Shown: in pieces, positions 1 to 64,000 of the stretch
How positions within the stretch are numbered: the first letter of the stretch is position 1
Layout: the number at the start of each line of letters is the position of its first letter
Source: an uncultured bacterium
GTDB taxonomy: Bacteria > Oederibacteriota > JAAXVQ01
Reading direction: 5' to 3'
DNA length: 64,000 bases
Assembly: GCA_964604705.1 (NCBI GenBank)
Contig: CAZSAP010000013.1
Location: 21,388-85,387 of the forward strand
Notes under the pieces: model-generated
What the model was told of the DNA's origin: nothing
The model's database searches: none
Seen by the model: the letters and a program-made list of their open reading frames with translations, nothing else
Program-made: the position numbers and the translations under genes

Positions 1-490
1 CAAAGGTATTAATACGGATACCGAACCAGGCCACAAACACGCTGCCGGCGATACCAATTAAGGAGAACAGCACGATGATCACAACATTGGCTGCACCTAC
101 GGGCTTGAGCCAACCAAAGTAAACCACAATGATCGTACCAATGAACACCCACAACAACATGATGAAACGCAGTTGGGTCAAAAGATACGTCTTGCAGGTT
201 TCGTAAATCAATTCAGAGATCTCTTTCATCGCCTTATGAACCGGCATGTTCTTCAAGTTCATATACATGCCCAACCCAAACGCCATGCCCAAAAGACAGA
301 TGAAAATACCGTACGTCAGAAGCGTATGTCCAGGCATGCCCATGAACGAAACACTGCCCAGATCCGGCAATTTCAGATCCGCTTCACTGGCATATGCCAG
401 CGACGACATCAATACACTTGCTCCGGCTAAAATGACCGAGGTCACCTTTGCCGTCCAACGGGAAAACAGCGACTTGCTTTTTGTACACAT
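1..490 (-). CDS. hppA: K+-insensitive / V-type H+-translocating pyrophosphatase, N-terminal ~163 aa. The gene continues beyond the window start.
   Basis: Manual reverse-complement translation from ATG at 488-490 gives MCTKSKSLFSRWTAKVTSVILAGASV ... KAMKEISELIYETCKTYLLTQLRFI ... GIAGSVFVAWFGIRINTF. It is hydrophobic with TM helices and matches the conserved N-terminal pattern of membrane H+-PPases (M.EI...I.E...YL..Q....I ... G.R..T.AN.RT). It is absent from the ORF track because the stop lies outside the window. Confidence 0.65.
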   Translation of the reverse strand, partial: MCTKSKSLFSRWTAKVTSVILAGASVLMSSLAYASEADLKLPDLGSVSFMGMPGHTLLTYGIFICLLGMAFGLGMYMNLKNMPVHKAMKEISELIYETCKTYLLTQLRFIMLLWVFIGTIIVVYFGWLKPVGAANVVIIVLFSLIGIAGSVFVAWFGIRINTF

Positions 491-654
491 ACTTCTTTCT
501 CCTTTTTATAACATATTGCTTTTTTAAATTGGGATGATTGCCCATTTAAAAAAATGAAAAACGGGCGGATTATAACGTTTTTGTCATTCTACTGTCAAGG
601 GAACATTTGATAAAATTAAGGTATATGTCTTTGCGCTTGAACGAGATGTAACCC

Positions 655-835
655 AGAAAATGAAATCCGGGAATCTGGTTGCGGGGGAGCAGACCAAATT
701 CCCGGATAAATCCAGCCGGGTATCAACAACAGGTTAAGGGGGTTAAACCTTATTGCTGACTAAGGGGGTAACCCAGCCAGGGGGGTTCAACCAAGTTAAA
801 CTTGGCTGATGTATGGTATTCGACCCCCGTATCCA
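655..835. ncRNA. Candidate structured RNA or leader element (unassigned family) in the 727-bp non-coding gap upstream of hppA
   Basis: Hairpin atccgggaat/attcccggat (663-707). Repeated aagggggtta(a)acc motifs (735-775). The stem gggggg (781-786) / ccccc (825-829) encloses the hairpin ccaagttaaacttgg (792-806). No ORF of 60 aa or more on either strand between 491 and 1217. Confidence 0.25.
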
Positions 836-1217
836 AGTTTAGTTCCACGATTTTAAAATTAATATAATCAATTGAAAGGCCGTATCATGTGTATCCCATG
901 TGTTGAAGGCCTACACTTAATCCACACACATTCTCGGTCCTCTCCCTAATTGTTGCTGCGACGATTTCGGGCAATATAATTTTTTAAAATAAGTTTTTGA
1001 TACCGTGTTACCAATTTATGAAAACGACGGTTTTTTTCAAGATCATCCCCAGCAGCTTCGCGTTTGGCTAAAAGTCGTTCGGTTATTCGCTTACGATTCC
1101 AAAAAAAAGCACGCAGCATAGGTACACCTACCGTTCTTTGAGGCCAACTGTTGTTTGCATTTACCTACAGAACATGTAGACATTAGACAACCGGATGCTG
1201 CCTTTTATTTCATTTTT

Positions 1218-2147
1218 TTACTTAAAATGAAGTCGCCCTTGCCAGGTTTCATGTGCTTTAAGCCATTCCTCGATCTCATGAATCACTTTACTTTTACGCG
1301 ACAGCCAACGCGGAGCTTCTAAAATCGCATCCGTGCAATCTGCTGTCAGGCGTTGTATCACCGTTCGGGAAGGAAGCCGCTCCAAAAAATATCCCACCCG
1401 CATTACATAGTCACTCTGTGTCAATAGCGAGATCTCCTGTGCCTGATACTGCCGGTCCAATTCCGTTCCGGTTACCACATGGAGAGGATGCAGTTTTACT
1501 CCTTCAATGTTTAAATCCGCGAGTGCCTGTGCTGTCTCTTGTTCTTCTTTGAGACCCTCGCCTGGAAGTCCCAAAATGACATGCGCACATATATTCAATC
1601 CTGAAAACTGCCGTGTTAATTCGACTGCATGCACAAAATCTTCCGCACTGTGCCCTCGCTTAATCCGCTGCAAGGTCTGGTTGTGCATGCTTTGCAACCC
1701 GTATTCCAGCCAGACTTCATAATCTGAACAAAAACCCTGAATAAGTTTTAAAATTTCTGAATCAACACAATCCGGACGTGTTCCGATAGCGAGTGCCCTT
1801 ATTTCCGGGAAAGTACGGATACTCTCATAAATGGACCTTAATTCTGGGAGTGTGGCATAGGTGTTGGTATAGGGTTGAAAATATGCCATGAATCGTTCAA
1901 CCCCTTGACGATGTCCGTTTTCAATTTGCTGGGCAATTTGTTCCTGTAAGGATGCTGGCGTATGCAGCACGCGCGAAGTAAATCCTCTTGGATCGCAATA
2001 AATGCATCCTGTGTTGGATACGCGTCCGTCCCGATTGGGGCATGAAAACCCTGCATCCAAACAAACTTTGCGTACGGGACCACCGAATTGTTTTTTTAGA
2101 TAGCTGGAAAAGGTCCGATAACGCTGAGGTGGAAGCGATGCGTCCAT
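1218..2147 (-). CDS. TIGR01212-family radical SAM protein (YhcC-like)
   Basis: 309-aa ORF with the non-canonical cluster motif CPNRDGRVSNTGCIYC and a radical-SAM TIM-barrel-like profile. Length and motif fit the YhcC/TIGR01212 family. Confidence 0.75.
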   Translation of the reverse strand: MDASLPPQRYRTFSSYLKKQFGGPVRKVCLDAGFSCPNRDGRVSNTGCIYCDPRGFTSRVLHTPASLQEQIAQQIENGHRQGVERFMAYFQPYTNTYATLPELRSIYESIRTFPEIRALAIGTRPDCVDSEILKLIQGFCSDYEVWLEYGLQSMHNQTLQRIKRGHSAEDFVHAVELTRQFSGLNICAHVILGLPGEGLKEEQETAQALADLNIEGVKLHPLHVVTGTELDRQYQAQEISLLTQSDYVMRVGYFLERLPSRTVIQRLTADCTDAILEAPRWLSRKSKVIHEIEEWLKAHETWQGRLHFK

Positions 2148-2151
2148 AGAC

Positions 2152-4020
2152 TTATACCGGACGGCGACGCAAATACATCATGAGCAGCGTTATGGCCGCG
2201 GGTGTTACTCCTGAGACACGACTGGCTTGACCAAGATTGATCGGCCGAATTTTCGTTAGTTTCTCAATAATCTCCCGTGTAATGCCTGGCAACCCAGCGT
2301 ATTCAAACGTGACGGGAATCCGTATTGACTCCAAATCTTTAAATCGCGCCACCTCTGTCATCTGACGCTTAATGTATCCCTCGTACTTGACGCGAACATC
2401 CACCCGCTGGCGAAGTTCCTCCGATACCAGGTGTGTGCCTTGGTCTAATTCTGCCAAATGTGCATAATCCACTTCCGGGCGGCGCAATACTTCCAGTAAC
2501 GTGGCCGAACCATTAATCGGTGCCAATCCCCAGCAACGCAACCGCTCATTAACAGCCTCGGTTCCATTTACCCGTTGGGTTTTTAACCGTTCGTATTCTT
2601 CCTCGCGTTGCGCAACTCGGTTTTGATGTTGAGAAAATTCAGATTCCGACACCAATCCCAGAGCATGGCCCAGGGGCGTAAGGCGTTCGTCGGCATTGTC
2701 TTCCCGGATGACCAAACGATATTCCACGCGCGACGTGAACATGCGATAAGGCTCATTTGTTCCTTTGATGACCAAATCATCAATGAGTACGCCGATGTAG
2801 GCTTGCGATCGATCCAACACAACCGGTTCACGCTTTTGAACGACACACGCCGCATTGATACCGGCCATAATGCCCTGCGCGGCCGCCTCTTCATACCCTG
2901 TGGTGCCATTGATCTGCCCGGCAAAAAACAATCCCGACACAAGCTTGGTTTCCAACGTAGGCTTAAGTTGCGTAGGGTCAACATAATCATGTTCAATGCC
3001 ATACCCTGCTTGCACAATTTCGGCATGCTCCAAGCCGGGTACCGAATGGACCATTTCAACTTGCACATCCATTGGCAAACTGTTCGATAATCCGTTGGGG
3101 TAAAAACGTGTCGTGTTCAAGCCTTCGGGCTCTACAAACACATGGTGGCTCTCGCGCTCGGCGAATTTAACAATTTTATCTTCCACCGACGGACAATAGC
3201 GCACGCCCGTACCTGTAATCTGTCCGGAATAGAGAGCCGAAAGTTTCAAGTTATCCCGAATAATCTGATGAGTGCGTAATTGTGTGTGCGTGACATAGCA
3301 TGAGCGTTGCGGCAACACAGGCAGGTGCGGGGAACGCACTGAGAAAGGCAGATAAACCTCGTCGCCTTTCTGTTCGAGCATGCGTGAAAAATCAAGCGTA
3401 TTCCCATCCACCCTGGGTGTGGTTCCGGTTTTGAACCGTCCCAAACTCAATCCCAACGCGCGTAACGATTCCGGCAAACGATCCGAGGCTGGATCGCCCA
3501 TACGCCCTCCTGGAAAGTGTTTCGGGCCTATATGAATTAGTCCATGGAAAAAAGTCCCGGGGGTCACAACCACTGCCTGCGCAGCAACCTCGCCCAAGCG
3601 CGCAAACTTCACCCCGACAACCTGTCCCGCCCGAATACAAATTTCGCGTGCTTCATCCTGACAAATCGTCAATCCGGGAATAGCGTTCAGACGCGCCATG
3701 GCTTCACGTGGGTATACATCCAAATCCACCTGCATGCGCGACGATTGAACGGCTGCACCCCGGGTCATGTTAAGGCGGCGATATTGAATGCATGAGGCAT
3801 CGGCAATCTCACCCATCAAGCCGCCCAACGCATCAATTTCTTTAACCAGCTGTCCCTTGCCAATGCCCCCAATGGCCGGATTGCAACTCAATTGACCCAC
3901 GCCATTTTCCGTCAAGGTTACCAAAAGTGTCGGCACTCCCATGCGGGCCGTAGCCGCTGCGGCCTCAATGCCCGCATGACCCCCACCAATAACAATCACC
4001 CCATACATTGCTTCAGACAT
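2152..4020 (-). CDS. mnmG: tRNA uridine-5-carboxymethylaminomethyl modification enzyme MnmG (GidA)
   Basis: N-terminal FAD motif [14 protein letters not shown] plus the conserved MnmG body. The track ORF begins at 4044, but a start at MSEAMYGV (4020) or MYGV (4008) matches known N-termini. Confidence 0.93.
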
Positions 4021-4090
4021 AAAATCCTTTTGGTTCCTTTCCAAATGGGCTAAACCCGGACTCCAGTAAATAAACGAAGATTATGCTAGG

Positions 4091-4696
4091 CTAGGACTGT
4101 TTCTCCATAATGAACATCAGGTCCTGGGCAGGTGCCGTCTGATAATAAATGCGTCCGGTAACATTGGCTTCGGCGTTTTTCACCCGAAGCAGCACCGATA
4201 CACGTTCCCATAGTTTGCGGCCGGCGCGTACCGAAGAAAATTCTCCATCTTGATGATCCTTGCAGGTTTCCAATTCTTCCACAAATGTCCGCACCGTGAT
4301 TGTGTCCCCGGTCACAGCAATCACCGCATCCAACATTTTCCCTGCGTTTTTTGGAATTAAACGCCCGTAATGATAGGCCAGAAGGGTTAACATCAAGGCA
4401 TAGAACGTCCGAATGGTTTCTTTGGACAACTCCCCCACTTGACACTCGGCCAAACGAATATTACTGCCAATCCCGGTTGTATTTTTCAAAATGAAATTGG
4501 CAATGTCAAGAAAGCCTAAGAGCAATGCTGCGTCCTTTCCGGTATACGGACTCACCGCGGCGGTCAATTCCGCCGCGACATCATTATGCAACCGCTCCCA
4601 AGCACCTACCGAAACATTGGGTTGGAGCCACGGTTCGGAAAAATCCACTGTAACCTTACGCCGTGATGACCGTTTGGGAGTATCTTCTTTTTTCAT
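4091..4696 (-). CDS. Hypothetical cytoplasmic protein, 201 aa
   Basis: Long ORF in operon context between mnmG and rsmB. No recognisable motif. Confidence 0.5.
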   Translation of the reverse strand: MKKEDTPKRSSRRKVTVDFSEPWLQPNVSVGAWERLHNDVAAELTAAVSPYTGKDAALLLGFLDIANFILKNTTGIGSNIRLAECQVGELSKETIRTFYALMLTLLAYHYGRLIPKNAGKMLDAVIAVTGDTITVRTFVEELETCKDHQDGEFSSVRAGRKLWERVSVLLRVKNAEANVTGRIYYQTAPAQDLMFIMEKQS

Positions 4697-4717
4697 GGTC
4701 CACCCCTTTCGCGGATT

Positions 4718-6082
4718 TCATGGATGCACGCGCAACATCCGCGCGGCAAACATTCCATCTTGCTCCCCTGCTAAGGGAAAGGATCGGAAACAACCGTCTT
4801 TTCCCCAATAGGTTGTTTTGGGCAACCCATTGGAACCCGGACCTGGATGCAATACAAATTCTGTATGCTTCTGTAAAAATAACTGAACCACCCCTTCGTT
4901 CTCTTCTGGCTCAGTAGTGCAGGTGGCATATACCAATACCCCACCCGGCTTAACCTGCTGAGACGCCGCTTCCAAGAGCCCGCGTTGAGCGTTCGCCAGC
5001 CGTGCAAGATCGGTTTCATGTATCCGCCAACGTGTTTCAGCATGCCTGCGGAGAGTACCCAACCCGGAACATGGGGCATCCACCAACACTCGATCAGCCT
5101 GTACATTTTCAGGTATTTTCACCGCTGTCTTTATACACGTTACACCCAAACGCCGCGCATTGTCCGCGACTTTTTTTAATTTTTTCTCAGATACATCATG
5201 CGCCCAAATAACGCCTCGATTGCGCATGCGCTCGGCCATATGCGTGGCTTTCCCACCCGGAGCACTGCACCAGTCAATGCATGTTTCTCCAGGTTGTGGG
5301 TCAACAATCTCACACAGCCATTGTGAGGCTTGGTCTTGAAAATACAACCATCCCTCTTCCACTCCTGGAATCAAACCCGGATTTCCGGCCCCACTAAACT
5401 GAATGGCCCACGGTGCCTCTAAAAGTTCCACATCCACGTTCTTTTGTTTTAACCACGCCACGGCTTCGACGCGGGTTCCGCGCAACGCATTCACACGCGC
5501 CACCAACGGAGGGGCCTCATTGGCACTATGCATCAACGTTCCCGCTGCGTCACGCCCAAACCGCTTAAGCCAGCGATCCACCAACCACTCAGGAAACGAA
5601 TGCATGACGGATAAATGAGCTACCAACGCGTTTTTTTCAGAAGGCAGCGAGGGCGCACCTTCACGTCCAATACGCCGCAAGATCGCATTGATAAAGGACA
5701 CTTGGCGAACGTCGAGTTTACTTTTGGCCAATTCCACGGTTTCATGCACAGCCGCATGGGGGGGGATTTTGGATAATAAAAGAAGTTGGTAAGCACCTAA
5801 ACGTAAAAGATTCATTACCTTGCGCGGAGGCTTAGCGCCCGAGGCACAGAATGCATTCAAAGTATAATCCAAAAAAAGGCGGGCCTTGACACTACCGAAT
5901 ACCAGCTCGCGCAGCAACCGCGCGTCCGGTTCGGATAACGGGGAACGCTTAAGCAACAGGGCTACACTATCTTCAGCCCAGACGCCATGCAGGTCCATTT
6001 CATTGAGTGCTTCCCAAGCCAGGCTTCGAGCCGAGACGGGAATCTTTTTTTGGGGCTTCGGGGAAAGATCGGAACGTTCCAA
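4718..6082 (-). CDS. rsmB: 16S rRNA (cytosine967-C5)-methyltransferase RsmB (NusB-like N-terminal domain plus SAM-dependent methyltransferase)
   Basis: Motifs DAPCSGLGT and PGGVLVYATCT, and an N-terminal NusB-like region. Confidence 0.88.
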   Translation of the reverse strand: MERSDLSPKPQKKIPVSARSLAWEALNEMDLHGVWAEDSVALLLKRSPLSEPDARLLRELVFGSVKARLFLDYTLNAFCASGAKPPRKVMNLLRLGAYQLLLLSKIPPHAAVHETVELAKSKLDVRQVSFINAILRRIGREGAPSLPSEKNALVAHLSVMHSFPEWLVDRWLKRFGRDAAGTLMHSANEAPPLVARVNALRGTRVEAVAWLKQKNVDVELLEAPWAIQFSGAGNPGLIPGVEEGWLYFQDQASQWLCEIVDPQPGETCIDWCSAPGGKATHMAERMRNRGVIWAHDVSEKKLKKVADNARRLGVTCIKTAVKIPENVQADRVLVDAPCSGLGTLRRHAETRWRIHETDLARLANAQRGLLEAASQQVKPGGVLVYATCTTEPEENEGVVQLFLQKHTEFVLHPGPGSNGLPKTTYWGKDGCFRSFPLAGEQDGMFAARMLRVHP

Positions 6083-6949
6083 TTAAAGTCCTTTCGGCAA
6101 ACCTTTCAATTCCGAATCCAAGGCACGCAAACGCTCTGCGCGTTGTTCCAAGTTGGGGTGGGTAGAAAACAGTGTGGCAAAACCACTGGCTTTGAAAGGA
6201 TTGACGATAAACAAGTGAGCGGTAACGTTCCCACTGGGTGTCGCTTCCAAGGGGCGACGTTCCACGGACATGTGCAGTTTTTCCAAAGCTCCGACCAAAT
6301 CCATGGGCCGGTTGGTTAAAATCCCGGCACCGCGATCGGCCGCGTATTCACGCGAGCGAGAGATGGCCATCTGGATCAAAAAAGCGGCGATCGGGGCTAA
6401 AATCATCAAGGCCAATCCCGCCAAAGCGTTATCCCGGTCGCGACCGCCGCCAAACCAAAGTGCCATGCGCGCAATCATGGTTATCGCTCCGGCCATGGTT
6501 GCAGCCAATGCTCCGATAAGAATATCACGATTCTTAACATGGCTCAGCTCATGGGCGAGGACGGCGGTCAATTCGTGATCGTTCAAAATGTTGACAATCC
6601 CGGTGGTTACGGCAACGACGGCATGCTTGGGATCACGCCCAGTCGCGAAAGCATTGGGCACGTCCATTTCAATGACCTTTACTTTAGGCATGGGCAGGTT
6701 GGCCTGAGTGGCCAAGTTTTCCACCAGCGCAACAATCCGCCGTTCGGTTGGAAACGGGTCCCGTGCGCGGTACATGGCCAATACAATTTTATCCGAGAAC
6801 CAGTACGAACCCAAATTCATCAACGCTGCAAAAACAAACCCCCACAGCATCCCGTTGGTTCCGCCCAACCAGTTCCCCAACAACATAAACAAGCCTGTCA
6901 TCAACAACAACAGGAAAAAAGTCTTAAATAAATTACGCATACCCTTCAC
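6083..6949 (-). CDS. htpX: Zinc metalloprotease HtpX (M48 family)
   Basis: HEXXH motif HELSHVKNRD, N-terminal TM helices and an overall HtpX layout. Confidence 0.9.
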   Translation of the reverse strand: MKGMRNLFKTFFLLLLMTGLFMLLGNWLGGTNGMLWGFVFAALMNLGSYWFSDKIVLAMYRARDPFPTERRIVALVENLATQANLPMPKVKVIEMDVPNAFATGRDPKHAVVAVTTGIVNILNDHELTAVLAHELSHVKNRDILIGALAATMAGAITMIARMALWFGGGRDRDNALAGLALMILAPIAAFLIQMAISRSREYAADRGAGILTNRPMDLVGALEKLHMSVERRPLEATPSGNVTAHLFIVNPFKASGFATLFSTHPNLEQRAERLRALDSELKGLPKGL

Positions 6950-6973
6950 TCCTTTTACGTTCCAAACGCGTGC

Positions 6974-7378
6974 TTAGGCTTCCTCGGGGGCTTCTTCGCC
7001 ATTCAAGGTGGTTTCTACAAACCGCTTGATTTTTTCCGCATCTTCTTCACGAAGCGCCATGAAGAAAATGCCGGCTGAAAAAACACCCGGTTCTTGAGTT
7101 CTCGACCACATCACTTCCGAAAAGGCACGCAGAGCCTGACCCTCGCCAGGCAAATTGACCTCAATCTTTAAAATATCACCCTTGGCCAAGGTATGATCCG
7201 TAACCAAGCACAACCCCTCGGGGGATACATCCAGTGAATTTCCCGCCAGCGGTCCCTTCTTTTGTTCCAACAAGGCCAAGGCTTCCTCACTTTGATTGAT
7301 CACCTTGTACTTGACCGGAACATGGACTCTAATCCGCGGATGCTTTCGTTTGTCGAAAGACAAGGACGCATTTTCCAT
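6974..7378 (-). CDS. PilZ-domain protein (c-di-GMP receptor candidate)
   Basis: RxxxR motif (RKHPRIRV) and a D/NxSxGG-like motif (DVSPEGLCL), separated by a typical distance. Confidence 0.7.
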   Translation of the reverse strand: MENASLSFDKRKHPRIRVHVPVKYKVINQSEEALALLEQKKGPLAGNSLDVSPEGLCLVTDHTLAKGDILKIEVNLPGEGQALRAFSEVMWSRTQEPGVFSAGIFFMALREEDAEKIKRFVETTLNGEEAPEEA

Positions 7379-7398
7379 GAAATGGCCTCCTTTTGTCC

Positions 7399-7811
7399 TT
7401 AAAGGGACAGTTGATGATCGAGCGCCTGGTTGACCAGACGATCTGCCTCCGCATTTTGCGCTCGCGGTATATGCACAATTTGACAGGCTTTAAACGTCTT
7501 CAACGCCAACTTGACTTGCCCCCATAGAACCTGCAACTTTGGATCCTTCACTTTATACTGACCGTTGATCTGGCGCACAACCAACTCTGAGTCCAAATGA
7601 ATTTTTAGCGTTTCCATCGCATGATCTTTGGCCAGAGCCAAACCCAACAAGACGCCCTGATACTCTGCCCAATTATTGGTAGTGGTTCCCAAATACTCCC
7701 CACGTCCTTCAAGCTTGGACCCATCCGCCGCATACAGCACGGCTCCTGCGGCACCGGGACCTGGATTTCCGCGTGACCCACCGTCGCAAAAGAGCGATCC
7801 TTTTAAATATG

Positions 7812-7821
<10 letters not shown>
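7399..7821 (-). CDS. rnhA: Ribonuclease HI
   Basis: Motif CDGGSRGNPGPG followed by E...D...D catalytic residues. 140 aa. Confidence 0.85.
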
Positions 7822-10356
<2,535 letters not shown>

Positions 10357-10447
10357 TCAAAAGAAAATCAGAAACGTCTTAGAAAATGCTATAAAAAAGC
10401 AGCGTCCGAAGCCTTGTCCCCCGCCTCGTCCCGTTCTCAAAAAAAGC

Positions 10448-12370
10448 CTACTCTTGGGTAGCTTTCAATTTTTTATTGGCTTTTTCAATGTTTTCAGCCG
10501 CCCCGGGGTAATCCGGCACCAGTGTGAGTGTATCTTTCCAATTGGCAATGGCTTGTTTAAATAAAGCCTGGGTGTATTGTTCAATCCCCGTTAAATAGAG
10601 TTCCTTAGCACGCTGCCGGAAGACACTTTCATTGGCTTTCATCAATTTGAGCACTTCAATATGTTGCGGTGACAGACTCAACACTCTGCGCCAGTTGGAT
10701 GCTGCCCGTACCAAATCCCCGGACTGCAAATATTTATTGCCAGCAGCAATCAGATCCGCAACCTTTTCTTCCAACAAGCGACCGGCCAAGGACATGTATT
10801 GCTTGGCTTCTTTATGCTTAGGTTCAAGCTTCAACAGGCGCGACCAATCCTCCATGGCGCCGCGATAGTCGCCTTGCTCAAACCGCTTCAGTCCTGCCAA
10901 ATAGAGTTCCTTAATGCGTGGATCTTTAAACCCCTGCGCGCCTTTAGCCATTTCCAGGCGGATTTTTTCCAACATATCCTTGGCCTCTGCATGCATGGGC
11001 TCTAGATCCAATACGCTTTGATACGCCAACAATGCTTCGGCCCAATCACGTACCGCATAGGCCTTACGCCCTTCGGCTAAATTTTTAGCAATGGCCTTGG
11101 CATTATGGGCCGAACGTACCTCTTCCAGCGCTTTGCTGGCGCGAGCATTTTTTTCATCAATCAGCAATATCCGTTGATACTCTTCCATGGCATCCATCAA
11201 TTGTCCGGCCTTGCGAAATTGTTCAGCCTTCACAAACCGCGCTTCCATTTCTTTATTCTGCTCTTCCCGCTTAAGCGCCTCGCGAGCCTGAGCCAATCCT
11301 GCGGCTGCCACTTTATCATCCGGGACAAAGGTAAGCACTTTCTGAAACGCGTTGACTGCCGTAACATACGCTTTCCCAAGAAGTGCCTTGGTGCCTTGGC
11401 GACGCGCCTCGGAAATCAATGCTTCCTTCTCCGACGCCAGGGCGCGCCCCCCACCAAAAAAATAAGTGAAACTCGCACGATGGCCCAAGCCAAGATCCCC
11501 CTGAGGAATCAGGGCATAATCCAATTGATACCCCTGTATGTTGAACCCAAGTCCAGCCCGTGCCCCTGACCAAACATCCAAACCTTCACGTTCCGGACGC
11601 CACAAATAGCCTGCACGCAAAGCAAATAAATTCTGATACCAATACTCGGCTCCAACGCCGTACCGAAACGAACCAGGCTCCGTACGCGCAACCTCAACAT
11701 TGGCAATGAGGCTGTCTTCAAACCAACGCCCTGCGCTTCCCACACGAAAGGTCAGTGGGAGTGGATACCCGGCCACCGGCAGCCCAAGATTTTGCACAAC
11801 CGCGCTTACCGACCACCATTCGTTTTCCGGACGGTACAAGGCACCCACGTCGGCCAGTTCCGTACTGTAGGTCACATCGTCCAGCTGTTCACGGGCATAG
11901 GCCACATTCACACCTGCTGACAGATCCGGAGTTAAACGCCGCCCGTATCCCAACGCCAGCATGGCGCTGTAGGGATTGAACCCGGCGCCGGTCAAAACCC
12001 CATCCTCATCTCGCCGCAATTGGATATCCGAATTAAGGTACGATACTTGAACCGCCGGGCACCCCCAAGACTGCGGATATGCAAACGAAAGGTATTCTTG
12101 TCGAAGGTTGGCGATCCATTGATTGTGCATGAACAACACCTGCATGTCGTTCAAACGCCCCAACCCGCCGGGATTCCATGACAATGTATTAATGTCATCG
12201 GCCACGCCACTGAACGCCTCACCCATGGCATAGGCCCGTGGTCCAGCCCCCATTTGCAGAAAAGCCATTGCCCGTCGAGAGGCCTGACGGTCCGCCGCCC
12301 AGACCGACATCCCCAGATTAAGCGAAACAACCAGCAAGACCATACACGTAAGGCACTGTTGCGTCTTCAT
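10448..12370 (-). CDS. Outer-membrane beta-barrel of the PorV/PorQ/PorP-like (FadL-like, T9SS-associated) family, fused to C-terminal TPR repeats
   Basis: Signal peptide MKTQQCLTCMVLLVVSLNLGMSVWA (start moved to ATG at 12370). Family motif GAGPRAYAMGEAFSGVADDINTLSWNPGGLG, shared with the ORFs at 25158 and 52588. The C-terminal ~330 aa are helical TPR-like repeats. Lies directly downstream of the CTD cargo gene at 12513-15566. Confidence 0.6.
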   Translation of the reverse strand: MKTQQCLTCMVLLVVSLNLGMSVWAADRQASRRAMAFLQMGAGPRAYAMGEAFSGVADDINTLSWNPGGLGRLNDMQVLFMHNQWIANLRQEYLSFAYPQSWGCPAVQVSYLNSDIQLRRDEDGVLTGAGFNPYSAMLALGYGRRLTPDLSAGVNVAYAREQLDDVTYSTELADVGALYRPENEWWSVSAVVQNLGLPVAGYPLPLTFRVGSAGRWFEDSLIANVEVARTEPGSFRYGVGAEYWYQNLFALRAGYLWRPEREGLDVWSGARAGLGFNIQGYQLDYALIPQGDLGLGHRASFTYFFGGGRALASEKEALISEARRQGTKALLGKAYVTAVNAFQKVLTFVPDDKVAAAGLAQAREALKREEQNKEMEARFVKAEQFRKAGQLMDAMEEYQRILLIDEKNARASKALEEVRSAHNAKAIAKNLAEGRKAYAVRDWAEALLAYQSVLDLEPMHAEAKDMLEKIRLEMAKGAQGFKDPRIKELYLAGLKRFEQGDYRGAMEDWSRLLKLEPKHKEAKQYMSLAGRLLEEKVADLIAAGNKYLQSGDLVRAASNWRRVLSLSPQHIEVLKLMKANESVFRQRAKELYLTGIEQYTQALFKQAIANWKDTLTLVPDYPGAAENIEKANKKLKATQE

Positions 12371-12512
12371 TGGTTCACCGTCGGCTTTCTTATGGTCATA
12401 CCCTTGCCTGCCTTTGGGTCCAGCATTAGCTTCAAACGCGTCATGCACCCGATCGGAATCATCTGCTTAGCTATCGTCTGTATCGGCCAAACCACGTTAA
12501 CGTTCCCCGCGC

Positions 12513-15500
12513 TTACTTAATGATGGTTAATTTGCCCGTCGGAAACACCTTCTGGCTCCCTTGATCCCCTCGAGCTGAAACTCTGAAAATATAGACTCCG
12601 GGGGCCACTCCGGAAACCTGCCAAAGCTGCTTATTGTAACTGTTCCCAACCCCACGTTCTTCTTGATCCCAGACCAACTCCCCAGCCTGGTTGTATACCC
12701 GTATAAGCACCATGGACGGTTCATCCAGCCAATACAAGAAACTCACCTGAGCACCCCGACAGGGATTGGGATAACTCACCGCTTCGTCATGTCCTATAAG
12801 CGGTTCAAGCTTAAAATCCGCCCGATCTCCGGGATACCGTGCGTCTTGTACCTGGCTCTTTAAGCCCGTCGCTGTGGCTTTGATTTGAAACGGCCCTCCA
12901 GATAGAGAAGACAAGGCATACGCGCCCTGGGCATCGGTCGTGGTTTGGAGCACAACCGAACCGGATGCATCCAAAGCTTGTACCAGAGCCTGATTGAGCG
13001 GTGCACCTTTGATGTTTTGGACATTCCCGGCGATGGACGTTTGTGGAATCAAGACCAAATCCACCCGTTCTGTACCGCTCCCCAGCCGCGCGGCGGCAGA
13101 TACGCTTACGGTCGAGTATCCGGCTGTCTGGGCTCGCACCGTAAACATCCCGCTGTGCAAACCTTTGATTGTATACACACCGACCGAGTTGGTTAACGCG
13201 ACCCGTACCGGCAGCGGATTGTCCGCTTGGTACACTTGGACCATGCATAAATTCAACGGCTGTCCCAGGGGATCGGTCACGCGTCCGCTCATGGTCCCTC
13301 CGGTTTGCATGACAAACTCCATTTGCAGACTTTGCGAAAGCGCAGGTACCGTCACCGCAGCCAAGGGCTCCGCGGCCAAATTCACTCCGAGGATTGACGT
13401 GAAATAGGCTTGGGCATGATAGGTTCCGGGTTGAAGCATTAGAGAGTAATTGCCCCAGGCATCGGCCATGGCTTCCCCCACATTGGCTGGATCGGACTCG
13501 GACCAAAACTTGATAATACCTGTAAACGTGCGGTTGCCGTAAGTGTCATGCATGGACCCATAGACTTTAGTGCCTGAGGTTAACGTAAAATTATTGCGGT
13601 AGGTTCCCTTGTCCTGCACGGTTACGTTATCCAATTGGCGACACGCCATGCCACCCGAATCCAAGGTCTGGGGCATCACTTGCAGGGCATACGTTCCGGG
13701 GGCAACCCCTTCCAAGCGATAATATCCTGTGCTGTCGGTAAAACTGTTTTGATCAAAAAAGGAGAGCGAGGCCAAAACATCAAAGCGATTTTTCGCCGTA
13801 ACTTTAACTCCGGGCAATGAATTCCCGGCCGCATCGTAAACGTATCCATCGAGCACGGCCCCGGAGGGAAGTTGTCGATTGTAGACCTCCAGCGCACCGG
13901 CGGTCACATGCAAGTAATCCGTGATGGTCTGAGCATGTCCGGCCACATTTTGTACAACGGACAAATAATCCCCCTCGGGAGCATAGGAAAGAATAAAACT
14001 ACCGTCGGTTTCCAGTTCCGCACTCACCGCGGTGTCCGCGCTCAAAAAGATGATGCTGCCGGCATCCAGACTGTTCCCCGTAGCACCGGTAATAACACCG
14101 CGCCGTCCTCCGGCCACTTGCAAATTGAAATCCTGTCGGCGAATGGCATTTTCTGAAACCGTTACGCCCTTCACGAGCGCCGCTGTATTCAACTCGGTCA
14201 AGCTCGCCTTCGGGGTTATGGAAAGGGTGTAGTTTTGAAACGGGGAGAGGCCGTCCACCGAATACTTCCCTTGTGCATCGGTCTTGGTCTTCACAAGCTT
14301 TTCGAAAGGATACTTCATGTCGACAAAGACATCCACACCGGCTTCGGCCAAGGGTTGGTGCCTGGCATCGTACACGGTTCCTTGCACAGTGCCCCCGGGC
14401 TGCAAAATAAAATTACGTGTGGTTTGCGTGACTGCACCTTGCAACGAAATGCCACTGAACTCGGCAATCTGCAGATTTGCGCCTTGCGGTGGGGTGACCC
14501 GAATCGAATAAAGTCCTTGCGTAAGCCCGTTAAACGCATAGATGCCTAAAGGCCCGGTAGTGGCCGTCTGTTGATTGTTGGTGTTCCCGGTGGCCGGATA
14601 AATCGTTACCACGGATTGATTCACAGGCCTGTCCAGATAATCATGCACAAATCCATCCAAACGACCGCCTAAGGGCAACTCAAAGTTGACATGGGCCACC
14701 ACCTGTTGATCAAGGACATTGAGATTGTTGCGAATGGTATTGGCATACCCCGGCGGACCGAAGGCGATCACATGGTTAACGCCTGGATTTACATGTTGCA
14801 GGACGTAGGTGCCATCGCCCGCTGTGTACGTCACACTTTGTGGCAAATAGTCAGGGGTATTGCCGTACACCGATATCAGCGTGACATTGGCCGCACCAAT
14901 GGTGGTCCCGGCATACGTCACCCGACCGGTAATGGTGCCTCCGGTGTACAGATCAAAATCAACATTGGGTTGATCCAGCTTATCGGTAAGGATCAGGGTG
15001 CGGGTTGGCAACGAGGCATGGAGCGGACTGGTAACCGAAAGCTTGGTCATTCCCGCAGGTTGTCGAAAGGCATACGATCCATCTGCGGCAGTGGGCGTGG
15101 TCGTTGAATAGGAAACATTGCCCACGACATTGGTCGCTGCCACCGTGGCGCCCATAATCGGAATCCCGCCTACAACGGTCCGTACATGCCCGGAAATCAA
15201 ACCACCGATGGATATGGAGGCGTTTTTCGTATTGGCTTGTCCGTTAATCATTTCAGGCGGGTCAATGGTGGTTGCGGACGTATATCCGGTTTTTGTAACC
15301 ACAAAATAATGCGTTACCCCAGCGTCAAACACCGGCAGCGTAAGCACATACTCCCCAAGGGCATCGGTGTACGCGGCGTACGGCAGATACGAGTTTGGAA
15401 AGGCAATAACAAATACCCCGGCACACGGTGTGTTGTTCGAAGCATCGGTGATCTTTCCCATGAGCATTGTGGGCGAGGCAGCCCACCCTGCGAGGGACAA

Positions 15501-15566
15501 TCCGCACGCCCAAATGCCTACAGCAACCCCGATCAACCTCCGCTGGAAGAAACACATCGCAGCCAC
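12513..15566 (-). CDS. Large secreted protein with repeated carboxypeptidase-regulatory-like domains and a T9SS-type C-terminal sorting domain (CTD)
   Basis: Signal peptide. Multiple G.V.D..G.P..GA.V repeats. The C-terminus (YPNPCRG...VLIRVYNQAGELV...GVYIFRVSARG...KLTIIK) fits the T9SS/FlgD-Ig-like CTD pattern. Confidence 0.65.
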   Translation of the reverse strand: MAAMCFFQRRLIGVAVGIWACGLSLAGWAASPTMLMGKITDASNNTPCAGVFVIAFPNSYLPYAAYTDALGEYVLTLPVFDAGVTHYFVVTKTGYTSATTIDPPEMINGQANTKNASISIGGLISGHVRTVVGGIPIMGATVAATNVVGNVSYSTTTPTAADGSYAFRQPAGMTKLSVTSPLHASLPTRTLILTDKLDQPNVDFDLYTGGTITGRVTYAGTTIGAANVTLISVYGNTPDYLPQSVTYTAGDGTYVLQHVNPGVNHVIAFGPPGYANTIRNNLNVLDQQVVAHVNFELPLGGRLDGFVHDYLDRPVNQSVVTIYPATGNTNNQQTATTGPLGIYAFNGLTQGLYSIRVTPPQGANLQIAEFSGISLQGAVTQTTRNFILQPGGTVQGTVYDARHQPLAEAGVDVFVDMKYPFEKLVKTKTDAQGKYSVDGLSPFQNYTLSITPKASLTELNTAALVKGVTVSENAIRRQDFNLQVAGGRRGVITGATGNSLDAGSIIFLSADTAVSAELETDGSFILSYAPEGDYLSVVQNVAGHAQTITDYLHVTAGALEVYNRQLPSGAVLDGYVYDAAGNSLPGVKVTAKNRFDVLASLSFFDQNSFTDSTGYYRLEGVAPGTYALQVMPQTLDSGGMACRQLDNVTVQDKGTYRNNFTLTSGTKVYGSMHDTYGNRTFTGIIKFWSESDPANVGEAMADAWGNYSLMLQPGTYHAQAYFTSILGVNLAAEPLAAVTVPALSQSLQMEFVMQTGGTMSGRVTDPLGQPLNLCMVQVYQADNPLPVRVALTNSVGVYTIKGLHSGMFTVRAQTAGYSTVSVSAAARLGSGTERVDLVLIPQTSIAGNVQNIKGAPLNQALVQALDASGSVVLQTTTDAQGAYALSSLSGGPFQIKATATGLKSQVQDARYPGDRADFKLEPLIGHDEAVSYPNPCRGAQVSFLYWLDEPSMVLIRVYNQAGELVWDQEERGVGNSYNKQLWQVSGVAPGVYIFRVSARGDQGSQKVFPTGKLTIIK

Positions 15567-15656
15567 CCTTTGCGTTGATGAAAGCCAACTCCGTTATTCT
15601 ACTATTTTTTATTCTCACCTTGAACGGTTAGTTGAGAATCGTAAGCGGGCCTCGCA

Positions 15657-16391
15657 TTAAATTCTTTTCATGAGTTTTCGGGCACGCTCCAAATCATCAA
15701 GAGTATCGACGGATAATGTCGGTTTTTGAACCGAAACCACACCGATTTTAACCCCATGCTCCAACGCCCGGAGTTGCTCCAATTTTTCTAATTTTTCCAA
15801 TGGGGTTTGTTTCCAAGCGGCGTATTGCAACAAAAAAGCACGACGATAGGCATAGAGCCCCAAGTGCAAGCGAAGGGTCTTACTCCAGGCCGGAGTCTCC
15901 CCGTCACGCGGATGCGGAATGGGCGCCCGAGAAAAGTACAAGGCATTTCCCGCAAGATCGGTGACCACCTTAACCGCATTGGGATTGTTGCATTCCTCAG
16001 GTGGCAACGGCGCGGACAAGGTGGTCATGAGCCGGGTCCGGTCTTTGACAAACGGGGCACAGAGTCGGTCGATCGTGGTCGGCAAAATAAACGGCTCATC
16101 GCCCTGGATGTTCACCACGACGTCGCACGCTATTTTTTTGGCCACCACCGCCAAACGGTCCGTACCGGAGGCACAGGTCACGGGGGTCATGACAACCTCG
16201 CCGCCAAAACGCTCAACCACCGAAGCAATGCGCGCATCGTCGGTAGCCACAATCACACGCGAAAGCAGCTTGGCCTTTTGCGCACGACGCCAGACATGTT
16301 CAATGAGGGGTTTGCCGCCAATGTCCGCCAGGGGCTTGCCGGGCAAGCGCGTGGATGCATAGCGTGCGGGAATAATGCCAATAATTTTCAT
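15657..16391 (-). CDS. kdsB: 3-deoxy-manno-octulosonate cytidylyltransferase (CMP-KDO synthetase)
   Basis: N-terminal IIPARYASTRLPGKPL and a 244-aa KdsB profile. Confidence 0.9.
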   Translation of the reverse strand: MKIIGIIPARYASTRLPGKPLADIGGKPLIEHVWRRAQKAKLLSRVIVATDDARIASVVERFGGEVVMTPVTCASGTDRLAVVAKKIACDVVVNIQGDEPFILPTTIDRLCAPFVKDRTRLMTTLSAPLPPEECNNPNAVKVVTDLAGNALYFSRAPIPHPRDGETPAWSKTLRLHLGLYAYRRAFLLQYAAWKQTPLEKLEKLEQLRALEHGVKIGVVSVQKPTLSVDTLDDLERARKLMKRI

Positions 16392-16424
16392 AAAAACCTC
16401 ACGAGGCCGACAGAAATGGGACGC

Positions 16425-16934
16425 TTATTGGTTTTTTTTCAATATCGTTTCAATCACACTTGAGGTGCTGCGCCCTTCCACCAAAGGCATGCTCACCACA
16501 TCGCCACCCAGCGCCAACACTGTCTCGCGCCCAATGACTTTGTCCTTGGGCCAGTCGGCACCTTTCACCAGATAGAAAGGTTTGATGGCCGCAATCAACG
16601 CCCCGGGATCATCTTCGCCAAAAATCACCACCAAATCAACACACTCCAGGGAGGCCATAAGTTCCGCGCGCTCATCCTCGGGCAAAATCGGACGCTTCTC
16701 GCCCTTGATCCGACGGACCGAGGCATCGCTGTTGAGGCCGACCACCAGAGCATCGCCCAACTTGCGGGCCGCCGCCAAGTAACGGGCATGGCCTTGATGC
16801 AGCAGATCAAAGCATCCGTTGGTAAACACAACCTTGCGTCCCACTTCGCGCCACCGCGCCACACGCACCGCCGCTTCGGTGCGATCCACGATCTTTGAAC
16901 GCGGGTCTCGGGGCAATCCGACTACGACTTCCAT
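16425..16934 (-). CDS. rfaE2: D-glycero-beta-D-manno-heptose 1-phosphate adenylyltransferase (RfaE domain II, stand-alone)
   Basis: Cytidylyltransferase motif NGCFDLLHQGH. 169 aa. Overlaps the upstream kinase gene by 13 bp. Confidence 0.85.
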   Translation of the reverse strand: MEVVVGLPRDPRSKIVDRTEAAVRVARWREVGRKVVFTNGCFDLLHQGHARYLAAARKLGDALVVGLNSDASVRRIKGEKRPILPEDERAELMASLECVDLVVIFGEDDPGALIAAIKPFYLVKGADWPKDKVIGRETVLALGGDVVSMPLVEGRSTSSVIETILKKNQ

Positions 16935-17923
16935 GGTTCCTCCGCAATGCGCTTTTTCAATTCCGCCTGAGTGGTCGTGGCCACACCCACTTCACCTACG
17001 GTGATGCCGGCCGCACAATTGGCCGCCACCGACGACTCGCGGAAATTACCGCCGGCCGCCAGTCCCAAGGTCAGCGTGGAAATAACCGTATCCCCGGCTC
17101 CGGACACATCGTACACTTCCTGGGCCACGGTGGGAATGTGCGAGACATGCCCCCCACGTTCAAACAAGGCCATGCCCTCCTCCCCACGGGTGATGAGCAC
17201 CGCCCCGCAATGCAGCAGTTCCAGAATACGCGTGCCGGCCGCATGCAGGCTGGCCAGGTTGCTGATCTTGATGCCCGAGGCTTTTTCCGCTTCCATTTGA
17301 TTGGGGGAAATCAGGGTCACGCCCTTAAATTTCATGATGTTCTCAGGCTTCGGATCTCCGGTCACAGGCTTCTTGTATTTTTGCGCCAAGGCAATCACGC
17401 CTTGAGACAGCGTATCCGTGAGCAAGCCCTTGTTGTAATCCGAGACAATGACCGCATCCACGGTTTTCATCACCCGTTCAATGCCGTTCAACAAGTGTGC
17501 CACCACTTTGCCCGAAAGCTCCATGGGGTCTTCCCGGTCAATGCGCACCACCTGCTGGTTGTGCGCGATCACACGCGTTTTGGTAATGGTTGGACGCGAC
17601 CCGTCGCGGATGAGCAGCTTGGTGTCCACGCCCTCCTTTTTCAAAATCGCCAGCATGCGTTCGGCCGCAGCATCCGTGCCCACCACTCCGGCCAAGATCA
17701 CCTTCCCCCCCAAGGCACGAATGTTGTTGGCGACATTGGCCGCCCCACCCGGCATGGCGTCCTCACGCTGCACATGGACCACGGGAATCGGGGCTTCCGG
17801 AGAAATGCGACTCACCTTCCCCCAAATGTACTCGTCCAACATGACATCGCCCAATACGAGAATTTTCTTATTCGTAAAACGGTCGACGATTTTCTTAAGA
17901 TGTACGGCTTTCACATTTTTCAC
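16922..17923 (-). CDS. rfaE1: D-glycero-beta-D-manno-heptose 7-phosphate kinase (RfaE domain I, PfkB family, stand-alone)
   Basis: PfkB-family motifs (LVLGDVMLDEY, DVSGAGDT). The track ORF extends to 17974 and overlaps gmhA. A GTG at 17923 overlaps the gmhA stop (GTGA), consistent with translational coupling. Confidence 0.82.
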   Translation of the reverse strand: MKNVKAVHLKKIVDRFTNKKILVLGDVMLDEYIWGKVSRISPEAPIPVVHVQREDAMPGGAANVANNIRALGGKVILAGVVGTDAAAERMLAILKKEGVDTKLLIRDGSRPTITKTRVIAHNQQVVRIDREDPMELSGKVVAHLLNGIERVMKTVDAVIVSDYNKGLLTDTLSQGVIALAQKYKKPVTGDPKPENIMKFKGVTLISPNQMEAEKASGIKISNLASLHAAGTRILELLHCGAVLITRGEEGMALFERGGHVSHIPTVAQEVYDVSGAGDTVISTLTLGLAAGGNFRESSVAANCAAGITVGEVGVATTTQAELKKRIAEEPWKS

Positions 17924-18519
17924 GATTTCACACTCCCATCGGCTGGATGCACGGACTCTTCCACCAGCTTGCATAAAATATGTCCCAACGCCAGGTGTAT
18001 TTCCTGAATACGCATGGTGTTTTTGGAAGGCACGCTCAGCACCACATCGGCGCTCTGGGCCATTTTTCCGCCTTCTCCGACAAAGACCACGGTTTTCATG
18101 CCGCGGGCCTTGGCCTCTGCCATGGCCGCCAAGACGTTGGGCGAATTTCCCGAAGTACTCAATCCCAGCAGCACATCGCCCGGGCGCCCCAGCGCCTCCA
18201 CCTGACGTGAAAAGACACGCTCAAAGCCGTAGTCGTTGGCCAGTGCGGTCAAAGCCGAAGTGTCGGTGGTTAGGGCAATGGCCGCCATGGCCGGACGCTC
18301 GCGTTGATACAGGCGCGCCACCAACTCCGTGGCATAATGCTGGGCATCGGCCGCCGAGCCGCCGTTCCCGCAAATCAAAAGTTTGCCGCCCGCCCGCAGC
18401 GCCTGAGCGATCAGTTCCGCCGCCTGCGCCACCGGCGCGGCCAATTCCTTGGCGGCCCATTCACGCAACGCGACTCCGTCTTGCAGTTCCTGCCGGGCGA
18501 TCTCTGCCATTGATGTCAT
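17920..18519 (-). CDS. gmhA: Phosphoheptose isomerase (SIS domain)
   Basis: 199 aa. SIS-domain motifs LICGNGGSAADAQH and GLSTSGNS. Confidence 0.9.
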   Translation of the reverse strand: MTSMAEIARQELQDGVALREWAAKELAAPVAQAAELIAQALRAGGKLLICGNGGSAADAQHYATELVARLYQRERPAMAAIALTTDTSALTALANDYGFERVFSRQVEALGRPGDVLLGLSTSGNSPNVLAAMAEAKARGMKTVVFVGEGGKMAQSADVVLSVPSKNTMRIQEIHLALGHILCKLVEESVHPADGSVKS

Positions 18520-18549
18520 AAATTCCTCCAGGCCTCTCTAACTCAGTAC

Positions 18550-18660
18550 GGTAAGGTGGCCTGGGTACGAAAGACGCTCACCGGTGACCGGTTCGCTCCG
18601 ATCGGACATTCTTTTCCGAGAAGAATGTCCTCTAGGCTTTCTCACCCAGGTCACCCTACC
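18550..18660. promoter_or_regulatory. Nested palindromic element upstream of the gmhA operon
   Basis: A 17-nt imperfect inverted repeat, ggtaaggtggcctgggt (18550-18566) and acccaggtcaccctacc (18644-18660). It encloses a perfect 10-bp hairpin, ggacattctt (18604-18613) and aagaatgtcc (18621-18630). Confidence 0.4.
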
Positions 18661-18705
18661 GCTTTTAGTTTAAGCTGCGGCTGTCGAATAATTCTTGCCG
18701 GCGTT

Positions 18706-18745
18706 TGAGAAAAAACGTCTTCGTTTTTTCGATCACGAAGACGTT
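18706..18745 (-). terminator. Rho-independent terminator of the LysM/DUF3108 gene, embedded in an 18-bp perfect inverted repeat (18674-18691 and 18772-18789)
   Basis: Minus-strand RNA forms the hairpin aacgtcttcg-tgatcgaaaaaa-cgaagacgtt followed by a U-tract. An overlapping alternative hairpin gacgttcc/ggaacgtc sits at 18741-18758. Confidence 0.5.
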
Positions 18746-18788
18746 CCTCTGGAACGTCTGTCCGGAAAGAGTTATTCGACAGCCGCAG

Positions 18789-20051
18789 CTATTCTATAAT
18801 CTTGGCTTCCCGCAACACAATGTCAATGGTCCCAATCACAATCTGCGTCTTTATCAGCACCGGGACTTTGTGCGCATCATCCGTTAGCCACATGGTGATT
18901 TTCCCCTTTTGCTGAAAAAGCCCCTCAAATTTCAAGGCCGGCTCAACCACAATGCAGTCAAACGTCCCGGCCGGAACCGTCATGCGTTCGCGACGAACAA
19001 TCGTCACGAGGAGCTCGTATGATTTTCCGTCGTCGGCTACGACCGGAACGGTCACAACATCACCGATATCAAATTTCAGGGTGCGAAAAAAATAAAACTC
19101 CGAAAGCACATCCTGCACCCACGGCGGAGCCGGTACCACGGTTCGTCCCTCATCTTTAATGACCCGGCGGTTGAGTTGGTCGTACACAATGACCGAATCG
19201 TTGGAGTAGCCTCCCTCGCGCAAATGCTTCTCGTATTGCCACGAAAAAAGGCCCTGCTGATCCATGTAGGATTCAATCCGGTCGCGCACCTTGAACATCC
19301 ATTCAAACGCCGGATGCGTCCGGGCTCCGGCCACAATGCGATACGTTGAGCGATTGTTTTTTACAGGCCCGTTTTCCACATCCAGGGTGGCAAACCCGGC
19401 CGCAATATTAAAATATTGCACCGCAAAGAGCAAGTGCTCTCCGGGCTTGAAGGCTTGATTTGTCCGGACCGGAAACACCGGAGTTGGAACCGGCGTACTT
19501 TTGGGCGCCTCCGACTTGGTCCGAGATTCAACCGCTACAGCAGGTTCGCGGGTCTCGGCCACACGTGCCGGGGTTGCTCCCGCAACACCCGCCGGGGGCA
19601 GCCCCGATTCCCAACGCAACCGCAATCCGGGCTGAATGAGATCTGGGTTCGCCACCGCATTGGCCTGCGCCAGCTTGAGATACCACCGCGCATCACCCAA
19701 CCAACGCCGGCTAATCCGCCATAAGGAATCCCCCGGCTGAACCGTATACTCGCGTACCTCAGGGCCTGAACTTTTTTCACCGACCTGACTGCTCAAGGAA
19801 TTCCCAGTCGGTTCCACAGTCGGTGTGGCTTGGGGTGTCTCCAGCACCGTAGGTACGGGTGTAACCTTGACCACGGTAAATTCCGTCCGCCCGGTCGCAC
19901 AGCTGTTTAGGGTCCAGGCCAACAACCAACCGCCGAGGGCGATCCACAGCCGCGCCTTCGAAGCCCCCTGCCCGGTCGTCCGGGCCCCGGGTCTGCGTTG
20001 GCACAAACGCACATGATTAAACGTTTGATCTTTTTTATGAGGAACGAACAT
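18789..20051 (-). CDS. Secreted LysM-domain plus DUF3108-domain protein
   Basis: LysM motif VQPGDSLWRISRRW...LIQPGLRLRW. A C-terminal ~220 aa resembles DUF3108. Signal/lipobox-like RLWIALGGWLLAWTLNSC. Start assigned to ATG at 20051, since the track ORF start at 20132 has an unlikely N-terminus. Confidence 0.65.
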   Translation of the reverse strand: MFVPHKKDQTFNHVRLCQRRPGARTTGQGASKARLWIALGGWLLAWTLNSCATGRTEFTVVKVTPVPTVLETPQATPTVEPTGNSLSSQVGEKSSGPEVREYTVQPGDSLWRISRRWLGDARWYLKLAQANAVANPDLIQPGLRLRWESGLPPAGVAGATPARVAETREPAVAVESRTKSEAPKSTPVPTPVFPVRTNQAFKPGEHLLFAVQYFNIAAGFATLDVENGPVKNNRSTYRIVAGARTHPAFEWMFKVRDRIESYMDQQGLFSWQYEKHLREGGYSNDSVIVYDQLNRRVIKDEGRTVVPAPPWVQDVLSEFYFFRTLKFDIGDVVTVPVVADDGKSYELLVTIVRRERMTVPAGTFDCIVVEPALKFEGLFQQKGKITMWLTDDAHKVPVLIKTQIVIGTIDIVLREAKIIE

Positions 20052-20055
20052 ATGT

Positions 20056-20733
20056 CTATTGGGCATCCGGATTTCCTGGTTTCTTTCTGCGATCCGGAAT
20101 CGAACGATGCGCTTCTTGCCGCATTTGTTCAAAAGTACGAAACGCCCCTGATTTGCGTCCTGGCGGTTTCACGCTGCGCGGTTCGGGTTGGTTGAGTACC
20201 TGCGCCGTCATTTTACGCACCAACTCGTTTTTGTGCTCCAAGGCGTCTTGCAATACGGTCATGGAAACCGGGAGTTGCTTGGCCAACGCCATTACCGCAT
20301 GCGCGCACACATCGTCAAACTTATCATCCAGGGCTTTTTCCAAAAGCCGCAACGTGCCAGACCCCATTTTTCCCAATTGAATCGCCAAAGCTTTGCGAAC
20401 CTCACGGTCTTCATCTTGCAACCGTTCTTCCAAGGCACGCAGCATGGCCGACGACGGCGACTCAATGTTGCCCAAGGCCTCGATGGCGGCTTGCCGAATG
20501 CCCGGGAAGGCATGTTGTATAAGCTGAGTCAACGCTTCCACCGCCGGGTCGCCTATTTTTCCCAAGGCAATGATCGCATCTTTACGCACACCGTAATCCA
20601 GATCTGAATCACGCACGGCGCTTAGCAACTCAGGGATATCCTGAGGACCCAACGAGCGACTCAGCCAATCATACTTTTTATCCATCATACCCACACCTTC
20701 ATTCTTTGCCTGACGCTCCGATCTTACAACCAA
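20056..20733 (-). CDS. HEAT / PBS-lyase-repeat protein
   Basis: Repeated ...AI.ALG.IGDP.A...L motifs (AIIALGKIGDPAVEAL, AAIEALGNIESP, AVMALAKQ). Confidence 0.6.
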   Translation of the reverse strand: MVVRSERQAKNEGVGMMDKKYDWLSRSLGPQDIPELLSAVRDSDLDYGVRKDAIIALGKIGDPAVEALTQLIQHAFPGIRQAAIEALGNIESPSSAMLRALEERLQDEDREVRKALAIQLGKMGSGTLRLLEKALDDKFDDVCAHAVMALAKQLPVSMTVLQDALEHKNELVRKMTAQVLNQPEPRSVKPPGRKSGAFRTFEQMRQEAHRSIPDRRKKPGNPDAQ

Positions 20734-21528
20734 CTAGCTCTTTCGCTTGCGCGGGGAAACGGCCGCTTCGACCGGAGGGACCGTGCCTAAGGCCTCGATC
20801 CATTCTCGTTCCCGAATGATTTCCCTGGAAAAATGCCGCGACAAATACAAACAGATCCAGCCGCTCACAAACACCGGAACAAAAACCGGATTTTTCTCCA
20901 CGCCGCCCTGCACGAGCAGATACACGCCCAGCATGAGCCAGGCATCCCCAACCCCGCTTATAACCTTGGACCCCAGGGTGCGATAAGTAAAGTGCAACAC
21001 CGCTCGGACGTACCAGCGCGTCACGAATCCCAAACCCAACAACACCGCACCCATCCAGAAATTAAAACCATATCCCTCCGAAAGGTAGGCACTTATCACC
21101 AACGCGGTCAAGAGTCCCACGCCCATGGACGAGCTCATATGCATGAAGCCGATGGTACGTTCATGGATCTTCAACGCCTCGCGCTTACCCTGATTTTGCG
21201 TATAAAATTGGATATGCTCCCCGCCTTGGGACGAATACGTGGCCGGCAAGGTCTTGCGCTTGTTAATCACCCCCGCCAAGTCCGCACATTCGCTGCTGAC
21301 AAATCCCAGCATATAAAACATCAGCACCCAAGCCAGGATGGCCACCCAACCATGCTCCGAGCCCAACGAAAACGGCAAACTGGCGTTGACCGCCGCAATC
21401 CATGCATAGGGGCCGCTCAGGTTCAAAACCAAAACCAACAAACCGCCGCCCACAATATACGAAAGATCGCGTCGAAAAAATCCGCCGATCAAATCGTACA
21501 ACGTTCGCCCTACGCTCTCGTTGTCCAT
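20734..21528 (-). CDS. Hypothetical integral membrane protein
   Basis: 264-aa ORF with about 6 predicted TM helices, sitting in the LPS-gene neighbourhood. Confidence 0.5.
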   Translation of the reverse strand: MDNESVGRTLYDLIGGFFRRDLSYIVGGGLLVLVLNLSGPYAWIAAVNASLPFSLGSEHGWVAILAWVLMFYMLGFVSSECADLAGVINKRKTLPATYSSQGGEHIQFYTQNQGKREALKIHERTIGFMHMSSSMGVGLLTALVISAYLSEGYGFNFWMGAVLLGLGFVTRWYVRAVLHFTYRTLGSKVISGVGDAWLMLGVYLLVQGGVEKNPVFVPVFVSGWICLYLSRHFSREIIREREWIEALGTVPPVEAAVSPRKRKS

Positions 21529-21544
21529 ATACCCTCCGCCCGAC

Positions 21545-22561
21545 TTAAACCGAGCCCTCGGTCTTCAGGATTTCCAAAACCGCCGCCGCGGCGCGATCAA
21601 CGGGAATGGCCTGCATGTTCACGCCTGCGTCGGTTACGGGCGGTGAGAGCAGGACCTGCCGATTTCCCAGCGGACTCCAACGTTCTGGACCGGTCACACC
21701 CGCCGGTGGAAAAAAGGAGACCGTGGGTGTGCCCACCCCGGCGGCGATATGCATCGGGCCGGTGTTGCCTGAAACCACGACCTTCATCCGGGCCAACAAC
21801 GCTGCCAATTGGGGCAGTGTCACAGGCTCATCCAGGATCACGGGTGGAACCTCACAGCCCTCGGCCACCTCATGCAAGGCACGTTGCTCCGACATGGAGC
21901 CGGTCAAGAGTACTCGGGTCTGAGGCCAACGCACCAGTTGTTGCACCAGCCCCCGATACTGTGTCAGGGGCCAGTTGGCCGCCGAGCCTCGTCCGCCCGG
22001 ATGCACCGCAATCCACTGGGTCGCCGGAACAGACCCTTTATTCTGCAAATATACCTGCGCCCAGCGTTCGGCCTCCGGCCATACACGCAACGAGGTTGGC
22101 GTAAGTTCCGCGGCAACGCCCAGGGCGCGCACCAGATCCAAATTAAAATCCGCTTCATGTCGCCCACCGCGCGCACGGCTGATGCGCACAGGATGCGTAT
22201 ACAAAAACGACCACCAACGGCGACCGGTTCCAATCCGCTGGGGAACCCCGGCCGAGAACACGGCCCAGGAAATGCGGGGATCAGGAAAAACCAAAAAAGC
22301 AGCATCGAAACGGGCCTGAAAAATACGGCGCGACAATTCACGTCGTCCCGCCCAGCCGCGATGCTCTCCCAAGGCACTGTAGGTCCAAACCTCATCCACC
22401 CCGGTCTGACGTTCAATCATTCCAGCAGCATACTCCGAGGCCAGAAACGTAATGCGTGCATACGGCCACGCCCGCTTAAGCGCCGTCACCAGAGGTAAGG
22501 TCAGCAGGGCATCGCCGATGGCATCGGTTCGACAGATTAGAATATTTTGCAAAGGTTCCAA
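21545..22561 (-). CDS. ADP-heptose:LPS heptosyltransferase (glycosyltransferase family 9, WaaF/WaaC/WaaQ-like)
   Basis: N-terminal ILICRTDAIGDALLTLP and C-terminal VSGNTGPMHIAAGVGTPTVSFF, typical of GT9 heptosyltransferases. Confidence 0.8.
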   Translation of the reverse strand: MEPLQNILICRTDAIGDALLTLPLVTALKRAWPYARITFLASEYAAGMIERQTGVDEVWTYSALGEHRGWAGRRELSRRIFQARFDAAFLVFPDPRISWAVFSAGVPQRIGTGRRWWSFLYTHPVRISRARGGRHEADFNLDLVRALGVAAELTPTSLRVWPEAERWAQVYLQNKGSVPATQWIAVHPGGRGSAANWPLTQYRGLVQQLVRWPQTRVLLTGSMSEQRALHEVAEGCEVPPVILDEPVTLPQLAALLARMKVVVSGNTGPMHIAAGVGTPTVSFFPPAGVTGPERWSPLGNRQVLLSPPVTDAGVNMQAIPVDRAAAAVLEILKTEGSV

Positions 22562-22597
22562 CGTACAGATTCCTCCGGTTTGGTCCTTGCGGCCTGG

Positions 22598-23248
22598 CTA
22601 CTCGGTCTCGCAGAGATCACCCTCTGTGTCCCCGGGCAAGGTCTTGCGTTTCAACCCCCAGCGTTTCGCAGGCATCGGTTCCTGCTGAAAACGCAGGATG
22701 GCCTGAGCCGCAGCTCCCAAATCCGGCGAGACAATATCCGGGCCTTGGTCGAGGGCAAAACCCTCGGACTGAGTCTTGGCGCCGTACCCGGTTAACACCA
22801 ACACGGTTCGCAGGCCGAGATTCTTGCCAAACTGCACATCCACATCTTTATCCCCTATGACCCAGCTGTGCGCCAGATCCAAATCCAACTCTTGTTGCGC
22901 CGAGAGAATCATCCCCGGTTGGGGCTTGCGACACTGGCAGTCCTGGGTGTATTGCGGAACGTTCCCTTTAACGTGATGGGGACAATAATAGACCGCATCC
23001 ACCTGGGCGCCTTTTTCCGCGAGCAAATCCCGCATGCGCTGATTCACCCGAGCCACGGTGTTCTCGTCAAAATAACCCCGGGCCACCCCCGACTGGTTGG
23101 AGGTTACCACCAACACAAAGCCTGCGCGGCGCAAGGCTCGCAAGCCTTCGGCGGCCCCGGCCAAAATCTCAACCCCGGCTGGATCAGCCAAATATTCAGC
23201 TTCCCGAATAATGGTCCCGTCGCGGTCCAAAAACACGGCCGGGCGCAT
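22598..23248 (-). CDS. gmhB: D-glycero-D-manno-heptose 1,7-bisphosphate phosphatase (HAD family)
   Basis: HAD motif FLDRDGT, a Zn-binding C..H...C.C cluster (YYCPHH...CQCRKP) and GDK.D near the C-terminus. Confidence 0.85.
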   Translation of the reverse strand: MRPAVFLDRDGTIIREAEYLADPAGVEILAGAAEGLRALRRAGFVLVVTSNQSGVARGYFDENTVARVNQRMRDLLAEKGAQVDAVYYCPHHVKGNVPQYTQDCQCRKPQPGMILSAQQELDLDLAHSWVIGDKDVDVQFGKNLGLRTVLVLTGYGAKTQSEGFALDQGPDIVSPDLGAAAQAILRFQQEPMPAKRWGLKRKTLPGDTEGDLCETE

Positions 23249-24999
23249 TAGCTCGAACTCCCCTTGGCGGCCAAAAATTGCAACTTGACCAATTTGGCGT
23301 AGAGGCCTTTCTTCTTAAGTAACTCCTGATGCTTGCCGGATTCCACAATCTTGCCTTCGTCCAACACAATGATGTTATCGGCATGTTGCACAGTGGACAA
23401 ACGGTGAGCAATAACAAACGTGGTGCGGTGCGCCATCAGGCGGATCAACGCATCTTGGACCAAACGCTCGGACTCCGTATCCAAAGCCGAAGTGGCCTCA
23501 TCCAAAACCAAGATCGGCGGATTTTTTAATATCGCGCGGGCAATCGCCAGACGCTGCCGCTGCCCGCCGGATAATTTCACACCGCGTTCGCCGATCATGG
23601 TTTCGTACCCCTGTTTGGCATGCAAAATAAATTCATGTGCGTTCGCGGCCTTGGCCGCAGCTTCCACTTCGGCCTGAGAGGCGTCCGGACGTCCATAGGC
23701 AATGTTGTTGCGGATCGTGTCATTGAACAAAATGGTTTCTTGTGTGACCACCCCCACCATGCTGCGCAAGGACTTCACTGTGATCTTGCGCAAATCATGT
23801 CCATCAATCAAAATCGAACCGCGCTGGGTATCGGCAAAGCGCGGGATCAAATCCACCAGCGTGGTTTTCCCGGCGCCCGAACGCCCGACGATGGCGAGGA
23901 CCTTCCCGGCCGGCACTGAAAAATGCACATCCTTCAACACCGGCCTGTCCGGTTGATAGGAAAACCATACGTGCTTGAACTCGACCTTTTTCTTTACGCC
24001 CAGCACATCTTTGGCTTCCGGATGATCCTGAATGGTCGGAGGGCTGTCGAGCAGTTCAAACACACGCTGCCCGGCGGCCAAGGCCTGTTGAATGGTGTTG
24101 TTGATCCCGGCCATGGTCTTCACCTGGGGATAAAGCGAGGCCAAGGCGCCGATAAAGGCAAAAAACGTTCCTGCCGTGTAGCCCCCTTCAATGACCTTGG
24201 TCCCGGCCCAGACAATCATAAAACAAATGCCGAGGGAGCCAATGAACTCCATCAGCGGACTGGAAATGGCGGTCTTGCGCAAGGCGCGCATGGTCAGATC
24301 GAAGAAATGGCGCAATTCATTTTTAAACCGTTCAATCTCCTTTTTTTCCATGGTGAAGGCCTTGACCACGCGCACACCGGCAATGCTCTCATGCAAGACC
24401 GTGGTCAAATCCGCCATTTTGGATTGGGACTGATGCGACAGCTTACGCAACGATTTCCCAATATAAATAACCGGGTACACGGCAATCGGAAACACAAACA
24501 AAGAGATAAACGCCAACTTCCAATCCAGATAAAACACCAATCCGATCAAACCTATAATCGTGAGTAAGGACCCCATGAGTTGCCCGAGCACATTTGAGAC
24601 CGCTGCTTGCATCTGCGTCACATCGTTGGTGATGCGCGAAATTAAGAGCCCGCTCCTCTGACTCTGAAAAAAACTCATGTCCAACTCCAGCAGATGAGCG
24701 TACAGTTGGTTGCGTACGTCCATGATGATTCGATTGCCTATATAGTTGATCAGATAATCCTGCCCGTAGGTGGTGAATCCTTTAAGCAAATATGTCAGCA
24801 CAATGGCCAACGGCACCAACTTCAGGTAAAACAGGGCCTGGGCATGGTCGGGGTTGCCCAAGATCTTGTCCATCACCGGTTTGATCAAGTACATGCCGGC
24901 GGCGGTGAGTCCGGCGGTTAAGGCCAGACAGATCAAGGCCACGATCACCCGGCCGAGATAGGGTTTTACGTATTGCAGCAAGCGCAAATAAAGTTTCAT
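23248..24999 (-). CDS. msbA: Lipid A export ABC transporter, fused permease/ATPase (MsbA-like)
   Basis: Six-TM domain plus a nucleotide-binding domain with Walker A GRSGAGKTT, signature LSGGQRQR and Walker B ILVLDEATSALD. Probable start is M12 (ATG at 24999). Confidence 0.85.
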   Translation of the reverse strand: MKLYLRLLQYVKPYLGRVIVALICLALTAGLTAAGMYLIKPVMDKILGNPDHAQALFYLKLVPLAIVLTYLLKGFTTYGQDYLINYIGNRIIMDVRNQLYAHLLELDMSFFQSQRSGLLISRITNDVTQMQAAVSNVLGQLMGSLLTIIGLIGLVFYLDWKLAFISLFVFPIAVYPVIYIGKSLRKLSHQSQSKMADLTTVLHESIAGVRVVKAFTMEKKEIERFKNELRHFFDLTMRALRKTAISSPLMEFIGSLGICFMIVWAGTKVIEGGYTAGTFFAFIGALASLYPQVKTMAGINNTIQQALAAGQRVFELLDSPPTIQDHPEAKDVLGVKKKVEFKHVWFSYQPDRPVLKDVHFSVPAGKVLAIVGRSGAGKTTLVDLIPRFADTQRGSILIDGHDLRKITVKSLRSMVGVVTQETILFNDTIRNNIAYGRPDASQAEVEAAAKAANAHEFILHAKQGYETMIGERGVKLSGGQRQRLAIARAILKNPPILVLDEATSALDTESERLVQDALIRLMAHRTTFVIAHRLSTVQHADNIIVLDEGKIVESGKHQELLKKKGLYAKLVKLQFLAAKGSSS

Positions 25000-25157
25000 C
25001 CTGCTTGAACTCCTAACCACGCACCCGTACATCGGGTTTATTTTCCAAACATCGTACTATACCACATTTGGGCGTCCCATAAAAAGCGTGACCCCTAAAA
25101 AAAAGTGGGGACCCGATACTTGCGGGCCCCCACGTAGGATCTATGGCGTATATCCAC

Positions 25158-27404
25158 TTACCGGGGCAGACGAATGATGACCTCGTCGCGCCGGTTTTTC
25201 TTGCGTCCATCGGCTGTTTTGTTGGACGCCACGGGCTTGGTTGGCCCCCAGCCCTGGATGGTCAGCTGGTAATCGGGCACGTTTTGTTCACTCACCAAAA
25301 ATTGCCGTACGGATTCGGCGCGCACCAAGGAAAGCTTCATGTTGGTTTTTAGCTTCCCTACTGCATCGGTATGGCCATTGACCACGGCTTCGCAGGCCGG
25401 TTCGTCGTTGATCACATAGGCGCATTTGATGACCTTATCAAACATTTCTGCGGTCAGGAAGGCCTTGCCTGTATCAAACAGAATGTTCCCGATCTTAATG
25501 GTATCGCGGCTCCCGTTTTTATACATGGTCGCCAACACCGGGCGAATGCGGTCCGCCACGATGATTTGATGCCCTTCCTCATCGACAGCTGAAAGTTCGT
25601 AACGGTACGACGCATTGTTCAACACGGCTGCACCGGCATTGTCTTTCGAATCCCAGGCAAACGCCTTGAACAACTCCTCTTTGGTCACATAGGATCGGAT
25701 GACCTGGTTGGCATCGTCGTAAATATCCAAGCGCCAACTTTCGGTCTTGATGGGGTCTTTGATGGAGAAGTAGACCTTGTCCGGATATTGTTCAAAATTT
25801 TTGCTGGTGTACAGTTTCGGGATCGTATCAATGATAAAGATCGTGCCCTTCACCATCTTGGTATCCGAGCCTTCCACAATGGTCAAGGTGAACGGATACA
25901 GTTCCTTGGACGGTACACGCATGCCGGCCGTGTCCTTGGCATTCCAGGCAAACGACTTGGGCGGCTGGCCCTCCCCAAAATACCGCTTCATCAACGCGCC
26001 CCGGGCATTGGTGATGACCAGGTTCCACGATGTGGCGCTCTCCACTCCTTCGGGCATCTTCGGCACCAGAGTCACATCACCCGTAAACCCAACGAAGACT
26101 CCGTGCAGTTTGGGAATCTTGCCCGAAACCGTGGGTTGGGGCTTGGGACGCGGGGTGGCGGTAAATTGCGGCGTCACGGTCGGCGTGGGGGTCTCCGTAA
26201 ATTCTGGCGTGGCGGTGGGCGTAGGGGTGAGTGTTACCGTCGGGGTGGGGGTCACCACCGGTCCGCCGGTATGCCAGTCAATGGATAAGCGCTGGTTCCA
26301 CTCGGGCTGCTGGCCGGGATACGTTCCCAGCTCACGCCCGAAATACGTCCATTCAACATTGATAAACGAGGTTACCAACGCCACACCGGCGGTTGGGTAC
26401 CCTTGGTAAAACCCGCCGCGCAAGGCCAGCAGTCCGGAAAGCAAAAACTCCAAACCCATGCGCGTCTTGGAAAGATTGATTTGCGAGGCATTGTTGGGCG
26501 TGTTCTTGAACTCGTTATCGCCTTGCCAGTTCATTTCCACCACATCCAGGGCCAGAGTTGTGCCCAAATCCTGGAAGTTTAGGAAATACGGTTTGTACGC
26601 CACACCGACTTTGAGGTTGGGAGGTTGTACTTCCTCCATGATCCGTGTATACAAATCCGCGGCCATAACCGCAAAGGTCCACTCGGTGGTGGGCTGATAC
26701 ATCAGTCCCAGGTCAAATCCACCGCCCCATTCCTGACGCAGATTGACTTCCTTCATGTCCGCCAATTCCAGCGCGTTTTTGGTTTGCAAGGTTCCGCCGC
26801 GCTGGGTCGCCTTAAACGTCGATCCTGCCGCCAAATAACCAAAATAAGGGATCTGCCAACCCCACCCAAACGACATGGTCTCGATCAGCGCCACCCGCAC
26901 GTCCCAATGCACCTGGGGCACCAAAATAGCGCTGGTGGTCATAAGATCATCCGTGGTCAGCCACATGCCGCAGCCAAAGTGCGGACCCACATACTTCCAG
27001 CTGCCTTCGGTCACGGCATGGATGCGGGTATTGGCCAGGGCCGAACCTGTTTCAGGAGACACATCCGGAAACTTGGTGAATTCATTGGCATGCCCGGCCC
27101 AGAACTGCATCTGATCAAACGAATGCGTGTCCGTGCCCAGCATGAAATACGGCAAGGTAAAACGCCAGTATTGCAGACGCGCCAAACCGGCAGGATTGTA
27201 AAACATGGCGTTCTCATCGTCGGCCACGGCCACAAACGCACCGCCCATGGCCATCGGGCGCATGCCTTGGATAAAAATACGGTCCGTGTTGTCGCCCAGC
27301 ATCATTTGCTGCTCGCGTGTTTCACCGGCCCAACTCGACCCTCCACTTAGGGTGCCAAGCAGGGCCAAGGTCACGGCCAGAGATTTTAACAGGCGGTTGG
27401 TCAT
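25158..27404 (-). CDS. PorV/PorQ/PorP-like outer-membrane beta-barrel with a Thr/Pro-rich linker and a C-terminal OmpA-like peptidoglycan-binding domain
   Basis: Signal peptide. Family motif GMRPMAMGGAFVAVADDENAMFYNPAGLARLQ. Linker TPTPTVTLTPTPTATPEFTETPTPTVTPQFTATP. C-terminal OmpA motif GHTDAVGKLKTNMKLSLVRAESVRQFL. Confidence 0.65.
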   Translation of the reverse strand: MTNRLLKSLAVTLALLGTLSGGSSWAGETREQQMMLGDNTDRIFIQGMRPMAMGGAFVAVADDENAMFYNPAGLARLQYWRFTLPYFMLGTDTHSFDQMQFWAGHANEFTKFPDVSPETGSALANTRIHAVTEGSWKYVGPHFGCGMWLTTDDLMTTSAILVPQVHWDVRVALIETMSFGWGWQIPYFGYLAAGSTFKATQRGGTLQTKNALELADMKEVNLRQEWGGGFDLGLMYQPTTEWTFAVMAADLYTRIMEEVQPPNLKVGVAYKPYFLNFQDLGTTLALDVVEMNWQGDNEFKNTPNNASQINLSKTRMGLEFLLSGLLALRGGFYQGYPTAGVALVTSFINVEWTYFGRELGTYPGQQPEWNQRLSIDWHTGGPVVTPTPTVTLTPTPTATPEFTETPTPTVTPQFTATPRPKPQPTVSGKIPKLHGVFVGFTGDVTLVPKMPEGVESATSWNLVITNARGALMKRYFGEGQPPKSFAWNAKDTAGMRVPSKELYPFTLTIVEGSDTKMVKGTIFIIDTIPKLYTSKNFEQYPDKVYFSIKDPIKTESWRLDIYDDANQVIRSYVTKEELFKAFAWDSKDNAGAAVLNNASYRYELSAVDEEGHQIIVADRIRPVLATMYKNGSRDTIKIGNILFDTGKAFLTAEMFDKVIKCAYVINDEPACEAVVNGHTDAVGKLKTNMKLSLVRAESVRQFLVSEQNVPDYQLTIQGWGPTKPVASNKTADGRKKNRRDEVIIRLPR

Positions 27405-27424
27405 GCAGTGTGCCTCCCGAGAGA

Positions 27425-28222
27425 TTAATGCGTTTGTACTTGCAGACTGGAGAACATATCAATCAGGTCATTGATCATTTTCTTGGACTCGGTAGCCGCC
27501 GCGGCAACCCGCAGACGGGCAATGCCGGCATCAATGTCGGTTTGCAGCTGGGTCAGCACCGCGGTTGAAGGCGTGGGCGTGATCCAATAAAACGAACTGG
27601 GCAGGGCATCAAACTGCGCTTGGGTGATGCCCAGCGCCGCCGCGGTGGTGGAACTTTTGGATAGTTGTTGCACCTGGTAGGAAGCCGCGGTCAGTTCCTG
27701 CATCCGCGCCGCCATGCGCAACACATAGATAAAACCGACATTCAAATTCACGTTTACGTCGTTACGCCCGTACAGGCCGTGCGTTTGCCCCAAGGCAATG
27801 GGATCCAAGACATTGATCAGTTGGGTGTAAAAATCCACCAAGTCCGTATAGGTGGCACAATGCCAGTCCGGCAAATTAATCAATTGTAGGGTGCTGCTGG
27901 AGCCGGATCCCGAACCTGATTTTTTCGTGAGGGTTTTTATGAAATCAACCAAGTTAAACTTTTGCCTTTTGACCAAGGCCTCCGCCAGCCCGTAGCGCGC
28001 TTCGGAACTGCCTGCATCATGATCCAGGGCCCGGTTGAAGTAGACCACGGCGTTGTTGTAGTCCCCCCGCGCCAGGGCCGACTGTCCGTCGGCGGTCAAC
28101 ACGCTGGCATCGCTGGCTTTGCCGTCGTCGTGCATGGTGCCGAACAAGTTGCAGCCCGTGACCAGCAGCAAACCGAGCAGGCCAATCAAGCGGATGCGTC
28201 GTACCCAAGGTTTCCAGGCCAT
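27425..28222 (-). CDS. Hypothetical lipoprotein
   Basis: Lipobox LLVTGC after a signal peptide. 265 aa with a TPR-like N-terminal region. Confidence 0.5.
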   Translation of the reverse strand: MAWKPWVRRIRLIGLLGLLLVTGCNLFGTMHDDGKASDASVLTADGQSALARGDYNNAVVYFNRALDHDAGSSEARYGLAEALVKRQKFNLVDFIKTLTKKSGSGSGSSSTLQLINLPDWHCATYTDLVDFYTQLINVLDPIALGQTHGLYGRNDVNVNLNVGFIYVLRMAARMQELTAASYQVQQLSKSSTTAAALGITQAQFDALPSSFYWITPTPSTAVLTQLQTDIDAGIARLRVAAAATESKKMINDLIDMFSSLQVQTH

Positions 28223-28318
28223 ACGAGTTCACCTCGTGAGCAAGAATTTTTAAAAGTATAACGCAGTCCTGACAAACCCGTCAATGATTATAGCTTTTGG
28301 ACCAGTGAGATTGCGCGC

Positions 28319-29254
28319 TTAGAAAATCCAGGAGATAGCGGCGTGAACGCCATAGCCGTTTTGCAGCTTGCCGCTGACAACATCGAAGGCCAAATCGGGT
28401 TGCGAAAAGTAACGCACGCCCAGGAAATAATTTTGCGTGTCGATCCAGTCGGGAATCGTATCCATGGCTAAGGTGACATACAACTCACCCGGTATGACCA
28501 TGGCTTCCAATGCCGCTTTGGCTCCGGCATTGAACTCGCCGTGGGCCTCTTCGGTGGTCCCGCGCCGACCGCTTTGATACTCCACCAGGGCTTCGGCATG
28601 GATTCGAAAATACTGCATAAACGCGTGCGCGGATTCACTGGCCTGCAAGGCACGCGCCAGGGCGCCCAAATCTTTGGAAAAGACCACCCCGGTCCGGACA
28701 CGGCTCCCGCGAAAGATCGTTTCGCGGGGCTCACCGAGCGTGCGGTGATTGAGAACCAAGACATCCGCCACCACGGCAATGGCGGGTTTGGACGAATCCA
28801 CCTGCTCGGGCAAAACCGCATACCGCAAGCCGGCATCCACCGTGTTGCTGGCGCCCAAGGCCGCCATCCGGGCAGAAACCATCATGTCCTGCATCACGGC
28901 CCAACTGACCGCCACATCAATCCCCGGATTCTGACTTAAAAACAAACCAAGGTTGACTTCCGTGCGTTCCATACGCGGAATGTAGGCGGAAAAATAATAC
29001 GGAAACAAAACTCGCTCCTGCCCGAACTCTTCAGCCAAACGTGCGCTCATGACGTCTTCCGCCGGCACCGTCTGAGCCGAGCCTGAATCGGTGGGCGTGG
29101 CTGTGGCTACGGGTTCGGCTTCCAACACCTCGTTGCTGCCCGGCATAGGGGCGAGGGCAGAAACGGAAAAGGCTGGGACGCTCAACCCCAGCCCCAAAAA
29201 GAGACCCACGGTCAAGCAGCCCAGCCAGTGTTTAATCCTTTGACATCGGATCAT
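28319..29254 (-). CDS. Hypothetical secreted outer-membrane protein
   Basis: Signal peptide after ATG at 29254 (MIRCQRIKHWLGCLTVGLFLGLGLSVPAFSVSALA). The C-terminus ends in aromatic ...ISWIF, typical of beta-barrel OMPs. Confidence 0.45.
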   Translation of the reverse strand: MIRCQRIKHWLGCLTVGLFLGLGLSVPAFSVSALAPMPGSNEVLEAEPVATATPTDSGSAQTVPAEDVMSARLAEEFGQERVLFPYYFSAYIPRMERTEVNLGLFLSQNPGIDVAVSWAVMQDMMVSARMAALGASNTVDAGLRYAVLPEQVDSSKPAIAVVADVLVLNHRTLGEPRETIFRGSRVRTGVVFSKDLGALARALQASESAHAFMQYFRIHAEALVEYQSGRRGTTEEAHGEFNAGAKAALEAMVIPGELYVTLAMDTIPDWIDTQNYFLGVRYFSQPDLAFDVVSGKLQNGYGVHAAISWIF

Positions 29255-29378
29255 GCGATGAACCCTTATGTTCAAGCGACGCTCCTTGATCACTGTCCCA
29301 ACACCAAACCTATTACATTCACGTTTACAAAAAGCCTGTGGGAGTCGGACCTCATGTCCGGCTCCCACAGGCTGGTGA

Positions 29379-30539
29379 CTATTTCTTTGCTTTGTATTTC
29401 GCGGCAAGCTGCTTCAATGACGCAGCCTTGTCGGTCTTTTCCCAGGAGAACGTGCGACGCCCAAAGTGACCGTACGCAGCGGTCGCGCGGTAGATCGGCT
29501 TGCGTAGTTTCAGGTGCTCGATAATGCCCTTGGGTGTCAACGGGAACACCGCACGCACGAGTTTGGAGATTGCCTCTTCCGGAATGGTGTTGGTGCAGAA
29601 CGTATCCACCATGACCGACGTAGGCTCCGCCACGCCAATGGCGTACGACAACTGAATCTCACACTTATCGGCCAATCCGGCCGCAACCACGTTCTTGGCA
29701 ATGTAGCGCGCCATATACGCCGCCGAACGATCCACCTTGGACGGATCTTTGCCCGAGAAGGCGCCGCCGCCGTGCCGGCCCATGCCGCCGTACGTATCCA
29801 CAATGATCTTGCGCCCGGTCAAGCCGGTATCGCCGTGGGGACCGCCGATGATGAACTGTCCGGTCGGATTCACATAGTATTTGGTCTTGCTGTCCAACAT
29901 CTTGGCGGGAATCACCGGCTTGACGACCAGTGAGAGCATGTCTTGCTTAATGCGGTTCTGCGACACACCCGGATGGTGCTGCGTGGAAATAACCACGGCA
30001 TCCACACGGAACGGTTTGCCGTTGCGGTACTCGACCGAGACCTGGGACTTTCCGTCAGGGCGCAAGTACTTCACCTTGCCCTGCTTGCGAACCAACGTCA
30101 ACCGTTCGGTCAACTGGTGAGCCAGCGTAATCGGCATGGGCATCAGTTCCGGAGTTTCACGCGTCGCGAAGCCAAACATCATGCCCTGGTCACCGGCGCC
30201 ATCGCGATCCACACCCATGGCAATGTCCGGGGACTGAGACTGCAAGGCTGTCAACACCGAGCAGGTCTTGGCATCAAAACCCATGTCCGCATCCGTGTAA
30301 CCAATATCGGCCACCACTTGACGAACCAAATCCGGCACATTGAAATGCGCCGTCGTGGTGATCTCTCCGGCCACGATCACAATGCCGGTGGTCAACAAGG
30401 TCTCGCAGGCCACACGTCCGCGCGGATCCTTGGCCAATACCGCATCCAACACGGCATCGGAAATCTGATCTGCCATCTTATCCGGATGGCCTTCGGTTAC
30501 AGACTCCGAAGTAAAAAAGTAATTCCCCGTACACTCCAT
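29379..30539 (-). CDS. metK: S-adenosylmethionine synthase
   Basis: N-terminal [27 protein letters not shown]. Start assigned to ATG at 30539, which has a GGAGG Shine-Dalgarno 6 nt upstream. The track ORF extends spuriously to 30674. Confidence 0.95.
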
Positions 30540-30609
30540 GGTCTTCCTCCTAGTAAAGGTATAATCTACAAATAGTGAAGCCCGGATCTCGATTCCGGGC
30601 GAATGCGCG

Positions 30610-30638
30610 ATTATAAACACCCCCACCCCCCCTGTCAA
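30610..30638 (-). promoter_or_regulatory. Consensus sigma70 promoter (TTGACA-N17-TATAAT) for metK
   Basis: Minus-strand TTGACA at 30638-30633, a 17-nt G-rich spacer, and TATAAT at 30615-30610. This leaves a leader of about 65 nt to the metK ATG, containing the hairpin cccggaatcgagatccggg. Confidence 0.5.
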
Positions 30639-30855
30639 GACTTCTACGCGACTATTCTCGAACTTCTGCGACATGCTCCCCGCACAGCTGCAGGCTCGCG
30701 AAACCCTCTTGTGGCAAATAACTTTGCACCCCTACCGTTTCCCAAGTAAAAAAGCATCTGGTTCCGACAAAAAACTTGCCTTAGCCTCCCCCTTCCTTTA
30801 GTATGAAGAGCCTTTGCAGCTTCGGGCGCCTATTCCATGGCGGCGGTTTTGTATT

Positions 30856-32139
30856 ATGAGTTTCTCGTTTCTCTTTCTTTCCCAGTTGATCCATAAACCG
30901 GTCATTGACCGCAGTACCGGGAGAAAAATCGGTTATATCTCCGATGTAATCGCGGACATCACCAAAATCTATCCCCATATCACCGGTTTGATTATCAGCC
31001 GCCACTGGTTTGATCCCGGCCAGTCCTTGCCCATTGGCTGCATCGATATCCCAGAAGCCAAGGGGCCGGTCCTGGCAGAGAACGCCTTAGACTCGCTCAA
31101 TCCCAAGCTCAGCTTGGCCAAACATGAAATCCTCGTTCGAGAAACCTTTCTGGATAAGCAAATTGTGGATATCTCCGGCTCACGTTTGGTTCGGGTCAAC
31201 GACCTCCATCTGTTGATTGAAAAATGCAACATCTGGATTGTGCACATGGATGTCGGATTCTCAGGTTTGCTTCGCCGCTTGGGTTGGCTCCACGTGTATC
31301 AGAAACTGGTCCACTGGTTGGTGGACTACGACCTGGAAGATAAATTTATCCAATGGAAGTTTGTGCAACCCTTGGCCGATGCCCATTCGGCCGGCACCTT
31401 GGCTTTGAAGATTTCCTATTCCAAGCTTTCCAACATGCACCCGGCGGACTTGGCCGACATCTTGGAAGACTTGGGTACCGACGAACGCGAGACCGCATTC
31501 AAGGCTCTGGATATTTCCACCGCCGCCCAAACCATTGAGAAGCTGCCCATGAAGACCTCGTTGCAACTTCTGCACACGCTTTCCAATGACACACTGTCCA
31601 AAATTCTAGATGAACTTCCCATGGATGAAGCCGTGGACTTGCTCTCGGAGTTGTCCCGTAAAAAAGTAAACTCGGTTTTCCGCAACCTCCCCAAAAAGAA
31701 GGTGCTGGATCTCAAGGAATTGCTTAAGCACTCCAAAAATACCGCTGGCAGCTTGATGAACACGGAGTTTATCACAGTCAAATCCAGCACTACGGTCAGC
31801 CAGACGCTGGATAAGATTCGCGACGAGCATGAAAAAGCCGAATCCATTTACTACATCTACGTACTCAACGAGCAGCGCTCGTTGGTCGGCGTGCTCAGCC
31901 TGCGCGAGTTGATCCTTGCCAAGCCGGATCAACCTGTGACCGAGATCATGGCCAACAAGGTCATCAAGGTTGGCGTGGATACACACATTGAAAAAATCGG
32001 ACAGTTGTTCCTTAAGTATAATTTCCATATGCTCCCGGTCGTGGACTCGCATCACAAGATCAAAGGCATCATTTCCGTACGCGACGCCTTGGAAGCGTTT
32101 TCCCCGGATATTAAAGATGAAGTTGAGGGAGGCGCTTAG
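30856..32139 (+). CDS. Cytoplasmic regulatory protein: PRC-barrel-like N-terminus, MgtE N-terminal domain and a CBS pair. It has no membrane domain.
   Basis: Motifs DLADILEDLGTDERETAFKALD and LLSELSRKKVNSVFRNLPKKKVLDLKELL match the MgtE_N domain. Two CBS-like segments follow (ITVKSSTTVSQTLDKI..., LPVVDSHHKIKGIISVRDAL). Probable start is MSFSFLF at 30856; the track starts at TTG 30814. Confidence 0.7.
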   Translation: MSFSFLFLSQLIHKPVIDRSTGRKIGYISDVIADITKIYPHITGLIISRHWFDPGQSLPIGCIDIPEAKGPVLAENALDSLNPKLSLAKHEILVRETFLDKQIVDISGSRLVRVNDLHLLIEKCNIWIVHMDVGFSGLLRRLGWLHVYQKLVHWLVDYDLEDKFIQWKFVQPLADAHSAGTLALKISYSKLSNMHPADLADILEDLGTDERETAFKALDISTAAQTIEKLPMKTSLQLLHTLSNDTLSKILDELPMDEAVDLLSELSRKKVNSVFRNLPKKKVLDLKELLKHSKNTAGSLMNTEFITVKSSTTVSQTLDKIRDEHEKAESIYYIYVLNEQRSLVGVLSLRELILAKPDQPVTEIMANKVIKVGVDTHIEKIGQLFLKYNFHMLPVVDSHHKIKGIISVRDALEAFSPDIKDEVEGGA

Positions 32140-32142
32140 CCC

Positions 32143-33411
32143 ATGATCGCAGTATGGATGGAAAAACTCAGACAACGTCCCTGGTTCATCAAACTGGCGC
32201 TCTTCTTCTCCATCATGGGGCCGGGCATCATTACCGCCAACGTAGACAACGACGCCGGAGGTATCACGACCTACTCCGCAGCCGGTGCGCATTTCGGTTA
32301 CGCCCTGCTCTGGTCGCTTATTCCCATCACCGTGGCCTTAATCCTGATCCAGGAAATGTGCAACCGCATGGGAATTGTCACGGGCAAAGGGCTTTCCTCG
32401 CTGATCCGGGAAAAATTCGGCGTAAAGTTCACGTTCTACCTCATGACGCTGGTGCTCCTGACCAACCTCGGCAACATCATCGCCGAATTCGCCGGTGTGG
32501 CCGCCAGCGCCGAACTTTTCGGTGTAAGCAAATTCATCTCGGTGCCTCTGGCCGCCATGCTGGTCTGGACCATGGTGGTGAAGGGCACCTACAAATCCGT
32601 CGAGAAAATATTCCTGATTGCCTGTATTTTCTACATCACCTATTTGGTTACGGGGTTTGTGGTCAAGCCCAACTGGCATCAGATTGGGCGGGAATTCATA
32701 ACGCCTCAGTTGAAATTCAAATCCGACTTCCTCATCATGCTCATTGGTATTGTCGGTACCACCATCGCACCTTGGATGCAGTTTTACCAACAAGCCTCGG
32801 TCGCCGAAAAGGAAATCAACATCAAGGACTACGCCTACTCCAAGGCCGACACCATCCTTGGCAGTATCTCGGTCAACCTGATCGCGTTTTTTATCATCAT
32901 CGTGTGCGGAACCGTCCTGTTCACCGAACCCAAAGGCGGAGTCATCATCGAGACCGCCGCCGATGCGGCCAAGTCCTTGGCGCCTTTGGCCGGCAACTAT
33001 GCGTCCTGGCTTTTCGCCTTCGGTTTGCTCAACGCCTCCCTGTTCGCCGCCTCTATTCTGCCCCTTTCCACAGCCTACAGTGTTTGCGAAAGCTTTGGCT
33101 GGGAGACCGGTGTCAACAAACGCTTCACCGAAGCCCCTCAGTTTTATACCCTTTATACTTTTTTGATTCTGTTTGGCGCCGGGTTGATCATGCTCCCCAA
33201 GATCCCCCTCATCCAGATCATGCTTATTTCGCAGGTGATCAACGGCTTGGTTCTGCCCTTTGTCTTGGTCGCCATGCTCATTATCATCAACGATAAAAAA
33301 ATCATGGGTGAGCATACCAACAGCCGGCTCAACAACATCATCTCCATTGCCTTTACTGTCGCCATCTCCCTGCTCTCGCTGGTCTTGGCCGTGGTCTCGG
33401 TCAGCGGGTAA
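32143..33411 (+). CDS. NRAMP (SLC11)-family divalent cation transporter with a non-canonical metal site (DPGN replaced by DNDA; MPH replaced by APW)
   Basis: 422 aa with 11-12 TM helices. The TM1 region GPGIITANVDNDAGGITTYSAAGA aligns to the canonical GPGFL..IDPGN....QAGA. The TM6 region IVGTTIAPWMQFYQQAS aligns to canonical ...A..MPHN.YLHS. Confidence 0.8.
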   Translation: MIAVWMEKLRQRPWFIKLALFFSIMGPGIITANVDNDAGGITTYSAAGAHFGYALLWSLIPITVALILIQEMCNRMGIVTGKGLSSLIREKFGVKFTFYLMTLVLLTNLGNIIAEFAGVAASAELFGVSKFISVPLAAMLVWTMVVKGTYKSVEKIFLIACIFYITYLVTGFVVKPNWHQIGREFITPQLKFKSDFLIMLIGIVGTTIAPWMQFYQQASVAEKEINIKDYAYSKADTILGSISVNLIAFFIIIVCGTVLFTEPKGGVIIETAADAAKSLAPLAGNYASWLFAFGLLNASLFAASILPLSTAYSVCESFGWETGVNKRFTEAPQFYTLYTFLILFGAGLIMLPKIPLIQIMLISQVINGLVLPFVLVAMLIIINDKKIMGEHTNSRLNNIISIAFTVAISLLSLVLAVVSVSG

Positions 33412-33449
33412 TCCGGTTTCTACAACTCTGAACGCCTGAGGAAAGGTCT

Positions 33450-34751
33450 ATGTCTTTGCGCCTGGCTTTCGTCAATCCCTGGATCCATGACTTTGCTGCC
33501 GTCAATCTTTGGGCCCGTCCTCTGGGGCTTATGCAGGTTGCGGAGTTTCTCTCGGCCTACACGCGCGACCTGATTTGGATTGACTGCCTTGAAGGAGCTT
33601 CGGTCAAGCGTTTTGGTACTGGCAAATATCCCAAGCACATGTTGCCCACACCCCCGATCCTGGCCGGAATTCCCCGCACGTTCGGACGCTACGGCATCTC
33701 ACCCGAAGCCTTCCGCCAGCAACTCCGCCACGCCCTGCCTCTGGATGCCATTTTAATGACCAGCAGCATGACCTACTGGTATCCGGGTGTGCATGAGGCC
33801 ATTCGTATCTGCAAAGAGGAAGCCCCCGGAACCCCGATCATCTTAGGCGGGATCTATGCCCGGCTTTTCCCTGAACATGCTCGCTGCACCTCAGGCGCGG
33901 ATGCCGTATACCCTTACGCGCTCGACACACGTCTGTTGGATACCTTGGCCTCGTTTGGGCTGACCCTAACCCAACGCTTCCCCACCCAGAGGTTTTATGA
34001 CTTGTCCCTAGGCACCCAGACTGCGTACGCTCCGTTGCTCACCACCCAAGGGTGTCCTTTCGCCTGCCCTTACTGCGCCTCATCCTTGTTGCACCCGCAC
34101 TATGTTCAGCGTCCTGTACCCGAGGTGCTCGCCGAACTGGAAACCCTGCATGCGTTAGGCATAACGGATATTGCCTTCTACGATGACGCCCTGCTCTACG
34201 CTCCGGAAAAACACATTCAACCGCTCTTGCGTGCCTGGCTGCACACTGGCAAAGAGCTGCGCTTTCATACACCCAACGGCGTGCATGCTGCGTATCTGGA
34301 TGCACCTACCGCCGAGTTGCTCTATCGCGCCGGATTCAAGACCTTGCGTCTGAGCTTGGAGACCACCAACCCCGAACGCCAGCGTCGCAATGGAAATAAA
34401 ATCAGTACTCACCAATTCGAAGAAGCGTTAACGCATTTATCCCAAGCTGGATTTGCCTTGCGCGATATTGGTGTGTACATGCTCTTGGGCCTGCCTGGAC
34501 AAACCTGGGAGGAAATACAAACGGACGTCGCCTACCTCATGCGGTGGGGGGTAAAAATCCATCTAAATGACTATTCGCCCATCCCCGGCACTCCCGACTG
34601 GGACCAATGGTGCAGGTCACCAACGTTTCCAGACCATCCCGATCCCCTGCTGACCAACAATTCGGTATTCACCTGGATGTTTGCACCCTACGGACAGGAC
34701 AAGCTGCGTCATTTGAAAGAAGCGGTCTCGCAGCACCTACGCACACTTTAG
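33450..34751 (+). CDS. B12-binding-domain radical SAM protein (class B-like), function unknown
   Basis: N-terminal Rossmann-like B12-binding-type region, then the cluster motif TQGCPFACPYCAS (CxxxCxxC). 433 aa. Confidence 0.7.
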   Translation: MSLRLAFVNPWIHDFAAVNLWARPLGLMQVAEFLSAYTRDLIWIDCLEGASVKRFGTGKYPKHMLPTPPILAGIPRTFGRYGISPEAFRQQLRHALPLDAILMTSSMTYWYPGVHEAIRICKEEAPGTPIILGGIYARLFPEHARCTSGADAVYPYALDTRLLDTLASFGLTLTQRFPTQRFYDLSLGTQTAYAPLLTTQGCPFACPYCASSLLHPHYVQRPVPEVLAELETLHALGITDIAFYDDALLYAPEKHIQPLLRAWLHTGKELRFHTPNGVHAAYLDAPTAELLYRAGFKTLRLSLETTNPERQRRNGNKISTHQFEEALTHLSQAGFALRDIGVYMLLGLPGQTWEEIQTDVAYLMRWGVKIHLNDYSPIPGTPDWDQWCRSPTFPDHPDPLLTNNSVFTWMFAPYGQDKLRHLKEAVSQHLRTL

Positions 34752-34822
34752 GCAGCTACACATATTCAGATGGATTCAACGAGAGGGGGCGACCTACACT
34801 GGATGATCCACTAAAACACCGT

Positions 34823-35722
34823 CTACATTTGCAGCAGCTTCTCGGTTTCCTTCCACTCTTCTTCCACCAACACACACATAAGCGCCAGATCCGACGGCAC
34901 AATTCCCAACACGTGCATAAGTTCCAACTGCTCCTTGCGCGGCATTTCTTCTGATACCCGCAGGGGAAAAACCATCTTGGCCACCAAGTCCGCCAACTTA
35001 ACTCCGGCCAAAAGCAAATCATCGTACACTTCCGGCTCGTGGTGCCGACGAATGGCCACAAACAGCTCACGGGGAAACTTCCAAAAATGCGCAATCGCCA
35101 TGCCTACTTCGGCATGGTTGGCACCAATAAAATGTTCTTCGGCCTGGCAATAGGTTGGGAATTGTTTATCCGCCACACTTTGCCGAATCTTTGCCAACAG
35201 TGTCTGTGAGATGTAGCGCTCAAGCAGCAGCTTCCCAATATCGTGTAAAAGGGCCGCCGTCGACAAACCGTTGGGTAGGTCCACTGGGGAAAAACGGCGA
35301 AGACTGGATGCGGCCAAATACGCAGCCACACTGTGACGCGCCAACTCATTTTCACCCAGGTCGTAACCCGGACAGGCTTTTTTCATGGCCGAGGCCAACG
35401 AAGACATCAACACCAGATTCACAATGTTCGTCATGCCCAGACGGTTCAAGGCATCCTTGACTGTCATGATCTGAGACGCACCCCGACTCCACGCGGAATT
35501 GGCCAAACGCAAAAGATTGGCCACCAAGGCCATGTCGGTTTCGATCACACGTGAAACTTCCTGGAATCCAATTTCAGGTTCGTATTGCACCTTGGCCAGA
35601 TAGGCCAAACTCTGAGGGACGGGTGCCAACGATTCAAAATCCTTGGATTCAATCGGACCCAACGCTGAAAATGCGTCGGTTAGTCCAGCCTCTTCTTTTT
35701 TCGGTGCAGCAGGGGTACTCAA
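34823..35722 (-). CDS. HDOD-domain signalling protein
   Basis: HD-related output domain pattern (...TAALLHDIGKLLLE...). Confidence 0.65.
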   Translation of the reverse strand: MSTPAAPKKEEAGLTDAFSALGPIESKDFESLAPVPQSLAYLAKVQYEPEIGFQEVSRVIETDMALVANLLRLANSAWSRGASQIMTVKDALNRLGMTNIVNLVLMSSLASAMKKACPGYDLGENELARHSVAAYLAASSLRRFSPVDLPNGLSTAALLHDIGKLLLERYISQTLLAKIRQSVADKQFPTYCQAEEHFIGANHAEVGMAIAHFWKFPRELFVAIRRHHEPEVYDDLLLAGVKLADLVAKMVFPLRVSEEMPRKEQLELMHVLGIVPSDLALMCVLVEEEWKETEKLLQM

Positions 35723-35927
35723 AACGATTCACCTCGGACTTTAGGCATACTTATTATAGGTTCGGCATTTTTCAGCCCAGCTTGATCCAATAACAATTTC
35801 GCCCTAATTATTCTGAGTTTTTTAGGAAGCCTGGGGACGGTTTAAATTCGCACTACTTTTTCCTTACGTTTTCTTAGATTTTCATTATAATGGCATATCG
35901 ACACAACGCAAAAGGAGTCCTGCTCAT

Positions 35928-36296
35928 ATGCCCGAGTACGGTGGTGCCCATTTTGACCGTAGAATCTATCCACGTCTGGATGCAACCCTGCCTTGCGCGT
36001 TTGACCTTTCCGAAGAAGCGCTGCCTGAAGGCGTTACGTCCAATGTCTCCCTCGGGGGATTGCTGGTGTATTTGCCCAACGACGTGGTTCAAGGGCAAGT
36101 GCTGGTGATAAAAATGAAACTTCCCTGTGCCGATGGCGATCGATTTTTCAGAGCCAAGGCTGAAGTCATGTGGTCACAAACCGGAGAGTTCAAGGACGGT
36201 TGGAGTTGTCAGGCGGGACTGCGCTTTATCGAAATGGGCGATGAATCCTTGGATGTCTGGAAAAGCTTTCTCACAACCTGGTACGAAAAAAAATAA
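35928..36296 (+). CDS. PilZ-domain protein
   Basis: RxxxR motif (FDRRIYPRL) and D/NxSxGG motif (NVSLGGLLV). 122 aa. Confidence 0.7.
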   Translation: MPEYGGAHFDRRIYPRLDATLPCAFDLSEEALPEGVTSNVSLGGLLVYLPNDVVQGQVLVIKMKLPCADGDRFFRAKAEVMWSQTGEFKDGWSCQAGLRFIEMGDESLDVWKSFLTTWYEKK

Positions 36297-36302
36297 GGTC
36301 CC

Positions 36303-37289
36303 CTAGGACCCGGGTGGGACCACTACTTTTAATGCCCCTGGCACCACTTCGACCAAAGCCGGCGTGGTGCCAATATACTCTGCATCCACATGGACTGGAT
36401 GACGTCCACGGCTGCTTACATAAAGCGTCTTGCACTGAAAAATCTCTGCATCCAAATACTTTTCCAAATTTCCCATGCGCAAGGCCCAAAGGTATCCCAC
36501 AAAATTCCACAAATTTCGTCGTTTCAAAAGACAGACATCCAAAAAGCCATCGCTCATATCCGCCCGACTGGAAATCACCATTTCCCCGCCGTAGTACTTG
36601 CCGTTCCCGACCACCAGGAAATACCCCATGTGCACACCCGGTTTTCCGTCAATTTGAACCACAATTTTTCGAAAGGGGTAGGTGAAATAATGCATGGCCG
36701 CTGTGAGCGGATAGGCAATGGCACCCCAGGCCCGCTTGATCCGTGAATCCACGTGCTTTATGACAAACGCATCAAATCCGACACCTGCCATGCAGACAAA
36801 ATACCGGTCTTGAATCCGCCCCAAATCAATTTTCCGGATCGTTCCCCGTGCCAGCGTGCGACAGGCGTCATTCAGATCCGTCGGCAGATTCATGAGCAAG
36901 CCGAACACATTGATGGTTCCGGCTGGAATCACACCCAGCGCGACCTCCGAGCCGGCCAACCCGTTGACCACCTCATTGACCGTACCGTCCCCACCTACGG
37001 CAATCACCAAATCGTAGCCAGCGTCCACACATTCGCGCGCCAAACGCGTTCCGTCTCCCGGGGCCGAGGTGCAAGCCGCGCTGGCTTGAATCCCATACCG
37101 ATGCAACCGCTCCAAGATTTGAACCAAGACATGTTCTCCGGCAGGAATCCGTTTTCCCGTTTGTACCGTGAGCCCCAACAACCATCGGATCAGCCTAGGT
37201 AATTGCATTCCCCTCCCGGAATGGGGATTGTAGATCACCATGGCCTTTTGAAAACGCGGATGCGGTTTAGTTTCTGCTGAAAGTTCCAT
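36303..37289 (-). CDS. Diacylglycerol-kinase-catalytic-domain lipid kinase (YegS/BmrU-like)
   Basis: Motifs VIYNPHSGRG and VIAVGGDGTVNEVVNGL. Confidence 0.8.
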   Translation of the reverse strand: MELSAETKPHPRFQKAMVIYNPHSGRGMQLPRLIRWLLGLTVQTGKRIPAGEHVLVQILERLHRYGIQASAACTSAPGDGTRLARECVDAGYDLVIAVGGDGTVNEVVNGLAGSEVALGVIPAGTINVFGLLMNLPTDLNDACRTLARGTIRKIDLGRIQDRYFVCMAGVGFDAFVIKHVDSRIKRAWGAIAYPLTAAMHYFTYPFRKIVVQIDGKPGVHMGYFLVVGNGKYYGGEMVISSRADMSDGFLDVCLLKRRNLWNFVGYLWALRMGNLEKYLDAEIFQCKTLYVSSRGRHPVHVDAEYIGTTPALVEVVPGALKVVVPPGS

Positions 37290-37333
37290 GATATCTTACG
37301 ATCTCCTATTGGCGGTGTCCGCTGTTGCTTGGA

Positions 37334-37636
37334 TTAACACTCGTAATCCACTACGGCCCGTTGCGCGGTCACGGCTTTAACAAACCCAACAACCTCCTGA
37401 TGCGCGGGATGCACCTGATACGCATCCAGTGCGGCGCGCGAATCAAACTCCGTAAGCAAAACCAAATCAAACACCGCTTCAGACCGGTTGTACGAGACCC
37501 CGACTTCCAATGCCCTGATTTCTGCAATCGCCTGAGGTAACGCTTCCAACCGATTTTTCATGCGCACAATGTTCTCTGCGCGCGAAGCTCCTTCGGCTGT
37601 GTCCTTGAGTTTCCACATCACGATATGCTTGACCAT
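37334..37636 (-). CDS. Dabb-family stress-responsive dimeric alpha/beta-barrel protein
   Basis: 100 aa. N-terminal MVKHIVMWKLKD and overall Dabb length and pattern. Confidence 0.65.
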   Translation of the reverse strand: MVKHIVMWKLKDTAEGASRAENIVRMKNRLEALPQAIAEIRALEVGVSYNRSEAVFDLVLLTEFDSRAALDAYQVHPAHQEVVGFVKAVTAQRAVVDYEC

Positions 37637-37820
37637 AACAACCTCCTAAAACAATCCATGTAGCGAATGAGCTTTATTATAAACATCGAGGTCAAAACCC
37701 GCAAGCAAAGGATGGTTAGATGCTGATTTCAAAGGAAGATACCTTACCCCAGAGTTATCGATGTCATTTCGTTCATAAAGGAGATGGTTCTGACACAATC
37801 TCCATTTTAAAAACATAAAC

Positions 37821-37868
37821 AAAAAAAGACGGCATCCTTTTAAAGGACGCCGTCTTTTTTAATTAATT
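37821..37868 (-). terminator. Rho-independent (bidirectional) terminator downstream of the TonB-dependent receptor gene
   Basis: Palindrome aaaaaaagacggcatcctttt-aaaggacgccgtctttttt with flanking A/T runs. Confidence 0.7.
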
Positions 37869-37879
37869 CTAAAGGAGAC

Positions 37880-40036
37880 TTAAAACTTATACCCCAGGGT
37901 GGCCAAGATCCAACGCCCTGGCTGCCGGAAAGGCGTCACCGTGCCTCCCATATAATACTCCGTATTCAAGAGGTTATTGACATTTATGGTTAAATCCATG
38001 GTATTGAAAAACTCCTGGGCAATCACAGTCAAGTTAAGGATCGTTACTCCAGGCAATTGATACGTAGGTCCAAAATCCGTCATGCTGGCTTTGGTGGGTG
38101 ACTCAATGGGCCCAGTCCAATTGGCCGTGAGGTTGAGATTGAGGTATTTAATAGGAGCGTAATTGACGCCGGCATTGGCCATGTGGGTAGGTATATTTTT
38201 AATGGTGTTGTTGACCAGCTGATACGAACTGCGCGGATCGGCCGGCAGATCCGTATTCCCCATATCGGGTTTCTGCCATGTGTAGTTGGCAAACACACCC
38301 AATGTTTCCAAAATGTCAGCCTTGACTTCGCCCTCCACACCTTCCATGGCCACTTGCCCAAAATTGGTATAGGCCGCAAAGCCGGTTTTTTGATTGATGA
38401 CATCTTTAATGATGTTGTAGAAACCCGTCACCGATGCCGAACTGGCTTTGCCAAAATAATATGAAAATTGGGTTTGATACGAATCCATAACTTCCGGTTT
38501 TAAATCCGGCCCACCGTAGTACCCGAGCTTCCCAGAATTGAACCGATAGAAATAGGACGGATTAAGGAACGACCTGCCATAAATGGTTTTCCAAAACATA
38601 GGCTTAAAAAAACTTGGATTGTAAATAACCGAGGCCCGCGGGTTAATGGACCCACCGACTTCCTTGTAGTAATCATCCCGCACGCCGAGATTGATCATGA
38701 CCTGATCGAAAAATTTATAATCCACCTGAGCATACGCCGCCAGATAGTATTCCCCGCCGGGACGAACAGGAGCATCCAACAGATAGACCGGATTGGTATT
38801 GTTGGGGTAACCGGGCGGCAAGAGTGTCCCAGCTGCGTTTTGATAATTCACACTGGCCGTGGTGCGCAGCAGGTCTCGTTGCTCGGCCTGCACTCCGACG
38901 AGGACCGACCCCTCCTCAAGTTCATAGCTGCCCGAGTAATTTACGCCGTAATCCTGCCCTTCAACCTCCCAAAAAAACATTTGGCCGTTGGGTGCCGCAT
39001 CGCGCGCCACCGCCGGACGCTGCCACGAGGACCAATACAAATAGTTATAATATTGATTCAGTTTGAGGGTGACATGCTCGGCTACGGTGTCCTCCCAGGT
39101 AAGATTTAAGTCGCCGTACCGAAACGTTTGTTGGAAATCCACCGGATCAGACATTGCTCGATCGTAAAGCTGACCTGCGTTCCCACCGGGTTGGATATAG
39201 TTGGAATTGCGAAAATCCGCATCGAATACAAATTTGCCTTCCTTCAACTTCAGACCCGTATCAAAACTCGGACCGCGCTTGTCAACCAGCATATACCCGT
39301 CAATTGGACGCGTAGCCGAATCTTTCCCGGCCGGCAAATCCACCTTTTCGCCTTCGGTCCGATACACCGAACCCCAGGCCAGAAGCGATTCAGTGTCTTT
39401 ATACTTCTTGCCAAACACCGCGTCAGCCTTAAACTGTTGCGGCATCCCGTACCCGAGCTTTACCGCGGTCCCGTCCACGTCTTCCGCATCTTTCGTGATG
39501 ATGTTCACCACACCGCAAAGCGCCGCGCTCCCGTACAAGGATGCACCCGGACCGCGCAAAACTTCGATGCGTTTCACATTGGCCAAGGTAAGGCTATAAT
39601 CGTGTTCAATGCTGTTCCACATCCAGTCGTTCAACCTGTGTCCGTCACGCATGACCAAGAACTTTTGATTGGTGGAGGCAAAAATTCCCCGCAGCGCCAC
39701 AATATGTTCGTTGCTATCTTGAATAACGGTAAATCCTGGTACCGTCTTCAAGACATCCATGAGAGTGCGCGCACCCATACGCTGGATATCCTCAGCGGAA
39801 ATAACGGTCATGACCGCCGGCGCCTCGGCGATGGTCTGTGCCTTTTTTGCCGCTGTAACAACAACCGGCATAAAGAGCAACAGTTCCGGACTTTCCAAAC
39901 CTGAGACCGTAGCGCTGCTGGCTGCCGTTGTATTCGATAGTGCTGGCGTAATCTCCGTCATACCTTCCTCAGCGCCCACACGTCCAGTGCAAAACAACAA
40001 CCCCACCACCAAACCCAACTTTAAAATTCTTTTCAT
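37880..40036 (-). CDS. TonB-dependent outer-membrane receptor
   Basis: Signal peptide, plug domain (VVVTAAKKAQTIAEAPAVMTVISAEDIQRMGARTLMDVLKTVPGF) and a C-terminal beta-barrel ending LGYKF. Confidence 0.85.
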   Translation of the reverse strand: MKRILKLGLVVGLLFCTGRVGAEEGMTEITPALSNTTAASSATVSGLESPELLLFMPVVVTAAKKAQTIAEAPAVMTVISAEDIQRMGARTLMDVLKTVPGFTVIQDSNEHIVALRGIFASTNQKFLVMRDGHRLNDWMWNSIEHDYSLTLANVKRIEVLRGPGASLYGSAALCGVVNIITKDAEDVDGTAVKLGYGMPQQFKADAVFGKKYKDTESLLAWGSVYRTEGEKVDLPAGKDSATRPIDGYMLVDKRGPSFDTGLKLKEGKFVFDADFRNSNYIQPGGNAGQLYDRAMSDPVDFQQTFRYGDLNLTWEDTVAEHVTLKLNQYYNYLYWSSWQRPAVARDAAPNGQMFFWEVEGQDYGVNYSGSYELEEGSVLVGVQAEQRDLLRTTASVNYQNAAGTLLPPGYPNNTNPVYLLDAPVRPGGEYYLAAYAQVDYKFFDQVMINLGVRDDYYKEVGGSINPRASVIYNPSFFKPMFWKTIYGRSFLNPSYFYRFNSGKLGYYGGPDLKPEVMDSYQTQFSYYFGKASSASVTGFYNIIKDVINQKTGFAAYTNFGQVAMEGVEGEVKADILETLGVFANYTWQKPDMGNTDLPADPRSSYQLVNNTIKNIPTHMANAGVNYAPIKYLNLNLTANWTGPIESPTKASMTDFGPTYQLPGVTILNLTVIAQEFFNTMDLTINVNNLLNTEYYMGGTVTPFRQPGRWILATLGYKF

Positions 40037-40400
40037 TTTTCCCCCTTAAATAAAAGAATTTTACAGCTACCGGTCTTTATAAGCGTCCGCTGGTCCTTCC
40101 TAATTGTACTTGAGGCAATTCACCCCCAAAGCTTAAGCCTTACGTTCTTAGATAGGGTTTCTCTTACTTGGTCTTATCTTAGCAACGGTATTTTACCGAA
40201 TTTCTTGACCACATTACCAGACATAAAAGCTTTTTCTTTGCATCCCTTCAAGGCTGCAATCGCAATAGGAATTATCATGGGTAATCGCCGTTTAAAGGGT
40301 TGGTGAATGGAGAAATCGATGGCGAACCCGAACTCCCCCCCCCGCCAGCCTGACTCGGGCTGTCTCCCCCTCTTTGGCAAAGAGGGGGCTAGGGGGAGTT

Positions 40401-40442
40401 GAAATAAAAAAGAGGTCTGGCAGGTTTCCCCACCAGACCTCT
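40401..40442 (-). terminator. Rho-independent terminator of the lipoprotein gene, with a second GC-rich hairpin at 40366-40388
   Basis: Hairpin agaggtctgg (40411-40420) and ccagacctct (40433-40442), with a minus-strand U-tract at 40401-40410. An upstream hairpin ccccctcttt-ggca-aagaggggg is also present. Confidence 0.6.
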
Positions 40443-40462
40443 TTGGTTCAACTAAATCAGCC

Positions 40463-41920
40463 TTACTTGCAGGTAAAGTTATGTACAGTGCCCACCGAAG
40501 AGTAAACATCGGCTGTCTCTCCGCCAATGTTGTTGCTGTTGGCATCCAGCATGAGCCCTTCCACTGACTTAAGCCCCGGAAGAACCTTAACATACACCTG
40601 ATACGAGGTGCCGTTTCCTGGATAGAACGTATCCGGCAAATACACGTCTACCGTAGTCGTTCCGTTGAATACCAGTTGTTTGACTGGGATCTGATACGTT
40701 CCCACAAACGCTGCGGGCGTAGTAACAACCACAAACAACTGGAAGTTCGCTGGGGTGATGGTTGTCTCATCCAAGCGTGCTTTGGAATTGGTGGCATCGA
40801 CCACCAACGGAGTTACGTTAAACGGTACAATAAGCTTCCGAGTTCCTTGTGTTACTGTACCCACCGTCACGACGGGTGTGTTTGCACCGGTAGCGGTTCC
40901 TGTCGTAAATTCACGTACCAGATCATCACTGGCTTCTGCAACGCCGTTTACAGCAGTGCCAACAACCCCTTTGGTGCTGCCATCAAAATAACGACCAAAC
41001 AAGGGCGCTTTATCTGTCGAACTGGCTTTATCGGTTCGTGTCCGGTAACCAGTCAAACCACCCTTAATGGTTAGCTTATACTTGGACGTTGCTTCCAAGG
41101 TGTAGAAAAAATCAACCTGACGCGGCCATACTCCAGAACCCGCAATGGAATTGCTAATGGGGGTTACATTGGCTCCAGTTACAGCGTTTGTGATCAAGGT
41201 GTTTTTATTATTGTTGAGAGTCAGGTCATCCACGGCTTTGTTGAAGACAACCGTAATCGTAACATTTGTATAGAATTGTGAAACATTCGCAACATTGCCT
41301 GAAAGCAAGTTACCGCTGCTGCTTCCACCACCTGGCAAGTTCCAATATACATCTATGCTCGAGGCCTGCAACGGTCCAGTTGCGTAAGCGTAGGTTCCCA
41401 CGGGCGCTCCACCTAAAGTAAAGGTAGCCGTATAGTAGTCAAAATCTACGCTTTCAGCAATACCATTGCCATTGCCATCCAACGGACGTCCGGTCAAACT
41501 GCGTACACCGTTGGTGATGTTCAAGCGATATTGTGTATTGCTGGGCCATGACCCAGTCGAACTCACGATCGTTAAGCGGCGACTGTTTCCATCGTAGCTC
41601 AAAGTAACATTGGTGACTTCATTTTCATCTGAGTATGTCACCGTTCCAGTAACATCATAAAGCTGGAACAACTTTACAGTCGTGCTGTTGATGCTGGCCG
41701 GGTCCATGTCCGCGGAAAAATCCACGAACAATTTGTTGTACACACCACCCGGGGTTGTAACCGCGGTTATTGTCGGCAACGAGGTAGAGCCTGCGTTGTT
41801 GGCGCCGATCAGGCTGGTATTGGGGCTTAACGTGCCTTTTTGAGCTGCACACGAGGCCAGGAACACAAGGCTGGCTCCGCACAACCCGAAACAAAGAGCT
41901 TTGGTGAATAAGTTCTTCAT
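40463..41920 (-). CDS. Surface lipoprotein, hypothetical (N/T/S-rich, Ig-like beta-rich)
   Basis: Start at MKNLFTKALCFGLCGASLVFLASC (lipobox LASC). Low-complexity N/T/G-rich beta-strand repeats. Confidence 0.55.
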   Translation of the reverse strand: MKNLFTKALCFGLCGASLVFLASCAAQKGTLSPNTSLIGANNAGSTSLPTITAVTTPGGVYNKLFVDFSADMDPASINSTTVKLFQLYDVTGTVTYSDENEVTNVTLSYDGNSRRLTIVSSTGSWPSNTQYRLNITNGVRSLTGRPLDGNGNGIAESVDFDYYTATFTLGGAPVGTYAYATGPLQASSIDVYWNLPGGGSSSGNLLSGNVANVSQFYTNVTITVVFNKAVDDLTLNNNKNTLITNAVTGANVTPISNSIAGSGVWPRQVDFFYTLEATSKYKLTIKGGLTGYRTRTDKASSTDKAPLFGRYFDGSTKGVVGTAVNGVAEASDDLVREFTTGTATGANTPVVTVGTVTQGTRKLIVPFNVTPLVVDATNSKARLDETTITPANFQLFVVVTTPAAFVGTYQIPVKQLVFNGTTTVDVYLPDTFYPGNGTSYQVYVKVLPGLKSVEGLMLDANSNNIGGETADVYSSVGTVHNFTCK

Positions 41921-41936
41921 GTACGTCTCCTTTTCT

Positions 41937-43694
41937 TTAGAAGTAAACCGAGATGGACAAGCGGTAGTCGCCGAACTTAACCAAATCATAGATAGCCGTC
42001 ATGTCGACCTGAACATCCTTGGTCGGCCACCACGTCGCGCCATGATAGAGCGCATTGTTGTGGTAGGTCTGCAAATAACCAGAATTCACTTCGTCAAAGT
42101 TGTTTTGCGTCGCTGCGGTCTGGGCTGATGACCCATTGGCGTAGTTGGTCTGTGTGATCTGCGGCTGACGCGCCGTCACCTGCGTATCGTTGCTGTATTC
42201 ATGCGTGGTGATGGTATGCATGGCGCCGAAACGGATCGGCAAGTTTTCCATGAGGTTGATCACCAAACCAACCGGAAGCTCGATGTTGTTGTAGATGCTG
42301 CGTGTATTGGCCTCGCTGGTGTAGCCGCCGGTGGTCACCGCTGTGTAGTCGGTGGCCGTGCTGCCCGTGCCACTGACTGTCCGCGTGGACGAGTACGTGT
42401 TGGTGGTCTTCACTTTGCTGATCGTGGAAGTACCGGTGAACTTAATGCCCATGCCGAACTTGGTGTTCTTGGCAACCTGGTACTGCCCGCGCACACCCAA
42501 GGAGTAAGAGCTGTCGTCGGTCTTGCCTTCAAACTTGTCGTTGTCGGCAACGTCGGTCTGATCCACTTGCAAGAGCGTGCCGTTCGGCGTGCGAGTGCGG
42601 ACCATGGTGGTGCGGTCTTGCTTGGCATCGGCAATGGTCGACGGGACCATTTGGAAACCGCCTTCACCGATAAGCACGAAGTTGCTGCTCATGGTGTAAT
42701 CGCCGCGGAGGCCGATGCCCACACCCACGCCCGAACCCGGATAGCCCAAGCCGTTTTCAATGCCGTTTTCCTTGTACTGAGAAACTTTATCCGCAACTGC
42801 GTTCGGATTGTAGTTGATGTTCTGATCAAGCTGGTAGGTGTACTTGTTGGTTCTGCTCCGGAAGATCGGGGTCAGGTTGACCACCGCATCCAGGTTGGAG
42901 ATCATCTTGGCGGCACGTGCGGCCAAGGTGACCTTGGTATCCATGCTACTGCGTTCCAAGGACCCGGTGGTGCCTTGGGTAAACTCAAAGGTCTTGGCAC
43001 CGGTGATCAAGTTGGTCTCGGTCCAGCGCAGGCTCTGGTCAAACGACGGACCGATCAAAAGTCCGGCGTACTGTGCGACCAAAGCATTCACACCCAAATA
43101 ACCTGGGTTGTAGGTGTACTTGGTGCCGCTGCCCTGCACGCGCAAGGCCGCACCAAAGTCCAGACCACCCAGATCACCCAAGCCATAGGCCACATAGACA
43201 TCGGTGTCGTTGTAGGAGTAGGTTCTTTTTTCACGTCCGTACTTCTCAGTCTTGGCATCGTAGATGCCATCGGTGTTGGAATCACGGTAGTTGACCAACG
43301 CGGATTCAATAAAGCCATTTCCGCTTTGCGACTCACCACCGGCATAGCCGTTGTACGCTGTTTCAAAACTATCCGAACCGTACCAGTCAAAGATGAACCC
43401 TGCACGGCCTACGCCCATGGCCGAAACCTGCGTACCCAGCAAATAGCTGCTGGTGCCGGGGTTGCCATTCACTTGCTCATCGCCCCCGGTCACATGGTTG
43501 GATAACTGGGCCCACAAGGTGTTTCTCTGCAGGCTGGGGAGATACGCCGGGCTGTATTTGAAGAAATCATAGTTGTCTTCAAAGATGCCTGCGGTTGAGT
43601 CTGATGTAAACGAAGTATCCTTTGTTGCCGAAGCCAATCCGGACATAGAGAGAAGCATTGTCATTGCCAAAACGCCACTTAAGAGCTTTTTCAC
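41937..43694 (-). CDS. Hypothetical outer-membrane beta-barrel protein (porin-like)
   Basis: Signal peptide MKKLLSGVLAMTMLLSMSGLASA. Alternating amphipathic strands. C-terminal ...RLSISVYF ending in Phe. Confidence 0.5.
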   Translation of the reverse strand: MKKLLSGVLAMTMLLSMSGLASATKDTSFTSDSTAGIFEDNYDFFKYSPAYLPSLQRNTLWAQLSNHVTGGDEQVNGNPGTSSYLLGTQVSAMGVGRAGFIFDWYGSDSFETAYNGYAGGESQSGNGFIESALVNYRDSNTDGIYDAKTEKYGREKRTYSYNDTDVYVAYGLGDLGGLDFGAALRVQGSGTKYTYNPGYLGVNALVAQYAGLLIGPSFDQSLRWTETNLITGAKTFEFTQGTTGSLERSSMDTKVTLAARAAKMISNLDAVVNLTPIFRSRTNKYTYQLDQNINYNPNAVADKVSQYKENGIENGLGYPGSGVGVGIGLRGDYTMSSNFVLIGEGGFQMVPSTIADAKQDRTTMVRTRTPNGTLLQVDQTDVADNDKFEGKTDDSSYSLGVRGQYQVAKNTKFGMGIKFTGTSTISKVKTTNTYSSTRTVSGTGSTATDYTAVTTGGYTSEANTRSIYNNIELPVGLVINLMENLPIRFGAMHTITTHEYSNDTQVTARQPQITQTNYANGSSAQTAATQNNFDEVNSGYLQTYHNNALYHGATWWPTKDVQVDMTAIYDLVKFGDYRLSISVYF

Positions 43695-44060
43695 GTCTCG
43701 TCCACCTTTCTTAAATTTTTAATGGTCTTGAGGAAAAACGTAGAACTGCCTAAAAAGCCGAGTGTTCCCCCCTTTCAATCACCGGTTTTTTGAAGAGACT
43801 ATAGATATACGATGAAACATGTTAAGGATCAAGATTTTTTTACTTTCTTTGTGTTAGATTTTTTGTGCACTTTGCCCACTCCAATATTTATCACAATTGA
43901 GTGAGTCTATCGATTTTCGGTAGCTTTAAGAAAAACTTTAACTTCAAAGTTAAATAAATGGCTTTTCCACCTGAACCACATCTGAGCAACAGAGCCACTC
44001 TCCAGCAACCCTTACGCGGTCGAGCATACCGTCTTTCCTGCTGGAACATTAAGCCTTAAA

Positions 44061-44450
44061 TTACGGTGTTTTGTCTCTATCCAATTTGGCCTCAGCTTCA
44101 GCCATAGACCCGGCTTGATCCAGTTCAGCGGACGTATACGCCTCTTTGCCCACGCGGTTGAGTTGCAGTTGGGCCGTAACGTGCGATTGGTTCACCACGC
44201 GGATAACCCGGCGTACGCTTCGGTCCTGAATGGCTTTTTGCGCACGCTGAATATGCGCCAATCCAGCCTGGGACGTAGGTTTGAATTCCGAAATATCATT
44301 GATCACATCAAATCCCGGCTTTAGCTTTTTCAACTCGTGAATCACTTGATCCGCGGCTTTTTCCATCATGTCATCGGTGAGAAATCCCTTCAAACGGATG
44401 TACAAACGGTTTTTATTCACATCACTGTGGGATTCGTAAAAACTTTCCAT
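44061..44450 (-). CDS. Hypothetical small protein, possibly STAS-like
   Basis: Start at MESFYES (ATG 44450) with an AGGAG Shine-Dalgarno. The fold assignment is tentative. Confidence 0.4.
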   Translation of the reverse strand: MESFYESHSDVNKNRLYIRLKGFLTDDMMEKAADQVIHELKKLKPGFDVINDISEFKPTSQAGLAHIQRAQKAIQDRSVRRVIRVVNQSHVTAQLQLNRVGKEAYTSAELDQAGSMAEAEAKLDRDKTP

Positions 44451-44536
44451 AAGGCGACTCCTTCTCAACTTCCTGAGAATCATTTCTGACCTTAAGTATC
44501 GGAAAATCGCTTTTAAAATTAAGTTTTAAACCTATT

Positions 44537-46009
44537 TTAAGCTTCCGGCGACAGGTGAAAGACGTGGCTCTGCCAGGCGTCCAGGGCCACATACAGCCCA
44601 TTGCGCATGACATCCAAGGTCGGATACGTGTACGCCTGCTGGTTCAACTGATCGGAAAAGGTCCAGGCGCTGTTGCCCACGGTGGGCAAGGGCAAACTTA
44701 TGTATCCTTGCGCCCAAACCGGCCCAAAATTTATGACCACCAACCAAGGGCCGCTCTCGGTATCCCAGGTCAAAGCCACAAAAGGGTTATGCGCGGCCTG
44801 CAAAACCTGAGTGTGGCACAACCGCCACTTATCCAAAACCCCACCCTCTCGTGTCGGCAAAAGGGTTGTCAACCGTTGATACCACGCAGCCAAGATTGTA
44901 TCCGTCGGTTCGTCAGGACCCCGACGCAACTGCACCGGGAGTTTGATACGCGCGCCTTGGGCTTGCCCGAGAAAAAGCATGCGTGCGCCAGGCACACACT
45001 GGCACAACAACGCGGCGGCATGTGCCTGCCCTGCGGCTAAGACGGACGCCGCCCGGGGCTCGTCATGATTTTCCAAGAATCTCACCAGATGCGTTTGATA
45101 GCTGAGTGCTGCCGCCAAATGCACTCGCAAGCCTTCGGCATCGGCCTGCACCACACGTTCGTAAAAGCGCTTATCGTAGCAAAAATTAAACCCCTGCTGC
45201 TGCAGTTCCCACTCCTTGTCCCAATACACCTCGGCCATAAACCAAAACCTCGGATGCTGTTGGCGAACCGCAGTGATCACTTCGTCCCAAAACTCCTGCG
45301 GCAAGGGGCTTCCAGCGCGTGCGCCCCAGGTCCGGTCAAACACTTCGTTCAACAGCAGCATGGCCATGTCGCAGCGTACGCCGTCGCATTGCTCGGCCAA
45401 TTCGCACAGGGTCGCAATTGCCTGAGTGCGATAGTCCGCAGACCAGGCGTTCAATTGCGCGGTGTCGGTCCAGGCTGGAAAATACGGATCACGCCCATGG
45501 GCCAGCACGCGCTCCCCGGCGGGAAAAAAAGCCCCGCGCTGGCAACTCTCTCCCGGATCGCCCTGGATAAACATATCCGGCGCATCCCAGGTCCATACAT
45601 GATCCCGCGCCACATGATTGGGCACATAGTCCAGGATCAGCCGACAGCCATGGTGGGCCAACTGCGCCCGCACCCGCTGCAAACCCGCATCCCCACCCAG
45701 GCGCGGCTCCACGGTGTACGCGTGCACGGCATACGGCGAGCCTACTACGTCGGCCTCCTCTACGTCCGGCACGGCGCGGGCATAGGCTTCGCGCAATTCG
45801 GGAATTTCCAGCGCACACTGCCGAGACGCCGAGCTGCGCTCCCAAACCCCCATAAGCCAAACCGCATCCGCCCCCTGGGCCATCTCGGCCACAACCTCCT
45901 CGGGGACATTGGCCAAAGTAATCTCCTGCCCGTAAAGCACGCTGAGGTGACTCAGCCACGGCCAGGTGGGTATTTCAAAAATACGCGGTTGTGGGGGCCA
46001 AGCCAGCAT
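44537..46009 (-). CDS. Glycoside hydrolase family 13 (alpha-amylase superfamily) enzyme
   Basis: GH13 catalytic-region-like motifs (LILDYVPNHVARDH, GVRCDMAM, FLENHDEPRA). 490 aa. Confidence 0.7.
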   Translation of the reverse strand: MLAWPPQPRIFEIPTWPWLSHLSVLYGQEITLANVPEEVVAEMAQGADAVWLMGVWERSSASRQCALEIPELREAYARAVPDVEEADVVGSPYAVHAYTVEPRLGGDAGLQRVRAQLAHHGCRLILDYVPNHVARDHVWTWDAPDMFIQGDPGESCQRGAFFPAGERVLAHGRDPYFPAWTDTAQLNAWSADYRTQAIATLCELAEQCDGVRCDMAMLLLNEVFDRTWGARAGSPLPQEFWDEVITAVRQQHPRFWFMAEVYWDKEWELQQQGFNFCYDKRFYERVVQADAEGLRVHLAAALSYQTHLVRFLENHDEPRAASVLAAGQAHAAALLCQCVPGARMLFLGQAQGARIKLPVQLRRGPDEPTDTILAAWYQRLTTLLPTREGGVLDKWRLCHTQVLQAAHNPFVALTWDTESGPWLVVINFGPVWAQGYISLPLPTVGNSAWTFSDQLNQQAYTYPTLDVMRNGLYVALDAWQSHVFHLSPEA

Positions 46010-46039
46010 GCGTGTCTCCTTGGATGCGCTCAGATTTTG

Positions 46040-47020
46040 TCAAAAGATTTTCCAACCGAACAATTTAACCCGCAAGGTCTTTTGGGGACATTTTTCCACA
46101 CAGCGAAAACAATGAATGCATTCCGGCTGGTCCACGTAGCGGTCTGACTTGTCGTGATACACCCGCGTGGATTCCACGGGGCACACATTGGCGCAGACCC
46201 CGCAGCGGGCGCAGGCTTCCCATGTTTTCTCCTTGGTCACAAGCTTCCCGCGGTTAAACAACGAGATTAAAATCCCGTTCGGACAAAAGCTGCACCAAAT
46301 GCGGTTTACGAAAAACGAGGCCAGAAAAAAGAACGTGAACAACGTACTCACAATGAACAGCACCAGGAAAATGGGGCGCCACAAGTCGGCAAAAATCGGA
46401 TACCCGGTCATGAGCGAGTACACAGTGCGGGCCGGACAGATCTGGCAGCCGACCAAATACAGTCCATCCCGCACGGCCCAAGGCAGGGATTGAATCGAGG
46501 CCACCCAGGAAAAAATCCCCACCAGGACCATAAGCGCCAGGCCGGCGTTGCGCAACTGCACCCGCTGATGCTCGTTCACTTTAATTTCCGAAACATGCAG
46601 GCTTTTGCGTAAATGTCCCAACAGATCCTGGATAAACCCCATCGGACACACCCAACCGCAGGTAAGACGCCCCAACAACACGGCCAGCACAACAAATACC
46701 ACCAAATAGGGGATCCATATGCGTATCGGGTCCATCCACGAGATGGATTCCTGAATAAAATGAAACGTACATCCCCGAAACGCACCGAGGCCGCGGGCAT
46801 ACCGGCACGTTTTAAACGGCAAATACATGTTAAACGTTTGCTTTTTCGGCGGCGCACTCTTGGTGGCCGACATGGGCTTAAACTCAGCCGGGGTCTCGGC
46901 CACCACAAAAATAGAGGGGAGCGGGATTTTCTTACCCTGAAAAATCGTGGCCCCGCCATAAACAATCAGCACCAGAAAAATGATTTGTATAATTGTGCGG
47001 AGCACGGAGATGCGTTTCAT
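46040..47020 (-). CDS. NapH/MauN-type membrane polyferredoxin, copy 1
   Basis: TM region with CGWVCPMGF and CSFCPNGIL (CX3CP motifs). A C-terminal pair of 4Fe-4S motifs CARCGVCANVCP and CIHCFRCVEKCP. Start assigned at MKRISVLRT (47020); the track ORF start overlaps the activase by ~105 bp. Confidence 0.75.
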   Translation of the reverse strand: MKRISVLRTIIQIIFLVLIVYGGATIFQGKKIPLPSIFVVAETPAEFKPMSATKSAPPKKQTFNMYLPFKTCRYARGLGAFRGCTFHFIQESISWMDPIRIWIPYLVVFVVLAVLLGRLTCGWVCPMGFIQDLLGHLRKSLHVSEIKVNEHQRVQLRNAGLALMVLVGIFSWVASIQSLPWAVRDGLYLVGCQICPARTVYSLMTGYPIFADLWRPIFLVLFIVSTLFTFFFLASFFVNRIWCSFCPNGILISLFNRGKLVTKEKTWEACARCGVCANVCPVESTRVYHDKSDRYVDQPECIHCFRCVEKCPQKTLRVKLFGWKIF

Positions 47021-47028
47021 AAAGGGAG

Positions 47029-47808
47029 TTATCCCAACCGCTGGGCTTCCAACGCCGATCCCAACGAATTCACAAACTGCGGTATCTCGGGAATGTACAG
47101 CTTCACACCCAGCTTGCTCTCCATGGCCGCGCACAAGCCAATGTTCTTGGCTCCGCCGCCGTTGAACGAGACAATCTCGCGCAAGCCCAGCTTTTTGGCC
47201 ATGGCAAACATGCGCTCGGCTATGGAATGATGAATCCCGGCCACAATGTCTTCTTTTTTCACATCTTGCGCCAAGAGCGATATGACCTCACTCTCGGCAA
47301 AGACCGTGCACGTGGCGTTGATGGTAATCGAGGTCTGCGATTTAAGCGAGAGCTCGCCCAAATCCTCCAAGCGCACTTCCAAGGCATGCGCAATCACTTC
47401 TAAAAAACGCCCGGTTCCGGCTGCGCATTTATCGTTCATGACAAAGTCGGTGATCTCACCGTTTTCATCCAAGGTGATCACCTTGATGTCCTGCCCACCC
47501 AAGTCAATGATGGTCCGCACCTGCCCGCGTGGACTGCCTAAGAAACTCGTGCCTTTGGCACAGGCTGAAATCTCGGTAATGGTCTTGTCTCCGAACTCCA
47601 CGACCCGACGGCCGTAGCCCGTGGAAACCATACGCTCTACCGCCGCGCGCTCAATCCCCGCCTTTTGCAACGCCAGCTCCAGCACCGTATTGGCGCTGTT
47701 CTTGGGACGGCTCCCGGTGGGGACCACCGCCGTGGCTAAAATATCCTTATCGCTTAAAATCAAGGCCTTGGTGGCCACCGAACCAATATCGACACCGGCT
47801 GTAATCAT
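47029..47808 (-). CDS. BadF/BadG/BcrA/BcrD-type ATPase: activase of 2-hydroxyacyl-CoA dehydratase / double-cubane-cluster protein (HgdC/DCCP-R-like)
   Basis: 259 aa with an ASKHA fold. N-terminal GVDIGSVATKALI and the Cys pair region DKCAAGTGRFLE, typical of a [4Fe-4S]-bridging activase. Confidence 0.85.
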   Translation of the reverse strand: MITAGVDIGSVATKALILSDKDILATAVVPTGSRPKNSANTVLELALQKAGIERAAVERMVSTGYGRRVVEFGDKTITEISACAKGTSFLGSPRGQVRTIIDLGGQDIKVITLDENGEITDFVMNDKCAAGTGRFLEVIAHALEVRLEDLGELSLKSQTSITINATCTVFAESEVISLLAQDVKKEDIVAGIHHSIAERMFAMAKKLGLREIVSFNGGGAKNIGLCAAMESKLGVKLYIPEIPQFVNSLGSALEAQRLG

Positions 47809-49064
47809 CGCATCATCTCCAAGAAGGCTTCCACCCGCGTACGCAACTGTTCGACATCCTCTTGCCCGTAGTCCGTATGCAGGGTCAGCATGGGTATTTT
47901 TTTATCCTTCAACACTCGGTTTACCAAATCGCGCTCCATATCAAACAACTGGCAGAGCCGCAGATCGTGATAGATCACACCGTTGACTTGAAAATCCTCG
48001 GACATTTTAAGCAGCTTGTCCACCCGGTCGTACGAGCTGGCAAAGCACGGGCAGGTGGTGGGAAACAAGTACCGCGACGCCAAGGCTTCCACCATGCCGT
48101 CGACGGTCCACTCGTCGGGCTCGGGGTAATCCCAGAGACGCTGGTGCCCGGAACACATTTCGTCGGCCACCACCGAAGCGCCCAGTTCCTCAATCAAGTT
48201 GAGGATCTTAAAATTCGGCCAGATCACGGGCGCGCCGGTAATCAACAGCTTCTTAGTGGTCTCAGTATGTGAGCCAGAAACCGCGGCGGTCATTTCCTTG
48301 AGCAACACCTCGGCCTGCGCCACCCACGTGGGAACATCGGCATAGAAGCTGGCCTGGATCATCATCAGCCAATCGGAATGCGAGATCACGCCGGGATGTT
48401 TACGGCGGAGCTCGTACAACGCGCGGTACAGTTTGGAGCGTTTCTGAAAAAGTTCGATCGCTTCCTTTAGTTTCTTCCGTTCCAGCTTCTTTCCGGTCCA
48501 GGCCTCCAACTTGCCCTTGAGCCGCTTGATTTCCTGGAGCCAAAAGGGTTTGACCGTCTCGTAGTCCTTGGTCGACGGTAGGTTGAGCAACCAGACCGGT
48601 TTGTAATCGGCCAGGTATTCACCCAACTTGGTCTTGGCATCGCAGGTCGTGGGTAAAATGATCAGATCGCATTCATCAAAGTATCCGCCGCCCACGATGG
48701 CCGAACCTAAGGTGGACTTAACCAAGGGACAAATGTCACGCGGCAGCACCTCTTCCGAAGGAGCTATTGTCTCGGAGGTCCCGCTGCAGAGCCGCACCGG
48801 GATAATGTCCATGGCCCAGAGCAATTCCTCGGGTACAAAATAGCAGTAGGTGCCGGCGATTCTTTTCTCGGTGGCGCGCAGGGCCTGCAAGCGCTCATCG
48901 GTGGTGAACATGCGTTCAAACGCACTCAACGCCGCCATGCGGTTCGGTTGTTTCTGCAAGCGCTGCGCCAATTCCGTTGAGGCATCGCGCAGGGCCTGCT
49001 GAATTTTTTCCGAAGGGCGCCGGACCGGCGTCCGGGGGTACCGTTTCTCAAAATCTGTGTGCAT
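47805..49064 (-). CDS. 2-hydroxyacyl-CoA dehydratase / BcrC-BadD family (HGD-D, PF06050) single-subunit protein, double-cubane-cluster-protein-like
   Basis: Conserved Cys-containing segments ICPLVKS, TTCDAKTK, DEMCSG and TTCPCF. About 420 aa from ATG at 49064. Overlaps the activase start by 4 bp. Confidence 0.7.
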   Translation of the reverse strand: MHTDFEKRYPRTPVRRPSEKIQQALRDASTELAQRLQKQPNRMAALSAFERMFTTDERLQALRATEKRIAGTYCYFVPEELLWAMDIIPVRLCSGTSETIAPSEEVLPRDICPLVKSTLGSAIVGGGYFDECDLIILPTTCDAKTKLGEYLADYKPVWLLNLPSTKDYETVKPFWLQEIKRLKGKLEAWTGKKLERKKLKEAIELFQKRSKLYRALYELRRKHPGVISHSDWLMMIQASFYADVPTWVAQAEVLLKEMTAAVSGSHTETTKKLLITGAPVIWPNFKILNLIEELGASVVADEMCSGHQRLWDYPEPDEWTVDGMVEALASRYLFPTTCPCFASSYDRVDKLLKMSEDFQVNGVIYHDLRLCQLFDMERDLVNRVLKDKKIPMLTLHTDYGQEDVEQLRTRVEAFLEMMR

Positions 49065-49075
49065 GCGCAAACTCC

Positions 49076-50080
49076 TTATGATCGAAAAATCGGAATGCCG
49101 AAAAACTTTACGGTCAGGCATTTCTTCTCTGGGCACAAATCCACACACCGGTAGCACTGAATGCACTGGGCATGATCCACGACCCGGCGTTTTTTTTCCG
49201 CGTACACACTCACCGACTCCATGGGACAGGCATCCGCGCAAATGGCGCATTTGGTGCACAGCACCGCATCCTTCTCCTTGGTGAGCCCGCCCCCGCGGTT
49301 GAAAAACGAGAGAATCACCCCGCCCGGACAGAGCTTGCACCAACTACGCTTAAACACGGCACTGGACACGTACAGCAGGGTAAAAACCATGAGGAGCACA
49401 AACAGAGTCACCAACAAGGTGGTGGACGCCCCAGGAAACTGCAGATTGATCATGATTGGAAAACCGGTGATGAGCGGTGTGATCAACTTGGATGGACACA
49501 CCTGGCAGGTCGCAAGATAGAGCGGTTTTTTTATGCTCCAGGCCACGGCCGACCAAGAAATCGCCCACGCACTCACCAAGAGCAAGGTGGTCAACACATA
49601 GCCGCCGGCCTTAAGTGTTTCCAACATCCAAGCCGGCAGCTTAATCCGCGCCCAACCCAGCCACCGCCGAACCTCGGTGAACATTTCAGAGATAAAGCCG
49701 ATCGGGCACAACCAACCGCACCAGAACCGGGCCAACAACACCATAAGCGCGATTAAAAGCGCCAGACTCGGCAAGATCACTTTCAAGGGCGGGCGCCAGG
49801 TCAACGTGTCCGAAAAAAAGTACATGAGGCAGCCGCGGAAGGTGCCCGTCGTTCCCGCAAACCGGCAACTGCGGCCGGGTAAAAACGTCTGAAACGGCTG
49901 GGTCCAGGTAGGATTGGCGTAAAGCAATTCGGTCATCTTCTGGTTCTTGCCGTCGAGTGAATACCACTTGATCTCCTGCGGCTTCAAATCCAAGAGGGTC
50001 GCTCCATAAAAAAGAAACAGGAACGAGAGCACCTGCACCACTCGCCGCGACCATGTAATCTTATGCAGAACCATACGCAC
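49076..50080 (-). CDS. NapH/MauN-type membrane polyferredoxin, copy 2
   Basis: TM region with CGWLCPIGF and CKLCPGGVI. C-terminal CTKCAICADACP and CIQCYRCVDLCP. Paralogue of the 46040-47020 ORF. Confidence 0.75.
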   Translation of the reverse strand: MRMVLHKITWSRRVVQVLSFLFLFYGATLLDLKPQEIKWYSLDGKNQKMTELLYANPTWTQPFQTFLPGRSCRFAGTTGTFRGCLMYFFSDTLTWRPPLKVILPSLALLIALMVLLARFWCGWLCPIGFISEMFTEVRRWLGWARIKLPAWMLETLKAGGYVLTTLLLVSAWAISWSAVAWSIKKPLYLATCQVCPSKLITPLITGFPIMINLQFPGASTTLLVTLFVLLMVFTLLYVSSAVFKRSWCKLCPGGVILSFFNRGGGLTKEKDAVLCTKCAICADACPMESVSVYAEKKRRVVDHAQCIQCYRCVDLCPEKKCLTVKFFGIPIFRS

Positions 50081-50132
50081 GATGCCCCTTCATAGAATAC
50101 AGCTTACGCTTACCTTTTTAAAACACGCATCC

Positions 50133-50284
50133 GGTCGAATGGGGTCGGGTGTCCCGTGCCGCGGATGCTGGGTCCCGCAATGTGATTTCACACAGCTCAC
50201 CGCCCGATCGCACACGTTGGTTGCGAACCGTCCTTTCGCCCCATGCCCATCAGAAGCAAACGGGATACCCGATCCCATTCGACC
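50133..50284. repeat. Imperfect 23-bp inverted repeat pair (21/23 matches) about 105 bp apart. A MITE-like element or a long-range stem.
   Basis: ggtcgaatggggtcgggtgtccc (50133-50155) against gggatacccgatcccattcgacc (50262-50284). The palindrome tgtgatttcacaca (50181-50194) sits inside. Confidence 0.4.
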
Positions 50285-50456
50285 GAGTTCCACTATGTTC
50301 ACCGCTTCCGCATCGACCACCGTCGCCATAAAAACAGCCCCACAAACAACACCACAATCCCCACATACACATATTCGCCGGCATAATCCCACAGGGTGGG
50401 ATTATCCACAACTTCAATGGTGATCATGCCAGGAGAAGATTCTGCGCTCTCGGGGT

Positions 50457-51392
50457 TCATTTCTTCTTCACATCCAGGTTCATTTCTTGAACCGCAAACA
50501 CATTGCGGCTGGACGTGCGCCCATCCAAAGCGATTTTGTACGTGCCCGGCGCCACGCCTTTTTTCACAACCAGCTCCACCTCAAACTCCGCCACCTGCCC
50601 GGGCGAGAGTTTCTTGACACTGGCCGGCTTCACCACCACGTCAAACGCATCGCTCTTCGCGGTTAGGACAATGTTGTTCAATTCATTGAAAACATTATTC
50701 TTCAGATGCACTTCAAACTTACCTTTTTGCACGATCGAGGCAGGCACACGCGAAAGGCTCAAGCCTAAATTCTGGGCCGCCGCTCCGCCACCCGGTCCTT
50801 CCAAGTTCCCTTCGTAAATCGTGGCTCCGCGTGAGGTGACTTTAAAATCCATGGGAAATTTCCCGGACTTCCAATCGTCTTTGAGCTTGAGCTTAACCGT
50901 GTAATACTCACGCTCACCCGCGACCAAGCGGCGCAAAGACGCCGGATCCACCTCGGTATCAAACGCCGGGCTGACGGCCTGCAGCTTTACATCAAACAGA
51001 TCCCGGGGAGATTTGTTCACGATGTATGTACGGAACTCGCCCTTACGTCCAATAATCTTCAGCTGACTGGTCTCAGGGATGAGCACAATGTTGTCCGGGC
51101 TGGTCTCATCGGCGCCGGCCTGCGGGCCTGTGTCTCCGGGCAAGCGCGCACCCGTACTCATGGCATTGGGGGCTGCCGCCGAGGGAGAAGATCCCGGTCC
51201 GCCGGGTTCCCCAGGCGCAGGCGGGGGGGGCGGTGGCGCCACTGTGTCCGGTGCTCCCGGGGACCCGGGCGCGGCACCGACACTTCCAGGGTTGGGGCGC
51301 CACGGATCGTCGCAGGCATGCCCGAAACACACGCTGGTGCACGCGGCACTCAATACACACATCACACCCAAACCCATCATTGTCTTTTTCAT
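50457..51392 (-). CDS. Hypothetical secreted protein with a Pro-rich linker
   Basis: Signal peptide. A PPPPPPAPGEPGGPGSSP linker, then a beta-rich C-terminal domain. Confidence 0.5.
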   Translation of the reverse strand: MKKTMMGLGVMCVLSAACTSVCFGHACDDPWRPNPGSVGAAPGSPGAPDTVAPPPPPPAPGEPGGPGSSPSAAAPNAMSTGARLPGDTGPQAGADETSPDNIVLIPETSQLKIIGRKGEFRTYIVNKSPRDLFDVKLQAVSPAFDTEVDPASLRRLVAGEREYYTVKLKLKDDWKSGKFPMDFKVTSRGATIYEGNLEGPGGGAAAQNLGLSLSRVPASIVQKGKFEVHLKNNVFNELNNIVLTAKSDAFDVVVKPASVKKLSPGQVAEFEVELVVKKGVAPGTYKIALDGRTSSRNVFAVQEMNLDVKKK

Positions 51393-51445
51393 AAGCTCAC
51401 CTTTCTGGTCGTGTGTAAAAAATCATAAACCGCAGCCGTATGCAG

Positions 51446-52522
51446 CTAGGGTTTCTTCGGTTCCAAGTATTTCACTTTCGCCGCCGTGTACTCGGCATAG
51501 CTTACATGCGGCAAGCCCGCGCCATCTAAAACCAACGAGGCATACGCCCCCACATCCCCAGTTGCATCCAGCACACTCACCTTCCACGTCGTTCCTTGTG
51601 CTTGGGCATACTTCAGATGTTTTTTTCCGTGATCGTAGTATACCATGTGCGCCCGTCCTTGCGCATCCAGGCGCAAACGCACATAACGCCCCACATCCCC
51701 ATCTTTATCCACCGTGGTTTTGTTCCACTGCTTGCCGTCCCACACCGCGTATTTTAAGGCGGCGGTACCGGCATCGTAGTAGGCTATGCGCGGGAATCCC
51801 TGAGCATCCAATGCCAACGACGTGAACATCCCCAGGGTCTTTTCCGTATCCACGGTCTGAATATCCCAACCCGTCCCGTTCCAAGCCGCGTACTTCAAGG
51901 CATGCTTGCCCCAATCACTGTAGGAAATATGCGGACGATCCTGCGCATCCAGCGCCAGTGAGGTAAACATACCCACGAAATCCTTGAAATCCACGCGTTC
52001 GGTTTTCCAGGTCTTGCCTTCGCGGCGCGCATATTTCAAATCGTAGTTGGTCCAGTCAAAGTAACTGATGCACGGCACGCCCTTGGAGTCCAACGCCAGG
52101 GATGCATACGTCCCTTCGTATCCGGGTGCATCCACCAGCTCGGTCCGCCATTTTCCGTTTTCGAGTTCAGCATATTTCAAGTCTTTGTTCTTCCAATCAA
52201 AATACGCTACGCACGGCTGCGCTTGCGCGTCCAAGACCATGCTTACATACGTGCCAAAATTGCCACCCTGGTCCACGTTCTGCACCGACCACTTCCCCCC
52301 CTGGCGATGCGCCAACTTGAGCGCATAATCCCGCCAGTCGCAATACGCCACATAGGGTTCTCCCTGGGGATCCAGCGCCAGCGCCGTCTCCTGCCCCTTG
52401 ACCAACGCATCCGGGTCGGCCAACTCCACCTGCCACTGAGGGGCACGTGCACAGCCGACGATCAGCATCAGTCCAATCACCATCCAACCATACTTCAACG
52501 CATGTTTGTTCGCCTTCCGCAT
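51446..52522 (-). CDS. Lipoprotein made of about seven tandem ~42-aa beta-propeller-type repeats
   Basis: Lipobox LIVGC. The repeat ...G.Y.SLALD..G.P.ISY.D..N..LKYA...G..W..E.VD recurs and also appears in the N-terminus of the 53567-55726 protein. Confidence 0.55.
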   Translation of the reverse strand: MRKANKHALKYGWMVIGLMLIVGCARAPQWQVELADPDALVKGQETALALDPQGEPYVAYCDWRDYALKLAHRQGGKWSVQNVDQGGNFGTYVSMVLDAQAQPCVAYFDWKNKDLKYAELENGKWRTELVDAPGYEGTYASLALDSKGVPCISYFDWTNYDLKYARREGKTWKTERVDFKDFVGMFTSLALDAQDRPHISYSDWGKHALKYAAWNGTGWDIQTVDTEKTLGMFTSLALDAQGFPRIAYYDAGTAALKYAVWDGKQWNKTTVDKDGDVGRYVRLRLDAQGRAHMVYYDHGKKHLKYAQAQGTTWKVSVLDATGDVGAYASLVLDGAGLPHVSYAEYTAAKVKYLEPKKP

Positions 52523-52587
52523 AACGCCTCCACCTTTAAAAGCTTTTCCGCGAACCGCTATTTCGTTCTTCTGGGTATGAGACGTAG

Positions 52588-53565
52588 CTAAAACCCCACA
52601 CTCAACGTCACGAGATGGTTCGCCCCAAACGTCCCCATGCTGGCAAACGCATAATCCAGCCGCACGCTGCCCAAGGCGGCCCCGCCGCCGGCGGTCAATC
52701 CCGCCAGATCGTAGCCTGCCTTGTAACCTAAGCGGGCAAAGAGCATATCCCTAAACCCATACTCCACACCCGTGTGAAATTTGAAATCCTGATCCAACGG
52801 CTTTACGACTTCGGCACTGCACGCCAACCCATGCTGCTTAACCCAGAGCCAACGGTACGCAGCTCCGGCTTGCAGCGTGGTGGGCAGCAAATCCCCCTCT
52901 TGATCGTACTTGAGTCGCGGCCCCAAATTTTCAACCGCGAGGCCGATGTGCAAATCACGCCACACCTTGTACGCCACGCCACCGTCCAAGGCCACGGTCA
53001 AACCCGAATACGCTTCGGCCAAGCGCGAGCTCAGCACTTTGACATTGATACCGGCGCAATTCTCCCCGTACATGCGCATACTCCCGGAAAGCGTGAGCAC
53101 ATAGTCTTGAAGCGCCTTGACCGAATGCTCGCTTCCATCCCCCAAGGTATAATCAAGTTGCCCGGCATCAAAGTACGCAACACTGACCCCCCAGGCCGAA
53201 GCCGGCGAGGCCGGCATGCCAAACGCCAGGGCCGTATACGCGGAATCATCCAAAGTCTTGTAGTACGTTGCGCTCACCTGCGGTCGACTCAAGCGCTGCA
53301 AGCCGGCCGGGTTAAAATAAACAGCATCCAGATCCGCGGCCAACGCCGTGTAAGCTTCACCCAGCCCCAGTGCCCGTGCGCTGGCCGGGTACGTCAACAC
53401 CCGCGCACCGCTGACCAACCCGGCGTGGCACAGGGCAGGAAGCATGCCACTTCCCATCAATCCCAACAGGATCCAAACCTCAATACAACCTCTCAACCCC
53501 CGGCCCAAAGAACGCCTATGGGAAGCACGCGAAGTCAACTGTGTGTGTTGGTTACAATCGTTCAT
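52588..53565 (-). CDS. PorV/PorQ/PorP-like outer-membrane beta-barrel (short form, 325 aa)
   Basis: Family motif ALGLGEAYTALAADLDAVYFNPAGLQRLS. Ends ...TLSVGF. Lies immediately downstream of two CTD-bearing cargo genes. Confidence 0.6.
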   Translation of the reverse strand: MNDCNQHTQLTSRASHRRSLGRGLRGCIEVWILLGLMGSGMLPALCHAGLVSGARVLTYPASARALGLGEAYTALAADLDAVYFNPAGLQRLSRPQVSATYYKTLDDSAYTALAFGMPASPASAWGVSVAYFDAGQLDYTLGDGSEHSVKALQDYVLTLSGSMRMYGENCAGINVKVLSSRLAEAYSGLTVALDGGVAYKVWRDLHIGLAVENLGPRLKYDQEGDLLPTTLQAGAAYRWLWVKQHGLACSAEVVKPLDQDFKFHTGVEYGFRDMLFARLGYKAGYDLAGLTAGGGAALGSVRLDYAFASMGTFGANHLVTLSVGF

Positions 53566-53566
53566 G

Positions 53567-55726
53567 TCATTTCACCACGCATATCTTCTTCCGGGTATGC
53601 ACGCCCGGAAGCTGAATGTCGACGAAGTAGATCCCGCTGGCCACGGTCTGGTTGTCCTTATTCACACCCGTCCAGATTTCCTGATGCACCCCGGCTTCAC
53701 GTCGTCCGTCCACCAACGCCTTCACCATCACGCCGTCGAGGCTGTAAAGCTTGATGACCACGTTCCCGGGTTGCGGCAGCGTGTACCAGATGCTGGCATG
53801 CTCGCCCAGCAGCGGCTTGAACAATCCGCCGATGATTTTCACTTCTTGTGGAAATACAGACCCCTTCACCGCGATGAAATCCTCGGCACTCAATCCCTTA
53901 GCCAAGGCCTGCGCAGTATATATTTTTCTCGCAGGTTCAAACACCCAACCGGCTGCTTGCGGCTCAAGCGTGATTGGTTCATAGGGCAATCCCGTCAAAA
54001 CATATTGTCCGTTGCTTCCGGTAATAGCTGCAACCGAGATGGAATTACCCCGTGCTTGTACGGTGATATTGGGAACGGCCACTCCTTGCGAATTTCGGAC
54101 GGTCCCTTGGGCTGTATAGACTACGCCCGGGAGCATGGCGGCAAATCCCTGGCTGTCTTGACTGGCACCCAACGAAGCGTACGAACGTGTGGCAGGCGTG
54201 AACGAATACCCAGTTAGCGAGGGCGTGATGGTATAGTTGCCGGGTGATAGATTCACAAACTCGTAATAACCTGTCGTATCCGTAGTATAGGTTCCTTGCG
54301 AACCACCGGACAAGGTTACAATCACTTGCTTGCCCACTTGATTTCCAGCTGCATCCGTAATGTAGCCGCGAATAAAATAACCGCTGCCTGGAATAATGGT
54401 GAAATCCTGGCTGGTCTGATTCTGACCCAAAGGTGCATAGGTTCGTTGAGTAGGTGAAAAAGACCAGCCCGCCAGAACTGGAATCACGCTTACATTCCCA
54501 GCCGGTACTTTTTCGAAAACATAGCTCCCATCGCTTTTGGTCACGGTGTTGGCATGAATCGCCCCGCTGGTTAAGAACATGTACACGCCTGCCTTGGGTA
54601 CACTCGCACCATCACGAACCACACCGCTGATGGTGTAGACACCCTCGATCCAACGCGCAAACTTTAAATCCTTATTGGTTACATCGTAGTAGGCTATAGC
54701 TGGAGATCCCGAGGAATCTAATTTTAAAGAAGTAGTAAAGCCCACAGCCCCCGATGCATCCACCACGCTCGGAATCCAAGCGCCGGAGCTGTTGGTCGCG
54801 TATTTAAGATGCCAACGGGTGAAGTCCAAGTAACTGATGTGTGCAGCGGTACCCTGCGTAGCAATGGACGTGTCGCCGCCAACGGAATAATCATTATCCA
54901 CCTTTTGTTTAGTCCAGGAACTGCCATTGAAGTAAAAATATTGGAGAAAACGGTAATTTACATAATCGGCACCACTCGTGCTTATTGTATTACTGCATGC
55001 ACTAATGTGCGGATTTCCGCTTGTGTCCAGTGCCAAAGAAAGAAATGCGCCTTCATTGTTTCCTTGGCCTGTCGGCTTATTAGCCGTCCAACTTCCCGCT
55101 GGCCCATTATAGTAAGATACTTCTTTATCGTTGTTGTACGCAGCCACATGCGGCACACCGCCAGTATCAAGCGCCAGAGAATGTTCCTGAGGGTCGTTGC
55201 CTAGGGGCAGCGAGCTCACGCCCCAAGACGTTCCGTTAAAGTAACCATATCTCAAACTTCCAGAACTAACATAGGTCACATGCGGACGCTGCGAGGCATC
55301 CAACTTTAGAGATGGGGAGGGGATCTCCGAAGACATGCTGGTGCCAACCAGTGTAGGGCTGCTCCAGGCGCTCCCGGTCCACTCAGTATACCGCAGCTCT
55401 GAGGCACTGGTGCGAAAAGCAATGCAGGGATAGTTACTGCTGTTACGGGCAATGGACGTGCCATTACCCCCGGCAGTTGCACCTACCGTCTGCACACTCC
55501 AGGCCGAACCGTTATGGTAGGCATATTTTAACCGATTGTTTGTATAATCATAGTAGCTGATCATAGGATGATTTCCACTGTCCAGTGCTAGCGACGAGTA
55601 CCATCCCACATCGCCGGTCGTGTCCACGGTCTGCACGTCCCAGACTGCAAAACTGTTTACTGCCAAAATAGCCAAAGCTGAAAACAGCAACCCACAAAAC
55701 AGTTTGGATCTCTTCCTGGTTCTCAT
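53567..55726 (-). CDS. Secreted protein with N-terminal propeller repeats, carboxypeptidase-regulatory-like domains and a T9SS-type CTD
   Basis: Signal peptide. The N-terminal repeats are shared with the lipoprotein at 51446. G.V.D..G CarbReg-like units. C-terminal ...VVIKLYSLDGVMVKAL...SGIYFVDIQLPG...KKICVVK. Confidence 0.6.
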   Translation of the reverse strand: MRTRKRSKLFCGLLFSALAILAVNSFAVWDVQTVDTTGDVGWYSSLALDSGNHPMISYYDYTNNRLKYAYHNGSAWSVQTVGATAGGNGTSIARNSSNYPCIAFRTSASELRYTEWTGSAWSSPTLVGTSMSSEIPSPSLKLDASQRPHVTYVSSGSLRYGYFNGTSWGVSSLPLGNDPQEHSLALDTGGVPHVAAYNNDKEVSYYNGPAGSWTANKPTGQGNNEGAFLSLALDTSGNPHISACSNTISTSGADYVNYRFLQYFYFNGSSWTKQKVDNDYSVGGDTSIATQGTAAHISYLDFTRWHLKYATNSSGAWIPSVVDASGAVGFTTSLKLDSSGSPAIAYYDVTNKDLKFARWIEGVYTISGVVRDGASVPKAGVYMFLTSGAIHANTVTKSDGSYVFEKVPAGNVSVIPVLAGWSFSPTQRTYAPLGQNQTSQDFTIIPGSGYFIRGYITDAAGNQVGKQVIVTLSGGSQGTYTTDTTGYYEFVNLSPGNYTITPSLTGYSFTPATRSYASLGASQDSQGFAAMLPGVVYTAQGTVRNSQGVAVPNITVQARGNSISVAAITGSNGQYVLTGLPYEPITLEPQAAGWVFEPARKIYTAQALAKGLSAEDFIAVKGSVFPQEVKIIGGLFKPLLGEHASIWYTLPQPGNVVIKLYSLDGVMVKALVDGRREAGVHQEIWTGVNKDNQTVASGIYFVDIQLPGVHTRKKICVVK

Positions 55727-55775
55727 ACGTAGTTCCTCCCAATGCGAGGGGGTTTCCTAACTTCACTTACCAATC

Positions 55776-58448
55776 TCACTTGATAACCGCCGCTTTGCTC
55801 CAAGCCTTGTAATCCGCACTTTGCAAGCTAACGATATAGATCCCACTTCCGACTACCTCACCTCGACTGTTTTTTCCGTCCCAAACAATTTCGTGAAACT
55901 GTTCTTTTACAAACAACTTATTGTCGGCCAAGGTGGTTATCTTATCTCCCACCATATTGTAAATGACCAGAGTAACGGACGCATCGGAAAATTGATACCA
56001 ACGAATTCGCGCTTGCTCTCCGTGACTTGGATTGATTTGGCTGTGTAGGATCTTCAAGCACTTTTCATAGTCACGGGTGCTGTCAAAAGCAGAACTGGTT
56101 GCAGTTGGCGTTGGTGTGTTGGCCGTCTTAGGTTGAAGCTGATAGATATGGTTGTTTGCAGCTAAAGCGTATACTTCAAACTGGTTATCGTTATTGCCAT
56201 CACCTACAGCTACCCGATAAATAGGCGAAGGAACCACACCCAAGTCTGTGGTCGCCCATTGATTCGTATATTTAAACTGGTACACGTGGGCGTCTGTCCC
56301 AGCGGCATAAACCTCGTCTTGGCCGTCGTTGTCGGCATCATTAACCACGACAGAATGCACTTCCTGCGTACTACTCCCCAAGCCGGTGGCGGACCAAGAG
56401 GTGATTTGCCATTTAAATTGGTAGACCTTGCCGTCTTGATTGGCTCCGTAGACTTCCATTTGACCGTCATGGTTGCCGTCACCTACGGCCACAGCATACA
56501 TTTCGCCCAAACCAAATCCCACGGAAGATTTGATCCAAGAAACGCCGTTATATTTAAACTGATACAGCGCCCGGTCGGCATTGCCGCCATAGACTTCCAG
56601 TTCACCGTCGCCGTTTCCATCTTCACAGGCCACAGCGTACATTTGTCCGACCCCAAACCCCAGATCCGTGCGCTGCCAAGTAGGATTTTTCACAAACTGA
56701 TACACATGCCCATCGGCACATGCTGCGTAAATTTTTTGATAACCATCACCGTTTCCATCTCCTGCAGCCAATGAGTATATCTTATCGTTGGTCGTAGCGC
56801 TCTGCCCCACTAGGGTCTTATCCCAGCTTGTACCATTAGCTTTGAATTGATATATATGGTTATCCAAGGTAGCTCCATAAACTTCCGCTTTGCCGTCTTG
56901 ATCCGCGTCGCACACTAAAGTACTGGAGTAAAATTCACCAGATACCGTACTTGTTGGGTACGACGTTGTTCCCCACACGTTTCCAGTTTTCTTTACGTTC
57001 GTAATTTTTAGGTCCCGATTGCAGGTTATCAATTCCTGCAGTCCATTATTGTCTGCATCTCCAATATCCAACCCGTAAAAAATCCCGGATAAGGAAGGAG
57101 TAGACAGCTGAGCGCAATCCGCTAGCTCCCAGCGTACCGGTCCTGTCAAAGGATCAAGTACAATAAATGCTTTTTCAGAAGTAACGACCGCTCCATCGTC
57201 GTTTAATTGTAAATCGTACACGCCGGGCACTGTAGGCAAGCTAAACTCACACGTTAACTTCGAGACACTTACTCTCTGAACATTGGTGGCACCTACGATT
57301 GCCGAGCTGCCGACCAATTTAACTTGAACATTGGGATTATAAAACTCGCGGCCTCTGACAGTGGCCGAAAGAGTTGTGTCAATTGTCCCATGTTTTTTGG
57401 ATATATCTGAGGTGAAGAACTTTTCAGCGAAACTAAAGAATGGGCCTTGAGCGGAGATAAACATCTTTTTCCTTTTGAAAAACAAACCTTCTGGCGAAGT
57501 CAAGCTTACATTTCCATCACCTATTGTATTTGATGTCATCGAAGAATGGCCAATAACAATGTCGGCGGCAATACCATTGCCGGAGGGAATCGTATTATAT
57601 ATCAGCGCTCTATTATTTCCCCGATCTACAGTAAAAAGCCTAACCCCATCACTAAAGACATCTCGCGGTTCAGAATATTTATACGCATTTGTTCCGGTGG
57701 AGTTTTGGAGCATGTCCGTTTGACCAACTACAATATCTGCACTCGCATTGTTCACAGTCGGGATACTATTATAAATAAGTACCCGGTGGTTTCCTGAATC
57801 GACAATAAATAGCTTCCCGTTAACTGTATAAGCACTCCATGGGGTATTGAACTTCTGCGCAGTAGTTCCACTACTATTTGTTGTCATTGAAGATTGGCCG
57901 ATCACCACATTTGCGTTTGCATTATTATTAGTTGGAACTGTATTGTATATTAAAACGCGATGGTTACTGCTGTCACAAATAATTAACCGTGTTCCATCTG
58001 TACATACTTGGGTAGGCTTGTAGAGCGTATTTGCTGTAGGATTACTCAAGCCTTGATTCGCTGTGTTGTTAGTTAAATTCGTCTGCCCAATCACTAAACT
58101 TGCTGTCGCGACATTGCTGTTGGGTATCGGATCAAAAATCAGGACACGGTTGTTGTTACAGTTCGTTGCAATAAATTTATTATTAACAACTGTCAAACCA
58201 CCCCAATTATAGTTCGAGTATCCACTTAGTGTGACATCAGGTGTTTCAGATCCTGTGGTTGGAAACTGATTATAGATATAGTAGTAGCCGCTCCAGTTGC
58301 TCAAGTATATCTTCGTTCCATCAGAATAAATTTTCCCAAACCCTGTACTAAGTTGGACATCTGCCGCCGGATCGTTTTCAAAGCCATATAATAGTCCTGC
58401 CGAAAACAGACCTGCTAAAAGCACAAGCGAAGCAATGCTCTTTTTCAT
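55776..58448 (-). CDS. Secreted NHL-repeat plus FG-GAP/VCBS-repeat protein with a T9SS-type CTD
   Basis: Start at MKKSIASLVLLAGLFSAG (ATG 58448). NHL-like repeats (NHRVLIYN three times). FG-GAP-like D.D.DG..E.Y repeats (GDGNGDGYQKIY, EDGNGDGELEVYGG, GDGNHDGQMEVYGA, NDADNDGQDEVYAAG). CTD ...VTLVIYNMVGDKI...SGIYIVSLQS...KAAVIK. Gene GC is markedly lower than the window average. Confidence 0.6.
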   Translation of the reverse strand: MKKSIASLVLLAGLFSAGLLYGFENDPAADVQLSTGFGKIYSDGTKIYLSNWSGYYYIYNQFPTTGSETPDVTLSGYSNYNWGGLTVVNNKFIATNCNNNRVLIFDPIPNSNVATASLVIGQTNLTNNTANQGLSNPTANTLYKPTQVCTDGTRLIICDSSNHRVLIYNTVPTNNNANANVVIGQSSMTTNSSGTTAQKFNTPWSAYTVNGKLFIVDSGNHRVLIYNSIPTVNNASADIVVGQTDMLQNSTGTNAYKYSEPRDVFSDGVRLFTVDRGNNRALIYNTIPSGNGIAADIVIGHSSMTSNTIGDGNVSLTSPEGLFFKRKKMFISAQGPFFSFAEKFFTSDISKKHGTIDTTLSATVRGREFYNPNVQVKLVGSSAIVGATNVQRVSVSKLTCEFSLPTVPGVYDLQLNDDGAVVTSEKAFIVLDPLTGPVRWELADCAQLSTPSLSGIFYGLDIGDADNNGLQELITCNRDLKITNVKKTGNVWGTTSYPTSTVSGEFYSSTLVCDADQDGKAEVYGATLDNHIYQFKANGTSWDKTLVGQSATTNDKIYSLAAGDGNGDGYQKIYAACADGHVYQFVKNPTWQRTDLGFGVGQMYAVACEDGNGDGELEVYGGNADRALYQFKYNGVSWIKSSVGFGLGEMYAVAVGDGNHDGQMEVYGANQDGKVYQFKWQITSWSATGLGSSTQEVHSVVVNDADNDGQDEVYAAGTDAHVYQFKYTNQWATTDLGVVPSPIYRVAVGDGNNDNQFEVYALAANNHIYQLQPKTANTPTPTATSSAFDSTRDYEKCLKILHSQINPSHGEQARIRWYQFSDASVTLVIYNMVGDKITTLADNKLFVKEQFHEIVWDGKNSRGEVVGSGIYIVSLQSADYKAWSKAAVIK

Positions 58449-58483
58449 CCGTGACAATCTCTGCATGTCCTCTCCTCCACCCA

Positions 58484-59689
58484 TCATTGCCAATAGAAAT
58501 TCGAGACAAACCCCAGCGTATACACTTCCCGCTGATAGCTGTAGTAGTAGTCGTTGGATTGGCTCTGGATGTAGTTGTACCCCAAGCGCAGCATCCAGGG
58601 AGCGCCGAGCCATTCGCCCAAGCGCTGGTTGACCTCCACCAGTACGTTGTATTCCTTATCGCTGCGGTTGGAGGTCAGGATGCGCCCTTGGGCATCCTGG
58701 GCCCTCCGCCCCGAATACGCCCGGGTGGTCACGGCCGTGTTCATCCGCACGTAACTGTTCTCGCGGCCGTAACAATAAAGACCGCTTAGGTTCACACAGT
58801 GATTCTGGCGGTCGTAGTAACCCGCTTCCAAGTCCACGGCGCCGGTGGTCAGATCGTAGACCAAGGCATTGGCATTGGAGTTCACACGTCCGAAGCCGTA
58901 TCCGAAACGGACATTGGAATTTTTCAAGAATTTCCAGGAGAGTGACGTATTAAAATTAAGTTCCTGATCCTGGCGTCGCTCGGAAGTGAAATCGCGGTCA
59001 TGCGCGCTGGCGTACAGGGGGCGTTCCGGGCACACATTGTTGACCCAAACCGCGCCCAATTCCAAATCAAGGGCCCAGGGCAAACCTTGCTTCACGGTGG
59101 CGTAGGCGCCGGTCCCGTTGTATTCGGCGACTTCTTCCATGAACGTCAAGCTGGCGGTCCAGCCCTCGTGCATGAAATTATAATTGGGCAGCGTGTAGAC
59201 TTGATACTTGACGCCCGCTTCCCAACTGGTGAAATCCCAAAAAAACGTGTAGTAGCGAAGATTGGCGGCCGCCACCCAATTCAAATAATTGTATTTGGAC
59301 GATGTGCTGTCGGGGTAGGCGTAGTACGTGCCTTGCGCGGAAAGTCCGGCGACCATGTCCGCAATCAGGTCTTCTTCCAGCCCCAGATTCACACTGTTGC
59401 TCAAATAATTTTTTCCGGTCCAGCGGTTGTACGCGGCATCACGAAAAAAATAATTGGCCAGGTAATGTGTGTTGCGGGACCATTTATCCTTATGATTGAG
59501 TTTCACTTCGGTGAGGGCATACGAATCGCTGTACGGCATGACGTACGAATAGATGTTGCTGTCTCCGGCTCCGGTGAGCGAGGTCTCCAACCAGGTCGCA
59601 CCCTGCACGGTCGATGCCGCACCTACCCACCCCAGCACGATCAAGAACCAAGCCCAGCTCTGTTGGCAATACCGGCGGCCTACGTGCAT
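58484..59689 (-). CDS. Hypothetical outer-membrane beta-barrel protein
   Basis: Signal peptide (WAWFLIVLGWVGAASTVQGA). Y/N/S-rich alternating strands. The C-terminus ends ...SNFYWQ. Confidence 0.5.
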   Translation of the reverse strand: MHVGRRYCQQSWAWFLIVLGWVGAASTVQGATWLETSLTGAGDSNIYSYVMPYSDSYALTEVKLNHKDKWSRNTHYLANYFFRDAAYNRWTGKNYLSNSVNLGLEEDLIADMVAGLSAQGTYYAYPDSTSSKYNYLNWVAAANLRYYTFFWDFTSWEAGVKYQVYTLPNYNFMHEGWTASLTFMEEVAEYNGTGAYATVKQGLPWALDLELGAVWVNNVCPERPLYASAHDRDFTSERRQDQELNFNTSLSWKFLKNSNVRFGYGFGRVNSNANALVYDLTTGAVDLEAGYYDRQNHCVNLSGLYCYGRENSYVRMNTAVTTRAYSGRRAQDAQGRILTSNRSDKEYNVLVEVNQRLGEWLGAPWMLRLGYNYIQSQSNDYYYSYQREVYTLGFVSNFYWQ

Positions 59690-59761
59690 ACGTTTCCTTT
59701 CCGGGACTCTTCAGAGATAAAAAAAGTATACCATATCGGTTGCGGCTCGCACATCTGTAAC

Positions 59762-60691
59762 CTAGCGGCGTTTCCGAAACAACTCATACCCACCCAAGAG
59801 CGAAACCGCCATGCCCATGGGAATGAGATAGTAGATACCGCGGAAGGCCAGCAACATGCCCATGATGACCGAAGGAGAATAATACGGCTGTAAGAGTAAA
59901 AGGATGACGGTTTCAAACACGCCCAACCCCCCCGGCACTTGGCTGCTCATGCCGGCAATCTGCCCGATCAAGTAAATGCCCAAGAACGAAAAATATCCTA
60001 AATTGGGCAAGGGCGGGAGCAAGGCGTACAGAATCGCGGCCGCGGTCATCCAATCCAAACACGACGCCACTACCTGTCCCAAGGCTATTCCCGGCGTCGG
60101 CATTTGAAACGACCAGGTGCGAATTCTCAAGACCCGCTCGTGCCCAAAACTCAAAACCCCATAAGTGGCTACCAGCAGCAACAAAGCCCCCCCCAACCAA
60201 CGAATGGCCACGGGAGTGAGTGTGAACGAGGCCGGTAGGGTCATGGCACCAAAGGCAAACGCCGTACCCCCTAAGGTACAAAACCCCAGCCAAAACGTTA
60301 TGCCGCAGAAGGCAATGATCTTGGCAATGTCCATGGCCGGAATGTTCCAGAGCGAATAGAACCGGTAGCGAATAGAACCCGAGGTTAAAAACGTCATGCC
60401 AATGTTATGGCTAAATGCATATCCAATAAACGAGGTCATGCCGGCCTGAGGATACGGCAGAGAATGTCGGATGTAGCGCAGGGCCAACACATCGTACAGC
60501 GTGAGGAAAAAATAATTCAGCACCATGAAGGTCAGGGCCGCGACCACGCGTTGACGAGGCAGGTTGCGAAAATGATCAAACACTTCCTTGAAATTATATG
60601 TTCTCAGTTCGTGCACCAAAACCCAGATCGCCAGGATAAACAGTATGGCGCCGACGATCGTACCGATCCATTGAAGTGTTTTCTTCTGCAT
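59762..60691 (-). CDS. UPF0104 / lysylphosphatidylglycerol-synthase-TM-region family membrane protein (flippase-like)
   Basis: 309 aa with 8 TM helices. Shows the family's conserved N-terminal helix plus Arg pattern and GxxxG segments. Confidence 0.6.
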   Translation of the reverse strand: MQKKTLQWIGTIVGAILFILAIWVLVHELRTYNFKEVFDHFRNLPRQRVVAALTFMVLNYFFLTLYDVLALRYIRHSLPYPQAGMTSFIGYAFSHNIGMTFLTSGSIRYRFYSLWNIPAMDIAKIIAFCGITFWLGFCTLGGTAFAFGAMTLPASFTLTPVAIRWLGGALLLLVATYGVLSFGHERVLRIRTWSFQMPTPGIALGQVVASCLDWMTAAAILYALLPPLPNLGYFSFLGIYLIGQIAGMSSQVPGGLGVFETVILLLLQPYYSPSVIMGMLLAFRGIYYLIPMGMAVSLLGGYELFRKRR

Positions 60692-60722
60692 GCGGGTTCC
60701 TTTTCCTAGTTGACTTGACGAC

Positions 60723-61289
60723 TTATGGCCGAAGGTCGAAGGTCTTGATCAGCGCCTGAGCACTGAGGTGCAACACGGCCCCTTGCTTGTGCACGTAGGC
60801 GGCTTTGGCCAGAGCCACTGCCCGAACAGCGGCCGACAAGTCCCGAGCACCCAAGTCCCGTATCTTTGACGTCCCAGGGTACGCCCGCAACGGTTCGCAA
60901 TAATCGGCCACAAAAATAATTTGATCCAACCGGGTCATGTTCGGTGCGCCTGTGGAATGCAACGCAATGGCCCGCAGGATGCCTGAGTCCCGAACCCCGT
61001 ACGTATGTTGGGCCAGGTACACCCCGGCCGGATTATGCCACAGCGCGGGACAGGCTCGCGTGGCTGCGGAAAAGTAGCGTCCGCGATACATCCGCAAAAG
61101 TTCACGCTGCTGCTCCCAGGTTAGACCGCGCGCGCAATCGTGCAGCAGTCCTGCCACAAACGCGCGTTCGGGATGAACACCCCAACGCAGAGCCCAGACA
61201 CGGGCCAGCTTCGCCACCGACATCGTATGCGCCCAACGTCGGGAGGGAAGCGCTTGTTTTAATTTTTTTTCAAGGATTTCAAGCTTCAA
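60723..61289 (-). CDS. yqeK: HD-domain hydrolase, YqeK-like (bis(5'-nucleosyl)-tetraphosphatase family)
   Basis: Motif HTMSVAKLARVWALRWGVHPERAFVAGLLHDCAR. 188 aa. Confidence 0.65.
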   Translation of the reverse strand: MKLEILEKKLKQALPSRRWAHTMSVAKLARVWALRWGVHPERAFVAGLLHDCARGLTWEQQRELLRMYRGRYFSAATRACPALWHNPAGVYLAQHTYGVRDSGILRAIALHSTGAPNMTRLDQIIFVADYCEPLRAYPGTSKIRDLGARDLSAAVRAVALAKAAYVHKQGAVLHLSAQALIKTFDLRP

Positions 61290-61301
61290 CGGATGACGAT
61301 C

Positions 61302-61478
61302 TTACCGGCCCATGGTCAACCATACCAAGGCACCCAATGTGACCCCGGCGGCAACCCAAACCAAAATCGTTTTAATCATTTCACCCGGCCCGCCGGGAAT
61401 GGAACGAAGCCGCTGGGCATGTTCGGTCATATCCAATTCCTGAACCGCTTTATTCCGGCTTTTATTGCGTTTCCGCAT
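61302..61478 (-). CDS. Candidate small (58 aa) tail-anchored membrane protein, not in the ORF track
   Basis: Manual translation MRKRNKSRNKAVQELDMTEHAQRLRSIPGGPGEMIKTILVWVAAGVTLGALVWLTMGR. It has a basic N-terminus and a single C-terminal TM helix. It fills the gap between the permease gene and yqeK on the same strand. Confidence 0.3.
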   Translation of the reverse strand: MRKRNKSRNKAVQELDMTEHAQRLRSIPGGPGEMIKTILVWVAAGVTLGALVWLTMGR

Positions 61479-61528
61479 GTGTGAATCCCCCTATGGGTTG
61501 GTGCTTTATATTTCCGAGTCCGCGTACC

Positions 61529-62413
61529 CTAGCCCTGCATGCCCGTGAACACCACGCCCCGGACAATGTATTTCTGGAACGCCAAATAAATAAGTATCGT
61601 GGGCAGCGTGGTCAAGGTGACCACGGCCATCACCACGTTCCACGGTTCGCCCGCTTCTACCATCTTGTGCACACCCAACATCAACGTATACATCTTCGGA
61701 TCGTTCAACACAATCAAAGGCCAGAAAAAAGAATTCCAGGTGGTGATGAAACTGAAGATCCCCAGCACGGTAAAAATCGGCAGCGAAAGTGGCAACACGA
61801 TCTTCCGGAAGATCATAAACTCCGAGCAGCCGTCCAGGCGGGCTGCATCCAGCAAATCGTCGGGCAAGCGCTCAAAAAAACTTTTCATGATCAGAATATT
61901 AAAAGCCGAAACCACCGTGGGCAGGATCAGTCCCCAGTAGGTGGAGATCAAGTTGGTGTGGGGCAACGACTCGGCCGGAAAGCTTTTCATGACCAAGTAC
62001 AGCGGGATCAACAGACTCTCCACGGGAATCATCAGCGTGGAAAGAAACAAAATCATCAACAGCTTTCCCATGGGCGGACGCAACTTGGCAAAGGCATAGG
62101 CGGCCAAGGAAGAGAGGACCAGTTGGCCGGCCACCACGCCGAAACAATAAATCACAGAATTAAAAATATAAGTTGCAAACGGCACATGCGTCCACGCAAT
62201 CTTGTAGGACGACCAATCCAAACTGCCGTAAAACCACTTGGGGGGCCAGCTGAACATGGTCTGGGCCGGTGCCAGCGAGGTGGCCACCATCCATAAAAAG
62301 GGCACAACCATGACCAACGCCAAAGCCCCCATGGAGCCTGTGGCAAAGAACATCCCGATCTTGACCCAGGGATTGCGCCAATCGCTGGGAGAAAGCATGC
62401 CGCGTTGATCCAT
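61529..62413 (-). CDS. Carbohydrate ABC transporter permease (MalG-like)
   Basis: Six TM helices and an EAA-loop region (DAARLDGCSEFMIFRKIVLP). Confidence 0.85.
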   Translation of the reverse strand: MDQRGMLSPSDWRNPWVKIGMFFATGSMGALALVMVVPFLWMVATSLAPAQTMFSWPPKWFYGSLDWSSYKIAWTHVPFATYIFNSVIYCFGVVAGQLVLSSLAAYAFAKLRPPMGKLLMILFLSTLMIPVESLLIPLYLVMKSFPAESLPHTNLISTYWGLILPTVVSAFNILIMKSFFERLPDDLLDAARLDGCSEFMIFRKIVLPLSLPIFTVLGIFSFITTWNSFFWPLIVLNDPKMYTLMLGVHKMVEAGEPWNVVMAVVTLTTLPTILIYLAFQKYIVRGVVFTGMQG

Positions 62414-62417
62414 GACG

Positions 62418-63965
62418 TTATTCTCCTTCCGGGGCCAAACGCCGCAAACGGAACACGGTGATGACCAACAGCATCATCAGCATCATGAACGAGAGCGCCG
62501 AGGCGTATCCGATATCCATATAGAAAAAAGCCTGCTTGTATATGTACGTGGCAATCACTTCCGTTGAATTCATGGGCCCACCGTTGGTGAGGATGAAGAC
62601 CTCGGTGAAAATTTGAATGGTGTTGATTACCGTGATGATCAGCATGACACCCGTGATCGCCCGAATCGAAGGCAGGGTCACATGCCAGATCTTGCCCCAA
62701 ACCGTGGCGCCATCCAGCTCGGCTTCCTCATACAGGGTCTCATCGATGTTGCTTAAGGCCGCCGAGTAGATCAAAATGGCCCAACCGGTGTTTTTCCATA
62801 TGTACAAGATAACAATCGAGAGCAGGGATAAATTCGGCGTGGTCAGCCAGCCGATATGCGGATCGGCCACGCCGAAGAGTGCCACCACGGCATTAAGCAG
62901 ACCAAACCCCTGGTCCAAAATCCATTTCCAAAGAATCGCGGCCGGCACCGAGGGCATCAGGAACGGCAGGAAGAAAAGAAATTTCAACATGCCCTTTCCC
63001 CATTTAATTTCATTGAGCATGATGGATAAAAACACCGGGAGCCAGAAGCCCAAGGCCAGGGCCATGGCGCAAAACCCTCCGGCGTGCATGAGGGTCCGCC
63101 AAAACATTTCATCGTGGAAGGCGCGTACGTAATTGGCCGCTCCAACAAAGGTGGACGTCCCAATTGGAGCGTAGTTAAACAACGAAATAAAGAACCCTTT
63201 AATCATCGGGTACCAAGAAAACAAAGAGAAACCTATAAAGGCCGGGAGCAAAAACAACAATGACACTTTGGACACCCGGCGGACTTTAACCTTAAACAGG
63301 CGGTCAAACGAAATCCCGAGATCCACGGTGTCCTTGGGAGGTTTAAACGTGATCGGGGGCGTGGGTATCGCCAACTTCGGCATCTTAGGCTTGCGTAACG
63401 GTGGCTGCTCCCAACGCACTGTCCGTCGTGCGCGCCGCAGTTCCTCGTGGGTGGGTGGCGGAAGTTTTGAAGGCTCAGGTTCGGATTCAGGCTCAAAAAC
63501 AGGCTCGTCAACCGGCGCCACACTATCGGTCGGTTCGGGAATCACCGGTTCCACCATCGGTGCACCATGCAATCCGGGTGGGGGTGTGCTCACAATGCGC
63601 GACACAACCGGTTCTTCTTCTATGGTCTCGGCCGAAGAGGTCAACTCGGCCGTCAGGTCCACGGTCGGAACCGCATGTTGCGGCTCCGGAACATACTCCG
63701 CCTGAACATCCCGGATCAATTCTTCGGGTACAACAAAATCCGCGCCGGGCAAGGTCGCCCCGGCTTGTTTGATCAAATCGGACATGTCCGTGGATTTGCG
63801 CGGTTCTGTGGACGGAAGCGGTGTCTCGGGTGCCGCGGGGCGAGCTCCCCCCGTTTTTTTCGCATCGGCCACATTGGGAATAACCACACCGGCCGCGGCC
63901 ATGCGTGCGGTGCGCGGAATTATATCCGCGCCCGCATCGTTGCTGATGCCGGACAATTCATCCAA
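62418..63965 (-). CDS. Carbohydrate ABC transporter permease (MalF-like) with a ~215-aa acidic/Pro-rich N-terminal extension. It may extend further upstream, beyond the window.
   Basis: The C-terminal ~300 aa form a MalF-type permease with an EAA loop (EAELDGATVWGKIWHVTLP). The N-terminal 215 aa are low-complexity (PEP, EPE and TPP runs). Confidence 0.8.
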   Translation of the reverse strand: MDELSGISNDAGADIIPRTARMAAAGVVIPNVADAKKTGGARPAAPETPLPSTEPRKSTDMSDLIKQAGATLPGADFVVPEELIRDVQAEYVPEPQHAVPTVDLTAELTSSAETIEEEPVVSRIVSTPPPGLHGAPMVEPVIPEPTDSVAPVDEPVFEPESEPEPSKLPPPTHEELRRARRTVRWEQPPLRKPKMPKLAIPTPPITFKPPKDTVDLGISFDRLFKVKVRRVSKVSLLFLLPAFIGFSLFSWYPMIKGFFISLFNYAPIGTSTFVGAANYVRAFHDEMFWRTLMHAGGFCAMALALGFWLPVFLSIMLNEIKWGKGMLKFLFFLPFLMPSVPAAILWKWILDQGFGLLNAVVALFGVADPHIGWLTTPNLSLLSIVILYIWKNTGWAILIYSAALSNIDETLYEEAELDGATVWGKIWHVTLPSIRAITGVMLIITVINTIQIFTEVFILTNGGPMNSTEVIATYIYKQAFFYMDIGYASALSFMMLMMLLVITVFRLRRLAPEGE

Positions 63966-64000
63966 TGATTCGTCGCGCGTGACAATGGAATCCTCGATCT

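What the first reader, a model, noticed from the sequence alone, without database searches (positions are those of the whole stretch)
10448..15566. T9SS-type cargo gene followed by a PorV/PorP-like barrel fused to a 330-aa TPR array
The 1017-aa protein with a CTD sorting domain (12513-15566) is followed in the same orientation by a beta-barrel carrying the G.R..AMG.AF..VADD....WNP.GL signature. Its C-terminal half is a long TPR solenoid, an architecture not seen in the Bacteroidetes PorV, PorQ or PorP/SprF prototypes.

The same cargo-then-barrel order recurs at 52588-58448 and echoes sprB-sprF pairing. That suggests dedicated outer-membrane partners for individual CTD cargoes, here with an added periplasmic TPR scaffold that could recruit the secretion machinery.
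Basis: partly seen in the sequence, partly recalled or inferred. Interest (0 to 1): 0.6.

Follow-up and report, generated by a model that had tools for sequence, protein, structure and literature searches.

The report
Surface-protein anchor barrel with TPR tail
A conserved two-gene cassette from uncultured bacteria outside the group where type IX secretion is known pairs a large surface protein carrying a type IX sorting tag with its own PorV/PorQ-like outer-membrane barrel, which has a long periplasmic TPR-like tail; I found no paper describing this variant of a known secretion and anchoring part.

Summary
12513-15566(-) encodes a 1017-aa protein made of repeated CarboxypepD_reg domains, ending in a T9SS type A CTD that clears both curated cutoffs. 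10448-12370(-) encodes a PorV/PorQ-family barrel (139 bits, cutoff 90) modelled with 14 strands. Its best solved-structure match is F. johnsoniae PorV, ahead of FadL. It is followed by six TPR-like repeats of about 55 aa. The pairing is not chance: in 18 of 18 distinct fusion loci, a type A CTD protein lies immediately upstream on the same strand. These loci come from Goldiibacteriota, FCPU426, Firestonebacteria, Elusimicrobiota, WOR-3 and unclassified MAGs. The architecture is common in metagenomes (76 of 147 top cluster representatives). PGAP names it only "PorV/PorQ family", and I found no paper describing it. The sprB-sprF analogy is the wrong family: these are type A CTDs with PorV/PorQ barrels, so PorZ-PorQ and PorU-PorV anchoring is the closer model. 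I could not test whether these genomes hold T9SS core genes; none is in the window. In distant relatives the cassette sits next to HAMP sensors that share a periplasmic domain, which hints at what the TPR tail contacts. Verdict: a real feature, a new variant of a known kind, of moderate to high interest.

The parts
12513..15566 (-). Cargo gene: 1017-aa secreted or surface protein with an N-terminal signal-like segment, tandem CarboxypepD_reg (transthyretin-like) domains and a C-terminal type A CTD
   Evidence: ORF. PF13620 E 3e-73 with 9 stretches, PF18962 and TIGR04183 above cutoffs. Orthologs of 1007-1037 aa lie in the same position in L005-L011.
12516..12773 (-). T9SS type A C-terminal sorting domain (CTD) of the cargo, residues 932-1017, ending ...GKLTIIK
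   Evidence: TIGR04183 33.1 bits (cutoff 23); PF18962 34.7 bits (cutoff 27). Aligned with 14 other CTDs in A3; 15 of 15 hit TIGR04183 at E<=0.01.
12371..12512 (-). 142-nt intergenic spacer between the cargo stop (TAA) and the likely ATG of the barrel gene; no terminator-like site, so probably co-transcribed
   Evidence: Sequence; scan. Most orthologs have a 4-nt overlap instead.
10448..12370 (-). Barrel-TPR gene: 640-aa PorV/PorQ-family outer-membrane protein with a C-terminal periplasmic TPR-like tail (the longest ORF extends to a GTG at 12448)
   Evidence: NF033709 139.3 bits, cutoff 90. Start inferred from alignment A1. AF2 model pLDDT 92.2.
12296..12370 (-). Predicted Sec signal peptide (MKTQQCLTCMVLLVVSLNLGMSVWA|AD)
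   Evidence: Read from the translation. Hydrophobic N-termini are conserved in A1. pLDDT is low at residues 21-27. Inference only; no signal-peptide predictor was run.
11453..12295 (-). N-terminal helical segment (residues about 29-72, carrying the G.R..AMG.AF..VADD.....WNP.GL signature) plus a 14-strand beta-barrel (residues 77-304)
   Evidence: DSSP of the AF2 model shows 14 strands. Foldseek top hit is PorV 6h3i_F, E 1e-10, TM 0.64. PorV is the only OMP hit by sequence in the PDB.
10451..11452 (-). All-helical tail, residues 307-640: six TPR-like repeats of 51-59 aa (helix pair plus connecting helix), inferred to be periplasmic because it follows the last strand of an even-stranded barrel
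   Evidence: Pfam TPR_11, TPR_2, TPR_1 and TPR_19 above cutoffs. Helix map. Repeat alignment. Structural hits to P58IPK, CTPR and OGT TPR domains.
52588..58613 (-). Second cargo-then-barrel locus: a 945-aa FG-GAP/NHL protein (likely start 58448), a 719-aa CarboxypepD_reg protein, then a plain 325-aa PorV/PorQ-family barrel (52588-53565) with no TPR
   Evidence: NF033709 156.2 bits and PF19572 32.7 bits for the barrel. Cargo CTDs score 17.4 and 22.3 bits on TIGR04183, with hits to the PorU and PorZ CTDs.
25158..27404 (-). Third family member in the window: a barrel with the same N-terminal signature, a Pro/Thr-rich linker, FlgD_ig-like domains and a C-terminal OmpA peptidoglycan-binding domain (748 aa)
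   Evidence: NF033709 52.2 bits (E 7e-14, below the cutoff of 90), OmpA 61 bits, FlgD_ig 35.7 bits. Signature seen in the BLASTP alignment and the translation.

Best explanation
The region is a conserved two-gene envelope module of a bacterium from the Goldiibacteriota/FCPU426/Firestonebacteria clade. Gene 1 makes a Sec-exported, 1017-aa protein built from tandem transthyretin-like beta-sandwich domains. It ends in a type IX secretion type A sorting domain (CTD). Gene 2 makes a 14-strand outer-membrane barrel of the PorV/PorQ family, whose C-terminus continues into the periplasm as six TPR-like repeats. Shown: the domain identities, the fold, and the strict conservation of the gene pair. Inferred: the barrel is the cognate receptor for the CTD of its neighbouring cargo (or cargoes). 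It would hold the cargo non-covalently at the cell surface, as PorQ holds PorZ and PorV holds PorU, rather than acting as one freely diffusing general shuttle. Also inferred: the periplasmic TPR tail fixes the barrel to a periplasmic or inner-membrane partner. In distant relatives the best candidate partner is the periplasmic domain of an adjacent HAMP sensor. In a canonical T9SS, the partner could be a PorW- or PorK/N-type scaffold. Export of the folded cargo across the outer membrane must need a separate translocon, because a 14-strand plugged barrel cannot pass it. That translocon was not found and could not be searched for.
For: Cargo CTD above curated cutoffs. Barrel above the PorV/PorQ family cutoff. 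AF2 model pLDDT 92 with 14 strands. Best solved-structure match is PorV of the SprA-PorV translocon (E 1e-10, TM 0.64, 340 of 345 columns), ahead of FadL and TodX at TM 0.43-0.50. PorV is the only OMP sequence hit in the PDB. Synteny: the pair is kept, with a 4-nt overlap, in L003/L011 where all flanking genes differ from the window. In 18 of 18 distinct fusion loci from at least five candidate phyla, a same-strand protein of 662-2048 aa lies immediately upstream, and its C-terminus hits TIGR04183 (15 of 15; 7 of 7; contexts). One Elusimicrobiota MAG has two separate cassettes, each with its own cargo. The window alone holds three paralogous barrels at 27-33% identity with different periplasmic additions: TPR, none, and OmpA. 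A peptidoglycan-tethered or TPR-docked barrel fits a static anchor better than a mobile shuttle. CTDs fall into classes conserved across genomes, and class I travels with the TPR barrel. The Elusimicrobiota cargo CTD matches the PorZ CTD best (E 8e-17). Literature: PorU and PorZ are anchored at the surface through PorV and PorQ (PMC5562754). Genetically linked cognate shuttles are established for type B CTDs (PMC12618676).
Against: There is no direct evidence of CTD-barrel binding. No T9SS core gene (SprA, PorK/L/M/N, PorU) was recognised among the window ORFs screened. None was seen in about 730 kb of related loci searched with a PorU probe. Published surveys say T9SS genes are absent outside FCB phyla (PMC11285876), so the export route is unknown. 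The barrel is below both equivalog cutoffs: PorV 57 bits against 250, PorQ 82 against 220. Adjacency is not a strict code: L005 has a class II CTD gene inside a class I cluster. In F. johnsoniae all type A CTDs use one PorV, so dedicated type A partners would be a departure. The HAMP sensor link is absent from the window clade.
Confidence: 0.6

Rival explanations
1. The barrel-TPR protein is simply this organism's general PorV, the single shuttle for all type A CTD cargoes of a canonical T9SS encoded elsewhere. Its position next to one cargo would then be incidental operon history.
For: It belongs to the PorV/PorQ family and is closest in fold to PorV. In F. johnsoniae all type A CTDs use PorV (PMC12618676). 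L005 has three CTD genes, of two CTD classes, ahead of one barrel.
Against: There are at least three paralogous barrels in 64 kb. It is far below the PorV equivalog cutoff and scores higher on PorQ. One MAG has two cassettes, each with its own cargo. Adjacency holds in 18 of 18 loci, even where the flanking genes differ. A bulky periplasmic tail or an OmpA tether argues against free lateral shuttling.
Confidence: 0.15
2. It is a trans-envelope signalling relay. The surface CTD protein senses something outside the cell, the barrel couples it across the outer membrane, and the periplasmic TPR tail contacts the periplasmic domain of an inner-membrane HAMP sensor (histidine kinase or nucleotide cyclase).
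For: A HAMP sensor is adjacent in 8 of 10 distant fusion loci. It is a HAMP histidine kinase in L040-L043 and a HAMP class III cyclase in L012, L013, L016 and L019. All share a TM, periplasmic domain, TM, HAMP topology. The periplasmic domains of the kinase and cyclase types are homologous despite different outputs (hhalign probability 94%, E 1e-7; BLAST to 4e-9). Another cyclase neighbours a barrel relative in L044. Precedent: the CTD of PorA binds the PorY sensor kinase in the periplasm (PMC12152298).
Against: No such sensor lies next to the window gene or any close ortholog, and none is encoded in the window. Adjacent two-component genes often just regulate their neighbours without physical contact. 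No interaction was modelled or measured.
Confidence: 0.15
3. The CTD and PorV-like barrel work in these non-FCB phyla without a canonical T9SS. They could be a simpler or ancestral surface-attachment system, or the cargo could stay periplasmic and dock on the TPR tail.
For: The host lineages lie outside NCBI's FCB group. [quoted passage not shown] No core gene was found in any sequence held.
Against: Absence is untested at genome scale: only about 5% or less of any genome was visible. A 14-strand barrel cannot export a folded 100-kDa protein. CTDs here keep the full type A signature and match the PorU and PorZ CTDs, which suggests the usual recognition machinery.
Confidence: 0.15
4. It is a FadL-type importer of hydrophobic compounds unrelated to secretion, as proposed for the T. 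pallidum UPF0164 'FadL-like' proteins, which also carry a TPR-bearing periplasmic extension.
For: PF03687 UPF0164 scores 26.5 bits (cutoff 21.4) over the N-terminal 87 residues. FadL and TodX are the next structural hits. T. pallidum TP0548, TP0859 and TP0865 have an alpha-helical C-terminal extension with a TPR motif (PMC8407342).
Against: PF03349 Toluene_X/FadL scores only 12.8 bits against a cutoff of 29.7. No FadL chain matches by sequence in the PDB at E<=1, whereas PorV does. PorV is clearly the better fold match. Invariant adjacency to CTD proteins has no rationale for a lipid importer.
Confidence: 0.05

Closest known systems
PorV (LptO) of Bacteroidota T9SS (F. johnsoniae PorV, PDB 6H3I chain F; P. 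gingivalis PorV)
   Same: Same NCBIfam family (NF033709). 14-strand barrel. Best structural match (E 1e-10, TM 0.64) and the only OMP sequence match in the PDB. Encoded alongside type A CTD proteins.
   Different: Below the PorV equivalog cutoff (57 bits against 250). Carries a periplasmic TPR-like tail of 334 aa that PorV lacks. Several paralogs occur per genome region, each next to a cargo gene, whereas one PorV serves all type A CTDs in F. johnsoniae (PMC12618676). The host is outside the FCB superphylum.
PorQ-PorZ and PorV-PorU sub-complexes of the P. gingivalis attachment complex
   Same: A PorV/PorQ-family barrel stably holding one particular CTD protein at the cell surface (PMC5562754). 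The barrel scores higher on PorQ than on PorV. CTDs of the partner cargoes hit the PorZ and PorU CTD regions. In Ignavibacteriales and Zixibacteria, a protein with a BNR/Ycf48-like hit and a PorZ/PorU-like CTD sits directly upstream of such barrels.
   Different: The cargoes here are adhesin- or S-layer-like repeat proteins, not a sortase or an A-LPS carrier. Below the PorQ equivalog cutoff (82 bits against 220). TPR tail present. Binding was not shown.
PorP/SprF-like shuttles paired with type B CTD proteins (SprB-SprF; Fjoh cognate pairs)
   Same: Same genetic logic: the cargo gene is linked to a gene for its own outer-membrane partner, which determines final localisation (PMC9143113, PMC12618676).
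   Different: Different barrel family (no PF11751 hit) and different CTD type (type A TIGR04183, not type B TIGR04131). This would be the type A counterpart, which to my knowledge has not been described.
Treponema pallidum 'FadL-like' UPF0164 proteins TP0548, TP0859 and TP0865
   Same: A 14-strand FadL-fold barrel followed by a periplasmic alpha-helical C-terminal extension carrying a TPR motif (PMC8407342). The window protein clears the PF03687 cutoff at its N-terminus. The family found here includes members with only one tail repeat, which resembles the treponemal layout.
   Different: The treponemal extension is a single three-helix bundle; here there are six repeats. Tail homology was not tested because no treponemal sequence was available. 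The treponemal proteins are interpreted as nutrient importers, and I know of no CTD partner reported for them.
PorA-PorY signalling in P. gingivalis
   Same: A T9SS CTD engages a periplasmic sensor kinase (PMC12152298). Distant relatives of this cassette are flanked by HAMP kinases or cyclases that share one periplasmic domain.
   Different: The sensors here were not shown to be related to PorY. The link is contextual only, and it is absent from the window clade.
FadL/TodX hydrophobic-compound channels
   Same: The same 14-strand barrel fold with an N-terminal segment ahead of the barrel; the second-best structural hits.
   Different: The Pfam FadL model is not met. There is no sequence match in the PDB, and the fold match is poorer than to PorV. 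FadL has no TPR tail.

Membership tests
T9SS type A CTD proteins (TIGR04183 / PF18962) | Curated HMM score above the cutoff | tested here: met
   TIGR04183 33.1 bits (cutoff 23); PF18962 34.7 bits (cutoff 27) for the 1017-aa cargo.
T9SS type A CTD proteins (TIGR04183 / PF18962) | Domain at the extreme C-terminus of a protein with an N-terminal Sec signal | tested here: met
   The match covers residues 932-1007 of 1017. The N-terminus is MAAMCFFQRRLIGVAVGIWACGLSLAGWAA. The signal peptide is judged by eye only.
T9SS type A CTD proteins (TIGR04183 / PF18962) | Export depends on a T9SS (SprA/Sov, PorK/L/M/N) and CTD processing by PorU | not testable with these tools
No core gene was recognised among the window ORFs screened or in the held loci. 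The PorU homolog search was swamped by Ignavibacteria.
T9SS type A CTD proteins: second-locus cargoes (53567-55726, 55776-58613) | Curated HMM score above the cutoff | tested here: not met
   22.3 and 17.4 bits against a cutoff of 23. E-values are 1e-4 and 3e-3, with additional hits to the PorU and PorZ CTDs, so these are probably divergent CTDs, but formally they fall below threshold.
PorV/PorQ family (NF033709) | Curated HMM score above the cutoff | tested here: met
   139.3 bits against 90 for the fusion; 156.2 bits for the plain barrel at 52588-53565.
PorV/PorQ family (NF033709) | 14-strand FadL-fold outer-membrane barrel resembling solved PorV | tested here: met
   AF2 model with pLDDT 92 and 14 strands. 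Foldseek top hit is 6h3i_F PorV, TM 0.64.
PorV proper (NF033710 equivalog) | Equivalog HMM cutoff | tested here: not met
   57.2 bits against 250. PF19572 PorV gives no hit at E<=1 for the fusion.
PorQ proper (NF033711 equivalog) | Equivalog HMM cutoff | tested here: not met
   81.8 bits against 220.
PorV/PorQ family (functional) | Binds the CTD of T9SS substrates or components | not testable with these tools
Only synteny (18 of 18 loci) supports it.
PorP/SprF family (PF11751) with type B CTD (TIGR04131) | HMM matches to PF11751 in the barrel and TIGR04131 in the cargo | tested here: not met
   No PF11751 hit at E<=1. The window cargo has no TIGR04131 hit. Only 1 of 15 related CTDs hits it, at E 0.008.
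FadL/TodX (PF03349 Toluene_X) | Pfam gathering score | tested here: not met
   12.8 bits against 29.7, E 0.041. No FadL chain matches by sequence in the PDB at E<=1.
UPF0164 (PF03687, Treponema FadL-like) | Pfam gathering score | tested here: met
   26.5 bits against 21.4, but the match covers only residues 39-125 against profile positions 13-105 of 325. It is a partial, N-terminal match.
UPF0164 (PF03687, Treponema FadL-like) | Homology of the C-terminal TPR-bearing extension with the treponemal one | not tested
   No treponemal sequence was available. The resemblance comes from the paper's description.
TPR repeat proteins | Pfam TPR models above the cutoff; tandem helix-turn-helix repeats | tested here: met
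   TPR_11 46.5 bits (cutoff 26.8), TPR_2 45.0 (27), TPR_1 39.1 (27.8), TPR_19 31.9 (25). There are six repeats of 51-59 aa, longer than the canonical 34 aa.

The most novel reading that the evidence does not exclude
Type A sorting domains and PorV/PorQ-type barrels operate in phyla outside the FCB superphylum (Elusimicrobiota, Goldiibacteriota, Firestonebacteria, FCPU426) as self-contained cassettes. The barrel's periplasmic TPR tail would physically couple a surface-displayed CTD protein to an inner-membrane HAMP sensor (kinase or cyclase). That would make an outer-to-inner-membrane signalling device, possibly working without a canonical SprA/PorKLMN type IX machine.
Probability: 0.15. Interest if true: 0.85.

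Novelty: new variant of a known kind. Interest (0 to 1): 0.58.

Why it matters
Three reasons. First, in the model organisms one PorV is thought to serve every type A CTD, and only type B CTDs have cognate, genetically linked partners. A large family of cargo-linked PorV/PorQ paralogs would show that type A sorting can also be partner-specific, and it supplies many natural cognate pairs for working out how CTDs are recognised. Second, current reviews confine T9SS genes and CTD proteins to FCB phyla. Here both parts occur, conserved and paired, in at least four candidate phyla outside that group. So either T9SS ranges more widely than stated, or these parts can work without it. Third, the periplasmic tail gives a PorV-type barrel a handle on the inside of the envelope, and in distant relatives the cassette is tied to HAMP sensors that share a periplasmic domain. 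This makes a concrete, testable proposal for how outer-membrane secretion or anchoring is wired to the cell interior. It also offers a possible relative for the unexplained TPR-bearing extension of the syphilis spirochete's 'FadL-like' vaccine candidates.

Tried and rejected
1. T9SS core genes. I took a PorU probe from a bona fide Ignavibacteriales porU-porV locus (L039). phmmer against all ORFs of the window plus 39 loci (about 730 kb) found only CTD-level hits. The large-database search with the probe returned 120 Ignavibacteria and Bacteroidota PorU proteins and nothing informative for this clade.
2. CTD census. A search with the CTD profile A3 returned only five short fragments.
3. Source contig. 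The window's own proteins are not in the encoding-contig index, so the source genome could not be identified or walked.
4. Barrel-CTD docking.
6. Rosetta-stone idea. L045 has a plain barrel, a CTD-type protein and a separate 1021-aa TPR protein in a row. The TPR protein shows only generic TPR similarity to the window tail (E 0.015), so the idea is not supported.
7. Hidden T9SS parts. NCBIfam or Pfam scans covered about 35 window ORFs, and PDB sequence searches covered nine envelope-type or unannotated ORFs. None matched a T9SS component.
8. Literature. Searches for T9SS in Firestonebacteria, Elusimicrobia/Elusimicrobiota, FCPU426 and Goldbacteria, and for PorV-TPR fusions, found no description.
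9. Rejected: sprB-sprF family membership (wrong barrel family and wrong CTD type).
10. Rejected: horizontal-transfer island. GC is 0.51-0.53, like the flanks.

Full report
**What is there**

The finding's coordinates hold two adjacent minus-strand ORFs.

The upstream one (12513-15566, 1017 aa) starts with a hydrophobic, signal-like segment. Pfam reports nine matched stretches of the CarboxypepD_reg transthyretin-like domain (E 3e-73). The protein ends in a domain that clears the curated cutoffs of both type A sorting-domain models: PF18962 at 34.7 bits (cutoff 27) and TIGR04183 at 33.1 bits (cutoff 23), over residues 932-1007.

The downstream ORF (10448-12448) clears the NCBIfam PorV/PorQ family model at 139.3 bits (cutoff 90), over residues 59-326. 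Several TPR models clear their cutoffs in its C-terminal half. Alignment with twelve orthologs puts the real start at the ATG at 12370 (MKTQQ..., 640 aa), with a signal peptide ending VWA|AD.

In the window, 142 nt with no terminator-like site separate the two genes.

**Structure**

I ran an AlphaFold2 model with a 46-sequence alignment. It is confident (mean pLDDT 92.2; pTM 0.60, so the relative domain orientation is less certain). The layout is:

- short helices at residues 29-72;
- 14 beta-strands at residues 77-304;
- an all-helical tail from residue 308 to 639.

Against solved structures, the best match is chain F of 6H3I, which is PorV in the F. johnsoniae SprA-PorV translocon (E 1e-10, TM 0.64 over 340 of 345 columns, 20% identity). 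FadL and TodX follow at TM 0.43-0.50. By sequence alone, PorV is the only outer-membrane protein in the PDB that matches (E 7e-4), and no FadL chain appears at E<=1.

The Pfam FadL model is not met (12.8 bits against 29.7). No PorP/SprF model hits at all. The protein is below the equivalog cutoffs for PorV (57 against 250) and PorQ (82 against 220), and scores higher on PorQ.

The tail resolves into six repeats of 51-59 aa. Each has a TPR-like helix pair with a recurring Y/W..A...W/Y..vL.L.P motif, followed by a connecting helix that runs into the next repeat. So 'TPR-like solenoid' is right, but it is not a canonical 34-aa array. An even-stranded barrel has both termini on the periplasmic side, so I infer that the tail is periplasmic.

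**Is the pairing more than chance?**

Yes.

- Close orthologs (56-81% identity, 636-639 aa) come from MAGs labelled Candidatus Goldiibacteriota, candidate division FCPU426 and Candidatus Firestonebacteria.
- In L001/L008 the flanking genes match the window.
- In L003/L011 every flanking gene is different, yet the cargo and barrel genes remain together with a 4-nt overlap.
- Distant full-length relatives (22-33% identity, 593-673 aa) occur in other Goldiibacteriota, Elusimicrobiota, WOR-3, a MAG labelled Methylomirabilis and unclassified MAGs.

In all 18 distinct fusion loci I could inspect, the gene immediately upstream on the same strand encodes a large protein (662-2048 aa). These have varied bodies (Big_5, fn3, FG-GAP, beta-propeller, CarboxypepD_reg), but every C-terminus hits TIGR04183 at E<=0.01: 15 of 15 and 7 of 7 (contexts).

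One Elusimicrobiota MAG carries two separate cassettes, each with its own cargo.

The closest relative, L005, has three consecutive CTD genes before the barrel.

**How common is the architecture?**

An exhaustive phmmer search of 1.84 billion cluster representatives gave 360 hits at E<1e-30. I then built separate HMMs for the barrel and the tail. Of the 147 top representatives:

- 76 carry both parts in the right order;
- 64 are plain barrels, mostly 285-330 aa;
- 7 are giant tail-repeat proteins with no barrel match.

Tail length ranges from about one repeat (proteins of 365-460 aa) to more than the window's six (proteins of 1176-1442 aa). So the fusion is a sizeable, old family and not a one-off.

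PGAP names members 'PorV/PorQ family protein'. I found no paper describing the fusion or its pairing with cargo.

**The rest of the window**

- a 945-aa FG-GAP/NHL protein (likely start at 58448);
- a 719-aa CarboxypepD_reg protein;
- then a plain 325-aa PorV/PorQ barrel (156 bits).

The two cargo CTDs score 17.4 and 22.3 bits on TIGR04183, just under the cutoff of 23. They also hit the CTD regions of PorU and PorZ.

A third family member lies at 25158-27404. It has the same N-terminal signature, a Pro/Thr-rich linker, FlgD_ig-like domains and an OmpA peptidoglycan-binding domain.

So this lineage attaches different periplasmic modules to PorV/PorQ-type barrels. A peptidoglycan-tethered barrel cannot be a freely diffusing shuttle.

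The two complete barrels are 27-33% identical. The CTDs fall into classes conserved between genomes: class I goes with the TPR barrel, and class II goes with the plain barrel. L005 breaks a strict one-to-one rule, because a class II gene sits inside its class I cluster.

**Mechanism**

Shown:

- a type A CTD cargo;
- a PorV/PorQ-family 14-strand barrel with a TPR-like tail;
- an evolutionarily conserved two-gene unit.

Inferred: the barrel is the cognate receptor that holds its neighbour's CTD at the cell surface. The same-family precedents are PorQ-PorZ and PorV-PorU, in which the surface proteins PorZ and PorU are anchored through the barrels (PMC5562754).

Two further observations fit this:

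- In Ignavibacteriales and Zixibacteria, a protein of about 500 aa with a BNR/Ycf48-like hit and a PorZ/PorU-like CTD lies directly upstream of tandem plain barrels of this family.
- The Elusimicrobiota cargo CTD matches the PorZ CTD best (E 8e-17).

The sprB-sprF comparison captures the genetic logic but names the wrong family. [quoted passage not shown] This cassette would therefore be a type A counterpart.

**What might the tail bind?**

Nothing in the window answers this. In 8 of 10 distant fusion loci, a membrane sensor with a TM, periplasmic domain, TM, HAMP layout is adjacent:

- a HAMP histidine kinase in four Elusimicrobiota-type loci;
- a HAMP class III nucleotide cyclase in four Goldiibacteriota- or WOR-3-type loci.

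The periplasmic domains of the two sensor kinds are homologous, although their outputs differ (hhalign probability 94%, E 1e-7; pairwise BLAST down to 4e-9). This makes the periplasmic sensor domain a candidate partner for the tail or for the CTD. There is a precedent: the CTD of PorA binds the PorY sensor kinase in the periplasm (PMC12152298).

The window clade has no such neighbour. For the window gene, this remains a lead and not an explanation.

**The open question: is there a T9SS?**

[quoted passage not shown] NCBI taxonomy places Goldiibacteriota, FCPU426 and Elusimicrobiota outside the FCB group.

I could not test core-gene content:

- No window ORF that I screened matches a T9SS component.
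- A PorU probe found nothing in about 730 kb of held loci.
- The two large database searches spent on this were uninformative.

Two readings remain. Either T9SS extends beyond FCB and this is an accessory anchor module, or the CTD and barrel parts work without the canonical machine. A simple HMM census of four named MAGs would decide between them.

**Relation to the treponemal proteins**

The window protein clears Pfam UPF0164 at its N-terminus. This is the family of the T. pallidum 'FadL-like' outer-membrane proteins. Three of those five have a periplasmic alpha-helical extension with a TPR motif. Their authors found no other FadL with a similar C-terminal domain (PMC8407342).

The family described here, which includes single-repeat members, may be the wider context for that feature. 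Tail homology was not tested.

**Verdict**

This is a real, conserved, cargo-linked PorV/PorQ-family barrel with a periplasmic TPR-like tail: a new variant of a known kind. It is already named at family level by automated annotation, but I found no paper describing it. It occurs in phyla where T9SS parts are not supposed to occur.

Noticed in passing
window 25158-27404 (-): A 748-aa protein with the PorV/PorQ N-terminal signature and a sub-threshold family hit (52 bits). It continues with a Pro/Thr-rich linker, FlgD_ig-like domains and a C-terminal OmpA peptidoglycan-binding domain. This is a third barrel of the family, with a different periplasmic addition. Just upstream lie a TPR lipoprotein (27425-28222) and an unannotated 362-aa ORF ending ...SWIF (28319-29407).
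   Followed up: partly
L040 6967-8454; L041 7175-8593; L042 11988-13445; L043 4369-5730; L019 4580-5929; L012 3317-4858; L013 3411-4949; L016 568-2097: HAMP membrane sensors (histidine kinases in Elusimicrobiota-type loci, class III nucleotide cyclases in Goldiibacteriota- and WOR-3-type loci) lie next to 8 of 10 distant barrel-TPR cassettes. Their periplasmic domains are homologous to each other despite different outputs. They are absent from the window clade.
   Followed up: partly
window 51446-52522 (-) and 50457-51392 (-): Two probable lipoproteins lie directly downstream of the second barrel on the same strand. The first consists of repeats of about 46 aa (..Y.DW....LKYA....W....VD...G.Y.SLALD..G.P.I.Y), the same repeat type as the N-terminal half of the 719-aa cargo at 53567-55726. 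The second has an NPCBM_assoc/CARDB-like hit. They may belong to the same operon.
   Followed up: no
proteins P0054-P0056, P0082, P0097, P0108, P0111, P0130: Giant proteins (783-2880 aa) carry 6-14 matched stretches of the tail-type repeat. Some have an N-terminal barrel (P0054, P0081, P0138, P0141, P0181) and some have no barrel match. Tail length in the family runs from one repeat to well over six.
   Followed up: partly
L026 8364-11971; L014 8489-11918 (and L020-L035): In Ignavibacteriales and Zixibacteria, a protein of 490-520 aa with a BNR/Ycf48-like hit, whose C-terminus matches the PorZ and PorU CTDs, is followed by two tandem plain PorV/PorQ-family barrels. This looks like a conserved PorZ/PorQ-type gene cluster.
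   Followed up: partly
L005 2220-10001: The closest relative (81% identity, Goldiibacteriota DeMMO3_7) has three consecutive CTD proteins (1011, 522 and 1020 aa) upstream of the barrel-TPR gene. The middle one carries the class II CTD that, in the window, is associated with the plain barrel.
   Followed up: partly
window 7812-8633, 15657-18519, 22598-25032; L001: The cassette is embedded among LPS-core and Kdo/heptose genes. MsbA clears its cutoff and a GmhB-like gene is just under its cutoffs. Syntenic orthologs in L001 carry KdsA, KdsB, HldE-like, SIS/GmhA-like and heptosyltransferase Pfam domains. In P. gingivalis, type A cargoes are attached to LPS. However, the pair also occurs in a completely different context (L003).
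   Followed up: no
L045 10001-17372: In a JGI metagenome contig, a plain 410-aa PorV-like barrel is followed by a 1031-aa protein with faint CTD hits and then a separate 1021-aa TPR protein. The TPR protein shows only generic similarity to the window tail (E 0.015).
   Followed up: yes
L044 7916-13391: A 503-aa barrel relative abuts a 694-aa Pro-kumamolisin-activation-domain protein upstream. Downstream it is convergent with a DUF5939 plus Guanylate_cyc protein, another case of a cyclase next to a family member.
   Followed up: no
window 12371-12512: The window has a 142-nt spacer between the cargo and barrel genes, where most close orthologs have a 4-nt overlap (ATGA). Its origin and any regulatory role were not examined.
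   Followed up: no

Follow-up and report, generated by a model that had tools for sequence, protein, structure and literature searches.

Organization of the four-gene locus

Four co-directional, tightly packed genes lie on the minus strand of the window (the whole 64-kb stretch of DNA analyzed here), where an earlier note made from the letters alone had placed them. In the order 5′ to 3′ on that strand, they encode a membrane polyferredoxin (copy 2), a double-cubane cluster protein (DCCP), an ATP-dependent activase, and a downstream polyferredoxin paralog (copy 1) (Table 1). These genes are separated by an 11-nt gap, a 4-nt overlap (positions 47805 to 47808), and an 8-nt gap, and a further 30 nt lead to a GH13-like gene. 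The earlier note left open whether the latter belongs to the unit; with a homolog in none of the 87 related loci, it lies outside the conserved unit. Both polyferredoxin genes flank the DCCP and activase genes here, as had been noticed, but the two-copy bracket is lineage specific, and the conserved core consists of polyferredoxin, DCCP, and activase. A second polyferredoxin copy, orthologous to copy 1, is present in Firestonebacteria (L002). No second HGD-D gene occurs within the 64-kb window, and neither a CoA-transferase nor an acyl-CoA dehydrogenase gene is found among the scanned neighbors. A metal-responsive riboswitch and Fur, Zur, or NikR boxes were looked for, and none was found.

TABLE 1 Genes at the DCCP locus, in window coordinates and in order of transcription (L numbers, related loci)
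Feature	Coordinates	Strand	Size	Evidence
Surface protein with CarboxypepD_reg domains and FlgD_ig C terminus, syntenic	53567..55726	-	719 aa	PF13620 E 1.6e-24; PF13860; same position in L001, L002, L172, L173
PorV-like outer-membrane beta-barrel, syntenic	52588..53565	-	325 aa	PF19572 PorV 32.7 bits vs 27; same position in L001, L002, L172, L173
Repeat (propeller-like) protein with lipoprotein-like N terminus, syntenic	51446..52522	-	358 aa	Same position in L001 (E 4e-191) and L002 (E 1e-102)
Secreted two-domain beta-sandwich protein, probable accessory gene	50457..51392	-	311 aa	PF10633 NPCBM_assoc
Single-TM peptide, probable accessory gene	50299..50460	-	53 aa	Homologs: small ORFs immediately 5′ of polyferredoxin, L001 (E 9e-29) and L002 (E 1.4e-5)
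Polyferredoxin copy 2	49076..50080	-	334 aa	4 TM helices; 16 conserved Cys; PF12801 E 4.6e-12 plus 2x[4Fe-4S] domain
Double-cubane cluster protein (DCCP)	47805..49064	-	419 aa	Six ligand Cys plus seventh Cys; PF06050 E 2.5e-102
ATP-dependent electron-transferring activase ("archerase," DCCP-R type)	47029..47808	-	259 aa	PF01869 E 2.8e-57; overlaps DCCP stop codon by 4 nt
Polyferredoxin copy 1, downstream paralog	46040..47020	-	326 aa	PF12801 E 3.7e-12; 16-Cys pattern as in copy 2
GH13-like gene	44537..46009	-		PF00128 partial match, 47 bits; adjacent, co-directional

The catalytic protein and its activase resemble the DCCP/DCCP-R pair

The profile comparison suggested in the earlier note returned PF06050 (HGD-D) for the catalytic protein, together with a borderline membership of NCBIfam NF040772, the "double-cubane-cluster-containing anaerobic reductase," at 351.8 bits against a cut-off of 350. 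Its nearest solved structures are the DCCP entries 7YYL and 6ENO of Carboxydothermus hydrogenoformans (E 7e-70). The window protein shares the fold family of this enzyme (DCCP_Ch), is of equal length, and is 36.7% identical to it. Counting of the Cys ligands, likewise proposed, yielded all six ligands of the double cubane and the seventh Cys, as in DCCP_Ch, and these seven residues (C74, C93, C112, C141, C304, C338, and C371) are invariant in an alignment of 29 sequences. The adjoining homodimer-type ATPase scored 266 bits with TIGR00241, the acyl-CoA dehydratase activase model (cut-off, 125), and its two cluster cysteines, C128 and C167, are in place, the counterparts in DCCP-R being C115 and C152 (PMC9351452).

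The two DCCPs also differ. The C. hydrogenoformans protein is soluble and belongs to a clade that is never neighbored by a polyferredoxin, whereas the window DCCP is linked to one and carries the lineage-specific substitutions R91, P138, W247, D301, and P339. Arg91 is invariant in the linked DCCPs, while the classic clade has Gly at the equivalent position.

The polyferredoxins are Fer4_5 proteins of a distinct subfamily

The two polyferredoxins are 35% identical to each other, and both combine a Fer4_5 domain with two 4Fe-4S motifs. Hydropathy and an AF2 model gave four transmembrane (TM) segments and a positively charged N terminus; in the model of copy 1, four long membrane helices are seen (pLDDT 73.7). 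Paired CX3CP motifs had been reported for these proteins; what they actually contain is one CX3CP (CGW[VL]CP at 121) and two CX2CP motifs (C192; C243 or C248). With the loop pair C72 and C84 and the two ferredoxin motifs, the conserved Cys add up to 16, each retained in 87 to 100% of 39 sequences. In this layout, the 2x[4Fe-4S] domain is cytoplasmic, the CGWxCP and CxxCP pairs lie at the cytoplasmic face of the membrane, and four Cys, C72, C84, C192, and C195, fall into loops that are predicted to be extracytoplasmic. These four outward-loop Cys are kept in 87 to 95% of the same sequence set. It would be unusual for an Fe-S center to be assembled on the outer side of the membrane in a 4-TM protein that has no Tat signal, and these Cys may instead form disulfides or a metal site. 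The two paralogs of the window probably form a heteromer.

Assignment of these proteins to the NapH type, as first suggested, did not survive the profile searches: copies scored 79 and 57 bits with TIGR02163 (NapH/MauN; cut-off, 213) and 77 and 55 bits with the NapH equivalog model (cut-off, 234). They do share with NapH of the NapGH quinol dehydrogenase the four TM helices, a CxxxCP after TM2, a Cys pair after TM4, and the C-terminal 2x[4Fe-4S] domain, but identity is only 26% (49 bits), the profile scores stay below the TIGR02163 and NF007013 cut-offs, their second motif is CX2CP rather than CX3CP, and NapH has neither the extended first outer loop nor the four Cys of the outward loops. None of napA, napG, napB, and napC lies nearby in the window.

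Among E. coli proteins, YccM (75.9 bits) matches better than NapH (49.3 bits), with 27% identity over two-thirds of the protein. YccM is a homolog of CcoG, a membrane Fer4_5 protein that reduces Cu(II) via two [4Fe-4S] clusters and whose physiological electron donor is not known (PMC7558416). The metal-handling flavor of the window neighbors adds to this likeness. On the other hand, the window offers no ccoHIS context, its polyferredoxins lack a C-terminal Ig-like domain, YccM has neither the position-192 CxxCP nor the Cys pair of the loop, and the electron source in the window is likely an ATP-driven reductase. A second comparison is with NosR and PceC, "NapH-like" proteins described as modular trans-membrane electron conduits (PMC8238504), with which the window proteins share the idea of a Fer4_5 membrane protein joining electrons from inside or within the membrane to an extracytoplasmic redox partner. 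In such systems a flavinylated FMN-binding domain, either built in or supplied by a partner, goes with ApbE; neither was seen in the window, and the polyferredoxins reached 33 bits with the NosR model (cut-off, 1,000). We are confident that the polyferredoxins constitute a Fer4_5 subfamily of their own, distinct from NapH.

Polyferredoxin, DCCP, and activase are inherited together

The earlier note anticipated that DCCP and a membrane polyferredoxin would be linked in a conserved way across genomes, and neighborhood searches in both directions bore this out. In the forward search, a polyferredoxin gene was located directly upstream of DCCP and on the same strand in 30 of 80 species-level genomes with DCCP relatives, and within 3.5 kb in 4 more, the gaps between the two genes being typically −4 to +17 nt. 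On the neighbor-joining tree, the 41 genomes without a polyferredoxin neighbor fall into a single clade, which includes the only characterized DCCP, and every other deep clade is linked. A polyferredoxin link is absent from each of the 30 closest relatives of DCCP_Ch (6ENO). The arrangement recurs in metagenomic relatives at 79, 54, 48, 45, 42, and 37% DCCP identity, and it extends to the DPANN archaea (Nanoarchaeia, Pacearchaeota, and Woesearchaeota). In the reverse search, which started from the closest polyferredoxin relatives, DCCP was directly downstream in 11 of 13 evaluable metagenome loci. Divergence of DCCP is correlated with that of the polyferredoxin at r = 0.85 (Mantel test; none of 2,000 permutations reached this value), compared with 0.69 for DCCP and activase. 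Since the polyferredoxins directly upstream of DCCP in L001, L002, L008, and L172 best match copy 2, sequence comparison identifies this copy as the ortholog of the conserved upstream partner.

These data argue strongly that the trio is a cassette inherited as a unit in many phyla of bacteria and archaea, and that it marks DCCP lineages distinct from the characterized soluble, Firmicutes-type enzyme. We found no publication in the literature describing the link. The pairing, seen across dozens of unrelated bacteria and archaea, provides the first consistent clue to a membrane role for one branch of the DCCPs.

Envelope and metal-handling proteins recur around the cassette

Recurrent neighbors of the linked loci are envelope and metal-handling proteins. 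DsbD_2 membrane proteins are found in 14 of 37 linked loci, although none is encoded in this window, and 11 loci combine a TonB-dependent receptor with a DUF4198-like protein. Wtp-like oxyanion ABC transporters occur repeatedly as well, as do beta-sandwich proteins of the CARDB/NPCBM_assoc type. In the window, the gene preceding copy 2 encodes a 53-amino-acid (aa) peptide that the earlier note did not list, and a 54-aa gene was called at its position in L172. Homologs of the beta-sandwich protein encoded next to it adjoin the cassette in L001, L002, L008, L089, L172, and L173, and in the Woesearchaeota locus L088 the two polyferredoxin genes are separated by an NPCBM_assoc gene. A GHACDDPWRP motif, invariant in seven homologs, directly follows the signal peptide of this protein, so that the mature form probably starts with His; DUF4198 proteins bind Ni or Zn using an N-terminal His (PMC12537917, PMC12663993). 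Further upstream, the position of the repeat protein is held by genes of 373 and 352 aa in L172 and L173. The synteny of the PorV-like and surface-protein genes could reflect mere shared ancestry among related phyla. Because the accessory genes vary by lineage (TonB receptor with DUF4198, Wtp-like ABC transporter, or PorV with beta-sandwich protein), no single substrate is indicated.

A proposed membrane-coupled double-cubane reductase and its alternatives

From the genomic context, we propose that the products of the four genes constitute a double-cubane reductase system coupled to the membrane, a reading to which we assign a probability of about 0.45. The electron route suggested by the same context, from the activase via DCCP to the outward polyferredoxin sites, is tentative. 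Reduced ferredoxin, which the larger cluster versions encode themselves, would charge the activase, and ATP hydrolysis would drive electron transfer to the DCCP [8Fe-9S] cluster. DCCP would store or relay electrons at low potential, in the manner of BzdN in benzoyl-CoA reductase, whose [8Fe-9S] cluster is a cofactor for electron transfer and storage (PMC11971306), and would hand them to the polyferredoxin. The latter would move them on to its Cys sites within the membrane and on the outward side, working there as a CcoG- or NosR-like membrane reductase or as a trans-membrane wire. The envelope proteins encoded alongside would handle the acceptor, a species that is hard to reduce and probably a metal or metalloid.

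The parallel with the class I enzyme BzdNOPQ and its ferredoxin BzdM goes further, since extended cassettes likewise carry a pair of ATPase genes, including a BzdQ-like one (346 bits), and a small ferredoxin of 95 aa. Where a cluster has its own ferredoxin, the polyferredoxin is free to serve as the output. In contrast to BzdNOPQ, the cassette has no BzdO-type substrate subunit, and the window contains a single activase gene and no aromatic-degradation genes.

Electrons could instead flow inward from a low-potential donor other than quinol, the polyferredoxin being a membrane-anchored, dedicated ferredoxin for the activase and DCCP reducing a small imported substrate. A cytoplasmic substrate for the window DCCP is plausible by analogy, since the cluster of DCCP_Ch is itself the site at which acetylene, azide, and hydrazine are reduced (PMC7317905, PMC9351452), and the window protein matches it in length and in the full Cys set. 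Uptake-type neighbors (TonB receptor, DsbD_2, Wtp-like ABC transporter) are common, and an anion-binding role is conceivable for the invariant Arg91, which lies near the cluster. We nevertheless consider inward flow of this kind unlikely: the conservation of the four outward-loop Cys is left unexplained, a separate small ferredoxin is encoded beside the ATPase genes in some clusters, and no low-potential electron source for the membrane protein is encoded. In such a scheme, anchoring would only place the reductase at the point where substrate enters through the co-encoded transport proteins.

It is improbable that the association is functional without direct electron transfer to or from DCCP, that is, that polyferredoxin, DsbD_2, and envelope proteins form a CcoG-like metal reductase or importer supplying metal or cofactor maturation for the DCCP lineage. 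CcoG, of the same superfamily, is indeed an assembly-linked cupric reductase (PMC7558416), the nearest E. coli homolog is YccM, and neighbors are of a metal-handling type (PMC12537917). Against this stand the very tight gene order with frequent translational coupling at the spacings given above, a co-divergence of DCCP and polyferredoxin that matches that with the activase, and the fact that DCCP_Ch acquires its cluster in E. coli with no partners of this kind present (PMC7317905).

Also improbable, and slightly more so, is the reading of the earlier note, in which NapH-like subunits oxidize menaquinol and feed the activase, ATP lowers the potential, and DCCP reduces a cytoplasmic substrate. 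The Fer4_5 superfamily does include NapH, regarded as the quinol-oxidizing subunit of NapGH (PMC8238504), the activase depends on a donor of single electrons, and minimal three-gene cassettes offer no ferredoxin-like module other than the polyferredoxin. However, the NapH scores fall far under the cut-offs, with YccM the closer relative, the outward-facing Cys quartet and the envelope neighbors are left unexplained, and no quinone or respiratory genes are found among the scanned window genes. The cassette also occurs in Nanoarchaeia, Pacearchaeota, and Woesearchaeota, DPANN archaea that usually lack quinones. Moreover, menaquinol would be some 300 mV too positive for the activase cluster, and quinol coupling is unlikely. 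The reductants of such activases are ferredoxin, flavodoxin, dithionite, or Ti(III) (PMC7317905).

Finally, identity as a classical HgdAB/HadBC-type dehydratase or benzoyl-CoA reductase, which the earlier note had rightly set aside, is effectively refuted: although PF06050 and PF01869 are common to the window proteins and the CoA-ester enzymes, and an acyl-CoA dehydrogenase gene follows the activase in the relative L005, the scores are far below the cut-offs (HadC, 120 bits versus 700; HadB, 25 versus 750; BzdN, 101 versus 454; BcrC, 71 versus 421), the catalytic gene is single with no second catalytic subunit at the locus, the six-Cys double-cubane ligand set is complete, and the conserved polyferredoxin adjacency is not attributable to chance.

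A single-subunit double-cubane cluster protein and its activase

The four co-directional genes that the earlier note had reported between 46040 and 50080 were all present on the minus strand. They form a cassette of two membrane polyferredoxins, a double-cubane cluster protein (DCCP), and an ATPase activase. In 2018, DCCPs were reportedly characterised as ATP-driven, nitrogenase-like reductases. Against NF040772, the curated NCBI model for double-cubane reductases, the window DCCP passed narrowly (351.8 bits versus a cut-off of 350). The closest solved structures in a PDB sequence search were those of the Carboxydothermus hydrogenoformans protein, DCCP_Ch (7YYL and 6ENO; E 7e-70), with which it shares 36.7% identity, and its nearest named relative, at 60% identity, belongs to candidate division FCPU426. 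The published DCCP motif, CX19CX18-19CX29CX166-170CX32-34CX32C, comprises six cluster-ligand cysteines and a seventh one (PMC7317905). When the ligands were counted, as the earlier note had proposed, all six were present along with the seventh (C74, C93, C112, C141, C304, C338, and C371), separated by 18, 18, 28, 162, 33, and 32 residues, close to the published spacing (within 1-4). These seven cysteines were invariant in an alignment of 29 sequences.

DCCPs from genomes with a polyferredoxin gene adjoining or near (linked) were compared with those of a clade without such a gene (classic). The six ligand columns were kept throughout (38/38 linked and 40/40 classic sequences), whereas the seventh cysteine was present in 27/38 linked DCCPs (lost in 11/38) versus 40/40 classic ones. 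Two residues from the seventh cysteine, position 91 is an invariant Arg in linked DCCPs versus an invariant Gly in the classic clade; the other linked-versus-classic differences are P138 (Glu), W247 (Phe), D301 (Glu), and P339 (Ala).

The activase gene directly follows that of the DCCP, with a 4-nt overlap with its stop codon, and the activase cysteines C128 and C167 lie where C115 and C152 of DCCP-R, the ATPase of DCCP_Ch, predict them (reference positions from PMC9351452). Both the DCCP and the activase belong to known families, the former borderline for NF040772.

Two other enzyme identities were ruled out. The profile search suggested in the earlier note, covering PF06050, DCCP, and HgdAB-type models, gave a product of 47805-49064 that reaches the DCCP cut-off and misses those of the 2-hydroxyacyl-CoA dehydratases (HgdAB/HadBC), with 120.6 bits versus 700 for HadC and 25.5 versus 750 for HadB. 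The class I benzoyl-CoA reductase models were missed as well (BzdN, 100.6 bits versus 453.8; BcrC, 71.4 versus 421), the BzdO cut-off was likewise far from reached by the window DCCP, and the BzdQ model gave 177 bits versus a cut-off of 380 for the window cassette. No second HGD-D gene was found within the whole 64 kb, no CoA-transferase appeared among the neighbouring genes scanned, and the cassette has a single catalytic gene and a single ATPase gene, without the pairs of the Bcr/Bzd type.

Features of the cassette and its surroundings (all on the minus strand)
Feature	Coordinates	Strand	Remarks
Surface protein, CarboxypepD_reg/FlgD_ig	53567-55726	-	First gene of upstream block
PorV-like barrel	52588-53565	-	Second gene of block
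Repeat lipoprotein	51446-52522	-	Third gene of block
Secreted two-domain beta-sandwich protein	50457-51392	-	PF10633; fourth gene of block
53-aa single-TM peptide	50299-50460	-	Last gene of block; absent from the earlier note's list
Polyferredoxin copy 2	49076-50080	-	334 aa; PF12801 Fer4_5 and C-terminal 2x[4Fe-4S]
DCCP	47805-49064	-	419 aa; PF06050 full-length match, E 2.5e-102
Activase ("archerase")	47029-47808	-	TIGR00241, 266 bits versus cut-off of 125
Polyferredoxin copy 1	46040-47020	-	326 aa; PF12801 Fer4_5 and C-terminal 2x[4Fe-4S]
140-aa protein	44061-44483	-	No Pfam/NCBIfam match; 53 nt downstream of GH13-like gene
Large secreted protein, 585 aa	41937-43694	-	No Pfam match
Large secreted protein, Big_5 domain	40463-41989	-	Precedes TonB-dependent receptor
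TonB-dependent receptor	37880-40036	-	After two large secreted proteins

The membrane polyferredoxins are not NapH

The two polyferredoxins are paralogues sharing 35% identity. The earlier note had assigned both to the NapH type, with paired CX3CP motifs and two C-terminal 4Fe-4S motifs; the latter are indeed carried by both copies, but the assignment itself was not upheld. The two proteins scored 79.4 and 57.2 bits against the NapH/MauN model TIGR02163 (cut-off, 213) and 77 and 55.3 bits against the NapH equivalog NF007013 (cut-off, 234). NapH would be expected to show two CX3CP motifs and periplasmic loops that are short; the window proteins have one CX3CP and two CX2CP. Escherichia coli NapH also lacks the first-loop cysteine pair of the window polyferredoxins, and E. 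coli YccM, a CcoG-type homologue, is closer to the window protein (75.9 bits, E 6e-20, versus 49.3 for NapH). Among neighbours in the window or the related loci, we found no nap/mau context (NapG, NapA, NapB, or NapC). The window proteins have in common with CcoG/YccM the Fer4_5 membrane domain and two [4Fe-4S] motifs; unlike these, they come without a ccoGHIS context and without the C-terminal extension (Ig-like domain). Four outer cysteines of the window polyferredoxin are missing from both E. coli NapH and YccM.

The complete inventory is 16 cysteines, found in one CGW[VL]CP, two CX2CP, a loop pair (C72/C84), and two ferredoxin motifs, each of them conserved at 87-100% among 39 DCCP-linked homologues. 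The topology was predicted as the earlier note had advised: hydropathy gave four membrane segments and a positively charged N-terminus, and the AlphaFold model (pLDDT 73.7) has four long helices at the same positions. Since the ferredoxin domain must be cytoplasmic, C72/C84 and C192xxC195P would lie in two outward-facing loops, with CGWxCP and C243xxC246P at the cytoplasmic surface of the membrane, which places predicted redox-type cysteine sites on both faces of the membrane. The first outer loop comprises 70 residues with two conserved cysteines; it is 100-300 residues longer in archaeal homologues, with no known domain in the insert. A Foldseek search of the PDB with the model returned nothing with E below 1, indicating that the membrane part has no homologue of solved structure, and a PDB sequence search retrieved generic ferredoxin domains only. 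The polyferredoxin makes up a subfamily of its own within a known superfamily, and the NapH/CcoG/NosR membrane iron-sulfur group thereby gains a new cysteine-rich subfamily without a solved structure.

At loci L105-L108, L111, L113-L115, and L118-L120, the Fer4_5 proteins are longer (roughly 390-625 aa), have CGWxCP and two CxxCP, and lack an adjoining DCCP; they constitute a sister subfamily whose putative partner is another one.

Polyferredoxin, DCCP, and activase are inherited together

One genome per species (GTDB) was scanned with a DCCP profile, the best 80 loci were kept, and their ORFs were searched with the window proteins. A polyferredoxin homologue was found directly upstream on the same strand at 29 of these loci and at L030, where the gene had been masked in ORF calling, and within 3.5 kb of the DCCP at 4 further loci; it was absent near the DCCP at 41/80 loci, and 5/80 end at a contig edge. 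At 29 of 34 linked loci, the activase lies within 400 nt after the DCCP. Among the bacteria with the link are FCPU426, Endomicrobia, Omnitrophica, Alpha- and Gammaproteobacteria, several Desulfobacterota orders, and Spirochaetes, and linked archaea include Thermoplasmata, Bathyarchaeia, Thermoproteota, and the DPANN lineages Nanoarchaeia and Pacearchaeota. In precomputed Pfam annotation, the identical gene order was seen in metagenomic relatives from Firestonebacteria, Stahlbacteria, Woesearchaeota, and others. All unlinked genomes formed one clade of a neighbour-joining tree (Firmicutes, Syntrophobacterales, and a few archaea), and the other deep branches were linked. DCCP_Ch sits in the unlinked clade, and the 30 surveyed DCCPs closest to it all lack a polyferredoxin partner.

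A reverse search, in which metagenomes were scanned with the polyferredoxin profile, yielded 13 evaluable loci with the closest polyferredoxins; the DCCP was directly downstream in 11, nearby in 1, and absent in 1. Distant Fer4_5 proteins without the CxxCP pair had no DCCP neighbour in any case. Furthermore, divergence of DCCP and polyferredoxin was correlated across 27 loci (r = 0.85; none of 2000 Mantel permutations was as high), at least as strongly as that of DCCP and activase (0.69). These data showed that polyferredoxin, DCCP, and activase are a co-inherited unit. The survey, the reverse search, and the co-divergence strongly bear out the conserved synteny proposed in the earlier note, and the gene neighbourhoods clearly speak against its alternative that homologues in other genomes lack this synteny.

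The role and partners of DCCPs were stated to be unknown in papers of 2020, 2022, and 2025 (PMC7317905, PMC9351452, and PMC11971306), and our full-text searches, in which journal coverage was incomplete, found nothing on a DCCP-polyferredoxin pair or a membrane partner. The sole published genomic association that we found is with an SAO selenoprotein locus and SelD, for DCCPs scoring >400 bits to NF040772 (10.1101/2022.07.06.499078); at 352 bits, the window DCCP falls below that group. The membrane-coupled DCCP system is a variant within known families whose partner link was found in no publication, and a conserved DCCP partner would be unexpected to a specialist. With a polyferredoxin partner conserved in roughly half of the DCCP diversity surveyed, DCCP function becomes testable: the link names a protein to co-express and co-purify with DCCP, suggests that DCCP acts at the membrane and cell envelope and that metals or metalloids are the first candidate substrates, and gives cultured hosts, among them strain NaphS2 and Desulfosarcina, that are suited to genetics and expression studies.

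Boundaries of the unit and accessory genes

The conserved core consists of polyferredoxin, DCCP, and activase. A second polyferredoxin copy was found in the window, in L002 (Firestonebacteria), in L088 (Woesearchaeota), and in L089, at varying positions. This scattered, variable placement indicates that the two-copy bracket, which the earlier note had considered as a conserved order, is lineage-specific only. In loci with two copies, the arrangement suggests that the polyferredoxins form a heteromer. The GH13-like gene, left by the same note as a possible member, was ruled out, since none of 87 related loci has a homologue.

Several genes recur beside the core. A DsbD_2 (PF13386) membrane protein is a neighbour at 14/37 linked loci, CARDB or NPCBM_assoc beta-sandwich proteins recur beside the cassette, and a Wtp-like oxyanion ABC importer is its neighbour in one clade. 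At 11 proteobacterial or spirochaete loci, there is a TonB-dependent receptor followed by a membrane-anchored protein of roughly 360 aa with weak DUF4198 similarity. Characterised DUF4198 members bind Ni or Zn via the N-terminal His (PMC12537917 and PMC12663993); in the proteobacterial neighbours, whose DUF4198 scores are weak, this His is absent. Extended clusters add a second, BzdQ-like ATPase as well as a ferredoxin of 95 aa. Neither DsbD_2 nor the small ferredoxin nor a second activase was found in the window, so that its cluster is a reduced version of the extended one.

Further neighbours were noted at individual loci. In the close relative L172, the opposite strand past the cassette (13056-16957) encodes a PQQ-type beta-propeller, another Fer4_5/NosR-like protein, and a fused ABC importer that has a TOBE domain. 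An acyl-CoA dehydrogenase gene follows the activase in L005 (Stahlbacteria; 9266-10438) as a one-off. CbiZ (corrinoid salvage) is encoded upstream of the Desulfosarcina cassette in L043 (4251-5408) only; with CbiZ at this locus alone and no cobalamin riboswitch, a cobalamin link was dropped.

The block upstream of the window cassette is conserved in L001, L002, L172, and L173, and L008 retains part of it. Its 53-aa ORF shares 4 nt with the end of the preceding gene, including the stop codon, and L001 and L002 have counterparts in the corresponding place; in L172, a 54-aa gene was called there. The beta-sandwich protein carries an invariant GHACDDPWRP directly past the signal peptide, with a poly-proline linker after the motif. 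The mature protein would start with His, with a Cys two residues on, and the motif resembles an N-terminal His/Cys site for metal binding. The four genes between 50457 and 55726 may be a trans-envelope extension of the cassette system or merely inherited gene order.

A non-coding gap of 218 nt (50081-50298) separates the 53-aa ORF from the first polyferredoxin gene and may hold a promoter or regulatory element of the cassette; neither an Rfam match nor a consensus promoter was found in it. A promoter/terminator scan of 43500-56000 gave counts no higher than the shuffle expectation, with none inside the cassette, and no Fur, Zur, or NikR boxes above background were found upstream of TonB-receptor genes at nine proteobacterial loci. 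At the gathering threshold, Rfam returned from the whole window and 11 related loci only a group II intron (D1-D4, 106.6 bits) in L023 (495-610, minus strand), near a cassette-bearing locus in a single-cell genome.

Proposed direction of electron flow

We tentatively favour, with a probability of roughly 0.4, an outward flow of electrons from activase and DCCP through the polyferredoxin to a species handled in the envelope. A soluble ferredoxin would reduce the activase, whose electron would be driven by ATP hydrolysis onto the [8Fe-9S] cluster of the DCCP; the polyferredoxin would receive it next and, at its cysteine sites in the membrane and on the outer side, would reduce a species handled by envelope proteins. 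Outward flow is favoured because the characterised Fer4_5 proteins send electrons toward the membrane or periplasm, as do NapH, NosR, and PceC (PMC8238504), or reduce metal at membrane sites, as does CcoG (PMC7558416), and because the double cubane of BzdN relays and stores electrons rather than being a substrate site (PMC11971306). It is also favoured by the linked DCCPs themselves, with the change from Gly to an invariant Arg91 and the loss of the seventh cysteine in 11/38.

The opposite direction, in which the polyferredoxin would feed the activase and the DCCP would reduce an imported small molecule, appears less likely. Extended clusters have a ferredoxin gene of their own next to the ATPase genes, paralleling BzdM, which serves BzdPQ, and a purely cytoplasmic reaction would leave the outer cysteine quartet and the envelope- and metal-type neighbours unexplained; both points count towards outward flow. 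The quinol-driven version put forward in the earlier note is improbable: the window membrane proteins are not NapH, menaquinol would be about 300 mV too positive for the activase cluster, and, by an argument from general knowledge alone, the cassette is found in DPANN archaea, which generally lack quinones. The usual reductants of the activase cluster are ferredoxin, flavodoxin, dithionite, or Ti(III) (PMC7317905).

Outward flow may be extended to a bolder reading, which we rate as less likely than not: the cassette might be an ancient, widespread, and hitherto unrecognised machine, present in many bacterial phyla and in archaea with DPANN among them, that exports ATP-energised electrons through the 16-Cys polyferredoxin to an outward-facing thiol/metal site, ATP pushing the electrons to a very negative potential on the double cubane before export. 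If so, an otherwise unreducible metal or metalloid captured by envelope proteins could be reduced, DCCPs would have their first physiological role, and the cassette would be the first ATP-driven trans-membrane "electron injector". The transporters, which differ between lineages, and the negative riboswitch and regulator-box searches point to no particular substrate.

Other genes in the window

The genes between 37880 and 43694 lie 2-8 kb downstream of the cassette; in Proteobacteria, TonB receptors adjoin cassettes. A plus-strand island at 30814-34751, in a window otherwise on the minus strand, encodes an MgtE_N+CBS protein, a metal transporter of the Nramp type, and a radical SAM enzyme with B12 binding. 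Several surface proteins of very large size, encoded on the minus strand at 12513-15566, 25158-27404, and 55776-58613, end in FlgD_ig or Por_Secre_tail and contain CarboxypepD_reg, FG-GAP, or NHL repeats, and their domain make-up suggests a putative cargo set for type IX-like secretion in the window's lineage.

Follow-up and report, generated by a model that had tools for sequence, protein, structure and literature searches.

An accessory NHL/FG-GAP gene inserted in a conserved cargo-and-barrel envelope operon of an uncultured Goldbacteria/FCPU426-type bacterium

In type IX secretion (the T9SS), PorV is the shuttle for cargo with type A C-terminal domains (CTDs), and type B cargo is served by cognate, gene-linked PorP/SprF shuttles or anchors (PMC5562754; PMC12618676; PMC9143113). 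Bacteroidota have one PorV for the whole of their type A cargo (PMC12618676), and T9SS genes have been stated to be absent outside the FCB superphylum (PMC11285876). The cluster that we describe here resembles type IX secretion sorting, yet it sits outside the phyla in which a T9SS is known. It lies in a 64-kb window (the whole stretch of DNA that was analyzed) from an uncultured Gram-negative bacterium of the Goldbacteria/FCPU426 type. The syntenic and closest relatives are MAGs of candidate division FCPU426 and Ca. Goldiibacteriota, which places the host outside the FCB superphylum; Goldbacteria were equated with the FCPU426 16S cluster by Doud et al. (PMC7031533).

We identify the region as a conserved envelope operon of the outer-membrane "cargo plus barrel" kind. 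A preliminary description had named five genes here, and both their order and their minus-strand orientation agree with the list of open reading frames. The features are as follows.

58484..59689, minus strand: 401-aa outer-membrane beta-barrel with a signal peptide and about 16 long strands, which opens the conserved module
55776..58466, minus strand: inserted AT-rich NHL/FG-GAP gene, 890-896 aa (from Pfam, GC3, and absence in relatives)
57264..58331, minus strand: its NHL propeller part, about aa 40-395, the lowest-GC3 segment of the gene
56064..56996, minus strand: its FG-GAP propeller part, about aa 485-795, with 47-aa (141-nt) repeats
55779..56033, minus strand: its CTD, about the last 85 aa (CTD alignment A4; PorU CTD match)
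53567..55726, minus strand: conserved cargo, 719 aa, with a signal peptide, propeller, three CarboxypepD_reg domains, and CTD
54647-55642, minus strand: seven-repeat propeller of the cargo, aa 29 to about 360 (repeat alignment)
~53867-54634, minus strand: three CarboxypepD_reg domains of the cargo (86.5 bits in 3 stretches)
53570-53845, minus strand: CTD of the cargo, ending VVK (FlgD_ig and TIGR04183 both sub-threshold)
52588..53565, minus strand: PorV/PorQ-family outer-membrane barrel, 325 aa (NF033709, 156.2 bits; cut-off 90)
51446..52522, minus strand: 358-aa lipoprotein, a predicted propeller; lipobox LIVGC; seven repeats of 47 aa over residues 30-358
50457..51392, minus strand: putative lipoprotein, 311 aa, comprising a Pro-rich linker and NEW3/NPCBM_assoc beta-sandwich (Pfam NPCBM_assoc, 30.7 bits; cut-off 24.4), which closes the module's conserved envelope genes

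The core of this operon is five genes in the order 401-aa barrel, CTD cargo, PorV/PorQ-family barrel, propeller lipoprotein, and NEW3 lipoprotein. We compared it with four related contigs (L085, L086, L087, and P0122), three of which span all five core genes. The order is kept in L085, L086 (FCPU426 assembly GCA_040756875.1), and L087, and P0122 carries the first three genes (barrel, cargo, and PorV-like) and then reaches its contig end. The synteny of barrel and cargo homologues, which the preliminary description had proposed to check, is thus present in these relatives. Between L085 and its counterparts in the window, the 401-aa barrel is 79% identical in amino acid sequence, and the cargo is only 55% identical, versus 75-88% for neighboring genes. 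Cargo orthologues of 714-738 aa occur in 4/4 relatives, and the NEW3 lipoprotein is 52-78% identical across L085-L087.

L085, the closest of the relatives, is colinear with positions 60701-47024 of the window at 67-77% nucleotide identity (blastn), except that the window's 58473-55652 corresponds to only 86 nt, and this barrel-cargo spacer contains zero NHL/FG-GAP remnant sequence. In all four relatives the barrel is followed by the cargo with no NHL gene in between: the two calls share 4 nt in L085, and the other relatives have gaps of 33-68 nt. Given that the relatives' operon lacks it, the NHL/FG-GAP gene is a gene-sized insertion of about 2.75 kb between barrel and cargo in the window's lineage. 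We think it highly improbable that the operon instead had the gene ancestrally and that the relatives lost it in separate deletions. The sample is of only four relatives and surface-protein genes are frequently lost, but this history needs no fewer than two or three precise deletions of gene size, each restoring barrel-cargo adjacency, and it leaves the compositional break described below without explanation.

The inserted gene encodes a signal peptide, a six-blade NHL propeller, an Ig-like domain, a seven-blade FG-GAP propeller, a Thr/Pro linker, and a FlgD_ig-like CTD that terminates in AVIK. In Pfam, NHL (37.7 bits; cut-off 20) and FG-GAP_3 (48.6 bits in 4 stretches; cut-off 26.9) exceed their gathering scores, and FlgD_ig is sub-threshold. 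The NHL part shows invariant N-x-R-x-L ... A-x-x-V-x-G-Q columns with a period of ~58 aa, and direct repeats with 141-nt spacing occur in the FG-GAP part at 56270-56662. The preliminary description placed the gene at 55776-58448 on the minus strand; the location holds, but the open frame extends to 58613, and the better start is probably the ATG at 58466, which has a GGAGG (58478-58474) 7 nt upstream. Judged from these domain types, the protein may serve as an adhesin.

In 400-nt windows, GC is 39.5-46% across 55600-58400 versus 54-59% on either flank, and the gene is visibly AT-richer, as had been noted from the start (GC 0.451; GC3 0.438-0.439). GC3 is 0.66-0.71 in the neighboring genes and 0.55 in the conserved cargo gene. 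The preliminary description had left open that N/T/S/Y composition produces this pattern, and had suggested GC3 corrected for amino acid composition as the measure that could overturn acquisition. We took codon usage from the other 45 genes of the window, calculated the GC3 that the gene's own amino acid sequence would then have, and found 0.439 observed versus 0.605 expected (z = -10.7); no other gene of the 47 deviates as far. The conserved cargo gene has a corrected z of -4.3, and the NHL propeller segment has a GC3 of 0.36-0.42 per 100 codons, with z from -4 to -5.6. It is scarcely credible, then, that the gene is native and unremarkable and its low GC a mere by-product of its protein. The protein is indeed rich in these residues (N 8.2%, T 8.5%, S 8.4%, and Y 5.1%), and GC1 and GC2 are somewhat low too; however, a GC3 this far from the composition-predicted value rejects composition bias as the sole source, and none of the four syntenic relatives has the gene at this position.

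AT-rich accessory or horizontally acquired genes are a general feature of bacterial genomes, and the NHL/FG-GAP gene resembles them in being gene-sized, absent from close relatives, and lower in GC3 than the resident genes. An orthologous site that is empty in relatives, together with deviant composition, identifies it as an accessory or acquired gene. It differs from such genes in having no integrase, tRNA site, or flanking repeats. We found no mobility gene or flanking repeat marking the insertion, whose junctions lack repeats, no tRNA in the 64-kb window, and no match to phage DNA; plasmid matches to the NHL and FG-GAP proteins were only partial and of low identity (<60%). The insertion therefore lacks the integrase or transposase, flanking repeats, and tRNA target of a mobile element or genomic island.

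A second difference is that the GC3 deficit extends over several genomes. An amino-acid-corrected deficit was found in 12/13 NHL+FG-GAP+CTD loci of Goldbacteria/FCPU426 genomes (z from -2.2 to -18.5), and a GC3 gradient of NHL < FG-GAP < CTD in 6/8 family members. The gene is thus one of a multi-copy accessory family in the phylum that is AT-richer than host genes at synonymous sites, with a deficit that is usually greatest in the N-terminal passenger part and smallest in the CTD. The preliminary description had raised recent horizontal acquisition; acquisition stands, given the gene's absence in 4/4 relatives, but the deficit at 12/13 paralogue loci makes a single recent transfer too simple. 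A transfer from one distant low-GC donor (e.g., Patescibacteria or Elusimicrobia), not yet ameliorated and without any family-level property, would suit the sharp, gene-sized compositional break, and the best partial matches of the NHL part (44-50% identity) are in Parcubacteria, Moranbacteria, Elusimicrobia, and Spirochaetaceae. We nevertheless consider it unlikely. With 33-43% identity, the closest full-length relatives of the protein all come from FCPU426, Goldiibacteriota, or unnamed MAGs, and full-length relatives of this architecture occur only in FCPU426, Goldbacteria, and allied MAGs. The 12/13 paralogues or orthologues that share the deficit are only 33-43% identical to each other, so it is too old for non-amelioration, and NHL-only genes in other phyla match their flanks in composition. 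Our search found no donor closer than ~44% amino acid identity. Rather than amino acid bias, the low GC3 may reflect accessory, horizontally exchanged passenger modules under weak codon selection.

The preliminary description had proposed two CTD cargo proteins in the cluster, and both do have a signal peptide and, at the C terminus, an Ig-like sorting domain. The Sec signal peptides are evident in the sequence itself (MKKSIASLVLLAGLFSAGLLYG and MRTRKRSKLFCGLLFSALAILAVNSFA), and in this, as in the ~85-aa C-terminal Ig-like domain ending in K, the proteins resemble T9SS type A cargo. Against PDB, the CTD profile (A4) matches the PorU CTD (6za2, residues 1062-1141; E = 4.4e-5), the PorZ CTD (5m11; 0.005), and the CTD of a Flavobacterium johnsoniae cargo (8glk_D; 0.0097), and FlgD Ig domains score similarly to T9SS CTDs against the same profile. 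All 15 CTDs tested match TIGR04183 at E <= 1 (best 2.3e-7). The isolated CTD of the NHL protein matches the PorU sortase CTD at E = 1.6e-5. The two cluster CTDs are below the curated cut-offs of TIGR04183 (NHL protein, 17.6 bits; 719-aa cargo, 14.7 bits; cut-off 23) and PF18962. On these profile matches, we regard the cluster CTDs as remotely homologous to those of the T9SS. At one and the same position, some members of the NHL/FG-GAP family have a canonical type A CTD and others a FlgD_ig-like CTD.

The barrel that follows the cargo had been called "PorV/PorP-like". The PorV part of that label is upheld at the level of the PorV/PorQ family: besides NF033709, the 325-aa protein matches Pfam PorV (32.7 bits; cut-off 27) and PDB 6h3i_F (PorV; E = 2.4e-6), although it stays below both equivalog cut-offs (PorV NF033710, 69.7 versus 250 bits; PorQ NF033711, 94.5 versus 220). 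The PorP part falls away, with zero match to PorP/SprF (TIGR03519) at E <= 0.1. The start codon lies 1 nt past the cargo stop codon, and the barrel is probably translationally coupled to the cargo. It is very unlikely that this protein is a FadL-type importer of hydrophobic substrates for the downstream polyferredoxin and 2-hydroxyacyl-CoA-dehydratase-like genes and not the partner of CTD proteins. PorV does fall within the FadL-like superfamily, weak Toluene_X and UPF0164 matches exist, and in L085-L087 the module keeps its synteny with Fer4, HGD-D, and BcrAD genes. Yet the PorV/PorQ family model scores 156 bits versus 17.7 bits for Toluene_X, the start codon abuts the cargo's stop, and many unrelated loci with neither Fer4 nor HGD genes also place a PorV-family gene next to a CTD-cargo gene.

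A second cargo-barrel pair lies within the window, the barrel directly downstream of the cargo.

12513..15566, minus strand: further cargo, 1017 aa, with eight CarboxypepD_reg domains and a type A CTD (PF18962, 34.7 bits, cut-off 27; TIGR04183, 33.1 bits, cut-off 23)
10448..12448, minus strand: further PorV/PorQ-family barrel fused to TPR (NF033709, 139.3 bits, cut-off 90; UPF0164 and TPR matches)

Both window PorV-family barrels that clear the family cut-off directly follow a cargo gene, and a CTD cargo adjoins a PorV-family barrel in 10/17 NHL/FG-GAP family loci versus 6/62 other loci, with Elusimicrobia, FCPU426, and Firestonebacteria among the six. The closest parallels are T9SS type A cargo with PorV and the PorV-PorU and PorQ-PorZ pairs of Porphyromonas gingivalis and F. 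johnsoniae, with which the locus shares the CTD matches to PorU, PorZ, and cargo CTDs and a barrel of the PorV/PorQ family. Unlike in these systems, the two cargo CTDs of the cluster are FlgD_ig-like, and the window has at least three PorV-family barrels in 64 kb in place of the single PorV of Bacteroidota. No T9SS core gene (SprA/Sov, PorK/L/M/N, PorU, PorZ, PorW, or PorT) was seen in the 64-kb window or the few flanking proteins scanned. In having one barrel gene per cargo gene, the locus is like the type B pairs SprB-SprF and PG1035-PorP-PorE (PMC12618676, PMC9143113), and the fusion of some PorV-family barrels to OmpA-like or TPR domains is reminiscent of PorP with PorE. Unlike in type B pairs, the CTDs resemble type A and FlgD_ig, and the barrels are not of the PorP/SprF family; one barrel from L002 reaches only 20.9 bits against TIGR03519, versus a cut-off of 90.55.

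Our preferred reading, which we consider probable, is of a conserved envelope operon with an inserted accessory NHL/FG-GAP gene, T9SS-type CTD-barrel display, and a low GC3 that marks exchanged passenger modules. Both CTD proteins would be exported by Sec and then cross the outer membrane via a T9SS-type route, and the PorV/PorQ-family barrel would receive them via their CTDs and possibly hold them at the surface. Such a barrel-CTD pairing would mirror the PorV-PorU, PorQ-PorZ, and PorP/SprF-type B cargo pairs of Bacteroidota, and the outcome would be the display of ligand-binding propellers on the cell surface. A wider proposal, which we regard as doubtful, is that Goldbacteria/FCPU426, and apparently Elusimicrobia and Firestonebacteria, lineages that all lie beyond the FCB superphylum, use distributed surface display, in which each T9SS-like CTD cargo gene is paired with a dedicated PorV/PorQ-family barrel and the canonical T9SS motor and translocon may be absent. 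AT-rich passenger modules (here NHL and FG-GAP) would be exchanged horizontally, to be plugged in before a CTD adapted to the host or into cargo-barrel operons that already exist.

The call of a second barrel is borne out by an AF2 model of the 401-aa protein, which is all-beta (pLDDT 90.7; pTM 0.83; 23 input sequences), and we are confident on this model that it is a beta-barrel of a very rare family. It has no Pfam or NCBIfam match, including to Slam/DUF560 (PF04575) or BBP2 (PF10082). We found only 4 homologues among 5.8e9 proteins and, by profile search, only 29 representatives among 1.84e9. Foldseek against PDB returned only generic barrels (e.g., CymA, AlgE, Occ, and FadL; TM <= 0.48). 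Within its family, a few of the more distant proteins do match such models, 3/23 members SlipAM (best E = 4.3e-6) and two BBP2_2.

The 358-aa protein was rightly called a lipoprotein: its signal peptide ends in a lipobox (...GLMLIVGC, followed by ARAPQ) that fits [LVI][ASTVI][GAS]C. The preliminary description had also reported a repeat of ~42 aa common to this protein and the N terminus of the cargo. The sharing is real, with 30% BLASTP identity over 354 aligned columns (E = 4e-37) in the comparison that it had called for, but the period is 47 aa (W..x.VD..G.vG.y.SLALD..G.P.I.Y.D....LKYA), and the seven cargo copies, of 45-58 aa each, run from residue 29 to about 360, beyond the extreme N terminus. 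From the repeats and sub-threshold Pfam matches, we infer that the lipoprotein and the N-terminal domain of the cargo are paralogous seven-bladed beta-propellers. Domain shuffling had been suggested, but the sharing is not of recent origin: both propeller genes are present in all relatives of sufficient extent, so the duplication is old. The module is also widespread. The lipoprotein propeller has >2393 homologues, annotated as BNR_4 or DUF7253, on many different anchors, with fusions to Por_Secre_tail, FlgD_ig, MYXO-CTERM, PGF-CTERM, PEP-CTERM, or PKD. Homologues with PF15892 or PF23911, seven-bladed surface propellers of BNR_4/DUF7253 type, share the 47-aa repeat; unlike them, the window proteins fall below both Pfam cut-offs and occur as two copies in one operon, one lipid-anchored and one with a CTD.

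The region is a conserved five-gene putative surface-display module of a Goldbacteria/FCPU426-type bacterium, with an AT-rich accessory gene for an NHL/FG-GAP protein bearing a C-terminal sorting domain (CTD) inserted into it. The module comprises the first barrel, second cargo, PorV-like, lipoprotein and NEW3 genes. The gene order and coordinates first described for the minus strand at 51446-59689 were reproduced in our ORF list of the window for all five genes of that description, the inserted gene among them:

58484-59689, minus strand: first barrel, 401 aa, without a family match and with an all-beta AlphaFold model
55776-58448, minus strand: inserted NHL/FG-GAP gene, matching Pfam NHL (37.7 bits) and FG-GAP_3 (48.6 bits), both above the gathering score, with a sub-threshold FlgD_ig match at the C-terminus
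53567-55726, minus strand: second cargo, 719 aa, with three CarboxypepD_reg domains (86.5 bits in total) and sub-threshold C-terminal matches to FlgD_ig and TIGR04183
52588-53565, minus strand: PorV-like barrel, 325 aa, matching NF033709 ("PorV/PorQ family") at 156 bits against a cut-off of 90
51446-52522, minus strand: lipoprotein with the lipobox LIVGC

The preliminary description had noted that the NHL/FG-GAP gene is AT-richer than its surroundings, and had raised recent horizontal acquisition and N/T/S/Y compositional bias as possible causes. The dip itself was readily recovered: in 400-nt sliding windows, GC fell to 39.5-46% across ~55600-58400, against 54-59% on both flanks and 52.9% for the window as a whole. 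The gene has a GC of 0.451 and a GC3 of 0.438, compared to GC3 values of 0.66-0.71 for the barrel, PorV-like, lipoprotein and NEW3 (50457-51392) genes and 0.55 for the second cargo gene. We calculated the GC3 expected of each gene from its own amino-acid sequence and the codon usage pooled over the other 45 window genes. After this correction the NHL gene remained the most deviant among 47 window genes (observed 0.439 versus expected 0.605, z = -10.7), and therefore amino-acid bias does not explain the GC dip. The deficit peaks in the NHL half of the gene, where GC3 is 0.36-0.42 per 100 codons. Significantly low corrected GC3 (z -4.8 to -6.9) was also observed at 1218-2147, 2152-4044, 4718-6082, 20833-22104 (plus strand) and 40463-41989, genes that include radical SAM, GidA and RsmB (housekeeping-type), a Big_5 surface protein and a family-less ORF. 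Codon usage thus varies across the window, but the NHL gene is more extreme than any of these.

Acquisition was examined by comparing the window with related contigs. Contig L085 and the Ca. Goldiibacteriota DeMMO3_7 contig carrying the NHL/FG-GAP homologue P0005 (L006/L010) both come from JGI data set 3300038466. L085 has the order MprF-TM, barrel, cargo, PorV-like, lipoprotein, NEW3, small ORF, Fer4, HGD-D and BcrAD, and its first barrel shares 79% amino-acid identity with ours. The same order was found in L086 (FCPU426, GCA_040756875.1) and in L087, while the contig carrying P0122 holds the first three module genes and then ends, so that the conservation of barrel, cargo and PorV-like genes holds across all these relatives. 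The NHL gene was absent from this site in all four. Since the gene 5' of the barrel varies among these contigs (MprF-TM, Omp85 fusion or DsbD_2), the conserved unit starts at the barrel gene. In L086, the upstream neighbor of the barrel gene (6802-9711) encodes a 969-aa fusion of unusual architecture, joining Peptidase_MA_2, TolB/Tricorn-like propellers and an Omp85-family barrel.

By blastn, window positions 60701-47024 are colinear with L085 at 67-77% identity, except that window 58473-55652 corresponds to 86 nt in L085, where 4 nt are shared by the gene calls of barrel and cargo. At the left junction, the new gene comes to lie behind a GGAGG. The displaced cargo gene is preceded by a new GGGAGG. 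A search of the junctions for flanking repeats, direct or inverted, gave none. Searches for a mobile-element source returned no phage DNA match and, among plasmids, no more than partial protein matches to NHL and FG-GAP. The cargo shares 55% identity with its L085 counterpart and its neighbors 75-88%, which marks it as the fast-evolving member of the operon. The inserted gene represents a clean natural case of an accessory surface-protein gene entering a conserved operon.

The acquisition raised earlier is therefore supported by the gene's absence from all four relatives, but a single unameliorated transfer does not agree with paralogues that share the deficit and are this diverged (33-43% identity). 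Full-length NHL/FG-GAP relatives in this identity range are confined to FCPU426, Goldiibacteriota and allied MAGs, often in multiple copies per genome. In 12 of 13 loci, the family gene falls below the other ORFs of its own locus in GC3, with amino-acid-corrected z values in those 12 of -2.2 to -18.5, while the GC3 deviation of NHL-only genes from other phyla is scattered around zero. Within six of eight full-length members, GC3 climbs along the gene, being lowest in NHL, intermediate in FG-GAP and highest in the CTD (loci listed for this gradient are window 55776-58448, L007, L008, L011, L012 and L013). One idea is that the N-terminal passenger part is exchanged as a module, which would produce the gradient; we infer that passenger modules are accessory, exchanged and under weak codon selection, with a host-adapted CTD end. 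This family-wide, intragenically graded deficit could be of use for studying how adhesin passenger domains are exchanged.

Both cargo proteins had been described as carrying CTDs. Their C-termini share with that of a third window protein the pattern NP..G....I.y......V.i.iY...G..V..L......G.h...W.G.N..G..v.sGIY.v.........K...[VI][VI]K. When a profile of 15 CTDs was compared with the PDB, the PorU CTD was the top match (E = 4.4e-5), followed by FlgD Ig domains, the PorZ CTD and a cargo CTD solved with SprA/PorV, and all 15 CTDs matched TIGR04183 at E <= 1. Remote homology to type IX secretion system (T9SS) CTDs was thus upheld, while both cargo CTDs score below the curated cut-offs. Some homologues carry the NCBI label "T9SS type A sorting domain-containing protein". 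Orthologous NHL/FG-GAP proteins have either a canonical type A CTD (APNPvrG...NGVYL...KKIAlvK) or a FlgD_ig-like CTD at the identical position (P0008, P0036, P0037 and P0053 versus P0005, P0013, P0014 and others in CTD alignment A4). This natural domain swap suggests that the two tags can replace each other, and it argues for their functional equivalence.

The protein encoded at 52588-53565 had been called a PorV/PorP-like barrel. Its place in the PorV/PorQ family was borne out by NF033709, and it matched F. johnsoniae PorV (PDB 6h3i) at E = 2.4e-6, with the PorV, PorQ and PorV2 equivalog models all below cut-off; the PorP half of the name fell away, as the PorP model gave no match. PorV-family genes were present in the fetched flank of 10 of 17 NHL/FG-GAP family loci, often directly adjoining the cargo gene, versus only 6 of 62 other loci, the named ones being Elusimicrobia, FCPU426 and Firestonebacteria. 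All neighboring barrels tested exceeded the NF033709 cut-off (98-171 bits), some with an OmpA-like domain fusion. The window contains a second cargo-barrel pair and also a barrel fusion:

12513-15566, minus strand: cargo of 1017 aa with eight CarboxypepD_reg domains and a type A CTD above both curated cut-offs
10448-12448, minus strand: barrel directly after the 1017-aa cargo, PorV/PorQ family (139 bits), with C-terminal TPR repeats
25158-27404, minus strand: barrel-FlgD_ig-OmpA fusion, a 748-aa outer-membrane protein with a FadL/PorV-like barrel (PorV_fam 52 bits, below cut-off)

Inside the 748-aa protein, a FlgD_ig-like domain scores 35.7 bits (cut-off 27); the C-terminus carries an OmpA-like peptidoglycan-binding domain, and there is a weak PorE-family match. 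The protein may represent a barrel joined to a CTD-like domain and a cell-wall anchor of its own.

In Bacteroidota, a single PorV is said to serve all type A CTDs (PMC12618676), and only type B cargo has gene-linked PorP/SprF partners (PMC12618676; PMC9143113). Here, in contrast, many PorV/PorQ-family barrels occur, and cargo genes with type A-like CTDs often directly adjoin one; we therefore regard the arrangement as a variant of the known scheme. The prevailing view confines the T9SS (PMC11285876) and the PorV shuttle to the FCB superphylum; these gene clusters unite T9SS-like CTDs with multiple PorV/PorQ-family barrels outside it. No T9SS core genes were found in the window or in the few neighboring proteins scanned, nor any core proteins among unannotated large neighbors in the window and in L002, L004 and L086, and our literature search found no paper on T9SS or PorV in Goldbacteria or Elusimicrobia. 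The window suggests a different arrangement in a little-studied candidate phylum and prompts one to ask if a PorV-CTD pair could function without the full machine. The adjacency of barrels and cargo offers a testable lead on the evolution of CTD recognition and surface anchoring. Since most parts are of known kinds, with some homologues carrying the NCBI T9SS type A label, the finding is incremental and defines no new category. Overall, the original observation was confirmed and its interpretation, which is partly supported, was sharpened.

The lipoprotein was reported to share a ~42-aa repeat with the N-terminus of the adjacent cargo. The sharing is well above chance (30% identity, E = 4e-37), but the period is 47 aa, with seven repeats in the lipoprotein, and the seven like repeats of the cargo extend from residue 29 to ~360. 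Both putative propeller genes are present in relatives spanning the module, and the duplication is therefore old. More than 2393 propeller homologues, annotated BNR_4 or DUF7253, occur in bacteria and archaea, fused to Por_Secre_tail, FlgD_ig, MYXO-CTERM, PGF-CTERM, PEP-CTERM or PKD; the propeller is a promiscuous surface module and no local invention. Judging by domain type only, the propellers may act in adhesion or ligand binding.

The further barrel placed in the cluster, the first barrel, was also substantiated. It has no Pfam or NCBIfam family, only 4 homologues among 5.8e9 proteins and, by profile search, only 29 cluster representatives among 1.84e9 at E <= 1e-3. With 23 sequences from that search, AlphaFold gave a confident all-beta model of ~16 long strands (pLDDT 90.7, pTM 0.83), compared to a pLDDT of 49.6 with only 5 sequences. 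The closest folds are generic porin-like barrels only, and PDB sequence searches with this protein and the lipoprotein gave nothing useful. The family (58484-59689, P0121-P0124, P0245-P0271), which has no Pfam model, shows strongly conserved motifs such as PERPLYA, SNANA and NQRLG. Distant members touch BBP2_2 and SlipAM, the latter in only 3 of 23 relatives, and a role as Slam-like exporter of the adjacent lipoprotein would be a weak idea.

Directly 3' of the envelope module, a block at 46040-50080 (minus strand) that is also conserved in L085-L087 encodes a membrane polyferredoxin (Fer4_5), a 2-hydroxyacyl-CoA dehydratase D-component-like protein and a BcrAD/BadFG ATPase; a second Fer4_5 gene in the window takes the place of the second ATPase of L086 and L087. 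Promoter-like (10 versus 11.4 expected) and terminator-like (11 versus 11.9) sites were at chance level, and neither Rfam nor tRNA scans of the window gave a hit. In exact-sequence comparisons, the lipoprotein matched only a 4.9 kb Logan contig from ERR3839026, and the 325-aa PorV-like ORF had no match. Three minus-strand ORFs without a Pfam match (41937-43694, 28319-29407 and 44061-44483) have a high GC3 and thus appear to be coding. The first two lack a significant NCBIfam match, and for 41937-43694 the only resemblance is a faint one, at the N-terminus, to TDE2508-family outer-membrane barrels.
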